Assembly: GCA_964016885.1 (NCBI GenBank)
Contig: OZ024740.1
Coordinates: 113,336,001-113,400,000, forward strand
Length of the DNA: 64,000 bases
Reading direction: 5' to 3'
From: Eledone cirrhosa
Lineage: Eukaryota
Shown here: in pieces, positions 1-64,000 of the stretch
How positions within the stretch are numbered: the stretch's first letter is position 1
How the letters are laid out: each line of letters starts with the position of its first letter
Notes under the pieces: model-generated
Told to the model about the DNA's origin: nothing
Database searches by the model: none
What the model saw: the letters and a program-made list of their open reading frames with translations, nothing else
Program-made: the position numbers and the translations under genes

Positions 1-498
1 ACACTCAAAATAATCAAAAGCAAAAGACAACCGAAATCACTAAAAACATTACTCACCAATGCCAAATTACCTACCACAAATCCACAACCAACTGTCAAAA
101 AATGTGGTCGCCTCAGTTGTGGAACCTGCACTCACCTCATTGAAGGCAACACGTATACATTTAAATCAGGACAACATTTTACTGTAAAAAATCACTTCAC
201 TTGCTTATCAAAAAATCTAATTCATACAATTAAATGTAAAGGATGCAATGAAGATTATATAGGACAAACTAAACTCACACTCAGAAACAGAATGATAGTT
301 CATCGCCAACAATTACGAGATCCAACCACGAGACAGATACCATTAAGTGCACATCTAGACATTTGCGCAAGTAATAAGACACCCAAATTCCAAGTCTTTC
401 CATTTTATCTTTGCGCTGACAATACAACAGAACAAATACGAATAAATAAGGAAAATATGTTTCTTCAAAACTATAGACCAGCATTAAATATAGTTTAA
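1..498 (+). CDS. C-terminal part of a Penelope-like element ORF (Cys-rich linker + GIY-YIG endonuclease), runs off the window 5' edge
   Basis: Frame 1 is open from base 1 to TAA at 498: KRQPKSLKTLL...CGRLSCGTC...NLIHTIKCKGCNEDYIGQT..LRNRMIVH...KE..F...LN. GIY-YIG-like motif plus a CxxxxCxxC linker, as in Neptune-type PLEs. Confidence 0.88.
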   Translation, partial: TLKIIKSKRQPKSLKTLLTNAKLPTTNPQPTVKKCGRLSCGTCTHLIEGNTYTFKSGQHFTVKNHFTCLSKNLIHTIKCKGCNEDYIGQTKLTLRNRMIVHRQQLRDPTTRQIPLSAHLDICASNKTPKFQVFPFYLCADNTTEQIRINKENMFLQNYRPALNIV

Positions 499-514
499 TA
501 TACAATATGTCAAC

Positions 515-990
515 ACCATAACATGCTAACCATCCAAACAGACACATACACACACACATAACACCTTCTACTTTAGAAAATAAAAACCACAACTAAATAA
601 ACCTTAACATACGTTAATACTCTAACACCTTAGCATGCTAACCACACACCCCACGCACACACACATACCCCCCCCATTTCTACTAACAGAATCATTTTCC
701 TACACACAACACACACAAAAAAAATATATATATTCTATCCATCTTAACATGCTAACCATACTCCCACACACACATACACACACTCACACATAACACCCAC
801 ACACAAACACAAAATATATATATTCTCTCCATCTTAACATGCTAACCATACTCTCACACACACATACACACACACACACGTAACACCACCCCCCCACACA
901 CAACTCCTTCCCCCATTTCTACTAATAGAATCATCTTCCTACACACACACTCACACACACACACAAGCACACAGATAAACATACATATCT
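515..990 (+). repeat. Degenerate minisatellite of (t)taacatgctaacca units separated by CA-rich runs
   Basis: Motif recurs near 520, 630, 744 and 834. Confidence 0.65.
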
Positions 991-1056
991 CTACTTTGTT
1001 TATTTCAATAGAAAGTCTGAATTCTGACACCCCAGCACACCAGCCATATTCACTGA

Positions 1057-1615
1057 ACCAGAACAATTCTCCTCATCCCATTACTCTTGACCATTATATT
1101 TTGTTTGGCACAAAATTCTCTAAGAGGCTGCAAAATAAATTCCTAAATACGGGCGTCAAGTTTAATGTACTATCACGTGATAGTCATAATTTCATTTATA
1201 ACCAATCAAATTACATTTCAGCACATCAGTAATACCCAGAACAACCCTCTCCATCCCTTTTTCTTGACCATTATCTTTTGTTTGGCACAAAATTCTCTAA
1301 ATGGCTATAAACAAATTCCAAAATACGGGCGCGAAATTTAATGTACTTGTTCACGTGACTGTATAATTTCATTTATGACCAATCAAATTACATTTATCAA
1401 AAAAAAGCCTTCGTGAGCCACTTTTTTTAAAGTAAAAAGAAATTCAAACACAAACTGGCGCGAAAGCTGATGTGCTTATTCACGTGACTGCATCAACCAA
1501 CCAAACTTCACTCATATATGAAAAAACAACCTGAGCCCCCATCCTTTTGTTTGAAGAACTTTGTAACGCGAACTGGCGCGAAATTTATTATACTTATTAA
1601 CAAACCAACCAAATT
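1057..1615 (+). promoter_or_regulatory. Iterated ~170-bp units carrying E2F-like, E-box and CCAAT motifs
   Basis: Units 1057-1218 and 1236-1395 align, and two partial units follow. GGCGCGAAA at 1328, 1457, 1575; CACGTG at 1174, 1352, 1481; CCAAT at 1202, 1379. Function is inferred. Confidence 0.5.
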
Positions 1616-1821
1616 ACTTCTCTAAAAACCTGGCATTTCCAGCCACTTTTTTTCCATATAAAGCAGACGTAACAACCAGATGTGAGAAAAAGCACAAACC
1701 CTCCATCTCAATTCTACTTTTAAAAGGCAGAAGAAATGCGAAACCGGTAAAGGAACCAAATAAATATATATATTTAAAAAAAAAAAACTCCAGTTGCATT
1801 TTCGATTCCATCTTTTTTCTT

Positions 1822-1878
<57 letters not shown>

Positions 1879-2183
1879 TTACGTACATGCTTATTTACGT
1901 ACATACACACGATATCTATCTATCTAACTATCTATCCTTCTCTATCTATCTATCTCTCTCTCTATCAGTCGTGTGTCACTTCGCGGAGAAGTTTCCGTTA
2001 ATTTATGTAAGAAAAAAACGTGAGTTTTTAGTTAAATTTTATATCATTGTGTAACTTGACCACCCGTCTGGACCTTCAGCTGGTGGGTCAACTCATTTTC
2101 GCCCCTTCAGGGGCGGAATATCCATTTAAAAAATTTTTCTCCATCGAATCTTGGAAAAAATATTGTAAAATTTTGATTACGTT

Positions 2184-4094
2184 ATGAACGCTGCGTCCAA
2201 CGATAATGGTGGTGGAGAGGCGGTAAGACTACAAAGCTCGCAGTCAACAACGTCTTCTTCACTAGATACTATAGAGATGGAAAGACAAAATGAAAATAAA
2301 AAAACGAATTCATATCCAAACAACACAAATGACACCAAACAGTTCAATGACAACAAAAATAACAGCAAAACCAATAATGATGATAAAAGCAACAATGATA
2401 ACAACAACAAAGAAAAAAAATAAAGACAACGCCAATAACACCAGCATCAAAGACAACAACAACACCAAGGAAAATACGGATGATACCAACATCGGTGACA
2501 ACAAGAATAACAACAACAATAACAACAATAATGACAACACCACCAATACGGATTCCACAACGAAACCAAAAATCTCCTTTGCAGAGAAAGTTCAAAAGAA
2601 AGAACAATTGATATATCTCGACATAACAAATGCTGAACACCTTTTAAAGGACGCTAAGAGATATGTCACCTTCGAAAAAATGGTGCTTTCAGCATCAATT
2701 CTCCGGTAGAAATTCGCAAGGAAACTGCTCTCAAAACGATAGTTTTGAGGACAGTTTCCAATTCTACCCGAAAACCAGTCCAATTGTCACAGAAAGATAT
2801 TGAACTGGTTTTCAAAGATTCAATGAATGATATTGCATTCATTCAAAGAAGCAAACTTTTTGGGAGTATTTCGGTACTCATGAAGGATCAATTGACGGCC
2901 CAAAATTACTCTGTGTCGCCAATTGTATCCAACCTGTACACCTTTTTCCCTACATACATGGAAAAAGGACACAAAAGATCAGAATTACAAGTGTCACACC
3001 AAAGGTGAACATATGGTGGATACTGTGCGGCTTCATCAATTTTGATGAAGACAGAATACTGTCAGTAGGAAAGTCCCCCAGAGATGTATTCAATGGGACT
3101 AGCATTGAAGTTCTGGTGCAAATGAGCCCAGAGCGAATAGCTATGATCCCACAGCTTGTGCTCCTGGACGGACTCACCTACATAAACCATTCGGTTGAGG
3201 GTAGGCGGCCTTCATGTTACCATTGCTTTAGCAGGGGTCACCTGAGGGCTTCCTGTCCTAAACTAATGAACCAAAAAATGGCTCTTCTGCCGACACCCAA
3301 CAAAACAACACAACCACCAACACCACCACAACAACAACAACACCAACACACAAAAATAACCACAACAAACACAGTCCCACCCAACCCCACTCCACCTAAA
3401 ACCACTGCAAAATCACATACAGACACAACAGCTCCCCAAGACATACCCCTCCCCAATCACACAGGCGATACAACAGATGAGGCTATCTCGCCATCACCCA
3501 GTGAAGACGAGGGAGAACCCCATCGCTCGAAAAGAAAGAAAAGACATCACAAAAGCAAAAAACCAGCAAACACTACCACAAACATACAACCACCAAAACA
3601 AACAACAAAAATATCACAAACAAAACCCCCACCTCCTGAAAACAAAATACCTACAACAAAACTACACACAAGAACTACAGACAAAAACAAACACAACACA
3701 AGAAAATTACACTTACACTTACATAAACACTGAAAATAAAACACTAATGGAGACCATCACGAACGACCCTTCGGTTTTCACCGAAGGGAAAACGTTCGCC
3801 CACTCTATTAAAAATAGCAAAAAACTGAACCTAAAACTGATTAGGGTCCCTATACAAACTTATAGGTCCCTAAAAGAAACATTTGAGAAGGATGTGGGGA
3901 ATTCCTGCGTGAAACCACTCAACCGCGTCCTTCTCAAATGCCTCCCCACCCCAGACACCCACATCCCACCAGACCCCACCCCACCAAACATCTGCATCCC
4001 CAAACCGCCGGAAACCACCACCCATCCAGACAACCCCTCCAACACCCCCATGGAGATCGTGCGGCCTGGTCCCCAGAAGGCGAAGGGTGAGTGA
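2184..4094 (+). pseudogene. Tx1 copy 1 ORF1 (gag-like, zinc knuckle), frameshifted
   Basis: Asn-rich N-terminus, VEGRRPSCYHCFSRGHLRASC (CX2CX4HX4C), Pro/Thr-rich linker. Split over several frames. Confidence 0.8.
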
Positions 4095-4127
4095 TCTCTT
4101 TTCCTCTTTTAACTTTTCAGCACCAAC

Positions 4128-7100
4128 ATGGCCAATATAAGAGTTGGATGTGTGAACGTACGCGGCCTGGGGTTGCCCTGGAAACAGGGCAAACTCTTAA
4201 ACGACCTCAGGTCGCACAGTATGGATGTGGTAGCCATTTGCGAGTCCAGGATCCACGGCGAGCGACAGCTGGCCCCCATCTTCGATGACTTTGAGATCTA
4301 CGCATCTCTCTGTCAACCGGGGGGAGGGGGCGGAGATGCCGTTTTGATGCGGAAACACCTGGGCCTCGTAACACAGACAGTACATCTGGACCCGGAGGGT
4401 CGACTGGGGGTCCTAGACGTTGACGGTATTGAAGGTGGAGCCTTCAGGCTGGTGGCCGCATATGCCCCATCCGGGACACCGCGGCCAGACTTCTTCAAAC
4501 GTCTAGAGACTTTTCTGGGAACGTCCCGCTCCTTGCTTTTAATGGGGGACTGGAATGGAATCCTAGATGCACGTTGGGACTATGTGGGAGCATGTCCCGA
4601 TAAAGGGGGGTGTAACAGCCTCAAACAGTTAATCGACCGATTTGACCTGGCCGATAGATATCGACTAGATTTTCCGACTGCGCCAATGTGGACGTGGAGT
4701 AATCGTAGCGGAACATCTAGATCGTACCTAGATAGGGTTCTAGTTAGAAATAAGGATAGGGACATGTTAAGCTGTCCACAAATGTTCATGGTTGCCTATT
4801 CAGATCACAAACTAGTGACCTGCATGGCCAACCTTGATAGAACCCATAGAAGAGGACCCGGCTACTGGAAGCTGAACTTGTCGTTACCGACAAGCAAAGC
4901 CTACAGTAGACGGATTAGCACTTTAGTTAAACAGCACTTGACAGGGGCCATTGTCAACAAAAGATGGTGGTACTCTCTCAAGAGGGCAGTTAGATTAGAC
5001 TCGATAGTTTTTAGTAAAGAATTAGCGTTAGATAGAAATAGAACCGAGAAGGAACTGGTAGATAAAGTAGAAGAGGCAATTAGAAGTGGCAACGTAGCCA
5101 GCGTGCTAGCAACGAGAACGGCCTTGGACCAGTTCTTCGACGCAAAGCACGAGGGTTGCGTTGTCAGAAGCAAAATACGTGTTCTGGGAAACGAGGGATC
5201 CAAAGCTGTTAGCTGGGCCCGAGTGACGGAGGCAAAAAGTGGCAACAAGTCCACGATTCGGTCTTTGAAGGACCAAAACGGACGCGTGATACGTGAGCCG
5301 AAGCAGATGTGTGCGGCTTTTCAGCGGCACTTTGCTCGACTGTTCGGGGGGAGCGGCGCGCCGGGAGAGGCTATGGATTTCGGTCCATACCTCGACGGCC
5401 TACCGCGACTCTCGGACAGCGGGGCAAAGTTCTGCGAAAAGTCGATTTCGGCCACTGAGAGAGGGGACGCGCTGAGCCAATGCGGCAAACGCAAATCTCC
5501 AGGTCTCGACGGTCTACCCTACGAATTTTACGTAGCAATTCCGGACTTATTCTCCGGTCTCCTGGAAACGGTCTACTGCAACTGGCAACAGAACGGGAGA
5601 ATTCCCAGTTCTGTAACCGGGGGGCGTGGTCACACTAATCAGGAAGGACGAGAATAAGGGGGATGACATAGGCAACTTCCGGCCCATAACTCTGCTAAAC
5701 ACAGAGTTACAGATTTTGGCCAAGGTGTTGGCAAAGAGGCTGGCGCTTGTCGTCGAGAACCTGGTGGGAGAAGCGCAGACATGCGCAATCCTGACCAGGT
5801 CCATACACGACAACCTCCACCTCATGCGATACATCATAGAGAGGGTAGGGTGTAAACCCGGCTTCGGTGGGGCCCTGATCAACTTGGATCAGTCTAAGGC
5901 TTTCGATAGGGTTGACCATCGTTACCTGGATGCGGTGCTCGAGGCGGCAGGCTTCGGACCCGTGTTCAGGGGCTGGATTGCTGCAGTGCACAACAGCAAC
6001 ATCTGCTCAAGGGTCAAGGTGAACGGCTACATCTCGGAGCCGTTCCATATTACGCGATCCATTCGACAGGGATGCCCTCTCTCCTCCCTTCTGTACGTAC
6101 TGACTCTCGAGCCACTACTGCGGAAGCTGGAGCTATTGCAGGGCATCCCTCTGGAACCGGGACTGCAGAAAGCGGCGTCGGCCTACGCCGACGACGTGAC
6201 AGTAATGGTGTCGAGCGCCTCGCAAATCGAGGAAGTCGGCACCTTACTAAAGGAATACGAAAGTCTCACAGGAGCGAAGCTGAACCGGGACAAGTCCATC
6301 GGTTTGCAACTCGGATCGTGGAGAGGCAGACCGATGCCTTCCGATGGCGTCGTCGGACGCTGGACGGAAGGACCGGTAAAGCTGCTCAGGGTCTGGTTTG
6401 GTCCGGACCTCCAGGTGGAGAAGAACTGGAACGAAGTGACGGCCAAGGTGTTTGCACTCACCCAGAAGTGGGCCGAGTGCAAACTATCCTTGAAAGGTCG
6501 AGCGGAGGTGGCGAACACTTTTATAGCGTCCGCCATCTACTACCGCTTGACCGTCGTGCCTTGTCCAGCCAAAACGCTCGCCAAAATGGAGCGCGCGCTC
6601 TTCCGATTCCTTTGGAAGAGGCGGGCTCCTTTGGTGAGAAGATCCATCTGCTGCCAACACCCTTCTAACGGAGGGCTGGGGATGCCGTGGTTGACGATGC
6701 GCAAACACGCGCTCAGGCTGCGGCATCTCTACGTATTCCTCACCGGACAACCGGTGTGGGCCCCGTTCGTGAGGCGAGCCTTCCCACGACTCGTCTCGCT
6801 GACCGAGCTGCAGTCCTGGGTCAAGCAAAGACCGAGGAAAATGAGCGACTGGCACATTGAATGTGCTCAGGCGCTCACAGCCCTCTGGCAGGCGGACCCG
6901 GCGATCAGTGGAGACTCCACTTCGTCATTCTATAGAGGGTTGGTCCGCAGCAAGTGCGACGACGCGCTCGGTGAAACTCTAGGCGTAGAGGAAGATGAAC
7001 TGGCCAGTCTGTTCGGTAGGACCTTCCGCCCGGGACCGATGGACAACTTCCAAAAGTCCCTTGTCTGGCAGTGCTACCGAGGACCTCTACCAGTTCGAGA

Positions 7101-7566
7101 CAAGCTCTACAGACATGGGCGCCCGGGCAGGGACCCTGCAAAAAAGATCTGTCCGAGGTGCGTGCGAGACGAAGAAACCGTCGCGCACGCATTCATACAC
7201 TGCCCGGGCGTCACTGACCTGTGGGGCTATGTAGAACGACTATTGTCGCGGGTGGGACCAATCCAGTTGACCACCGAGTCCATTGTCATGATCAAACCGC
7301 CACCCTCCTTCAAAAACGAAGGAGAGGCGGTTTTCCTTTGTGTGATAGCTATGGCGAAAGAGGTTGTATGGTGGACAAGGTTGAAAGGGCTGAGGTCAGA
7401 CACCTTTCTCTCCGGCCAACAACTGATTCTTTTTTTCAAATACCACTTTGGAAGAAGAATCAGGATGGAGAGAGAGGTGCTGTACCCCAGCAAGTTTTAT
7501 GAAAGGTGGGTGAAAGTGGCGAGAATGGCCCGAGTGAATGGGCCTTCTCTCTATATCAGCCTATAG
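4128..7566 (+). pseudogene. Tx1 copy 1 ORF2 (AP endonuclease, reverse transcriptase, C-terminal zinc finger), one frameshift near 5620
   Basis: APE motifs NVRGL, CES, YAP, GDWN, YLDR, SDH. RT motifs KSPGLDGLP, NFRPITLLN, DQSKAFDRV, RQGCPLS, YADD. CPRC..ET..H...HC. ORFs 4128-5657 and 5626-7566 overlap at a G run. Confidence 0.93.
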
Positions 7567-8582
7567 GTTGAGGAAAAGGAGGAGGAGAGGAAAGGAGTAC
7601 AAGCTCTTCGTACTCCTGGAGATGAGGGTTGCACATTTTTTTTCGGGGGTATGTGTTACCCATATAAACTGTCTCCCTCTATTGGGGAAAATCGACTAAC
7701 TTTTTTAAATTCCATTTGTGATAACATTTTACACGTTTTTATTGTATGTAAACTTCCCCCTTTGTATTTGTCCCCTTCTTTTGTGCCCCTGTGGCTAATA
7801 AAGAAATATATCTATCCTTTTCTATTTTCCACTCTATATCTATCTACCTTTTATATTTTCTCTCTCAGTTTTTAATATTGCTCTACATACAACTTCCATT
7901 CTAGCATTTGTCACCTTTTTCTTTTGCAAATCGAACTGTGACCAGTTCAGTTGATTTTCACCATGTCTCTTGTCTATTAATACTAGTTCGAGGATTTTGC
8001 TCAAACCAACTGTCAACCTCCCCCTCTTTCCCTCCCTCTCCCCATCTATCTACCTTTTTCCCCGCTCTCTCAGTTCTTAATACTCTCATATCCAGAACAT
8101 CCGTTCAAGCGTTTATCTGCCCCCTTTGTGATTGACCGCTGACCAGCGCAGATGAATTTCAACATATCCCTTGTCTGTTAATACTTTTTCTAGCGGTGTT
8201 GCTCGAATCAAGTTGCATTCATTTAATTCGTTCATTCCGACGGTTACTATCCACATTTGTGTTGCTCTGGATTATAAAATGTTCCTGTCCTATATTGGTA
8301 TACAGATTTTTTTTTTGTCCAACGTCCGTTGTGTTTTCTTCCCGAATAGCTATGCATGGGTAGCTTTGGTGGTGAATAGTCCGGACCTGACCGACAAAGC
8401 ATCCGAAACCATAATGATCCCCAAATACCGCCGTTTGAGCAGGAATTGTCTATATATTTGTCTCTTCCGAGTTATTTGTTTCTCACATGTCTCCTAAATG
8501 TCTTCTAAATATATATTTGTGCGAGTGAGTTTGTGTGTGTATATATGTATCTGACTTTACACACACATACACACTCACACAG

Positions 8583-8724
8583 ACAGTTCGTATCTAGCTG
8601 GTCGAAACGGCCGGAGCTCATCCGTCGAGGTCCTGATGCTTTTCCTATTACCCACTCTACTACCCTAAGTATCGAGTACACTGGTGCGTTATGGTCAACC
8701 TGGTTCCTTACCACACTTTCTTTG

Positions 8725-8726
<2 letters not shown>
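8583..8726 (+). repeat. Short interspersed repeat (family also at 22770-22895 minus and 26550-26670)
   Basis: Shared core gaaacggc..gagctca.ccgtcg.ggt...tattacccactcta; lies between CA and TA microsatellites. Confidence 0.75.
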
Positions 8727-8775
<49 letters not shown>

Positions 8776-9047
8776 GAGGTTGGGCAGCTGAGAGCATTTC
8801 TATTGAAGGTATGTATTAGTGTGGTTATGATGATGATTAAACATTTGAGCGTGAGATAGATAAAAACAATGACAGTAAACACAATAACGAAAACATAAAA
8901 ACAAAACAAAAAGACGACTACCAAGCAGAATTGGAAGAACTGAAAGAAAGAATTGAATAGAAATACATTCTTAGGAGAGAACCTACTCATATATAAATAA
9001 ATTAATGGATAAGTAAACACATAAAATAAAGGAAAATAAAAAAATAT

Positions 9048-9295
<248 letters not shown>

Positions 9296-9599
9296 TAACA
9301 TGACACGTGGTCGCAATTCCTTTTCGTTCCATAGAATATATATATTAACAGATTTAATCCGGTTGACCAAATATCTATTAATACGATTAAGTATTCATTG
9401 TGTCCTGTTCTTATATTTATTGTTATTATCATTATTTTCTTATTTGTTTTTTATGTATTGAACGTATATTTTCTGGTGTTGGCTTTTTTTTTTATTCGTA
9501 TCAGGGTTGGGTTGAATAAAGTATATGAGAATAAAGAAAATTGAGACGCTAAGACATTTTAATACAATATTAAAATATATCTACTTCCACCACCACTGA

Positions 9600-9628
9600 T
9601 GCTGCTGCTGCTACTACTAATACTACTA

Positions 9629-9718
<90 letters not shown>

Positions 9719-9720
9719 TA
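9600..9720. repeat. (CTA)n microsatellite
   Basis: Directly visible. Confidence 0.95.
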
Positions 9721-10562
9721 AAACTCCAACGACAAGATAAGTGAAGCGACAATAATAATTATTATTTCTAGCATAGCCACAAGTTAGTCCAATAAAATGG
9801 ATCTAATACATAACTGGCACTTTATTTCATTATCGACGAGCTTCGGAAGCATGAAATGGAAAGGTGAGCTCGGTAAGATTTGAAGAGATATGTTTGTAAC
9901 TATACACCGAAAGGAATCTTCTCCAACGTTCTAACAATTTTACCTCTCACCACCCTAACAATAATATGTAGCAGGATTTCCTTTATTTGATTCAATAAAA
10001 CAATAATCATAACAATTACAGTCCTATCACATCTCAGTATGCGAAGGGTTTTATGAAATCAACTCATATTAGATTTGTAAGTTCAGTGGAATTCATCGGC
10101 TTTTTCTGTTGTTTTCCAAATTGAACTTCATGCCAACACCTCGAACTTATCTTATTGTTGATCGCACTGTAGTAAATTGAAGAATTTGAAAAGAGAAATT
10201 AAAGAATTAGAGCAGATTGGTACTACTACACTTTATTTTGTGTGACTTTTATTTATTCGACAAATTTCAATTCGGTTATATAATGTTTGCAATAACAAAA
10301 AGAAAAAGAAAGAGGGAAAAAAATTAATAACGAAAGTAAGGATCCGCCATTCCAATCCTATGAAATATTTGTTTATCGACAAGTTTTAAACGCAGCGTTA
10401 ACCAAGGAGGAGTATGAAATCCGAGCACAATAGACAAGAACAAATATCGCAAGATGTTCAATCTAAACGCTCTAACGATATATTATTTATATAGTTATAT
10501 ATTTTTTATTGATATTTTCGTAATGAATAAAAAATATCGAAAAAATTGCAATGAATAATAAT

Positions 10563-10740
10563 TGTTTCTACTTTTGGCAAAAGGCCAGCAATTATGCCAA
10601 TGTATTACTGGTACTTTATTTTATCGATTCCGTAAGGATGAAAGGCAAAGTTAACCTAGGTGGGATTTGAACTTAAATCGCAAAGGAGCGTAACTCTATG
10701 CTACAAAGCATGGCGTCCGACCCTCTACCGACACTGCCAA
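10563..10740 (-). mobile_element. tRNA-type SINE copy with 10-bp TSD
   Basis: Reverse complement matches the SINEs at 20842 and 23789 (tggcagt.tcggtagag head, gttcaaatccc B-box-like, gcctttcatcc..cgataaaataaagtaccag core, ggcctt.tgccaaaagtagaaaca tail). Flanked by gaataataat at 10553-10562 and 10741-10750. Confidence 0.88.
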
Positions 10741-11599
10741 GAATAATAATACTAGCGATGGTTGCTGCAACGGTACTTGTAGCGGAATTGTTTTTGGATG
10801 GTGGTGGTTATGATGTTGGTGATGGTGGTTTTAGTGGTCTTGTTAGTGTGTTGGTGATGATGGTGGTCGCTGACGTTAAACTAATGGTGGGAATTGTGGT
10901 GGTAATATTGGTAATGCTGATATGAGTGGAAATAGTGGGGTGTTGCTGTAGGCTGAGATGATGGTGGCAACAGTAGTGATGTTTCTACTGGTGGTGGGGA
11001 AGATGTTAATGGATATGCTGATAGAGATTCCTATTGTTGACACTGTTGCGAATATTTTTTTTTATCACTGCGCAAAACAGGAAATCACTTTCGAAAAACT
11101 CTTGAACAATAACATAGCCTAAAGGAAACGATATCATTACAGGGAAGTTTGGCGCTGTTGTATGGGGTTTTGTAGTTGCTGTTGGTGGTAGTAAGGGTGG
11201 ATATAATTGTTGTAGGGTAGTTGATTGTAGTGATAGCGGTAACGTTGGCAATACTGATGGTGACTATGATAGTAATGGGAATGCTCGTAGTGGTAGTCGT
11301 AGTAGTGATGGTGGCAGCAGTGGTAATGAATATGATGATGATAGTGACTATGATGGTATGAACTATGATAAGAGTGGCACTCGTCGTAATGGTGGTGGCA
11401 GTGGTGGTTGTGGACCTTTTAACAGTAAAGCTAGTGAGAATTTCTGCGGTGAGTATTTCAATTGTTCAAACTCTTAAAACTACCGAAATATTCCACACAT
11501 ACGTGTATCCTTAAATTATCTCCCAAGCTGAACTACCCAGATACAATATGTCACCTTTCAATTAAAAATTCAGTCCATCTGTTTCCATCTCCCCAGTTC

Positions 11600-11722
11600 A
11601 ATTTATACCACTTGGATTGATCTGAAGTTATATTAGAGACACTTGTTTGAGTTGTCACTCATGAGTTTGAATCCGGGGACCACATGAGTGGGAAGCAAAA
11701 CGTTAGCTAATTAGACATGCTC
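11600..11722 (-). mobile_element. Degenerate head of a second SINE family
   Basis: Minus strand reads tgcttccca..catgtggtccccggattcaaactc...caagtgtct, a tRNA-like head. Highly diverged. Confidence 0.35.
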
Positions 11723-11979
11723 AAGTCCACTAAGTGAAGAAAACCTGTTAGGTACCTAAAATTGTTCCTGTATCAAGAGATGCGACCGAGAGACTATATC
11801 AACAGTAGAAAGATGAACCAGACGTAATTTTCTTGGCCAGAAAAGAAGGATCGGCCCCCATTGTCTCACCTTTCTTGTATGTTATTTCTAGTATATACAT
11901 TGACTGCCTATAGATTCCCTTTTGGCTGATAATAAATTTCATGAATACAACTGCAGATGTTTGAATTCGTGTTCAAAAT

Positions 11980-12042
11980 AGAAGAAGAAGAAGAAGAAGA
12001 AGAAGAAGAAGAAGAAGAAGAAGAAGAAGAAGAAGAAGAAGA
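11980..12042. repeat. (GAA)n microsatellite
   Basis: Directly visible. Confidence 0.95.
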
Positions 12043-12240
12043 GACAGAGTTCCCTGTACTTTTAACTGAGTCGTAGTGGTACAGAAATCCTTTGATTCTG
12101 GAATTCATCGTAGAGAGTAATAGTTCATTGCTTGATTCTTCATGCCAACTCACCACCATCTTGTGAAAGCATATAATTATTACTTAGCCACAAAAGTAAC
12201 AACATTATTAGTCGAGATGTCGTATAAATTTACTGCAAAA

Positions 12241-12247
12241 TTTATTA

Positions 12248-12297
<50 letters not shown>
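12241..12297 (+). repeat. (ATT)n microsatellite, 5' target flank of Tx1 copy 2
   Basis: Directly visible; abuts the element start. Confidence 0.93.
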
Positions 12298-15200
12298 GGC
12301 GACCTACGTAGTAAATCGTATCATCGTGAGCTCCGCAAAGGTTTGTTATTTCCGTTTGTTAAAAATTGTCATTTATGGAAAATTTTATTGTTAACTGTTT
12401 ATAAGCGCACATACATTGTTTTCCGAAAGGGACACCCAAAAAGATTGGGGCCTTGTGCCCAAAATTTAAACTTTTATTATTATCAAAAAAATTTCTTTGA
12501 AAAAAATGGATAATTCACCTCTGCACGAAGCAGCTGAAAGCCTTCCTCGCAAATTAACACCTCACACCGACACCACCATTGTAAATGTTACTACGTTTGC
12601 CAACACAAAAAAAAATATAAGCACTAGCAATATTTTAAATTTGTCTCAGGCAGACATTCATTTCCCGCCATTACCAATGACTGCAGGTGTTAAAGCCTCC
12701 ACCACCACCACCACCACCGCGACAACCACCACCACCACCACCACCGCGACAACAGAAACAAAAGAAGAAAATTAAATTAACACGTGATGTCGAAATGAAA
12801 TCAAGCAAAATGGACTCTTCCCCACCAAAGACGACTGACGTCACCACCACCACAACTGAAACTAAAATTAATATTAACGATAGCAACAACAACGACAATG
12901 ACATTATAACCCCCCCCCCCCAGTTTCGCCAAAGTAGCAAAACAGTTCGAAGCATTTACGGTAACTCAGGAGGATTTAGAAAATGCCAAACAAATGGTAA
13001 AGAAAGATGGGTACAGGGTCAGCCTCACCCCCACCTAATAAAATGGAGCATCGGCGCCTATGCACCGTGTCGTATAGAACAATAAATGTAAAATCGCGCC
13101 GAGTGGAACGGGCATCCGAGTCCCAAATCCAAAAAGCTTTGGGACATGTGTGGGCAAGAAAAACCCACATCAGACGTGGGCAAAAGTATGGAACCGTGGA
13201 CGTGTTCTTTGAAACACCAGAGGAGGCTAGAGAACACTCCATGGCCCCATTAAGAAGTGACGACTTCACACTCGTCCCAAGCTATTGTGGCCAGAGACTC
13301 GTAAAGATCAGGGTGACCCACGTTCCACCGGCCATCGAAATTCCCTGGCTAATAGCGGCTGTCCTCGCCGGTATCGAAGCCAACACGAAAATAATAGCAA
13401 TAGCAAAAGAAAAGCAGGAGAACTGGTCCGGATCTGGGATGGAGCTCCTGATCAGAGCGGACCAAAAAAGCATTGAGGAGATCCCAGAGGTAATAGACCT
13501 CACTGACGGCAGCCACCTCACGGTAATTGTCGAGGGCAGAAGACCTAGGTGTGTCGTTTGTGGTGAAGGAACCCACCTAAGGGCTTTCTGCCCTCAGGCT
13601 AAAAGGTTGAGGCCACCTCTCTTACCCACCCAGTGACACAACCATCAACACCACCAGTAGCAGAGATGGCAGCAACAACTGTAGCAGCAACAACAGAAGC
13701 AACTATAACAGCAACAACCCCAGCAACAGTAGCAAAACCAACACCACCACCACCACCAGCAAAACCAACACCACCACCACCCAACGCTTCAGAACTAGCA
13801 CCAGCGCCTACACCATCCACCACGCCACAACCAAAACTAACGGCTGTGGAGGATTTTCTACTCCCCGGCCTATCACAACTGGAGACAGATTGTGACGACG
13901 AGGAGTGGGAAAAGATATCCGGAAAAAAAAAAGAAATCAAAAAAGAAAAAATTCTCTTCCTTCCCCCTCCAAAAACAAAATACAGAGGGAAACAAATAAA
14001 TTAAGAAACAAAAAAGTTAGGACAGATATGCCACCATCCACACCAGCATCACCAACCCCATCAACCCAAACACCAACACCATCACCATCATTAACCCCAA
14101 CACCACCATCACCTACACCACAAAAGTCACCGAAATGCGAAACAGAAACAAACCCACAACAAACGCAAACAAAACAAAACAACCAAAACGATACACACTA
14201 CACAGCATTAAATTTGAACAACAAGCAATTATTACACTACATCCAACACAACACCAGCATCACAGAAAAAGACTACACAACAACCCCAAAATTCACACCA
14301 CCTCCACACATACAAATCACTCGCATCACACAGAAAACGTACATGACACTAAAACAAAAATTCCCCAAAGACATCGGAGACTTCCGACAAGCACTCTCCA
14401 GGAGGATTTATAAAGACATCCTTCCTGAGGAGGCCACAAGCAGTGAAAAGGATGGAAAAACCGTCCTTCCCCTACGAGAAGTAAGGTAAGTGGTATTTCC
14501 CATCTTTTCCACTCCTTTTCAACATGACCTCACTCAGAATAGGTAGCATAAATGCGCGTGGCTTGGGGTCGTCATGGAAGCAGGGCCACCTGCTCAACGA
14601 CCTCAGGTCACTAAACATAGATGTAGTGGCCATCAGCGAGACCAGAATCTCCGAAGCACAGGCTTTCGCACCGATCTTTGGCGGCTACGATGTGTACGTA
14701 TCTCCCAGCCGTCCGGGATCGGGGGGGAGGAGTTGCTGTGCTTTTTCGGAGAGGTTTGGATCTTGCCATACGGGCCATCTTCCTGGACCCAGAAGGTAAG
14801 TTGGCGTGACCAGCGGAGACGGCCAAGCTTTCAGGTTAGTGGCCGTCTATGCCCCGACAGGAGCAGGGCGGCCTGATTTTCTTCCGGCGTCTGGAGACCT
14901 TTCTTGGAACGTCCCGCTCTTTAGTGTTAGTGGGCGACTGGAACGGGATCTTAGATGCACGCTGGGATTGTGTGGGATTAGTGGATAGGGAAGGAGGGTG
15001 CAAGAGTCTCACCAACCTGCTCAGACGTTTTGAACTGTCTGACAGGTACCGAATGGATTTCCCGAATGTACCAATGTGGACTTGGACAAATCGCATAGGG
15101 TCATCCAGATCATATCTAGATAGAGTATTTTGTAGGGAAATAGATAGGTCTAGCATAGCATGTCCACAATTCAAGATAGTCAGCTACACGGACCACAAAT

Positions 15201-18174
15201 TCGTGATCTGTGTGCTTGACTTAGATAGGCTTCATAGACGAGGACCCGGTTACTGGAAGCTAAACGCGTCCTTACCAGCGCGCAAGGCCTACAGAGACCG
15301 GATTAGCGAACTAGTTAAGCGGGCGTTGACGGGGGCCATCGTCAACAACAAGTGGTGGTTTGCTCTGAAAAGAGCGATTAGAATAGAATCCATTAGGTTT
15401 AGGAAGGCTTTAGCAATAGAGAAAAATAGAGCAGAGGGAGAACTAGTTAGAAAATTAGACGAGGCGCTTAGCAAAGGCATTGCGACCGACGGGCTTGCGG
15501 CGAAATTGGCCCTTGACCAATTCTTCAATGCAAAGCACGAAGGCTGCGTTGTCAGAGCAAGGGTGCTTGCTCTCAGACACGAGGGGACGAAAGCCGTTCA
15601 ATGGGTCCGAGTGGTGGAAGCGTCGTGGCAACAAAGCCACGATCCGGTCTTTGGTGGACCACGACGGGCGCATGCTACTCGATCCCGGGCAAATGTGTGA
15701 AGCTTTTCAGCGACACTTCGCTCACCTGTTCGGGGGCAGCGGTGGGCCGGGTCGAGGGATGGACTTTAGTGTCTACCTCGACGGACTGCCGCGGCTCTCG
15801 GCCACTGAGGCGAAGTGTTGCCAAAAGCCGATAACAGCCGCTCAAGCAAGGGAGGCAATGATTGGCTGCACAAGGGGTAAATCGACTGGTTTGGATGGTC
15901 TGCTCTATGAACTTTACGTACAGATTCCAGACTTGTTCGGAGGACTCTTGGCGGACGTCTACTGCAACTGGCAACAGAACGGGAGAATTCCCAGTTCTGT
16001 GAGCCGAGGAGCGGTGGCACTGCTGAGAAAGGATCCGAACAAGGGGGATAACATAGATAATTTCAGGCCCATAACTCTGCTAAACACAGAGTTCAAGATT
16101 TTGTCCAAGGTGCTAGCAAAGAGGTTGGCGCTTGTCGTTGGTGGTCTGGTGGGAGAGGCGCAAACATGCGCCATTCCCGACAGATCCATCCACGACAACC
16201 TCCACCTCACGCGATACATCGTAGAGAGGGTAGCTAGGGAACCTGGCACGGGTGGGTCTTTGATCAATTTAGATCAGTCGAAAGCTTTCGATAGGGTCGA
16301 CCATCGTTACATAGCGGCAGTCTTGAGGGCGGCTGGCTTTGGGCCCGTCTTTAGAGGCTGGATCGCTGCCATGCACAGCGACATCTGCTCTGTGGTGAGA
16401 GTGAACGGTCACCTGTCGGAACCGTTCAACATCATGCGCTCGGTCCGCCAAGGATGTCCCCTCTCGTCCCTCTTGTACGTATTGACTCTCTAGCCATTAC
16501 TGCACAAACTGAAGACGTTGAGGGGCATCCCGCGCGAACTAGGATGCGGAAGATCCGTGTCAGCATATGCGGACGATGTCACCGTAGTGGTGTCGAACGC
16601 CAAACACATCGGCACTACACTAAGAGAATACGAAGCGGTGACAGGAGCAATGATCAACCAGGAAAAGTCAGTGGGCCTGCAGCTCGGCACCTGGAGAGGC
16701 AGGTCCATGCCGTCCAATAGCGTCGTCGGACGCTGGACGGACGGACCGGTTAAATTGCTAGGGCTCTGGTTCGGTCCGGACCTCCAGACGGACAAAAACT
16801 GGGACGAGGTGACGAGCAGGGTGGCTTCTCTCACCCAGAAATGGGCCGAGAGGAAGCTATCCCTGAAAGGTCGAGCGGAGGTGGCTAATGCGTACATCGC
16901 GTCCGTCATCTGCTACCGCCTGACCGTCGTACCTTGTCCTAAGCCTCGCCTGACTGCGCTGGAGCGTTTGCTCTTTCGCTTTTTGTGGAAGGGACGCACT
17001 TCGATGGTCACGCGGTCCATCTGTTGTCAACACCCGCTACGTGGAGGGCTGGGCATGCCGTGGCTGATGATGCGCAGGCACGCGCTCAGGCTACGACATC
17101 TCCACCTCTTCCTCGACGGTGATCAGGTGTAGTCGCCGTTTGCTAGACACGTATTTCCCCAGCTCGTTTCCTTGACGGAGCTGCAGTCCTGGGTCAAGCG
17201 AAGACCGAGAGGGAGCGCCTGGAGACTGGAATGTCTTCAGGCGCTCACAGCCCTCGACCAATCGGGCAATGTGATCGGTGGAAACTCCACCTCGGCGTTC
17301 TATAGAGGATTAGTGGAGGGGAAGAGCGACGACGTACTTGGGGAAACTCTAGGTGTCGACGAAAATCAACTAGCCAATCTCTTCGGAAGAACTTTCGGGC
17401 CAGGGCCTATGGACAACTTCCAGAAATCTCTGGCCTGGAAGTGCTACCGAGGAGCCTTGCAAGTTCGGTATAAACTCTACAGGCATGGAGGTGCTGTCAG
17501 CCGGGCATGTCCGAGATGCGCGCAGGACGACGAAACCGTCCTGCACGCACTCGTCCAGTGTCCGAAAATTGCTGACTTGTGGGTTTATGTCGAACACCTG
17601 CTGTCGCGTTTAGGACGGATCCGGCTATCATCTGAGTCCATCGTGAGGATTGCCCCGCCCTCCTCCTTTAGCCGGGAAGGGCAGGCAGTTTTTATCTGTC
17701 TGGTGGCCATGATGAAAGAGATAGTATGGTGGACACGTTTGAAAGGGCTGAAGACGAGCACTTACCTCTTCGGTGATGCTCTGATTGACTTTTTCAAATT
17801 TCATTTGAAAAGGAAAATCAGAGTAGAGAGGGAAGTGCTCACTTCCCAGCATTTTGTTGAAAGATGGGTGAGAGAAGCAAGAATGGCCCGAGTGAATGGG
17901 CCTACTCTGAGGATATATCTGTAAATTAAAGGTGGAAAACTGGGAGAGGGCACTTGCCTTGGTGGTCAGGGTCATTGTGGATTTTTACTGGGCTTTCTCC
18001 ACAAATGTCCCTCGGAAGTCTCCCCCCTATTGGGGAATTTTTCATTGTTATTTTTTGTCACATCCTCTGTTTTTGTTTTTTACACGCAGAAATGCCCATT
18101 TGTACCGCCCTGCATTGTCCTGCACTGTCCTTAATGTCTACTTTATGTAAACCCTTGTGGCTAATAAAGAAATC
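12298..18174 (+). mobile_element. Full-length Tx1-clade LINE (copy 2) inserted in (ATT)n
   Basis: ORF1 12506-14489 with CVVCGEGTHLRAFC. ORF2 14524-17924 is APE-RT-CCHC with several frameshifts and stops. Ends CCCTTGTGGCTAATAAAGAAATC then ATT repeats. Confidence 0.93.
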
Positions 18175-18190
18175 ATTATTATTATTATTA

Positions 18191-19951
18191 TTGTTGTTAT
18201 TCCTTGAATCTCAGTCATTGATGTTGGTTAACTGGAAAGTCCGTTGGATTGAATATCAAGCCACTACCTGCAGCCTCAGATATTCAGGACGTATCGGAGG
18301 GTTCTTGCTCTTCCAAGCAAGCATGCCTTTTGAAGCGTTCCAAAAAGCGTGAAGGGGCCGATTTTCTTTAACCATCCCTGGAAACTTTTGGAGATAGTCC
18401 CCAGTGCGCCTATGACAATCGGGATCACTTTGACTTCATGGCAGTTCCAAATCCTTTTCACCTCCCACTTTAGGTCCTGGTATCGGTTAATTTTCTCCCT
18501 CTCCTTCTCTTGCACTCTCGTGTCGAACGGGCAGGCCACATCCACAATCAGACACGATCTTTTTTCTTTGTCCACAACCACCAGGTCAGGTCTATTGTGT
18601 TCCAGTTTTTTGTCCGTCTGTATCCTAAAATCCCACAGCACCTTCACCTGATTGTTCTCCATCACCGCCTCTGGCCTATGCTCATACCATTTCTCAGAAT
18701 GTGGTAAATTGTTTACTTTGCACAGGTGCCAGTGGATCACCCTGCCCATCACATCGTGTCTCCAGCCCTTATAGTGGGTCTGGGCTAGGTGTTTACACTC
18801 GGACACAATGTGAGCCACAGTCTCCTCTCTCTCTCCACAGATCCTGCACAGTGGGCTAGCCTCCTCCTTGTAGATATGGTGCTTCAACCACTTTGTTTTG
18901 AGGGCCTGCTCCTGCGCAGCCATTAGCATTCCTTCTGTAGCCTTTTTGAGGTCTCCTCTTCTCAACCAGTTCCATGTCTGTGGATCTCTAAATTCAGTTT
19001 TCTCAAAGAAGGTACTATGAAGGGATTTTCCCTTAAGGCTGCTCTTCCTCCTTGATGTTATTTCCTCCTTGGACATCCCCTGGCCTACTGTCCCCTCCTT
19101 CAGTACAGTTCTGAGCATTGGCTCCTTACTATAGGTCACGTATTTGTATAGGTTGTTTTTCTCCATCTGAACACAGTCCTCTATGCTGATAAGACCTCTT
19201 CCACCCTCAGATCTCCTTAGGTAGAGTCTATCGACATCACTCCTCTTGTGGAACATGTTGTAGATAGTCAATAGCTTCCTAGTCTTCCTATCCATTTCTT
19301 TTTGTTCAGCAACATTCCATCTCAGAATTCCCGCACTGTACCTAATAATAGACACAGCTCGGGAATTTACTGCGCTTATGGCATTTCTGCTGTTCAGATG
19401 TGACTTCAATACGCTCCTTACTCTCCGAATGTATTCAGTTCTTAACAATTCCTTCATTTTTTTGTTCTTTATGCCATCAGCCTCCAGAACGCCCAAATAC
19501 TTGTATCCTTCCTCAGAGTCAATTTCCTTTATCATCTCACCTGTTGGTATCTGGATCCCGTTACTTCTGCTCAACCTACCCCTCTTCATCACAATGACTC
19601 CACATTTACCAATACCAAACTGCATACATATATCACTGCTGAAAATACGGACAGTGTCAACAAGCACATCCAACTCCTTCTCACTTTTCCCGAAGAGCTT
19701 AAGATCGTCCATGAAGAGGAGGTGATTGATGGTAAGCTCTCCCCTTCCCAACTTGTATCCTGCTCTCACTTTTCGCAGCATAATGGTCAAGGGCATCAGG
19801 GCAAGGACAAACAACAGAGGGGACAGGCTATCTCCCTGGAAGATACCTCTCTTGATCTTCACGCTTCCCAAGGATACTCCAGTTGATGTCAACTCTGTCT
19901 CCCAGGACCCCATACTCCTGCCTAGCAACTGTCTGATGTTATCTGCCACCC
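18191..19951 (-). mobile_element. 5'-truncated Dong/R4-clade LINE, family A, in (TAA)n
   Basis: RT-CCHC-RLE ORF, short 3' UTR, TAA repeats on both sides on its own strand. Confidence 0.92.
18276..19949 (-). CDS. Dong/R4 ORF C-terminal half: RT, zinc finger and restriction-like endonuclease (uninterrupted 557 aa)
   Basis: RGIFQGDSLSP, HLLFMDDLKL, YKYLG, CRICGEREETVAHIVSEC, RHD, NRPDLVV..D..K (PD-(D/E)xK), KY.DL. Confidence 0.9.
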   Translation of the reverse strand: MADNIRQLLGRSMGSWETELTSTGVSLGSVKIKRGIFQGDSLSPLLFVLALMPLTIMLRKVRAGYKLGRGELTINHLLFMDDLKLFGKSEKELDVLVDTVRIFSSDICMQFGIGKCGVIVMKRGRLSRSNGIQIPTGEMIKEIDSEEGYKYLGVLEADGIKNKKMKELLRTEYIRRVRSVLKSHLNSRNAISAVNSRAVSIIRYSAGILRWNVAEQKEMDRKTRKLLTIYNMFHKRSDVDRLYLRRSEGGRGLISIEDCVQMEKNNLYKYVTYSKEPMLRTVLKEGTVGQGMSKEEITSRRKSSLKGKSLHSTFFEKTEFRDPQTWNWLRRGDLKKATEGMLMAAQEQALKTKWLKHHIYKEEASPLCRICGEREETVAHIVSECKHLAQTHYKGWRHDVMGRVIHWHLCKVNNLPHSEKWYEHRPEAVMENNQVKVLWDFRIQTDKKLEHNRPDLVVVDKEKRSCLIVDVACPFDTRVQEKEREKINRYQDLKWEVKRIWNCHEVKVIPIVIGALGTISKSFQGWLKKIGPFTLFGTLQKACLLGRARTLRYVLNI

Positions 19952-20299
19952 TATTATTATTATTATTATTATTATTATCATCATCATTATTATCATTGAT
20001 TGGTCAACATTCCAGTTCGAAATAGATTCCATTCTTAAATTCTGTATTCATACATATAGTAATATTCACAGCAGCTAAGTTCGAATGCAAATGAATTTGC
20101 GTCCTAAATATACTGGCTACTGTTGTGAAGCAATGCAGTCCCCGCAAGGAACAAATAATTAAATGAAAATGAATACAAATTATCACTAAAGACTAGAATC
20201 TAAATTCAATATCAGATAACTACGTAAATAGCATACTATGTAGAAACTTTTATTGTTTCGACTCTCCCACTCTCTCTCTCTGTATATATATACATATAT

Positions 20300-20300
20300 T

Positions 20301-20386
<86 letters not shown>
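20300..20386. repeat. (TA)n(TG)n microsatellite
   Basis: Directly visible. Confidence 0.95.
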
Positions 20387-20387
<1 letters not shown>

Positions 20388-20779
20388 ATTTCTCTCTTTC
20401 TCCTGCGCAATAAAATCTCGCTTGGTCATGATAATTTTCCGTTAGAAGAGGATAGTTCAGTATTCCATGTAGAGGGTCTAAATAAAATAAATATTCCACA
20501 ATATTTAATTTTATCACTTTCCAACCTGAGTTCAATTCCTTCCGAGTATGATTAACCTTTCATCCAATTGCTGTTGATAAATAGACACCATAGCAAAATC
20601 TTATTTCAAATTTAATCACTTTGACCATCCTCTCTTCCTGAAGACATTTCTATACCCTTTATAATGAACATGATTAGATATTTTCAAAGTAGCTTGATTC
20701 GTAGAAACTGTTGGACATCATAGTGTATGCTTGAAAACATGTAGTTTCGTCGTCTTTTTGTGTTGGATTATTTATCCTC

Positions 20780-21360
20780 TATGGGAGCGGTGGACTGGCA
20801 GTATCGGTAGAGCGTCGGATAAGATTATTTACAGCATATTTATGGCGGTGGATTGGCAGTATCCGTAGAAGGTCGGACGCCATCCTTTCCAGCATAGTTA
20901 CGTCCCTTTACGTTCTGAGTTCAAATCCCGCCGAGGTTAACTTTGCCTTTTATCATTACGGGTTCGATAAAATAAAGTACCAGTAATGCACTGGGTATTT
21001 GCTGGCCTTGTGCCCAAAGTAGAAACAATTTTTACAGTATACATTTACAGCCCTTTACGTTCTGAGTTTAAATCGTGCTGAGGTTAGCTTTGCTTTTCAT
21101 CCTTACGGTATCGATAAGATAAAGTACCAGTAACACCCTGGGGTCGATTTAATCGACGTTCAACACCCAAAATTGTTGTCCCTGTACCTAAATCAGAAAC
21201 CATTATTTAGTGTTCATGGCGGTGATTTGGCAGAAGCGTTAGAACATCGAACGGAATGTCTTCCAGTATCTATTCCACATCTAGGGTTTCTAAGTTCAAA
21301 TTCCATCAAGTTAAATATTACATTTCATGATATCGGGTTCAATAAATAAAGTTGAACACC
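20780..21360 (+). mobile_element. Head-to-tail cluster of about 4 tRNA-type SINE copies or fragments
   Basis: Repeated ggcggtgga.tggcagtatc head (20786, 20844, 21217), gttcaaatccc box, core and tail (21001-21030, 21178-21208). Confidence 0.85.
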
Positions 21361-22072
21361 AGGACGATGGAAGGTAAGATGGTCTTTAGAGAGCCAGAAA
21401 GGAAGTCTTTCCGTATTTGTTTCGATTCTTTCTATTCTGGGTGAATTTCGCTAATGGAAAATGTGAAAGCCCGTCAGCTGAATTATACCTGGAAATTTAA
21501 ATGTTCAACTCTGTAGAATATTGTCACTGATTCTGCTTGAGAACTGCATGAGAACTACATGAAGTACACGTATGTCAGTCACTTACACATTAATTTAACG
21601 ATTAGAACGTCAAGTGTTTACACAATTCAATACTCGTCACCAAAAAACGACGGAGGATCTATCAGTGGGAAAATGTATGTATAGAGAGTGTGTTAGTAGA
21701 GCCCAGATTTGAAGTAGGAGGGATGAGTAAATGAGCCAATGCAATGATGAAGGCAACATATGTGTATGGGTTTGCATGTGTGTGTGTGTACCTCATTTAG
21801 TATAAGCTGTCATGGTGAGAGAATTAGATAGAAGAGCAGTTGCTTAGATAGCGTATATACCAAAATCTTGCATTATAACTTGCATTATAGAATTTTATAT
21901 GAATTTATCAAGAATGAATATGTCTGTTAATGTTAAATGTTGATGCTTAGCCTCAGTTTCATCCCTAACTTAATACAGAAGTCACATTTCAGCATGAGTA
22001 TGGGACGTGACAAAATAAATATTATATTTGAGCTTTTTACATATATACACGCTCACCAACACACACGCTCAC

Positions 22073-22214
<142 letters not shown>

Positions 22215-22720
22215 GTTATACACATATATATTACCATTTCTTTTCCCATAATACCACGTATTTGTAAGCTGTTTACATAGTATAACCATGAGTTGTGCAT
22301 GTAAACACCCACCGCTGTTATGTGTAGTATGCGCATATGCTTTCTTATGTGATTGTATGTGAGTATGCTTGTGTGCGTATTCTTAACCGTACGCAGTGGT
22401 AAGAAATTGAATTAAAATTTTAATCCTATTTCTGTTAACAATAACCACATGGGGATGAATTATTATGTTTCTTATATGAACGCAGATAGTAAGCTATCAC
22501 ACATTAATAAGAATTTATGCAAGTTTCTTTCGAAATATTGTCGTCTTAAAATGCCACCAGGAAATAATTTCTATAGCAGCAGAAAGTTAATTCAGTTTTA
22601 ATATAGGTATAGATGTTAGAGGATGTAATAACACAGCAGAGCAGAATTACTCTTGCCTTGCCGTGAAATTGACCAATTATTTAATAGAGATAACTTCAAG
22701 CAAAGATAACGAGAATTATA

Positions 22721-22769
<49 letters not shown>

Positions 22770-22900
22770 GTATATATCAGAATGGAGGCAGTAAAAGCCA
22801 ATTAGACTATTACTCACCAGAGTACTCGATACTTGGGGTAGTAGAGTGGGTAATATGTAAAATTCGACCCCGACGGCTGAGCTCCGGCCTTTTCAACAGA
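22770..22900 (-). repeat. Second copy of the 8583-8726 repeat family, embedded in (TA)n
   Basis: Reverse complement ggccggagctcagccgtcggggtc...tattacccactctactaccccaagtatcgagtactctggtg matches 8608-8690. Confidence 0.8.
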
Positions 22901-23788
22901 ACCGAATTTTTATATATATATATATATATTATATTATATTATATTATATTATATTATATTATATTGTATCATATTAAAAAATATAGCTATCATAATTGAG
23001 AAAATCTCAAACATGCACCCTATCACCTGTAGAATAATCTCAAATAAAGATTCGAAGGAAAGAATCCGAGCATTTATTATAAAGAAATATGATTGACTCA
23101 TATACATATATATCGAATGACATACATTCATAAACTAATGTATCAAACTTTAACAAAAGATAATCTGTAGAGAATGTAACAACACATAGCTCCGTGAGGT
23201 AACATATTAAAATGTAATAAAGAGAAATTCAAATATAGATACCTGGCAAAAATTAATTATATTTCTTCGTATATATCCCTTTTTCTATTAGAATATTTTT
23301 TTTATCTTATTCTACAAGTGATAGGGCGCATGTTTGAGATTTTGAATCTAATATAATTATGCTGCTTAATTCTTTTTTAGTAGAGCTGTTACACAGTTCA
23401 GAGGTTTGGCTGCTATTTCTAGTTATTGATAAAATCTTTCACTACACTAAGACCTCGAACGGTGCGTTGATTTGTTTTCCTGTTAGTCTCTGCTGTGTAC
23501 TTCAAGTATGCAAGTTCAGATAGATCGCTTTCCTTCGATGACGATCCTGATTGATCACTGAACTACACTTTATATTTGGTGAAATGTATTTCGGACTTAT
23601 AGAGGGATACATATGAAGGAATATAATTAAATTTTGCCAGGTATCTATATCTGAAGTTTTTTTTTAAATTAAATTTTATTATGTTAACTAACGGAACAAT
23701 GTGTTCTTACATTATCTACAGATTATCTCCTGTTAAAGTTTGCTATATTATGTCATTCGATATATATGTATATATGACAATCATTATT

Positions 23789-24392
23789 TTGGCAGTATCG
23801 GTAGTGGATCGGACGCCATGCATTGACGCATTGAGTTACGGCCCCTGGAATTCTGAGTTCAAATCCCGCCGAGGTTAACTTTGCCTTTCATCCTTACGGG
23901 GTCGATACAATAAAGTACCTGTAATACACTGGGTATTGCTGGCCTTGTGCCAAAAGTAGAAACAATTATGTATGTGGTGGATTGGCAGTATCGGTCGAGG
24001 GTAGGACATCATACTTTGCAGCATAGAGTTACGGTCCTTTACGGTCTGAGTTCAAATCCTGCCGAGGTTAACTTTGCCTTTCATCCTTACGAGGTCGATA
24101 AAATAAAGTACCAGTCACGCACTGGGGTCGATTTAATCGACTTTCCCCTCCCCCAAAATTGCTGGCCTTGTGCCTAAAGTAGAAACAATTATTATCTATG
24201 TGGTGGATTGGCAGTATCGGTAGAGGGTCGGACGCCATGCTTTGCAGCATAGAGTTACGGTCCTTAACGGTCTGAGTACAAATCCCACCGAAGTTAACTT
24301 TGACTTTCATCCTTATGGGGTCGATAAAATATAGTACCAGTTATGCACTGGAATAATTGCTGTCCTTGTGCCAAAAGTCGAAACAATTATTA
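23789..24392 (+). mobile_element. Three head-to-tail tRNA-type SINE copies
   Basis: Units about 23789-23968, 23971-24193 and 24196-24392, each ending gccttgtgcc.aaagt.gaaacaattat(t). Confidence 0.9.
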
Positions 24393-24547
24393 TACATATA
24401 TATATTGAGAATTCCAACATAATATTCAATTCTAAGGTTCTATTCCGGCAACAGCTTCTTTTACGTGAAATCCGCAAACAGCGACAATGTGGCTGGACGA
24501 ACACTCTGAAGTTAAGTTGAATTTGTCAATGTAAAATAAGTAAATAA

Positions 24548-24583
<36 letters not shown>

Positions 24584-24720
24584 GGGTGAAAGCAGCGATT
24601 CTTTGCTTAAACTTTAATCTGTTATTTTGATAAATATTTGCTCTACGGTTCTTATATATTTGATATATATTTATCCTTATCGAACCCTCTTTGGATTTTA
24701 GTCTTCAAATTTATTATTAT

Positions 24721-24802
<82 letters not shown>

Positions 24803-24805
<3 letters not shown>

Positions 24806-25149
24806 AAAGAGAAAACACAGGTAAGCATTAAAAAAAGGATTTTATCCAGGTATTTACGACCGTTTCATTATTAAGTGCAACCTTATATTGCTATACTGCA
24901 AATAGCAGCCACTCAACAATAATTGTTGTACACGTGCAAATTTTCAAAATATTTTGAAACGGTCGTAAATACCTGGGTAAAATCCTTTTTTTAATGCTTA
25001 CCTGTGTTTTCTCTTTTATCCATTATACTCCAAGATTGAACGTCATTCTTACAAACTTGTGGAGTTACCCCTAACCGTACGTTGAAACCGTCCATGAAAC
25101 TGACTTTCTTAACCACGAACTGGATTACAATAAGCAATTTTCTGCTTCC

Positions 25150-25152
<3 letters not shown>
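24803..25152. repeat. 65-bp inverted repeat element with tail, between (GA)n and (TA)n; possibly PLE-derived
   Basis: Arms 24803-24867 and 24955-25019 are reverse complements with one mismatch. Confidence 0.75.
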
Positions 25153-25208
<56 letters not shown>

Positions 25209-25434
25209 CTATATATATATATATATACAGATATATGTGTGTATTTGTATATATGGATATATAAGCAACTATTGCACCAACAATGCGTATAGATATATGA
25301 TTTTTGTCGAATGAAATAGTTCTAGTCCTGTAAAAGCCATTTCTATATTAAATATTTATACTCGAGTATGTATTGAGTACCTTCCTTCCTGTGGTTACAC
25401 CCGTTGAACCCGGGATAAACTTATATATATATAA

Positions 25435-25515
<81 letters not shown>

Positions 25516-26313
25516 CGCGCGTGTCTCTCTGTGTGTCTGTATGTAGGTAATGAATTCGTGAAACTGTCAGAAATCAAATATTTGCGTTAATCGTTTCAGC
25601 TCTTGACGAGGTCGATCCAAAAATTAACAGTTGATTCTTCGTATATATCTGTATATATATAAAGACGAAGTTTTCTGCATGTGTATGTGTATGAGGGTTC
25701 ATATATTCTAAATCATTTATGCGATTTCTTTGGAATTTTTTACAGAGTTTCTCTTTGCACAAAACCTGTACAGGGCCTACAAAGGCTTTCACATTCGATA
25801 TTGGGGCCTTTGGAGACAATAAAAACGTTTCGGTTATTTGTGTGAATTTTCGTGATTAAGTAAGACAAGAGTTATCTTTCATAATTCGGCTCATTCGGAT
25901 TTTAATTTACTCTTTGTACTTGAAACAAAAGGTACGCTTCCTTGAGACTAACAATATCATTTTGTATATTTCACAACCACCAATTTCTAACAGATTACTA
26001 AGTTAAGTTATAGATTTGACATTGTATAATTTATCGTTTCAAGCTTGATGTTCATACATTAAGTGATGTCATAACTTTTACAATATTATGCTTTGTACAT
26101 AATAGTGTCTATTATTCACTTCACTTCTCTATTTCATGATGTTATAAAAAAAGACACCGAGCTCACATATTTATTATTTCGCTGGAATAGTGCCTCGGGT
26201 TTTCATGTTTACATAAAGTATGTTTTTCTTCTATGTATTCAAATTTACTTTGTTTAGTTTAATGAGCTACATCGAAAGCTACTTGAACCGCCAAATGACG
26301 TGTAGTTTAGCTA

Positions 26314-26381
<68 letters not shown>

Positions 26382-26549
26382 TTCTCACTTTCTTTTGTTT
26401 TCTCCTCATCTGGAAGAAATCTGGTGTATTCGGAACTGGAGGAGAGACGTGCTCCACAATGTTTTAAATGTTTTAAAATATAAAGATCCAAGTAAAGCCA
26501 TATATGAATATGCCCCCCACCCCCAACGATTCGATGAAGAGTCGATGGC

Positions 26550-26670
26550 AGAACCACGACGGCAGAGCTCAAGCCGTTTCGACAGCTATTTCTTGTCCAG
26601 AAATAGCTGTCGAAACGGCTAGAGCTCAGCCGTCGGGGTTCTGACTCTTTTGCTATTACCCACTCTAACT
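26550..26670. repeat. Long hairpin copy of the 8583/22770 repeat family
   Basis: agaaccacgacggcagagctcaagccgtttcgacagctatttct / agaaatagctgtcgaaacggctagagctcagccgtcggggttct, followed by tattacccactcta. Confidence 0.8.
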
Positions 26671-27099
26671 TTTGGGGCTGCAAATATTGCAAACACTTAA
26701 AATAATTAAGATCAGATATTTAAAATATCTATGACTCCTCTATAATTCCCCAATATTTAAACTATCAATTTGTAAAAACATTGACTATATGATCTTTAGG
26801 TCGCAATGTAATGCTGTAATTCTAAACCCTCTTTCAACAGGCTATTATTTAGTGAGGGTGTGATGTGGCAGCTCATAGGATGTTTACATTCCAAGATTAC
26901 CTAGGCTTGGCATACATTAAAGGATTCAATATAGCATAGAGTAACGTAGAGTGGCTAACTTTATTTTTACGTATTTTACAGAATATCTACTACAGTGGGC
27001 TGATATTTACCGATATCGATTGGATGAAAAGCAGAGTTGATCTTGGCTGAATTCAAACTCAGAGGGAAGAGAGTGCAAACAAATACTTGATGTTTTTAC

Positions 27100-27179
27100 T
27101 ACTTCACTGCCTTACTGACAAGATATGACAATGGTTTAATACTTCACTGCCTTACTGACAAGATATGACAATGGTTTAA
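27100..27179 (+). repeat. Perfect 40-bp tandem duplication
   Basis: tacttcactgccttactgacaagatatgacaatggtttaa x2. Confidence 0.92.
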
Positions 27180-28233
27180 AGCAGAGTTTCTGAAGCATTT
27201 TGTAAACTATTCCTTTTTTAGAGAATATGTTATCAATGTGTGACTTCACCATCCACTCTAAATTTGATATTTTAATAATTTTCATTTTATTTTATGCATG
27301 CAATTATGGAACAATTAAATGTGACAGTTTTGCGAACAACTATCAATTCATATTCTTTTTCCCTTTTCTCCATTACCACGTCCTTGGTTTTCAGCGACTA
27401 GCCCTCTACACTCTGGAATATCACAGGTATTCTATGGCACCTGCTTCGGGAATCACTACTCTATAGGGTGCTCGCTTTACTAGAAATAGCAGTCACATCC
27501 GTCTCAAATCACACGTCACACTCATATTGGAAGAACATGATAGATAATGTAAATTACAGCATTTCGTTATCATCAAGTATTAAAACCATTCCATAAATAT
27601 TGCCTACCAATGGTCTTCTTGAGTCTACCAGCATTCCAAGCGAGGTCGTGAAGGCGTGTCCTTCTGATAAGAATCACTGGGCAAAACGAAACATTTTGAA
27701 GTAACGACTTTACTCGAAATGTTAAGACTTGTACTACAGCACGACACATTCAAGAAAACCAAAAGGAGTCGATCATCAAAATGGACCAAGAAAGCAAGGT
27801 TTACATTGATCTTTCCATTGATAACACTCTCTGTTGGTCGTAGCTGGTAGGATCAACGTAAAAGGAAATATTTTGCGCACCACGCAGTCCCGTCCATGAA
27901 ACGAACACACGACCGTCAGATCTTCATATATTTATCAACACCTTATTATTTAGCCGGGAACCTTCTTACATTACAATAAGAACTCATATCTGGATCACAG
28001 TTGTTATTGTATTATCTTAATACAGTTCATAATTTTCAGGAATAATTCAAAGGCTGTTATTTGCTCCTAGCTTCACAGTTTCCAGCTTGCCTCATTAGAC
28101 TTGTATTCATCATCACACAATCGGATAAATCTCAGTGGAAGCAACATTTTTCCCTTTGTCTGTATTACCACTAATAATTTCAAATTCATCGCTTTCTGTT
28201 TCTGTATACGCATACACATGCACACACACCTAA

Positions 28234-28617
<384 letters not shown>

Positions 28618-29464
28618 TTCTTATAATATATAATATATATGTGCATTATATATAACTATCCACTACTAAAATTTTGAAGCTTTATTTCTGTTTGTGCATT
28701 TCTTGATTTTAACGAAAACACTCCATTGTACCATTGAAATACTTTAATTAATTTAGGCCTAAACATATGCAGTATACCCTAAAATAAATCCCATGATATT
28801 TTTGGTATGGAAACCACTAACACCAAGAATATTCTCCTTTATTTCATCACTATGGAAATGTTATGTTTTGCGATTCCTGGTAGTCAGGCAAGGGAAGGTA
28901 AAATTCGTTCACACATAGACACAGAAAGAGACATAAACAGGAAAAGAGATGGATAAATGGACACACAGATTCATGCAGGAACATACCAACACCCACATAA
29001 AACTTAGGCAAACATAATCGTTATACATCTATAAAATATATATAAGACATATATAAGAAAAACAAGCACATTGACCTCATCCTCAAGGCACGTATATAAT
29101 ATTGAGGAAGCTGAGAAGAAACACACAGACATGCGCTACTACAGAGACAGAGATAGAGAGATAGAGAGATAGGAGAAAGAGAAAGAGATAGTGAGAAAGA
29201 AAGAGATAAAGATAGAAAACGCAAAGGGGGAGTTTAGTTTACTTCTGTAGTCTCAGGAATCATATTTCAGGTATATTTTGCAAAACCTATCTAATGAAGA
29301 ATATTTTATAAATTATGATTGTAATTAAGAATTTTTGATTAAATAATCATCACCCCAAATAATCGCCCTTGTTACTCGTCGTTATCGTCGTCGTCGTATT
29401 CGTCATCGTCATCATCATCAACAATGACAACAACAACAATATTCGCGTTCCTTTCTTATCTATA

Positions 29465-30115
29465 TCTATATATCTAAAACAGAGAATGACTGTCTGTCTG
29501 TCTGTCTGTCTGCCTGACTCCCTAAACATCGAGAACCACCCAACCGATAGTTTTCAGACTTCACACATATAATACTTATGGTCCTGCGAGTGTTTTGAGC
29601 AAAAATAATTTCAAATTTTCAATGCCCTAGGGACCGCATTAGGCGATTTAGCGATCTCTCTCTATAATTCTTAGTTTTCTTTTTAGATAGATACATAGAT
29701 ATAACGTTCACCCTTATAATATCTGTCTGTATGTCTGGCTGTCTCCATTACGACATTATGACGCTATATATGTGTGAGTGTGTGTGTATATATGTATATA
29801 TATAGTGTATTTATATATATACATATAGTGTGTAACGTTTTTCGAAATATTTACTTCTGCGTTCACAGATTGATTTTTTTTAGTTTCAGAAGATCCCGTT
29901 AAGGGTGAAAGCAGCGATTCTTTGCTTAAACTTTAATCTGTTATTTTAATATATATATATATATAATTATATATTCGTGTACAGATATTTTTGCATACAC
30001 AATAACAAAATATAAACAAACGTATTTATTTTACGAGGCTCGATAAGGATAAATATATATCAAATATACAAGAACCCTAGAGCAAATCCCGAGCAACGCC
30101 GGGCCATTCTGCTAG
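29465..30115 (+). mobile_element. Non-autonomous Helitron
   Basis: 5' TCTATATATCTAAAAC then (CTGT)n; 3' hairpin CCCGAGCAACGCCGGG then CTAG; sits between A (29464) and T (30116). Confidence 0.85.
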
Positions 30116-30508
30116 TATAATATAAAAGAGAGATGTTTCTTGGTTGATTGGTTGTGTGTTTGGTTGGTTTATTTACACGAAAATTACACACACACATTCA
30201 TACACACATACACACACACATACGCGCACTCACACATACATACACATCTAAAGAGAGACACAGAAGGAGAGGCAGAGAGAGAGAGAGGCCGTTATACAGG
30301 GAGCGATAAAATTAAAGTGTTACATATTCAGATAGAGAGAGAGTGAGAACAAATAACAATGCACGCTGGTTTACACACACACACACATCCACACACACAT
30401 ATATATATATATAAGCAGATGTCTGTGCATAATGTCAATGAGGGTGTGAGAGGGGAGAGACAGAAAAGGAGAGGCAAATTGAGAAAGTGACTCTTTACTT
30501 CTCCTCCT

Positions 30509-30570
<62 letters not shown>

Positions 30571-31115
30571 ACAGACATAGACTAAAAGAGAGGAAGTGTT
30601 ACAGAGTGTGAGAGAATATGAGTGAGCGAGAGAAACAGATTGAGAAAAAGACAGACAGAAGAGAGAAAAAACACACAGTGAGAATAAGTTTCTATAAAAG
30701 TTGAAATAGAGGGGATAGCGGTAGAGAGAGACGCTGTATGTTTGATACTATATGTGTATGTGTATGTCTGTGTAAATACATGTGTATGTGATGTGTGTGA
30801 AAATAAGAGAAGGAAAGCAATAACTATTAACATGTGTACGTGTATGTGCGTGTGTATGTGCGTGTATGCGTGCACCGTTCTACAGAAAGTAAAAACTATC
30901 AACATGTGTGAGTGTGTGTGTGTACGGGCACCGTGTGTGCGTGTGTGCGTTTGCACGCATGTGTGCGTTAGCGTGCGTGTGTGTTCATGAGTGTGTGTGT
31001 GCGTGCGTATGCGTGCGTCCGGCGTTCCGCAATCGCCATTTATTTCATCGCTTGTGAAGATATTCACGAAATTTTCACTCATTTTTTCATTTAATACCCA
31101 TTTAAATTTTCAAAA

Positions 31116-33746
31116 ATGTTTCCGAGTAAAATGTTCTCACTCTCTATAAGAGATATAGATGATCAGTATTCTTCAGTGAAGCCAAGAGGAGTACAGATAG
31201 ACAGAGCAAGATCACTAGAGACCCCTGCACACCGACAGCAAAGGCATGAAAACGACCGGAGGAGAGCTGCTGCATGCAGGGCCAATGAGTCACAAGAGGC
31301 AAGGGAAAAACAGGTTAGAACAATTACGTCAACAAAATCCAATCCGCAGGAGCCAAGAGTGAACAAAGGAAAGAGAAAAATGTTTGAAGTATACAAGACA
31401 AGGGTTGCCCATGAGATAATAGGTCAAGGAGAGATTAGACAAAGTTAAAAACCAGGAGCAAACCGTTGCTGCAAAACTTCGCCAATCCTCAGAGGAAAGA
31501 CGTAAGCGTCTTGATCAAGATAGGCTGAGAAAGATCTCCGTGCATCAGATTACATTCACCTGAGAGATGCAATCAGCAATGAAGGAGCATTGGCTGCTGA
31601 TAACACTGGACAGCTTTGTTATACTTCCATCAAGCGTTACAGCATATCCACGGTATATGCAGGAGCATATCCAACATGCACTTACATATGTCAGACACTA
31701 TGGTCGTCAAGACGTCTTCATTACATTCACATGTAACCCAGCATGGCATGAAATAAAGAGTGCGCTTTATCATCATCAAGAACCTAAAGATCGCCATGAT
31801 ATTATAGCTAGGGTGACGAGACTTAAAGTCATAAAGCTGATGGATCTCCTACAAAATGGTGAATTCTGTGAACCAGTCAAATATGACATGTACACAATTG
31901 AATGGCAAAACGAGGATTGCCACATGCCCACATTTTGATTTGGCTACATGAAAAACTTCGGCCAAAAGATATTGATTTATTTATCTCAGCTGAACTGCCT
32001 GATCCACAGCAAGATCCTTTGTTGCATGAAATTGTCAAGTCCCAGATGATTCATCGGCCCTGTGGTTCAATTAATTCATCCTCCCCATGCACGAGGGATA
32101 ATAAGTGTATCAAGAACTACCCACGTCCCTCTGTACAAGAAAACCAAACTGGAGAAGGTGGCTACTCCCTTTAAAGAAGAAGAAAACCTGGGCATGCTGG
32201 ATACACTTCGAAAAGAAAAGTGCGAAATGGGCAAGAATTCATCACTGGCAATCGGTGGGTCGCACTCTACTATCCACTTCTTACAAAAACTTCCAAAGCC
32301 CATATCAATATTGAATTCTGCAACTCTGTTAAGTCTATTAAGTATGTTTGCAAATATATAAACAAAGGTTTAGATGTTACAACATACACTCTTTTGCAGA
32401 ATGGCAGTCAGCAGATAAATAAAAATGACGAAGTTACACAGTATGAGAGAGAAAGATACATCAGTAGCAATGAGTGTTTTTGACGCATCTTCAATTTTCT
32501 CATTTATTAACGGCACCCAGCCATCATTCATCTGAGTGTCCATATAGAGAATGGTCAAAGGGTTATCTTTACAAAACAAAACGCCTTGCAACAAGCACTT
32601 TCTCCGAAAGAAACTACCCTTACTGACTTTTTTAAGTGTGTCAAGAAGATGAAGATGCAAGAAAACTCCTTTACCTAGACTTACCCAAGTATTACACCTG
32701 GAGAAACAATACATGGCACCAGAGGAAACATGGGGCTGATGCTCTTGCAAGAGTTAACAGTGTCTACCAAAGCCAAGCAGAATGCTACTATATATGGCTC
32801 CTTTTGCATGAAGTACGTGGTTCCAAATCACTCCAAGATTTGAGGAGGGTAATGGTCATGTGTGTGAAACTTATAGGGAAGCATGCTATCAACAAGGTTT
32901 TTTTTAGAAAATGATGAGTATTAGGACCTTGCATTGACTTAAGCATCAGTGTCAGATTCTCCAAGGAAACTCCGTAATCTTTTTGCAATTATGCTGAACA
33001 TGTGTTAACTTGGCAGTCCACTACAGCTTTGAAGGAAACATCGTGCGGACATGACTGAGGAGTTATCAATTTTCAGTTCTCTAAAATGCTTTTTAACCAA
33101 ACGCTGTTTGAAATTGAGGATCAAGTTTTGGCTATGAGAGGTAAACATTTGCAAGAGCCTGGTTCTGGTCTGCCAAAATCAAACCGTCAAATTAGTGCGT
33201 TAACTTCAAGAGGCATAGCAAGAGAGACAAATTATGACATCACAGAGTGGGCTGCATTTGTGAATGGACATGAAACTAAGCTTCTTCCAGAACAACGCTG
33301 TCCATATGATAAAAGTATTTCATCAGAGAAAAAAGCGGAGGAATTTTCTTTCTTGATGCTCCTGGTGGCACCGGTAAAACATTTGTAACGACATTGCTTC
33401 TCTCCAAGGTATTGCAACAAGAAAAAACAAACAAAAAAAACAAACAAAAAAAATCAACAAATTGCAGTTGCTGTAGCATCGCCTGCCATTTCTGCCACCC
33501 TTCTCCCAGGAAGACAAACAGCTCATTCTGCTTTCAAATTACAGCTAAACCTGGCCACAAATGACAGTCCAATTTGTAACATAAACAAAGATTCAGGTTC
33601 AGAAGTGTTGTGCCAATGTCACCTGATCATTTGAGATTAATGCACCATGTATGTCACATAGAGATGCAATAAAAGCTCCTGATAAGACCTTACATGACAT
33701 AAGGGGCAACAGTAAATCTATGGGAGGAGTTACATTAGTTTTATTA
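31116..33746 (+). pseudogene. Helitron Rep/Pif1-helicase (RepHel) pseudogene
   Basis: FITFTCNP, YTIEWQ/KRGLPHAHILIWL (HUH), KSIKYVCKYINKG (Y2), FLDAPGGTGKTF (Walker A, about 33345-33385), TAHSAFKL, GGVTLVL. Many stops and frameshifts. Confidence 0.92.
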
Positions 33747-36700
33747 GATTACTACTGGTATGGCAAGCGTGTTTATGGCATCGATCCTATTCCTTGCATT
33801 CAATTCCGTTCTTAAGATTGCTCTTACTCTGCGGTAACATTCCTTCCTTATCCTTTCCCTCATTGTCGAGTGCTGGATTCCGTCTCCGTCACAAACACCT
33901 AGATATTTGTAAGTTTCCTCTTGATTAAGTTCTCTTATCACATTCCCCCGATCAAGATTCCCCGATCAAGATTAATGTCTGAACTTTTCAGCAGCTTTCC
34001 TCTGGTGAACGTTGCTTTAGCGCATTTATCTAGTCCAAACTCTATTTTAATGTCATCACTGAACTGCTCCACAGTGGATAATAGCCCTTGCAATTGTTCA
34101 TCATTTTTTGCAAATAGTTTCAGGTCATCCATGTAGAACAAGTGATTAATGGTTTTATCATAGACTTTATATCCATGTTTTGTTTCATTGAGCATTTTAC
34201 TTAATGGTATAAGTGCGATGCAGAATAAAAGCGGTGATAAAGAGTCACCCTGAAAAATTCCACAATTAATATCCAGCTTCCAGTGATTTTGTTTCACTAT
34301 TCAAAAGGAGTGTCGTTTTCCATGTCTTCATACTGAATGACAGAAACCTCCTGACAACGGGAGATATTTTGAAAATCTCTAAACATTATTCAATCCAACT
34401 ATGTGGCAAACTATCGAATGCTTTTTTATAATCTATCCAAGCAATTGATAGAATTTTGTGTCTATTAGGACAATCTTCCAGTATCATTTTGTTAACCAGA
34501 AGCTGATTCTTACAGCCAATATGAGTCTCGTTTACACCCTTTCTGCTCATTGGGAAATAGATCATTTGTTATCAGGTGGTCATATGTATATTCAGTTAGG
34601 ACTGATGTTAACATTTTATTCATTGTGGTCAAGCAAGTTATCGGTCTGTAATTTTTGGGATTGTTTGTCTCATCATTCTTCGGAAGCAGGAATGTAATGC
34701 CGTTAACTAGCCATGATGGTTTCTTTTCTGGCTCCTTAACTATTTCATTGTAAAGTTGGGCTAACATCTATTAGACTATGTGAAGGCATTTATCCAAAAA
34801 TTTGGTATTTTGTCTTTTCCTTGGGATTTCCATTTGCTGGTTTTTCTAAGAGCCGAACGCCACTGTTCAACTTTTATATTTTCCCATATTTGTTCCTCAA
34901 GGTGAGCTGTATCTTTCATTTGTCTGTCTATCCATGGGCCATATATATTATGAACTTTTTCTTCGGCCCAGACCTTTTCCCAGAATTCTTGCACTTCCTC
35001 CTTGGATGGTATTGATTTAGCAGTTATTGTTGACTTACCAATTTTTCTGTAGAAGTTTCTTTGGTTGTTTTTGAACATATTATTGTCCTTATAGAATCTA
35101 GATCGTTTTTCAAAGCACCTTATACGAGCAGCTTTGGCCGACACTTTTTCCTTGATTATTTCTATCAGCATGTCTATGTCACTTGTTGATTTTATACTGT
35201 ATTTTCTTTTCAATTTCTAAGTTTAGTTTGTTTAACATGTTCACCTACTTTCTAGTTTGTTAAAATTTCTATGTCAGATCGGAGAATGATTATTTGGCGA
35301 TTGATGTTCTCTTGCCAAGTAGATTTCTTGTGGGAATTCCTTTGTTTTTTCATTTTCACTCCACATAAGTGAGTGGTGACTTTAGCCGATGCATAATAGA
35401 GATGGTTTAAATCAGTAATGTTTAGTTTGTTTGTGATGATAATGTTTTTGAGAATTATGTTAGTCTTGTGTATTATCTTTTGGTTCTGTTTGGAGTTCTG
35501 GATCTTAGGGACAGTGTCTCGTTTCCCCATGTCAGATTCTTTCATTTTCATCCATTCGATCATAATTTCATCCTTCAAGTTGGCAAGTTCATTCTCATTC
35601 ATTTCTTTATCATTTACGATCTCATTGTTTTCATTTTGAGTTTCATCTTGTGCATGCACTCCCTCCATTTTTTCGATCCTTTCTTTAATTTGTTCTGTTG
35701 TCAGTGATTCCGCCCCAACCCTGGGATTCAAAGTGTTACAATTTACCTCGTTTTCACTGACACATGTTTCATTTTCCCTTCGCTGACTTTGTGCTATAGC
35801 TTGATCTGATCAATTTCTATATCAGTTAGTAACTTTTTTTTAACAATATTTCTTCGTATATTGGCTAGTTTGTTACTGTCTATATAGCCTCTGTTTTCGG
35901 GATGTTTCTTTTTCCAGTTTTGTATTCGATCTGTATTCGACCTATTTGGTGGGTAGTACATGGCAGTGTAGAAAGCCTCAAGGACTTCTTTATTATCTTC
36001 CCTTGACCATTTATCTCTCTTTTTCTTTGGATTTCTTGGTGGTGAGCATGGAGGGCCAACAGTAGGAGTATTCCGGTTATGGGAGGTCTCTAGCTCCGAA
36101 GTGATGGGAAGGTTTGAACCATTAGCTGATTTTTCGACCCCAGTCTGGTTCCTCTCTGAGGGACGCGGCCCTTTTTGACCCGGGTGACGGCCGATCCGGT
36201 ATGAGATTTTATCATTTGACATTTATTTTATTTTGTCGCGTTTTATCATTAACCGCCAAGGAGTAATCATTTCGTGTTACCACTTCTAGGACAAGTGTCA
36301 ACCAAGACTAGAGGGGTCGTCCTCCCCTAGAGACACGGCTATTCCCCGCTGGCCGCCATCCCGGTTTTTCGTTGTCACGGGGTTTTCTATTTTGTTGTTT
36401 TTTAAATTGTTATTATCATGAGTGGTTCCTTAATGTGAGCATTGCGTGGCTTAAGAATGAAATTATTATTAATAATATAATATACTTTTTGCTGAAGTTG
36501 CCTGTTATTGTTGTTGGCTATGTCGGTGGTGGTGCTGGGGCTTTTTATATTGTTGGTGAGGAAGGGGGAGCCAGCAGTGCCATAGTCGTTGACATTTGAC
36601 CGGGTCACTAAGTCAATCTATTTATATCTTTTGCTAGCCTCTCCCTTGTCTAGTGATACCGCCACCTTCTCCTTTCTTAAATTAACAGAAGGTAATGGGG

Positions 36701-37359
36701 GAATAGTGGTGGTAGCAATGAAGGAGTGGTGGCGGCGGTGATGGGATAGTGGTAGCAATGATGGATGGAGTAGTGGCGGCGGTGACTATAGTGATGGCGT
36801 TGTCGTTACTGAGTTTTGTTGAATAGACTGTGGTAGTATGCGTTTGTTTGATCTGTGTATCTATGCGGTGTGTCGTGTATGTTTAATATATGTGTTGACA
36901 TATTTTTTTAATATTTGAATTAAACATTTTGAGAAAACTTGAGATACAATAATAGTAATTATTATTATTATGCTGGGATTGGTGGTGGTGGTGGTGAAAT
37001 TGCCGTTATCTAGCTGTTGTATTTAGTGTACACAGAGGGATGATGGGATAGGTGGTGTATCTGGTTTGTGGTGTTGGTGAAATTGCTGTTATTTGGCTGT
37101 TCTATATAGTGTAGACAGAGGGGGTTGTCTTCCATTTATAACCATTATCTTATTTGAATATAAAATTATAATACAAAATTGAATATTTGAGCGATATAAC
37201 AGGATATTATGGATCCAAATTTTCTGAGAGTTGAGTCTGGTGCTTTATGTATCATTTGTACTAAGAATTGTTATATCACAGTTGTTTTAAATATGTTAAA
37301 AATCAAAAACTTACGGGGCGATTTCATGACCTTCTATCCAACACGTGTGTCTTCTTCCC
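33747..37359 (-). mobile_element. Dong/R4-clade LINE family B: intact 5' end, 3' part missing, decayed ORF
   Basis: Collinear with 55203-58657. ORF starts at 36222 (MSNDKISYR); NYRPITCL, GIFQGDSLSP, YMDD, YKYLG. 5' end GGGAAGAAGAC preceded by (GAA)n and (TAA)n. Confidence 0.92.
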
Positions 37360-37383
37360 TTCTTCTTCTTCTTCTTCTTCTTC

Positions 37384-37433
<50 letters not shown>

Positions 37434-38248
37434 GTTGTTATTCCTTGAATCTCAGTCATTGATGTTGGTTAACTGGAAAGTCCGTTGGATTGAATATCAA
37501 GCCACTACCTGCAGCCTCAGATATTCAGGACGTATCGGAGGGTTCTTGCTGTTCCAAGCAAGCATGCCTTTTGAAGCGTTCCAAAAAGCGTGAGGGGCCG
37601 ATTTTCTTTAACCATCCCTGGAAACTTTTGGAGATAGTCCCCAGTGCGCCTATGACAATCGGGATCACTTTGACTTCATGGCAGTTCCAAATCCTTTTCA
37701 CCTCCCACTTTAGGTCCTGGTATCGGTTAATTTTCTCCCTCTCCTTCTCTTGCACTCTCGTGTCGAACGGGCAGGCCACATCCACAATCAGACACGATCT
37801 TTTTTCTTTGTCTACAACCACCAGGTCAGGTCTATTGTGTTCCAGTTTTTTGTCCGTCTGTATCCTAAAATCCCACAGCACCTTCACCTGATTGTTCTCC
37901 ATCACCGCCTCTGGCCTATGCTCATACCATTTCTCAGAATGTGGTAAATTGTTTACTTTGCACAGGTGCCAGTGGATCACCCTGCCCATCACATCGTGTC
38001 TCCAGCCCTTATAGTGGGTCTGGGCTAATTGTTTACACTCGGACACAATGTGAGCCACAGTCTCCTCTCTGTCTCCACAGATCCTGCACAGTGGGCTAGC
38101 CTCCTCCTTGTAGATATGGTGCTTCAACCACTTCGTTTTGAGGGCCTGCTCCTTATAATTATTATTATTATTATATAATAATAACAGTGGGCTAGCCTCC
38201 TCCTTGTAGATATGGTGCTTCAACCACTTCGTTTTGAGGGCCTGCTCC

Positions 38249-38250
<2 letters not shown>
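37434..38250 (-). mobile_element. 5'-truncated Dong/R4 family A copy (CCHC+RLE) with duplicated 5' junction
   Basis: Near-identical to 18191-18912; TAA repeats on both sides; 38184-38250 duplicates 38088-38154. Confidence 0.92.
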
Positions 38251-38328
<78 letters not shown>

Positions 38329-41300
38329 GGTGAAGCCACGCTTCTTATCGACTCCAGTTTTTTTCAACGTTCTACCTCGTTTTCAACCGTTCTAAACCTT
38401 TTATTCAAGTTTTAAATTTGATAAAAGTTTAGAAGAAGTGACCCACCTAATACAGGGGTTCACTCGTAAATAATACGGCACCCCTTTACGGGGTGTCGTA
38501 GTCGTATTCGTATTTGTGTAAAAATATTTTTTTGAAAAAAAAATCAACATGGATAATACAAGAAACAGAGAGAGCGCTGTCAGACAACACAGAGAGAGGT
38601 AGACTTTATCAGCATGTCAACAAGACAGCGTTCCAACGGATGTAAATATAAACGAAAATATTACAAAGGAAAAGAAGATTGTTACAGATTTAAAATTAAC
38701 AAATATTTCTAACACAAACAACACCAACAATAACACCAACAATAACACCAACAACAACACCAGCAACAACACCATCAATAACAACAGCAACAACAAAAAT
38801 AATAGCGGTAAAGTCGAGAACGACAATAACAAAAATAACAGTGGTAAGGTCGAGAACGACAATAACAATGACATAACAACAGCCACAACAAAAATAATAG
38901 TAGGAACACTATCAACAAAAACAACAATAATAACAACAGCCACAATAACAGTAACAACAGCAACAGTATCAACGAAAACAACAACAACACCAACAACTGT
39001 ACCAACGAAAACATCAACAATGACATCGATACCTGTAATAGCGATCTCAGCACCACCATTAAGACCAGTAGCGACAGCAATAGTAGTGCTGCTGAAAAAG
39101 GGACCACTTCTTTTGCAGGTGTCGCTCGAAATATCGAGACAGTGTTAGTCACAGAGGAGGAGATGGCAGTCGCAAGGGCCATGGTGACAAGAAGCGCCAA
39201 TAGAGTCTCCCTGAAACCTCCACCCGATTTTGTCAAGGACCAGCAGCTACGGACGGTGACTTACCGCACCGTAAGCAAAATCTCACATCGGGTGGAGAGA
39301 GCCACGGAGACTCAAATCCAAAAGGCCTTGGGGTGCGTCTGGGCACGCAAAACCCACATCAGCCGAGGCAGAAAGTACGCCACAGTAGACGTACTTTCGC
39401 CACCCCCCAGGAAGCAAAGTCTCACACTTTGGAAACCTTAAAGAGTGGGGAGATAGTCTTGGTGCCCTCCTACTGCGGGCAGAAAATTGTGAGGGTCAAA
39501 GTGACCCAGGTCCCACCCGGCGTGACCATACCTTGGCTGGCCGCGTCTGTCCTTGCTGGAATCGAGAACAGGACGACCATGCTGCAAGTAGAAAAAATAG
39601 GGAGAGAGAACTGGTCAGGTATAGTCATGCAAATGCTTATACAAACTGACCAGGAATGTATCGATGCTATCCCTGATATCATAGACATCGAGGAAAGACT
39701 CCAACTCCCTATAAGTGTAGAAAGAAGGCGGCCAAAATGTTATCTCTGTGGGTCGAAGGGTCACCTCAGGGCCTTTTTCCCGCAGAATACAGCGAAGTAG
39801 AAGGCCCCTCTCCTTCCAATACCTTGTCCGTTGCTACCAAGAGTAGGGCAGGCAACAAACGCAGAAGCCCCTTCCACGGTGAGTAGGAGGGCAACGTCCG
39901 TAGCACCCGTACCAAGGCCACGGACAACTAAAGCAGCATCATCAGTGGAGGCAACACCAATAGCTACATTTGAAGTAGCTACACCAGCAACAAAATTGCC
40001 GAAGAGGGTTGCACTACCACCACCAACAACCGTGGAGAACATCCCAGATGCCACAGAATCCGACATGGAGTTTGAGGCGGGAGTGAATTGACAAACGGTC
40101 TGCCACAAAAAAAACAAAAAAGAAAAAAACCCTTAGATTCACCCTCCAAAAGCGAAGGCATACAAAGAGGGGTAAAGGCAGCAAGGAAACTTGCAGCAAC
40201 ACCACCACCATCACCACCACAGGCACCACTGACAACAACAACCACACCATTACCAGCATCACCAAAAACACCAACAACGCAAACACAACAAGACACACAC
40301 ACCTAACAGCAGCAAGAAGAAAACAGCAACAAAATCCCCCCTGTCCCCAAAAAGTACAGAGCCATAAACATGGCAAAAAAGAACTCATACAATATATAAA
40401 GCAGCACCCAGACATCACAGAAAAAAACTACTACACCCCACCAACACCAAGAACTCTCCCGACAAACATAAGCATCATTGAAATCTCAATAGAACAGTAC
40501 AAACCTTTAAAACAAAAATTATCCAACTCAGTTGGAGACTTCAGAGGGTCGGTTACCAAGAGGATATACACTGACATCCTCTTGGAAACACCCATGACCA
40601 GCGAAAGGGACGGTTCTACTGTCCCTTCACCACACGATCAAGTTAAGTGACCCTTTCTCAATTGCCCCGTTTCTCATCCAACATGGCCGTACTCAGAATA
40701 GGCAGTATAAATGCACGTGGCCTGGGTCATCTTGGAAGCAGGGTCACCTGCTCAACGACCTCAGGTCACTAAACATAGATGTGGTGGCCATCAGTGAGAC
40801 CAGAATCTCTGAAGCACAAGCCTTCGCACCGATATTCGGCGGCTACGATGTATACGCATCTTCCAGCCGTCCTGGATCGGGGGGAGGGCTTGCCATCCTT
40901 TTTCGGAGAGGCTTGGATCTCGCCATACGGGCCATTTCCTAGACCCAGAAAGTAAGTCGGTGGTGCTGGACGTGACCGGCAGCGAAGGCAATGATTTCAG
41001 GCTAGTAGCCGTCTACGCCCCAACAGGGACAGGACGGCCAGATTTCTTCAGACGTCTAGAGACCTTTCTTGGAACTTCCCGCTCTTTAGTGTTAGTGGGC
41101 GACTGGAACGGTATCTTGGATGCACGCTGGGATTGTGTGGGTCTAGTGAATAGGGGAGGAGAGCCTTACCAACCTGCTCAGACGTTTTGAACTGTCTAAC
41201 AGGTATCGACTGGATCACCCGAATGTGCCAATGTGGACATGAACAAACCACATCGGGTCATCCAGATCGTATCTCGAAAGGGCATTCTGCAGAAGAACTA

Positions 41301-44300
41301 GATAAGGCTAGTATAAGTTTTCCACAATTTAAAATAGTCGACTACACAGACCACAAATTTGTGATCTGTGAGATCGACATAGACAGACTTCATAGAAAAG
41401 GGCCTGGTTACTGGAAGCTGACCGCGTCTTTCCCGGCGCGCAAAGCCTACAGAGACCGGATTAGTGTATTAGTTAAGCGGGCGTTGACGGGAGCGGTCGT
41501 TAACAACAGGTGGTGGTTCGCCCTGGAAAGCGCAATTAAAGTAGAGTCGATTAGGTTTAGCAAAGGACTAGTGATAGAGGAAAATAGAGTAGAGGGAGAG
41601 CTAGTCAGAAAGCTAGAAAAGGCGTTTAGGACAGGCATCGCAACCGACGTGCTTGCGGCGAGATTGGCACTCGACCAATTCTTCAACGCAAAACACGAAG
41701 GCTGTGTTGTCAGAGCTAGAGCGCGTGCTCTGAAACACGAGGGGACAAAAGCCGTCCAATGGGCCCGGGTGGCAGAGGCGCGACGTGTCAACAAACCCAC
41801 AATTCGGTCTTTGTCTCACCAAAACGGGTGCGTGATGCTCGAACTCGAGCGGATGTGTGAAGCTTTTCAGCAGCACTTTGCTGAACTTTTCGGGAACAGC
41901 GGCGGCCCGGATCGGGGCATGGACTTCAGTCCATACCTCGACGGACTGCTTCGGCTCTCGACGACTGCAGCACAGTGTTGCGTAAAGCCAATAACAGCCG
42001 GTGAAATACGGGAAGCGATGGCTAACTGCACCAGGGGTAAATCGCCAGGTTTGGATGGTCTACCCAACGAGCTTTATGCATTTTTGCCAGACTTGTTCGG
42101 TGACCTCTTGGCTGACGTCTACTGCAACTGGCAGCAGAATGGGAGCATTCCCAGTTTTGTGAGCCGGAGAGCAGTGGCGCTGCGGAGAAAAGACCCGAAC
42201 AAGGGGGATGTTATCGAAAATTTCAGGCCCATAACCCTGCTAAACGCAGAGTTCAAGGTTTTGGCCAAGGTGTTAGGAACGAATTTGGCGCTTGTCGTCA
42301 AGGGTCTGGTGGGAGAGGCGCAGGCATGCGCCATTCCGGACAGATCTATACACGACAACCTCCACCTCATGCGATAAATCATAGAGAGGGTGGTTAAGGA
42401 ACCTGGCACGGATGGGGCCCTGATCAACTTGGATCAATCCAAAGCATTCGATAGGGTCGACCATCGGTACCTGGCGGCGGTTCTCGAGGCAGCTAGTTTC
42501 GGGCCCGTTTTCAGCAGTTGGATCGCAGCAATATACAGCGACATCTGTTCAGTTGTGAGGGTGAACGGTCACCTGTCACAGCCGTTCAGCATCATGCTTT
42601 CAGTCCGCCAGGGTTGTCCCCTCTCGTCCCTCTTGTACGTATTGGCTCTCGAGCCGTTACTGCACAAACTGGGAGCGATGAGGGGCGTCCCACACGACCT
42701 AGGATTACGAACAAGGAATACGAAGCGGTGACAAGAGCAAAGATAAACCAGGAAAAGTCGGTGGGCTTGCAGCTCGACACCTGGAGAGGCAAGTCCATGC
42801 CGTCCGACAGCACGTGGGGGTTTGACGGACGGAACGGTTAAATTGCTCGGTTTCTGGTTCGGACCGGACCTCCAGATGGAGAAAAACTGGAACGAGGTGA
42901 CGAGTAGGGTGGCCTCCCTCACCCAGAAATGGGCCGAGAGGAAGCTGGCCTTGAAAGGCCGGGCGGAGGTGGCGAATGCGTACATCGCATTCGTCATCTG
43001 CTACCGCCTCACCGTCGTCCCTTGCTCCAGCCCAACTCTCACCAAAATGGAGCGCCTCCTCTTCCGCTTTTCGTTGAAGGGACGCGCTCCCATGGTCAGA
43101 CGATGCATCTGCTGTAAACACCCGCTGCGTGGAGGACTGGGCATGCCATGGCTGATGATGCGCAAACATGCGCTGAGGCTGCGACATCTCTGGTGCTTCC
43201 TTGACGGTGAACAGGTGTGGTCGCCGTTCGCCAGGCACGTTTTCCCACAGCTCGTCTCCTTGACGGAGCTGCAGTCCTGGCTCAGAAAAAGACCGAGGGA
43301 TAGCGCTTGGAAACTGGAATGTCTCCAGGTGCTCACCGCCCTCTGCCAGCTGGGCACCAGTATCGGCGTATTATCCACCTCGGAGTTCTATAGAGGACTA
43401 GTGGAGGGGAAGAGTGACGACGTTCTTGGAGAGATCCTGGGCGTCGAAGAAGATCAGCTGTTTGCTCTCTTCCGGAGAACTTTCAGCCCAGGGCCTAAAT
43501 CCCTGGCCTGGCAGTGTTACCGGGGAGCGCTGCCGGTTCGAGATAAGCTCTACAGGCACGGAAATGCCGTCAGCCGAGTCTGTCCGATATGCGCGCAGAG
43601 CGACGAAACCGTCGTGCACGCACTCGTTCAGTGCCCGAGCATTGCTGACTTGTGGAGCTATGTCGAACAGTTGCTGTCGCGTGTGGGACAGATCCGGTTA
43701 TCGACTGAGTCCATTGTGCAGATGGTCACGCCGTCTTACTTCGAGGAAGAAGGGCAGGCGGTTTTCATCCGCCTGGTGGCCATGGCGAAAGAGATTGTGT
43801 GGTGGACAAGGTTAAAAGGGTTAAAGACAGACACCTTCCTCTTCGGCGAATCCCTAATTAACTTTTTCAAGTTTCACTTGAAGAGGAAAATCAAGGTGGA
43901 GAGGCAAGTGCTGCCTTCTAGCTAGATTGTTGAAAGGTGGTTGAATGTAGCGAGAATGGTCCGAGTGAACGGGACCGCTCTGAATATACGTCTGTAGTTT
44001 GAGAAATGGAAAAATTGAGAGAGAGCGCTTGCCCTGGTGGTTAGGGTGGCCTTGGTCTTTTGTGTGGTTTTCGCCACAAGTAACCCTCGGAGGTTTCCCC
44101 CCTATCGGGGAATTTTTCATTGTTTCAATTTTCATTTTTATTGTTTATATATATATATGTTTCTATGTCCTTTTTTTTTCTTTTCTTATATAAATAATAA
44201 AAACATTTACACGCACAAAATCCACATCGTACAGTCCTGTACCGTCCTGTGCCGTCTGTAATGTTTTAGTTGATGTCAGCCCTTCTGGCCAATAAAGAAA

Positions 44301-44302
44301 TC
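38329..44302 (+). mobile_element. Full-length Tx1-clade LINE (copy 3) in (ATT)n
   Basis: ORF1 about 38549-40650 (CYLCGSKGHLRAF). ORF2 about 40683-43997, disrupted, with a deletion over the YADD region near 42705. Ends GCCAATAAAGAAATC then (ATT)5. Confidence 0.92.
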
Positions 44303-44317
44303 ATTATTATTATTATT

Positions 44318-47300
44318 GAATGCCATGGTTGACGGAGGCTCGGCTTTGTAAAGTATTGTACATTTTAACCGCTATAACAATTGTAAATTGTTTAAAACTT
44401 TAACCAAACTGTAGACAAAAACACCCCCCTCCTCGTTAGAGGGGTCTTTCTGCCCGATAATTGGCCCTTCGGGGTTAAATAACCGCTTATTGGGGTTTTG
44501 TGCCCAATATTTATTTTAAACCAAAAAAAAACATGGCTACAAAAAATAATTCTCACAAGTCACTCGCACTCATTCCGTCTTCTTCTTCCTCAATGGTCAC
44601 TACACCAGAGAGAAGATTGTCTCTCTCCCCCCTTCTCTAAATGTGTCTCTCTCCCTCCCTTCTCTTTCGCAAGCGACGCCAGTAAAAAAAAATAGTTTCC
44701 AAAATCACGTGCAAAGCGTGCAAGATTTCTCCACGACGACGACGACAACGACGAAAAAGGTGTGCGGTAAATACTAAAACATATTTCATTCGTCTGACGT
44801 CATGAATAATAGTAGTAGCAGCCGTAATAACAGCAGCAGCAGCAACAGTCACAGGGAAAACAACAGTAGCAGCGGCAACAGCGCCAGCAGCAGCATAAAC
44901 AACAACAGCATTAGCAGCAACAGCAACAACAACAGCAGCAGCAGCAGCAACAACAACAACAACCACAGCAACAGCGGCGGCGGCATCGTAGTACCAGCAG
45001 CAACAACAAAAGTAACAGCAGCTCTGACGACGACAACAACAACAACAAAGAAAAATCAATCTCGTTTGCATGTATCGCAAAGAACCTGGAAACCATCCTT
45101 ATAACAAATGAGCAATTACAGGAAGCAAAGAAGATGGTGACGAAAACCGGACACCGAGCAATCTGCAAGGCAGCCGAAAAATCTTTCGAAACCCAACAGC
45201 ACTGTACGGTCACGTACCGTACAGTAAGCACAAAATCCCGTAGGGTTGAAAAGGCCACAGAGGCCCAAATACAAAAAGCCTTAGGGTCTGTGTGGCAGCG
45301 GAAAACGCATATCACCCGAGGCAAAAAATATGCCACCGTGGACGTGCTTTTTGCCACACTCCAGGAGGCAAAGGCTCAATCCTTAGTGACCCTAAGGAGC
45401 GAGGAAATGGTGTTGGTGCCCTCCTGCTGCGGACAAAAAGTTGTGACGGTCAAACTGACCCATGCCCCCCCCCCCCGGGACGGCCCCTTCTGGGCTGGCC
45501 GCGTCTGTCCTCGTCGGAATCGAGGACAAAACAACTGTACTGCAAGTACAGAAAAGAGTAAGATAAGATTAGGTCGGCACCTCCATTGAGATGTTAATCC
45601 AAACCAACCAGGAGTGCATCGAAGCTATCCTGGATGTGATAGACTTCGATAACGGCACTCAACTGCCCATAAGTGTTGAGCGCAAACGCCCGAAATGCTT
45701 TCGCTGTGGATCGAAGACTCACCTCAGGGTCTTCTGCAACGAGAAAACCCAGAGAAAGGAGAAAACCCCCCTCCTTCCGAAACTGGCTCCACTGCTACCA
45801 GCAACAGGACAAACGGCAACCAGGAACGATAGGTCCGTGACACCCATACCCACGCCACGGAAATCAAAATCAGCAGCAGCAGTGGAAGTATTAACAACAA
45901 CAACAGCAATATCCAACTGCAGCTGCAACAGAGACTCCACTGCAAACATCACCAACAACAATAAGTGAAAGAGTGGAGCTGGTATCCCTCCCCGATCTCA
46001 CAGAATCGGACATGGAGTGTGAGGTGGGAGAGGGATGTCAAAAGGTCACAAGTAGGCACAAACGCAGAAGCAGCGCATCGTCGCCTTCGAAAAGGGAGGA
46101 AAGAAACGAAAAAAGGGTAAAGGCTACTGCAAAAAGATTTACAGCAGCAACACCAGCAACACCATCACCACCCATACTAGCACCACCATCACCACCGGCG
46201 GCAACCCCACCGCCAACAACAACAACACCTTCAACACCACCACCACAAGCACCAACATCGCAAACACAACAAAACACACACACCCAGCAACAACGACAAG
46301 AAAATAGCAGAACCACACCCCACCCCCAGAAAAAACAAATGCACAGCAATAAATACACACAAGAAATTAATGACTTACATAATTGAACACACACACATTT
46401 CACAGCATGACTACATAATACCAGCACCAATCAAAACACCAACGAATATAAGACTGTTAAAAATAGTACAGAAACAATACACAAACATTAAAACGAAATT
46501 CCCCAACGTAGTTGGTGATTTCAGAGACCTAAGAGGGACACTCAACCGGAGGGTATATTCGGATATATTCACAGAAGAGCCGACGACCAGCCGAAGGGGC
46601 GATTCAACGGTCCCTTCACCAGACGATCAAGTGAAAAGGGATGGTGAAAACATCCTTCCTCTGCGAGAAGAAGTAAGGTAAGTGGTCTTTCCCATCTTTT
46701 CCACTCCAATTCAACATGACCTCACTCAGAATAGGCAGCATAAATGCGCGTGGCTTGGGGTCGTCATGAAAGCAGGGCCACCTGCTCAACGACCTCAGGT
46801 CACTAAATATAGATGTAGTGGTCATCAGCGAGACCAGAATCTCCGAAGCACGGGCCTTTGCACCGATCTTCGGCGGCTACGATGTGTACGCATTTCCCAG
46901 CCGTCCGGGATCGGGGGAGGAGTTGCTGTGCTTTTTCGGAGAGGTTTGGATCTCGCCATACGGGCCATCTTCCTGAACCCAGAAGGTAAGTTGGTGGTGC
47001 AGGACGTGACCAGCGGAGACGGGCAAGCTTTCAGGCTAGTGGCCATCTATGCCCCGACAGGAGCAGGGCGGCCTGATTTCTTCCGGCGTCTGGAGACATT
47101 TCTAGGAACGTCCCGCAATTTAGTGTCAGTGGGCGACTGGAAAAGGGTCTTAGATGCACGATGGGACTGTGTGGGATTAGCGGATAGTGGAGGAGGTTGC
47201 AAGAGCCTCACCAACCTGCTCAGGCGTTTTGAACTGTCTGACAGGTACCTATTGGATTTCCAGAGTGTGCCAATGTGGACTTGGACAAATCGCATAGCTC

Positions 47301-50300
47301 ATCCAGATCATATCTAGATAGAGTATTTTGTAGGGAAATAGATAGGTCTAGCATAAGCTGTCCACAATTCAAGATAGTCAGCTACACGGACCACAAATTC
47401 GTGATCTGTGTGCTTGACTTAGATAGGCTTCATAGACGAGGACCCGGCTACTGGAAGCTAAACGCTTTCTTACCAGCGCGCAAGGCCTACAGAGAACGGA
47501 TTAACGAACTAGTTAAGCGAGCGTTGACGGGGGCCATCGTCAACAACAAGTGGTGGTTTGCTCTGAAAAGAGCGATTAGAATAGTGTCCATTAGGTTTAG
47601 TAAGGCTTTAGCTATAGAGAAAAATAGAGCAGAGGGAGAACTAGTTAGAAAATTAGACGAGGCGCTTAGCAAAGGCATCGCGACCGACGTACTTGCGGCG
47701 AAATTGGCCCTTGACCAATTATTCAATGCAAAGCACGAAGGCTGCGTTGTCAGAGCTACGGTGCGTGCTCTGACACGAGGGGACGAAAGCCGTTCAATGA
47801 GCCCGAGTGGCGGAGGCGCGTAGTGGCAACAAAGCCACGATCCGGTCCTTGGTGGACCACGACGGGCACATGCTATTCGATCCCGGGCAAATGTGTGAAG
47901 CTTTTCAGCGACACTTCGCACAGATGTTCGGGGGCAGTGGCGGGCCAGATGGACTTTAGTGTCTACCTCGACAGACTGCCGCAGCTCTCGGCCACTGAGG
48001 CGGAGTGTTGCCAAAAGCCGCTGAAGTACGGGAGGCAATGACTGGCTGCACAAGGGGTAAATCGCCTAGTGTGGATGGTCTGCCCTATGAACTTTACGTA
48101 CAAATGCCAGACTTGTTCGGAGGCCTCTGGGCGGACGTCTATTGCAACTTGCATCAGAACGGGAGAATTCCCAGCTCTGTGTGCCGAGGAGCGGTGGCAT
48201 GTCTGAGAAAGGATCCGAACAAGGGGGATAACATAGATAATTTCAGGCCCATAACTCTGCTAAACACAGAGTTCAAGATTTAGCCAAGGTGCTAGCAAAG
48301 AGGTTGGCGCTTGTCGTTGGTGGTCTGGTGGGAGAGGCGCAAACATGCGCCATTCCCGACAGATCCATCCACGATAACCTCCAACTCATGCGATACATCG
48401 TAGAGAGGGTAGCTAGGGAGCTTGGAACGGGTGGGTCCTTGATCAATTTAGATCAGTCGAAAGCTTTCGATAGGGTCGACCATCGTTACCTAGCCGCAGT
48501 CCTGAGGGCGGCTGGCTTTGGGCCTGTTTCAGAGGCTGGATCGCTGCCATGCACAGCGACATCTGCTCTGTGGTGAGAGTGAACGGTCACCTGTCGGAAC
48601 CGTTGAACATCATGCGCTCGGTCCGCCAAGGATGTGCCCTCTCGTCCCTCTTGTACGTATTGACTCTCGAGCCATTACTGCACAAACTGGAGACGTAGGT
48701 GGGTGCCGCGAGAACTAGGATGCGGAAGATCCGTGTCAGCATATGCAGCCGATGTCACCGTAGTGGTGTAGAACGCCAAACACATCGAGGCGATCGGCAC
48801 TACACTAAGAGAAACCGAAGCGGTGACAGGAGCAATGATCAACCAGGAAAAGTCAGTGGGCCTGCAGCTCGGCACCTGGAGAGGCAGTTCCATGCCGTCC
48901 AACAGCGTCGTCGGGCGCTGGATGGACGGGCCAGTTAAATTGCTAGGGGTCTGGTTTGGTCCGGATCTCCAGACGGACAAAAACTGGGACGAGGTGACGA
49001 GCAGGGTGGCTTCTCGTACCCAGAAATGGGCTGAGAGGAAGCTATCCCTGAAAGGTCGAGCGGAGGTGGCTAACGCGTATATCGCGTCCGTCATCTAATA
49101 CCGCCTGACCGTCGTACCTTGTCTTAAGCCCCACCTGACTGCGCTGGATCGTTTGCTCTTTCGCTTTTTGTGGAAGGGACGCGCTCCGATGGTCAGGCGG
49201 TCCATCTGCTGTCAACACCCGCTACGTGGAGGGCTGGGAATGCCGTGGCCGATGATGCGCAGACACGCGCTCAGGCTACGACATCTCCACCTCTTCCTCG
49301 ACGGTGATCAGGTGTGGTCTCAATTTGCTAGACGCGTCTTTCCCAAGCTCGTCTCATTGACGGAGCTGCAGTCCTGGGTCAAGCGAAGACCGAGCGGGAG
49401 CCCTTGGAGACTGGAATGTCTTCAGGCGGTCACAGCCCTCGACCAATCGGGCAATGTGATCGGTGGAAACTCCACCTTGGCGTTCTATAGAGGATTAGTG
49501 GAGGGGAAGAGCGACGACGTACTTGGGGAAACTCTAGGCGTCGACGAAAATCAACTAGCCAATCTCTTCGGAAGAACTTTCGGGCCGGGGCCTATGGAAA
49601 CATCCAGAAATCCCTGGCCTGGCAGTGCTACCGAGGAGTTTGTCAGTTCGGGATAAACCCTACAGGCATGGAGGTGCCGTCATCCGGGCATGTCCAAGAT
49701 GCGCGCAGGGCGACGAAACCGTCCTGCACGCACTCGTCCAGTGTCCGAGCATTGCTTACTTGTGTTTTTATGTCGAACACCTGCTGTCGCGTGTAGGACA
49801 GATCCAGCTATCAGCTGAGTTCATAGTGAGAATTGTCCCGCCCTCTTCCTTTAGCCGGGAAGGGCAAGCAGTTTTTATCTGTCTGGTGGCTACGGCGAAA
49901 GAGATAGTATGGTGGACACGTTTGAAAGGGATGAAGACGAGCACTTACCTCTTCGGTGATGCTCTGATTAACTTTTTCAAATTTCATTTAAAAAGGTATA
50001 TCAGGGTAGAAAGGGAAGTGCTCTCTTCCCAGCATTTTGTTGAAAGATGGGAAGAGAGGCAAGAATGGTCCGAGTGAATGAGCTTACTCTGAGTATGTGT
50101 CTGTAAATTAAAGGTGGTAACAGGGAGAGGGCACTTGCCCTGGTGGTCAGGGTCACTGTGGCTTTTTCCTGGGCTTTCTCCACGAATGTCGCTCGGAAGT
50201 CTCCCCCCTATTGGGGAATTTTTTCATTGTTCTATTATTACATCCTCTGTTTCTTGTTTTTTACACGCAGAAATGCCCATTTGAACCGTCCTGTATTGTC

Positions 50301-50355
50301 CTGTACCGTCCTTAATGTCTACTTTATGTAGACCCTTGTGGTTAATAAAGAAAGC
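44318..50355 (+). mobile_element. Full-length Tx1-clade LINE (copy 4), head-to-tail after copy 3
   Basis: ORF1 about 44533-46681 (CFRCGSKTHLRVFC). ORF2 about 46716-50106, disrupted and close to copy 2. Ends GTTAATAAAGAAAGC then ATT repeats. Confidence 0.92.
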
Positions 50356-50367
50356 ATTATTATTATT

Positions 50368-52355
50368 ATCATAGAGAGGGTGGTTAAGGAACCTGGCAAG
50401 GGTGGGGCCCTGATCAACTTGGATCAATCCAAAGCATTCGATAGGGTCGACCGTCGGTACCTGGCGGCGGTCCTCGAGGCAGCCGGTTTCGGGCCCGTTT
50501 TCAGGCGTTGGATCGCAGCAATGTACAGCGACATCTGCTCAGTTGTGAGGGTGAACGGTCACCTGTCGCAGCCGTTCAGCATCATGCGCTCAGTCCGCCA
50601 GGGTTGTCCCCTCTCGTCCGTCTTATACGTATTGGTTCTTGAGCCGTTACTGCACAAACTGGGGGCGATTAGGGGCGTCCCACGCGAACTAGGATGCGGG
50701 AAATCCGAGTCGGCTTACGCTGTCGACGTCACCGTGGTGGTGTCGAGCACCAGACACGTCCAGATGCTCGGCACCGCTCTCAAGGAATATGAAACGGTGA
50801 CAGGAGCAAAGATAAACCAGGAAATGTCGGTGGGCTTGCAGCTAGGCACCTGGAGAGGCAAGTCCAAGCCGTCCGACAGCGTCGTGGGGCGTTGGACGGA
50901 CGGACCGGTTAAATTGCTCAGGGTCTGGTTCGGACAGGACCTCCTGATGGAGAAAAACTGGAACGAGGTGACGAGCAGGGTGGCCTCCCTCACCCAGAAA
51001 TGGGCTAAGAGGAAGCTGTCCCTGAAAGGCCGGGCGGAAGTGGCGAATGCGTACATCGCATCCGTCATCTGCTACCGCCTCACCGTAGTCCCTTGCTCCA
51101 GCCCAACTCTCACCAAAATGGAGCGCCTCCTCTTCCGCTTTTTGTGTATGGGACACGCTCCCATGTTCAGACGATCCATCTGCTGTCAACACCCGTTGCG
51201 TGGAGGACTGGGCATGCCATGGCTGATGATGCGCAAACATGCGCTGAGGCTGCGACATCTCTGGTGCTTCCTTGATGGTGAACGGGTGTGGTCGCCGTTC
51301 GCCAGGCACATTTTCCCACAGCTCGTCTCCTTGACGGAGCTGCAGTCCTGGGTCAGAAAAAGACCGAGGGATAGTGCTTGGAAACTGGAATGTCTCCAGG
51401 CGCTCACTGCCCTCTCCCAGTTGTGCACCAGTATCGGTGGAACATCCACCTCGGCGTTCTATAGAGGACTAGTGGAGGGGAAGAGCGACGACGTTCTCGG
51501 AGAGATCCTGGGCGTCGAAGAAGATAAGCTGCTTGCTCTCTTTCGGAAAACTTCCAGCCCAGGGCCTATGGATAACTTCCAAAAATACCTGGCCTGGCAG
51601 TGTTACCGGGGAGCGCTCCCGGTTCGAGATAAGCTCTACAGGCACAGAAGTGCCGTCAGCCGAGCCTGTCCGAGATGCGCGCATAGCGACGAAACCGTTG
51701 TGCACGCACTCGTTCAGTGCCCGAGCATTGCTGACTTGTGGAGCTATGTCGAACAGTTGCTGTCACGTGTGGGACTGATCCGGTTGTCGACTGAGTCCAT
51801 TGTGCAGATGGTCTCGCCGTCTTCCTTTGAGGAGGAAGGGCAGGCGGTTTTCATCTGCCTGGTGGCCATGGCGAAAGAGATTGTGTGGTGGACAAGGTTA
51901 AAAGGATTAAAGAGAAACACTTTCCTCTTCGGCGAATCCCGGATTAACTTTTTCAAGTTTCACTTGAAGAGGAAAATCAGGGTGGAGAGGCAAGTGCTGC
52001 TTTCTAGCAAGTTTGTTGAAAGGTGGGTGAATGTAGCGAGAATGGTCCGAGTGAACAGGACCACTCTGAATATATGTCAGTAGTTTGAGAGATGGCGCTT
52101 GCCCTGGTAGTCAGGGTGGCCGTGGTCTTTTGTGTGGTTTTCGCCACGAGTAACCCTCGGAGGTTTCCCTCCTATTGGGGAATTTTTCATTGTTTCAATT
52201 TTTATTTTATTGTTTATATATATATATATGTTTTATGTCTTTTTTCTTTTCTTATATAAACAATAAAAATATTTACACGCACAAAACCCACATCGTACCG
52301 TCCTGTTCCGTCTGTGATGTTTTTCTTGATGTCAGCCCTTGGGCCAATAAAGAAA

Positions 52356-52357
<2 letters not shown>
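50368..52357 (+). mobile_element. 5'-truncated Tx1-clade LINE (copy 5), same subfamily as copy 3
   Basis: Open frame from inside RT (DQSKAFDRV, RQGCPLS, mutated YAVD) to 52083; 3' UTR like copy 3; long (ATT)n at 52358-52436. Confidence 0.92.
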
Positions 52358-52430
<73 letters not shown>

Positions 52431-52436
52431 TTATTA

Positions 52437-53062
52437 CAGTTGCATTTATCTTGCTTTATGTTCATACGAGTTATCACCAAGTCACAACCAGTGACCTCAA
52501 GAGACAACAAGGTCCGCCATGTTCAAGAAAGAACATACATACTCACACATGCATCTTTAGTGTTTAGACTTGTGATGTACTTATATTGACAGAATCTTCC
52601 TTAGTATATGGGCAGTTCCCATTAGTACTATCTTTTGTATTTCTTCTATACGCGGGTTTCCTGGGATTTGCGATAAGTAGTCATTAGACCCCTTAGGTAT
52701 CATTCCCAGAGCGCCTACAACCACTGGTATTGTTTTAGTTCTCAATTTCCACATTTTTCAAATTTCTATCTCCAGGTCCTTATACTGGCTCAATTTTTCA
52801 AATGTTTTTATAGATAAATTCTTGTCTATTGGAACAGACATATCAATTAGCAGGCATACCCTCTTTTTAAAGTCCTTCGATATTATATCAGGTCTATTTG
52901 CATCTATTTTTCGGTCTGTTTGGATGCTAAAGTTCCACAAGATTGAGATGTGATCTTTTTCAAGTATGGGTGGTCGTTGATGCTCCCACCAATTCTTTTG
53001 ATGGGGCAGGTCAAAATGCTTACACATTATCCAATGTATGTATTGTGCAGCTCTGTCATGCC
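52437..53062 (-). mobile_element. 5'-truncated Dong/R4 copy (RLE + 3' UTR) of a family distinct from A, probably B
   Basis: RHDRAAQYIHW...NRPDII..D..K...KLSQYKDLEIEI...IPVVVGALG; TAA repeats on both sides. Confidence 0.88.
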
Positions 53063-53126
<64 letters not shown>

Positions 53127-53136
53127 CGTTATTATT

Positions 53137-53262
53137 AAAATCAAAATAAGAAGAATAAATTGAATTTAGAATAGCAGATGTCTATACAACATAGTTTGCT
53201 TTTCTTCTTCTAATATATAAGGAACAATTTAATTCCCGAGCAACACCGGGTGCCACTGCTAG
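53137..53262 (+). mobile_element. Helitron 3' terminus
   Basis: Hairpin CCCGAGCAACACCGGG (53235-53250), CTAG at 53259-53262, followed by T. Confidence 0.8.
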
Positions 53263-53329
53263 TTTTCTTATAAATTCTTTATAAGGACGAATGCTATAAT
53301 TCAGTGCCCGTGCATTACATATTGTTTCA

Positions 53330-54067
<738 letters not shown>

Positions 54068-54299
54068 GTGCCCAAATTTCTACCATCACTAAAACTGCCA
54101 AAATCCTTGAGCCTCTGAGATGAAGGACTCTTCTGAGTCCAATTAACGCTTCACGAAGCAACTGATTACTAAAAGATCTCACAAAAAACAACTTATCATT
54201 ATTGTTGTTGTTGTTCAGTCTCTGGAGACGTGTTACAGATCGGTGGAATAAGTTCATTGTTTGTTAATGCGTTTTAAACATTTTTGTATGAAGATTATA

Positions 54300-54806
54300 T
54301 ATCGATTTGAAGCTAAACTCCACTAACACCACGACCGTCAACACAACGACATCTACGACAACCAGCACAACCGACACTACAAAGATTTACCACAACTAGA
54401 AAATATACCCAACAACAGCAAGCAACAACACGGAAACTTCGTGCTACTGAGGAGGGCCAACGAAGAATTGATGGCCCTCATTGTCCGAAATGAGGATATT
54501 GGGAGGCCACTTTTGGCTCCTTCATGTTTAAAGTACCACAGAATGTAATGATGGAGTGTGCGTATGTCTCTTGAGACATGCAAAACGATTAGACAGTGCT
54601 TTCCCTACAACATGGAAACCACTAATGTAAAAGCCACCGCTAGGCCTTTGAAGGGATTTCCAAAGGAAGCCCAACTAAATTTAGGTAGTCGAACCATCCG
54701 ACCTCCAAAAGCACCGGAAGGGTAATAGTTCTCTTTTCAGTTAACATGGGCATTTTAAGAGTAGGGTGCGTAAGGGTACGTGGCCTGTGGTCGTCATGGA
54801 AGCAAA
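54300..54806 (+). mobile_element. Old Tx1 remnant: end of ORF1 and first codons of ORF2
   Basis: ttaacATGggcattttaagagtagggtgc...ggcctgtggtcgtcatggaagcaa = MGILRVGCVRVRGLWSSWKQ, matching the ORF2 starts. Left boundary uncertain. Confidence 0.65.
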
Positions 54807-55065
54807 CACTGTTTCCATATTATAGTAGCAATGCAATGAGATTATTTCCCAAGGAAAGAAAGAGTTTTAAATTTCATATTATTAATGATCATGGTTAAAA
54901 CCATCTCCTTCTTCTTAATATTGACACTCCGTTTGGTACCTTATTGATTGCACTTTAAGTTACACAAATGGCAGAGTGCTTTACGTCTGTTTGCGACTAA
55001 AGTCGATAGCTTATGTGATTAAGCAACTTTTCTTTACTTGAATAATAATAATAATAATAATAATG

Positions 55066-55092
<27 letters not shown>

Positions 55093-55113
<21 letters not shown>

Positions 55114-55167
55114 TCACTGGTTGTGACTTGGTGATAACTCGTATAAACATAAAGCAAGATAAATGCA

Positions 55168-55168
<1 letters not shown>
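55093..55168 (+). mobile_element. Extremely 5'-truncated Dong/R4 copy (terminal ~75 nt) within (TAA)n
   Basis: Matches the reverse complement of 52440-52495; flanked by (AAT)n at 55041-55092 and 55169-55202. Confidence 0.85.
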
Positions 55169-55202
<34 letters not shown>

Positions 55203-56054
55203 GGGAAGAAGACGCACGAGGTGGTAGAAGGTCATGAAATCGCTCCCGTAAGTTTTTGATTTTTAACATATTTAAATCAATTGTGAAATCACAATTCTTA
55301 GTACAAATGTTGCATAAACCACCGAATGAAGTCCCATAAAATTTCGGATCCATATTATATTGTTATATCGCTCAAATGTTCAATTTTGTATTATATATTT
55401 TGTATTCAAAAAAAGAAAATGGTTATAAATGGAAGAAAACACCCTCTGTCTACACTATATAGAACAGCCAAATAACAGCAATTTCACCAACACCAGAAAC
55501 TTGATACACCACCTATCCCATCACACTAAATATAACAGCCAGATAACGGCAATTTCACCACCACCACCATCAATCCCGGCATGATAATAATAATTACTAT
55601 TATTATTGTCTCAAATTTTAACAAAATGTTTAATTCCAATTTTACGGGAATATGTCAACACAATATATATTAAACATACGAACACAAATTCATAGATACT
55701 ACATATCACAAAACCCAGTAACCACAACGCCACCGCCACCACCACCCCATCCATCATCTTGCTACCACTATCCCATCGCCGCCGCCACCACTCCTTCATT
55801 GCTACCACCACTATTCCCCTGTTAACTTGAGAGAGAAAGGGGAAGGTGGCGGTATCACTAGACAAGGGAGAGGCTAGCAAAAGATATAAATAGATTGACT
55901 TAGTGACCTGGCCACCGGCCAAACGTCAACATCAACAACTATGGGACTGCTGGCTCACCCCTTCCTCACCAACAATATAAAAAGCCCCGGCACCACCACC
56001 GACGTAGCCAACAACAATAACAGGCAACTACAGCAAAAAGTATATTATATTATT

Positions 56055-56099
56055 GTAATGCACTGGGTGATTGCTGGCCTTGTGCCTGGAGTGGAGACA
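56055..56099 (+). mobile_element. SINE 3'-tail fragment inserted in the Dong-B 5' UTR
   Basis: gtaatgcactggg...tgctggccttgtgcc...gaca flanked by attatt; absent from the paralogous site at 36460-36490. Confidence 0.8.
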
Positions 56100-56356
56100 A
56101 TTATTAATAATTTCATTCTTAAGCCACGCAATGCTCACATTAAGGAACCACTCATGATAATAACAATTTAAAAAAAAAAAAAAAAAAAAAAGAAAACCCC
56201 GTGACCAAGAAATACCGGGATGGCGGCCGGCGGGGAATAGCCGTGTCTCTAGGGGAGAACGACCCCTCTAGTCTTGGTTGACACTCGTTCTAGAAGTGGT
56301 AACACGAAATGCTTACCCCTTGGCGGATAAGGATAAAACGCGACAAAATAAAGTAA

Positions 56357-58657
56357 ATGTCTAATGATAAAATCTCATACCGGATCGGCCGTCACCCGGG
56401 TAAAAAAGGGCCGCGTCCCTCAGAGAGGAACCAGACTGGGGTCGAAAAATCAGCTAATGGTTCAAACCTTCCCATCACTTCGGAGCTGGAGACCTCCCAT
56501 AACCGGAATACTCCTACTGTTGGCCCTCCATGCTCACCACCAAGAAATCCAAAGAAAAAGAGAGAAAAATGGTCAAGGGAAGATAATAAAGAAGTCCTTG
56601 AGGCTTTCTACACTGACATGTACTACCCATCAAATACATCGAATACAGAACAGACATATATCAACTGGAAAAAGAAACATCCCGAAAACAGAGACTATAT
56701 TGACAGTAACAAACTAGCCAATATACGAAGAAATGTAAGAAAAAAGTTACTAACTGATATAGAAATTGATCAGATCAAGCTATTAGCACAAAGTCAGCGA
56801 AGGGAAAATGAAACATGTGTCAGTGAAAACGAGGTAAACTGTAACACTTCGAACCCCAGGGTTGGGGCGGAATCACTGGCAACAGAACAAATTAAAGAAA
56901 GGATCGAAAAAGTGGAGGGAGTGCATGCTCAGGATGAAACTCCAAATGAAAATAATGATATCGTAAATGATAAAGAAATGAATGAGAATGAACTTGCCAA
57001 CTTGAAGGATGAAATTATGATCGAATGGATGAAAATGAAAGAATCTGACATGGGGCAACGAGACACCCTCCCTAAGATCCAGAACTCCAAACAGAACCAA
57101 AAGATAATACACAAGACTAACATAATTCTCAAAAACATTATCATCACAAACAAACTAAACATTACTGATTTAAATCATCTCTATTATGCATCGGCTAAAG
57201 TCACCACTCACTTATGTGGAGTGAAGATGAAAAAACAAAGGAATTCCCACAAGAAATCTACTTGGCAAGAGAACATCAATCGCCAAATAAACATTCTCCG
57301 ATCTGACATAGAAATTTTAACAAACTATAATGTAGGTGAACATGTTAAACAAACTAAACTTAGAAAATTGAAAAAAAAGTACAGTATAAAATCAACATGT
57401 GACATAGACATGCTGATAGAAATAATCAAGCAAAAAGTGTCGGCCAAAGCTGCTCGTATAAGGTGCTTTGAAAAACGATCTAGATTCTATAAGGACAATA
57501 ATATGTTAAAAAACAACCAAAGAAACTTCTACAGAAAAATTGGTAAGTCAACAATAACTGCTAAATCAGTACCACCCAAGGAGGAAGTGCAAGAATTCTG
57601 GGAAAAGATCTGGGCCGAAGAAAAAGTTCATAACATACATGCCCCATGGATAGACAGACAGATGAAAGATACAGCTCACCTTGAGGAACAAATATGGGAA
57701 AATATAACAGTTGAACAGTTGCGCTTGGCTCTAAGAAAAACCAGCAAATGGAAATCCCCAGGAAAAGACAAAACACAAAACTTTTGGATAAATGCCTTCA
57801 CAGAGTCTCATGAGCTGTTAGCCCAAATTTACAATGAAATAGTTAAGGAGCCAGAAAAGAAACCATCATGGCTAGTTAACGGCATTACATTCCTGCTTCC
57901 GAAGAATGATGAGACAAACAATCCCAAAAATTACAGACCGATAACTTGCTTGACCACAATGTATAAAATGTTAACATCAGTCCTAACTGAATACACATAT
58001 GACCACCTGATAACAAATGACCTATTTCCCATTGAGGAGAATGGGTGTAAACGAGGCTCATATGGCTGTAAGGATCAGCTTCTGGTTCACAAAATGATAC
58101 TGGAAGATTGTCATAATAGACACAAAATTCTATCGATTGCTTGGATAGATTATAAAAAAGCATTCGATAGTTTGCCGCACAGTTGGATTGAAAAATGTTT
58201 AGAGATTTTCAAAATATCCCCCGTTGTCAGGAGGTTTTTGTCATTCAGTATGAAGACATGGAAAACGACACTCCTTTTGAATAGTGAAACAAAATCACTG
58301 GAAGCTGGAGAAGTTAATATTAATTGTGGAATTTTTCAGGGTGACTCTTTATCACCGCTTTTATTCTGCATCGCACTTATACCATTAAGTAAAATGGTCA
58401 ATGAAACAAAACATGGATATAAAGTCTATGACAAAACCATTAATCACCTGTTCTACATGGATGACCTGAAACTATTTACAAAAAAATGATGAACAATTGC
58501 AAGGGCTATTATCCACTGTGGAGCAGTTCAGTGATGACATTAAAATGGAGTTTGGACTAGATAAATGCGCCAAAGCAACGTTCACCAGAGGTAAGCTGCT
58601 GAAGAGTTCAGACATTAATCTTGATCGGGGGAACGTGATAAGAGAACTTGATCAAGA
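56357..58657 (+). pseudogene. Dong/R4 ORF N-terminal region and RT (710 aa open, then frameshift in an A run)
   Basis: WSREDNKEVL..FY (putative Myb-like N-terminus), WKSPGKD, NYRPITCL, IDYKKAFDS, GIFQGDSLSP, YMDDLKLF. Confidence 0.9.
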
Positions 58658-58736
58658 AAAAAACTTAATTAATTTTTTTTTTATTGCTACTATTAAAAAC
58701 TTAATTAATTTTTCTTTTATTGCTACTAGCTATGTG

Positions 58737-59467
58737 TTTAACCTTTTAAACAAAAACACTATTAAAATCTCCTACTCTACGACGCCTAATATAGCATACC
58801 ACATAGCTAGTAGCAATAAAAGAAAAATTAATTGTGGCTTCCAACAAACTAAATCGCACCAGGGGGTAAACCTTCAAAATAACTCTGTAGCAAGTGACCC
58901 TAATAACGGCAGTAATAGTAATAATAGCACTAGTACAAGCAATAACACCGGGTACGACAACCCCCATATCCAAAATCCTATGGCTACCACGCGGACTTCT
59001 ACACAACATTTTAACCAACAGACTAGCACCCAGAATAATTGTAACTGTAGAGCAAATAGAATCTGCCCCTTAGATGAGAAATGCTTAATCAAGGATATTA
59101 TATACTCATGCACCGTCTCAACTAGCAACTCTTCAGAAACCTATGTAGGCTCCACGTCTAACTGCTTCAAAAGCAGGTATAATTCGCACATCCACTCGTT
59201 CAAAAAACACAGTCTAGCCAACTCCACCTCACTATCTAGCTACATACACTATCTAAAAACTAAAAATAAATCTTACACACTTATGGGAAGTGATAGGTAA
59301 CTCGACTTCGTACAAACCACCTAATACATTTTGTAACCTCTGTCTACTAGAGACCCACACTATTATCTTCTCTAACCATAACCTACTTAACAAAAAATCT
59401 GAAGTGTTCGCGACTTGCCAGCACCGCTTCAGACATTCCTTCCAAAACTTTAAAACCTATATATAGC
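58737..59467 (+). pseudogene. Penelope-like element GIY-YIG endonuclease region (different group from the one at 1-498)
   Basis: KISYSTTPNI...CNCRANRICPLDEKCL...IIYSCTV...YVGST...FKSRYNSH; after a frameshift near 59284, WEVI...CNLCLLE...LLNKKSE...CQH. Confidence 0.85.
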
Positions 59468-60895
59468 AATGTCAGACTTGAACCAGGCACCACCTCTAGC
59501 ATCAAACACTTAGGGCACACCCTATACCACCTCCCCACACTCATTGATCCTTTATAACACTAATAGTGACATCCCTTTAGAACCCTTCACAGTAGGAATA
59601 CCCCTTTGTACATCTACTTTCGGTGTGACTGCATTCAGTTGCTTGAACTGCATTGCACCACTATTTAATTAATGTAAAATTTAAACATTAAATTGATTGT
59701 ATTGTTGGTGCTCTGTGGATGAAGTGTCATCGTTGGATAAATGAAAGTCTAATTAATTTAGTAACATTGATGAGCTATATAGCCTGTATGCTTGGTGCAG
59801 TGAATGAAATGCAAGTGGCATATGAGTTGTACATATATGCAGTAATAGAAGATCGGATTAGTGACATGATAAGTGTGGATTGACCTCTGGTCTACCCTAT
59901 GGATAGTTAACTTTTGACATCCAATATGACATGCACTGACCCAGAGCTTACCAGGGATTACTATAGATAGAAGTGATTCTATAATCACTCTGCCAGGTTC
60001 TAGGAGTGGACTTCAATTACAATGATCATTGATTTAGAAATCCGGCTCTTCGTGTGAAATATTCAATCGTGGCACTCTATAATGGAGGGTAATCACCCTA
60101 ATATGAACACCATTAATACTTCTTGGTAGACTACATTATAGTTAAGACACTTTAAATTTTTAGAAACTGTATATAACAATACAAGATAGGGACTATTCTG
60201 AGACACCATTTAATATTTAGTCATAGAAATCACTGAGTTACCTCCCCTCACGCATTAACTCCCCTTAGTCACACACACACTTCCGGAAAATAATTCGATG
60301 TTGAATCCCGCAACTTAACAACCTGCTATATTGAGCTAAAGACCAATAAACTACGATACTCTAACGGAATCTTCAAACGCCCAATATTGAATCGTCGTAG
60401 ATTATGTGAGGGGCATATAACCTGGATATTATGCTCCCCGGACTGTGAAAATGGTGCTGTACATGGAATCCATATCATCGCTTTGCTACACATTTCCAAT
60501 ATTTAATATTTATAATATTTCTCCACGCACAGGCTTCTATTATATTCGTATAAAGGATTCATTACCAGTTCAACCCCTTGATCGCCCGTTTAAGTGCTTC
60601 TATTGCACTCTGCCGCACTATAACATTATATAAACAATACACACGTGCGTGGCACACGTGGAACTATTGCACTCAATAACTGCTTATGACTACCATATCG
60701 CATTAATTTCATGTTGTATTTTAACCTTAACTTTTGATTTTATCCTCTTTGGATATGAATGTAACCTTTAAATGTATACTGCCCCACTAAATATTATAAT
60801 GGTTGTCAACCTGCCGAGCAGCAATGTTTGCATATGTATCTGTATGTCTCTTGGGTTGAAAAGGAGGTCATATATGTGATCATCCATTAATAAAT

Positions 60896-60942
60896 TGCTC
60901 CGAAGAATCCAAACCTCGGTTTGGAGGAAACAATTGTAAGCA
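60896..60942 (+). ncRNA. Candidate type I hammerhead ribozyme variant
   Basis: tgct-CCGAAGA-a-tccaaacc/ggtttgga-g-GAAA-caattg-TA-agca: stems I and II, palindromic stem III, two deviations from consensus. Confidence 0.55.
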
Positions 60943-61159
60943 TAGAAATGATTTGATCAGAAATTTGATTCGTATAACTCTTATATATAACTGCTCTGTA
61001 AAACATCTGATGTTAGTACATTGAGCTATTTAACTTACTGGTAATAAGGTAGTAATATATTACTGCCTATCACTATTTAGGGTTTGTAAAAATATATATA
61101 ACTACAAAAGGTTCTTGTATTTGCATAACCATAAATAGTTTCCTTAATACTATTAATAC

Positions 61160-61214
61160 TATATATACATATATATTTATATATATATATATATGTATAT
61201 ATGTATATATCTAT

Positions 61215-61281
<67 letters not shown>

Positions 61282-61311
61282 CATCCATATATATATATAT
61301 ATATAATACAT

Positions 61312-61349
<38 letters not shown>

Positions 61350-61356
61350 TACATCC

Positions 61357-61415
<59 letters not shown>
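61160..61415. repeat. (TA)n/(TG)n compound microsatellite
   Basis: Directly visible. Confidence 0.95.
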
Positions 61416-61416
<1 letters not shown>

Positions 61417-61695
61417 AAATACATTATGTATTTCCATAATTCCATTTAAAGTAATTTAAATTATAATATAGAAAATAAATGACAAGCCAAATAACAATAA
61501 TGTAAAAAAAATGTGACGAGTTACAAATATTTTCTTCACACTTGTATAAAATTAAGTTTGCTTTAAAATGCAAAAGGTTTTAAAATTAGTTTGACGTGGT
61601 TAGTTTTGAGGTGGTAAATAACCTGTGTGAAAATAGATAGCGTATATTCACACATTCAGTAATTCCAATGCGGAAGAAATATATATATATATAGC

Positions 61696-61753
<58 letters not shown>

Positions 61754-62220
61754 AAGATAAAAGAAGTGAAATAAATTAAATATGAATAGAGTATATAAAA
61801 TAAAATGAAAAATAAAAGTTTAAGAATAATTTTTTAAAAAATCACATTTATCAGGTTAATCGTCACATTTACTCACACATAGTCTCATACACTCATACAC
61901 GCATACATACACATACACACATTATATTACACGGAAACATAAGGCATAGGAGTACACATTTTTTCCAGTTATTTACACGTTGCATATATCATTCCAAATT
62001 TAATTACTGCTCAGCATATACACATACACACAAATACATTGATTCTATATTTTAAGTGTGATTTATACGGGAAGTTTGTTAGATGTTGTTACTGTTCCCA
62101 CTGGCGTTATAACAATATAAGGGAAAGAGGTGTCATAGATTTTATATGGCAATCGAAAAGTCATTGCAGTCAACGCTTTCCTCATTCCTCTTTCTATGTT
62201 CCGATCATCCATTAATTAAT

Positions 62221-62310
62221 ATACATACATACATACATACATACATACATACATACATACATACATACATACATACATACATACATACATACATGCGTAC
62301 ATACATACAT
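62221..62310. repeat. (CATA)n microsatellite at the 3' end of the RTE fragment
   Basis: Directly visible. Confidence 0.95.
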
Positions 62311-63340
62311 GCATGATGACTGGAAACTCACGCGAAGAGTATTGCGATCGCTCGTCAGATTCATATGTTTGACGCTTGGATATGGCTTTTTAAGGCTGCT
62401 AGAGACTTGCACTCCGTCGCACATTCACGACAACTATGGATCTCCCTGCCTCAGGTTACCTGTCAAACTTCACATGCCACTTCAGTCCTGGTACAGATCG
62501 ACATACATTCTTTGCCGCATTCATTTTTCAATATCGTGGAGATCATATTTCATTGGTTCTCTCTGAACATAGCTGCGACTGTGGCCCCTAAAACCATTTT
62601 TGCTCAAGCACTTCTTTCCACACTCAAGGTACACCAGTTCAATGGAGACACCTATCATTTCAAGGGATACACCAGGGCAATGCTTACGCAAATCCCGTTT
62701 GTTCTTCTTAGGCTCTATGCGTCTATCCTCAAAATTATGGACCCCATCATTCACCATTCCACGCCAAGTTTCTCTTTCAAGAGCTTCTATGATCCACTCA
62801 GCCACCATCAAACCAGATTTTTCAAAGGATCCTTTACACAATCTTTGAATAGGAGCTTTGGCTTGTGAGGTGGTCTCAAAAGCTTGCCATACAAAATCTG
62901 TTTTGAGATGCGATCGTCTTCCCCTCTGCAGCGGTGTCCGGTCCATCGCAAACGAAGTTGATGGATGATACTTTCAATGCTCCGACTCTCACTTCTCTCA
63001 AGAACCTCGACATCACTGACATATATCTGCCACTTGATACCGAGCATCTTTCTGAGTCACTGCTGGTAAAATCGTTCCAGTCTTTTGATATGCCGTTTGT
63101 AGACAATCCATGCCTCACACTTATACAGCAATGCTGACAGTACGCATGTGGTATACACTTTCACATTGGTCCTCTTTGTGATTCGCCTGCACCGTAGACG
63201 CTGGGCATTCTAAATGACTCACCTGCTTTTCTAGCACAGAGACTAACTTCTGCATCCAGAGAACAGGTCACACACAGAGTACTCCCCAAATACACAAATC
63301 TGTTAGCACCCTTCAGCTTTTGACATCGAACGACATATCT
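62311..63340 (-). mobile_element. Decayed RTE-clade LINE 3' fragment
   Basis: FVYLGSTL..LDAEV, KVY..CVLSALLY.CEAW, LGIKWQ..VSDVEVLER, LRWTGH, ISKQILYGKL..KPKLLFKDCVK, typical of the RTE RT C-terminal region. Confidence 0.85.
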
Positions 63341-64000
63341 GGAGCGTTCATTGAAAACTTTATCCGGAGCAAGTTGGCAAATAGAAATCCATAAGGTGTT
63401 ACATGTCACCCAGTACAACCTGTTTCACGTTGGCAACTAAACCGGCATCACCAGCAAGCTTGCTTGTGGAGGAGGGTGATATTTGGGCACCCTGTGGGAT
63501 GAAATACAGGACCCGGCAAAGGGCGGAGGAACTCAGCAGAGTCAACGGCTATATATATACAGGGGCATCACGGAAGTATAGGCATGTTTCATTTACAGGG
63601 GAGGTAGGATCGCTGCAATAAATGTGTGAATCTCAGAGGGGAATATGTTGAAAAAAATAATAAATAACTGATCCTCCTCTATTTTCATGACTATGTCATC
63701 ACCCGCAGGCGTCACTTAAAAGATTTTAAAACAATTCGTTGTTTTCACTTTTCTTGTTATCTCTCGGATCATGCACTGCTAGGCAGTAAAGTTTCATTCA
63801 ATCTTCCAAACAAAAGGTAACTTCAGATGCCACCTCTCCCACCCAAGATTGATGTGGGAAAGCTGCGATAAGTTGATGGGAGGCTGAAACGTTTTGCGAA
63901 GTTTGACTCATTCCTCGACTCTGTCCAAATTTTTGATGACATTGCGGTTTGCTGGAAAGCGCCCAAAGATGCCACCTAAGCAGCGCTTGTGGAGATCTTA

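Follow-up and report, generated by a model that had tools for sequence, protein, structure and literature searches.

The array at 33747..53136 of the window, by which we mean the whole 64,000-nucleotide stretch analysed, was made up of six LINE copies from two clades with (ATT)n as their sole joiner. Its first element was Dong-B (33745..37361, minus strand), which had an intact 5′ end and had lost the 3′ 1.3 kb including the endonuclease region (positions 1-3608 of a 4918-bp full copy, 93% identity). This was followed by (TTC)8 and then (TTA)n, in which Dong-A's own short degenerate tail was embedded (37350..37442, plus strand), and by a 5′-truncated Dong-A with an intact 3′ end and restriction-like endonuclease (RLE) motifs (37443..38153, minus strand, 99% identical to its nearest copies). 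Next came (ATT)26 (38251..38328, plus strand) and three plus-strand Tx1-like LINEs, namely Tx-B (38329..44302) and Tx-C (44318..50355), both full-length with decayed ORFs, and the 5′-truncated Tx-D (50368..52357). They were separated, on the plus strand, by (ATT)5 (44303..44317), which had the length of one target duplication, and by (ATT)4 (50356..50367). Tx-D was followed by (ATT)21, one TTT and (ATT)4 (52358..52435, plus strand), a 5′-truncated 3′ piece of the Dong-B family (52436..53063, minus strand; positions 4288-4915 of the full copy, 98%), and (ATT)20 with a degenerate end (53065..53136, plus strand), which formed the right boundary at about 53136. This last Dong piece thus derived from the 3′ end of a Dong-B element and did not represent a third family. 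At the 5′ junction of Dong-A, a 96-bp tandem duplication (38088..38270, no strand assigned) contained short runs of ATT together with 66 bp of Dong-A; it was missing from the list of an earlier sequence-only reading.

The element order given in that reading was confirmed by mapping to full-length copies at other genomic loci. Its statement that no unique DNA lies between the elements also held, as the 1.1-kb segment preceding the Dong-B ORF was the family's own leader, present at 30 of 30 loci. Neighbouring copies were of different families and different apparent age; Tx-B and Tx-C shared 74–78% DNA identity, and identity to the nearest copy ranged from 94 to 99%. The description of the array as lying in one microsatellite failed at the left end, where there was no repeat and Dong-B directly abutted a PIF1 helicase fragment that broke off at this point too. 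This end was a deletion that fused the two, so a single founding microsatellite cannot be read off it. The PIF1-like fragment itself was broken and probably of Helitron type (33313..33746, plus strand; Pfam PF05970 positions 19-145 of 223, in three frames), and its end at the Dong-B cut point marked the left boundary of the array.

The 19-kb array was not special but one of many, others being 20–38 kb long. A second array in the window (12242..19997, no strand assigned) had the repeat at both outer ends and consisted of (ATT)n, Tx-A (12298-18174, plus strand), (ATT)6, Dong-A (18202-19952, minus strand) and (ATT)8. In a third cluster (55041..58667, plus strand), the repeat was flipped, giving (AAT)n, a 56-bp Dong-B 3′ tip, (AAT)11 and a Dong-B copy without its 3′ 1.5 kb. 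Another array, on contig C28, contained three consecutive identical tandem Dong-B units, which represent either another growth route or an assembly artefact; growth of arrays by insertion alone, as first suggested, was therefore not supported.

The earlier proposal of two endonuclease types was borne out by the anatomy of the elements. The Tx1-like LINEs had an ORF1 with a CCHC knuckle and an ORF2 with an APE endonuclease, a reverse transcriptase (RT) and a C-terminal zinc finger, and the solved structure nearest to ORF2 was L1 ORF2. Their target was sequence-specific with short duplications. It is from this anatomy that we apply the provisional label Tx1-like. Dong had a single ORF (a 1139-aa open frame in a genome copy) with Pfam RVT_1 and no Exo_endo_phos, and the repeat at its insertion sites read (TAA)n on the strand of the element. 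The translations of both Dong-A and Dong-B ended in a CCHC finger and PD-(D/E)xK motifs, a pattern that we take to be that of an RLE, and the nearest solved structures were R2 proteins. The two families shared only 40% protein identity, yet had a 5′ leader in common. Homologue searches returned no named Dong or Tx1 protein.

The orientation of the elements followed the strand of the repeat. In the window, the four ATT-linked Tx copies without exception read along the ATT strand, and the six Dong pieces along the TAA strand; this extended to the pieces at 55113 and 55203, where the repeat was flipped, and agreed with the sequence-only reading. When orientation against the repeat strand was checked genome-wide, the rule held, with the opposite-strand repeat at 0 of 447 junctions outside the window. 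For Tx, ATT was found at 57/59 3′ junctions, 85/92 full 5′ junctions and 10/27 truncated 5′ junctions, and for Dong, AAT was found at 131/135, 29/37 and 68/97, respectively; these counts favour young copies, since the loci scored were the top hits. Such a repeat adjoined 14 and 22 of 20,000 random positions (about 0.1%). A looser tract-centred count gave wrong-strand ends for 2 of 325 Dong, 2 of 205 Tx1-like and 2 of 85 SINE ends. In an exact count over the whole genome, 7,790 Tx 3′ ends were followed by ATTATT and none by one AAT-strand phase, and TATTATT preceded 1,679 of the 1,771 Tx-A 5′ ends. Each kind of element thus almost always faces its own way at the ATT repeat throughout the genome.

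A tRNA-type SINE, with a head that is presumably tRNA-like, shared its 3′ end with the Tx1-like LINE. Target duplications of 11–21 bp flanked 29 of 84 SINE copies, 23 of them starting with ATTAT; the shuffled mean was 4.3. The ATTAT start likely marks the nick, and the SINE likely borrows the Tx1-like machinery. Target duplications were found at three of 27 Tx copies, the three informative cases, and none of the four candidates among 101 Dong copies was convincing, all being repeat-like. Target regeneration by duplication was thus seen for the SINE and for these three Tx copies, but not convincingly for Dong. At two loci (L266 and L298), the SINE duplication contained the first bases of a Tx copy, showing that the SINE had arrived later; this weakened SINE tails as candidate founders of arrays.

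We consider it highly likely that separate retrotransposon copies piled up at (ATT)n to form the array, Tx1-like elements on the ATT strand and Dong on the TAA strand, in directions that likely stem from two endonucleases nicking opposite strands before target-primed reverse transcription. Opposite-strand nicking would follow from the element orientations if target-primed reverse transcription applies. The Tx1-like APE would nick the AAT-reading strand, leaving ATTAT after the insert, and a second cut about 10–20 bp away on the other strand would duplicate some 4–6 repeat units. The Dong RLE would nick the TTA-reading strand, possibly aided by pairing of a short AAU-like 3′ tail. Because each insertion is proposed to leave repeat on both sides, the site would stay a target. 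The tRNA-type SINE likely joins via the Tx1-like machinery, and a third, CR1-like LINE that is itself not repeat-targeting likely contributes, through its ATT tail, to the seeding of new tracts. Deletions, of which the left end here is an example, and occasional tandem duplication would then reshape the arrays.

Alternatively, base pairing between the 3′ end of the RNA and the nicked repeat, or RNA assistance in priming the second strand, could be the main determinant of orientation in place of strand-specific endonucleases; either enzyme may then nick both strands, with only one orientation able to prime. Dong-A has an encoded AAT-like tail, slippage at Dong-B 5′ junctions is suggested by the AAG units and abortive 5′-end repeats there (seen at 8 of 29 other loci), and 3′-end annealing has been proposed for SART1 (PMC7265360). 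We find this improbable, since outside repeat DNA the duplications of SINE and Tx begin with ATTAT immediately behind the element end, as a sequence-specific nick predicts, and since an endonuclease domain swap swaps the specificity of SART1 and TRAS1 (PMC7265360).

The repeat might also be each family's own 3′ tail from reverse transcription, which would make the strand rule a tautology and the clustering a general liking for AT-rich or dead DNA. At Dong-A ends there is a degenerate AAC/AAT tail particular to the family, the CR1-like LINE makes ATT tails without targeting, and across the genome SINE insertion sites can be as short as ATTAT. However, truncated Dong copies kept the repeat on their 5′ side at many different truncation points, in 68 of 97 cases against the 0.1% expected by chance, indicating that the repeat is the target and not just a tail. 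The CR1-like LINE, which served as a tail-only control, had ATT at its 3′ end but at no more than one of seven scorable 5′ junctions (p = 0.006 compared to Dong). In an off-tract Tx copy (L013), too, the duplication followed the element end immediately, and no tail had been added. Among the 17 truncated Tx 5′ junctions that failed the strict repeat call, nine were internal deletions, six had shorter own-strand repeats and two were other cases; 14 of the 97 truncated Dong junctions lacked the repeat without explanation, eight of these being fusions with the body of a Tx or a SINE. The truncated 5′ junctions largely refute the own-tail explanation, which we regard as very unlikely.

Assemblies classically break at microsatellite joints, 33747..53136 was not spanned by any read or contig piece, internal deletions were common and the C28 units were identical, but an array made by misassembly, or by tandem duplication or recombination instead of serial insertion, is extremely unlikely given that no neighbours in it were copies of each other, that each element had private truncation points and that the joint type was present in raw reads of another sample. 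In those reads, Dong-(ATT)n-Tx-C joints were found at three Dong truncation points with 36–39 reads each. Read sets X1-X3 came from one sample, maybe the assembly's source, and are not independent. A flank-to-flank joint, as expected of an empty allele, was absent among the matches listed, which were short contigs and RAD reads too short to span the array, and two metagenome scans gave no relatives with flanks in other species.

Dong insertion at TAA, microsatellite targeting by Tx1 and two families facing opposite ways at one repeat are each already published. The R1-clade elements SART1 and TRAS1 enter the telomeric (TTAGG)n of Bombyx mori in opposite directions and form mixed arrays, with the endonuclease setting the site (PMC7265360, PMC10088271). 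The ATT system works like SART/TRAS, with two families sharing one short repeat in opposite directions in mixed arrays, but it is not a member. SART1 and TRAS1 are both APE-type and telomeric, whereas here an APE element is paired with an RLE element that lacks an APE domain, at thousands of sites in a dispersed interstitial trinucleotide.

Dong elements of the R4 clade (Bombyx Dong, DongAg, and DongBg of the snail Biomphalaria) target TAA repeats on their own strand (PMC3812793; primer in PMC3774820), and the families described here resemble them in target, strand, single ORF, RT and C-terminal RLE motifs. They are set apart by the presence of two families, 40% identical in protein, with a common leader. 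Bombyx Dong has an HDV-like 5′ ribozyme (PMC3774820); here Rfam gave no ribozyme match in the window, and a strict custom descriptor, which could miss a divergent ribozyme, gave none in the first 1.3 kb of six Dong copies (nine copies scanned, Dong and Tx).

The Tx1 clade includes the microsatellite-specific Kibi (TC)n, Koshi (TTC)n and crocodilian Tx1 (TTCC/TTTC)n (PMC4494074), which the present family resembles in its two ORFs, APE and RT domains and microsatellite insertion. In contrast to these, its target is (ATT)n, which is absent from the targets named in the text of PMC4494074, and is common to an RLE element. The crocodilian SINEU shares its target preference with Tx1-Mar and was likely moved by a Tx1 family (PMC4494074). 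The SINE here similarly shares the preference of the Tx1-like family and was likely moved by the same machinery, but differs from SINEU in its presumed tRNA-like head and loose ATTAT target. Our literature searches found no Tx1-like family that targets ATT and has a dispersed repeat in common with an RLE element, although Repbase and figure 3 of PMC4494074 may list ATT-specific Tx1, and no paper linking Tx1 with an ATT, AAT, TAA or TTA microsatellite phrase. They also found no account of Dong-R4 or L1-Tx1 targets in cephalopods, where the abundance of both is established; Octopus vulgaris carries abundant Dong-R4 with recent activity (PMC13282606). The present results add (ATT)n as a target for a Tx1-like family and suggest that two unrelated endonuclease folds converge on one dispersed trinucleotide, probably by nicking opposite strands. 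A sister Tx1-like family in the same window lay in (TATC)n, with an APE domain 61% identical, and having the two families side by side offers a direct test of a shift in APE specificity.

A broader and rather unlikely possibility is that (ATT)n, instead of being an ordinary microsatellite, is a landing pad both made and used by retroelements, seeded by the CR1-like LINE, with the APE LINE, its SINE and two RLE LINEs splitting the strands in thousands of polarised arrays. If so, read-through of one partner would be antisense to the other, as the partners always face opposite ways, and each array might act as a small self-silencing, piRNA-cluster-like unit. About 23,800 (ATT)n tract starts were counted genome-wide, interstitial and dispersed, and 29 of the first 30 long ATT tracts on contig C1 were element junctions. 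Most long ATT tracts in the genome may be such junctions, which bears on cephalopod microsatellite markers, repeat annotation and assembly.

Simple repeats were plentiful in the 64 kb, which also contained LINE-type ORFs. Self-comparison, together with alignment to full-length copies drawn from the same genome, bore out the proposed order of elements between 33745 and ~53136, namely Dong-B(-), Dong-A(-), Tx-B(+), Tx-C(+), Tx-D(+) and a Dong-B-family 3' piece(-). Only repeat DNA lay between them, as the sequence-only reading had stated, although it missed a 96-bp duplication at 38088-38270. The strand rule that it had proposed for the window also held, with 4/4 ATT-linked Tx copies on the ATT strand and 6/6 Dong pieces on the TAA strand. 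The claim that the array sits inside one microsatellite could not be supported from the left end, where there was no repeat and Dong-B adjoined a PIF1 helicase fragment. Dong-B stopped there at position 3608 of 4918 and the PIF1 fragment at profile position 145 of 223. That both were cut off at their junction points to a deletion.

The genome-wide orientation count, set beforehand as a check, was made in loci L001-L300 from the same genome, minus 7 window-derived and 2 neighbouring loci. Matches of ≥88% identity and ≥50 bp were kept and identical junctions were collapsed; most loci were top-scoring matches, which biased the count to young copies. Tx copies had ATT at 57/59 3' junctions, 85/92 full-length 5' junctions and 10/27 truncated 5' junctions. 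The corresponding AAT counts for Dong-A and Dong-B together were 131/135, 29/37 and 68/97. The opposite-strand repeat was found at 0/447 junctions, and the chance level of a repeat beside a position was 14 and 22 per 20,000 positions. The 17 truncated Tx 5' junctions that failed the score comprised 9 internal deletions, 6 shorter own-strand repeats and 2 others; the 29 Dong failures comprised 10, 5 and 14, respectively. In exact whole-genome counts, ATTATT followed 7,790 Tx 3' ends compared to 0 for the AAT phase (one phase tested), and TATTATT preceded 1,679 of 1,771 Tx-A 5' ends. A looser count around 392 tracts gave own-strand to opposite-strand ratios of 323:2 for Dong, 203:2 for Tx and 83:2 for a tRNA-type SINE, so exceptions exist and are rare. 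At L089, L214 and L298, an element's own short repeat ran into an inverted tract. The two-LINE (ATT)n system is real and genome-wide, and the proposed mechanism is plausible.

The 3' rule on its own could be explained by each family's own tail. The repeat found 5' of copies truncated at many different points cannot be element-encoded, and the repeat is therefore a target and not only a tail. A third LINE, whose motifs we take to be CR1-like, ends in (ATT)n (L271, L274, L289-L291, L294, L296-L298) and served as a built-in control. Among the 5' junctions of this LINE that could be scored (7 of the 11 listed), 1 at most had ATT (p=0.006 vs Dong). In L291, Dong-A was located in the (ATT)n tail of this LINE.

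The SINE shared its last ~25 bases with the Tx 3' end and obeyed the Tx strand, with the opposite repeat at 0/117 junctions; the SINE itself was dispersed. In non-repeat DNA, 29/84 SINE copies had duplications that were 11-21 bp long (median 17), and 23 of these began ATTAT; with shuffled flanks the mean was 4.3 and the maximum 8. The same signature was seen in 3/27 Tx copies. Duplications starting ATTAT would place the first nick of Tx/SINE insertion on the AAT-reading strand, and each Tx insertion would gain 4-6 repeat units, consistent with the (ATT)5 and (ATT)4 spacers in the window. The earlier claim that insertion regenerates the target thus found support in SINE and Tx but not in Dong, where duplications in 4/101 copies were all repeat-like and none was convincing. 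Eight truncated Dong copies were joined directly to the body of a Tx or SINE copy, which may represent target loss at the Dong 5' junction. AAG units at 8/29 Dong-B 5' ends, resembling the window's (TTC)8, likely arose through slippage at the start of the element itself. The SINE, with a 3' end resembling that of Tx, was present as copies and as tandem runs at 10563-10740, 20844-21200 and 23789-24385, and a 67-bp piece of it lay within a Dong-B leader (56055-56121).

Neighbours in the array belonged to different families (Tx-B and Tx-C were 74-78% identical), and nearest-copy identity among the fetched loci ranged from 94% to 99%. These differences fit separate insertions spread over time. In another sample, RAD reads contained joints of the type Dong-(ATT)n-Tx-C, with Dong truncated at three different points and 36-39 reads for each, so this joint type is real. 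No read or contig piece spanned the array itself, whose continuity is taken from the assembly. Counting against a pure insertion model, four full-length Dong-B units stood in tandem with a 4955-bp period in L301-L303 (G000:C28:114,443,347-114,463,146), differing by 0, 0 and 6 positions, the first three being identical. This tandem is a recent duplication, a concatemer insertion or a misassembly.

Genome-wide there were ~23,800 (ATT)8 tract starts. Between the first 100 tracts on C1, the window's contig, 29 of the 99 gaps measured ≤7 kb, compared to 2.4 expected, and same-strand pairs made up 25/29 close (≤7 kb) and 44/70 distant pairs (p=0.03). Of the first 30 C1 tracts, which were chosen blind to elements and are neighbours rather than a random sample, 29 touched a retroelement end, with overlapping contacts to Dong or Tx (15), CR1-like tails (8), SINE (10) and one more Tx-like end by eye. 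The CR1-like LINE may provide the starting point for new landing tracts. In forty 10-kb samples taken at even spacing, 4 tracts were present, every one at an element end. Further arrays spanned ~38 kb on contig C4 and 20 kb or more on C2.

Dong-A encoded a single 1139-aa ORF with RT and C-terminal CCHC and PD-(D/E)xK motifs, and R2 proteins were its closest solved structures. Dong-B showed 40% protein identity to Dong-A and shared the first ~130 bases of the leader. This shared leader start was noted in L094, L095, L099 and L283, and some copies resemble chimeras with the leader of one Dong family and the body of the other. Tx copies encoded an ORF1 with a CCHC knuckle and an ORF2 with APE, RT and a zinc finger, closest in structure to L1 ORF2. 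Homologue searches with the element proteins returned no named Dong or Tx1 reference, so the clade names Dong and Tx1-like are based on anatomy. Among the named homologues, the closest came from Argonauta and Acanthosepion, which makes a cephalopod host likely.

Every ingredient of the system has precedent. The cited passages describe a TAA-repeat target for Dong in silkworm, mosquito and snail (PMC3812793), TC, TTC and TTCC/TTTC repeats as targets of Kibi, Koshi and crocodilian Tx1, and a target shared by SINEU and Tx1-Mar (PMC4494074). They also describe opposite insertion directions of SART1 and TRAS1 in telomeric repeats, with the site set by the endonuclease (PMC7265360, PMC10088271), and discuss targeting of multicopy DNA as a low-harm strategy (PMC4640811). 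In octopus, passages report abundant Dong-R4 and L1-Tx1 and give no target (PMC13282606, PMC8967140). A search confined to the running text of papers did not tie Tx1 to an ATT, AAT, TAA or TTA microsatellite. Both this combination of ingredients and an ATT target for the Tx1-like family appear to be new. At 1964-7806 (+), one full-length member of a Tx1-like sister family, with an APE domain 61% identical, had (TATC)n-type rather than ATT flanks; this single copy provides a natural control for target switching.

The GC-rich segment at 56200-56340, immediately ahead of the Dong-B start codon, has self-complementary arms and is possibly a structured RNA element. Penelope-like fragments lay at 1-498, a weak GIY-YIG Pfam match, and at 58668-59450, adjoining the cut 3' end of a Dong-B copy at 58667. 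All 10 kb of L207 (G000:C3/C4 sample) was a CA-rich satellite-like repeat with a weak match to the low-complexity region of Tx ORF1.
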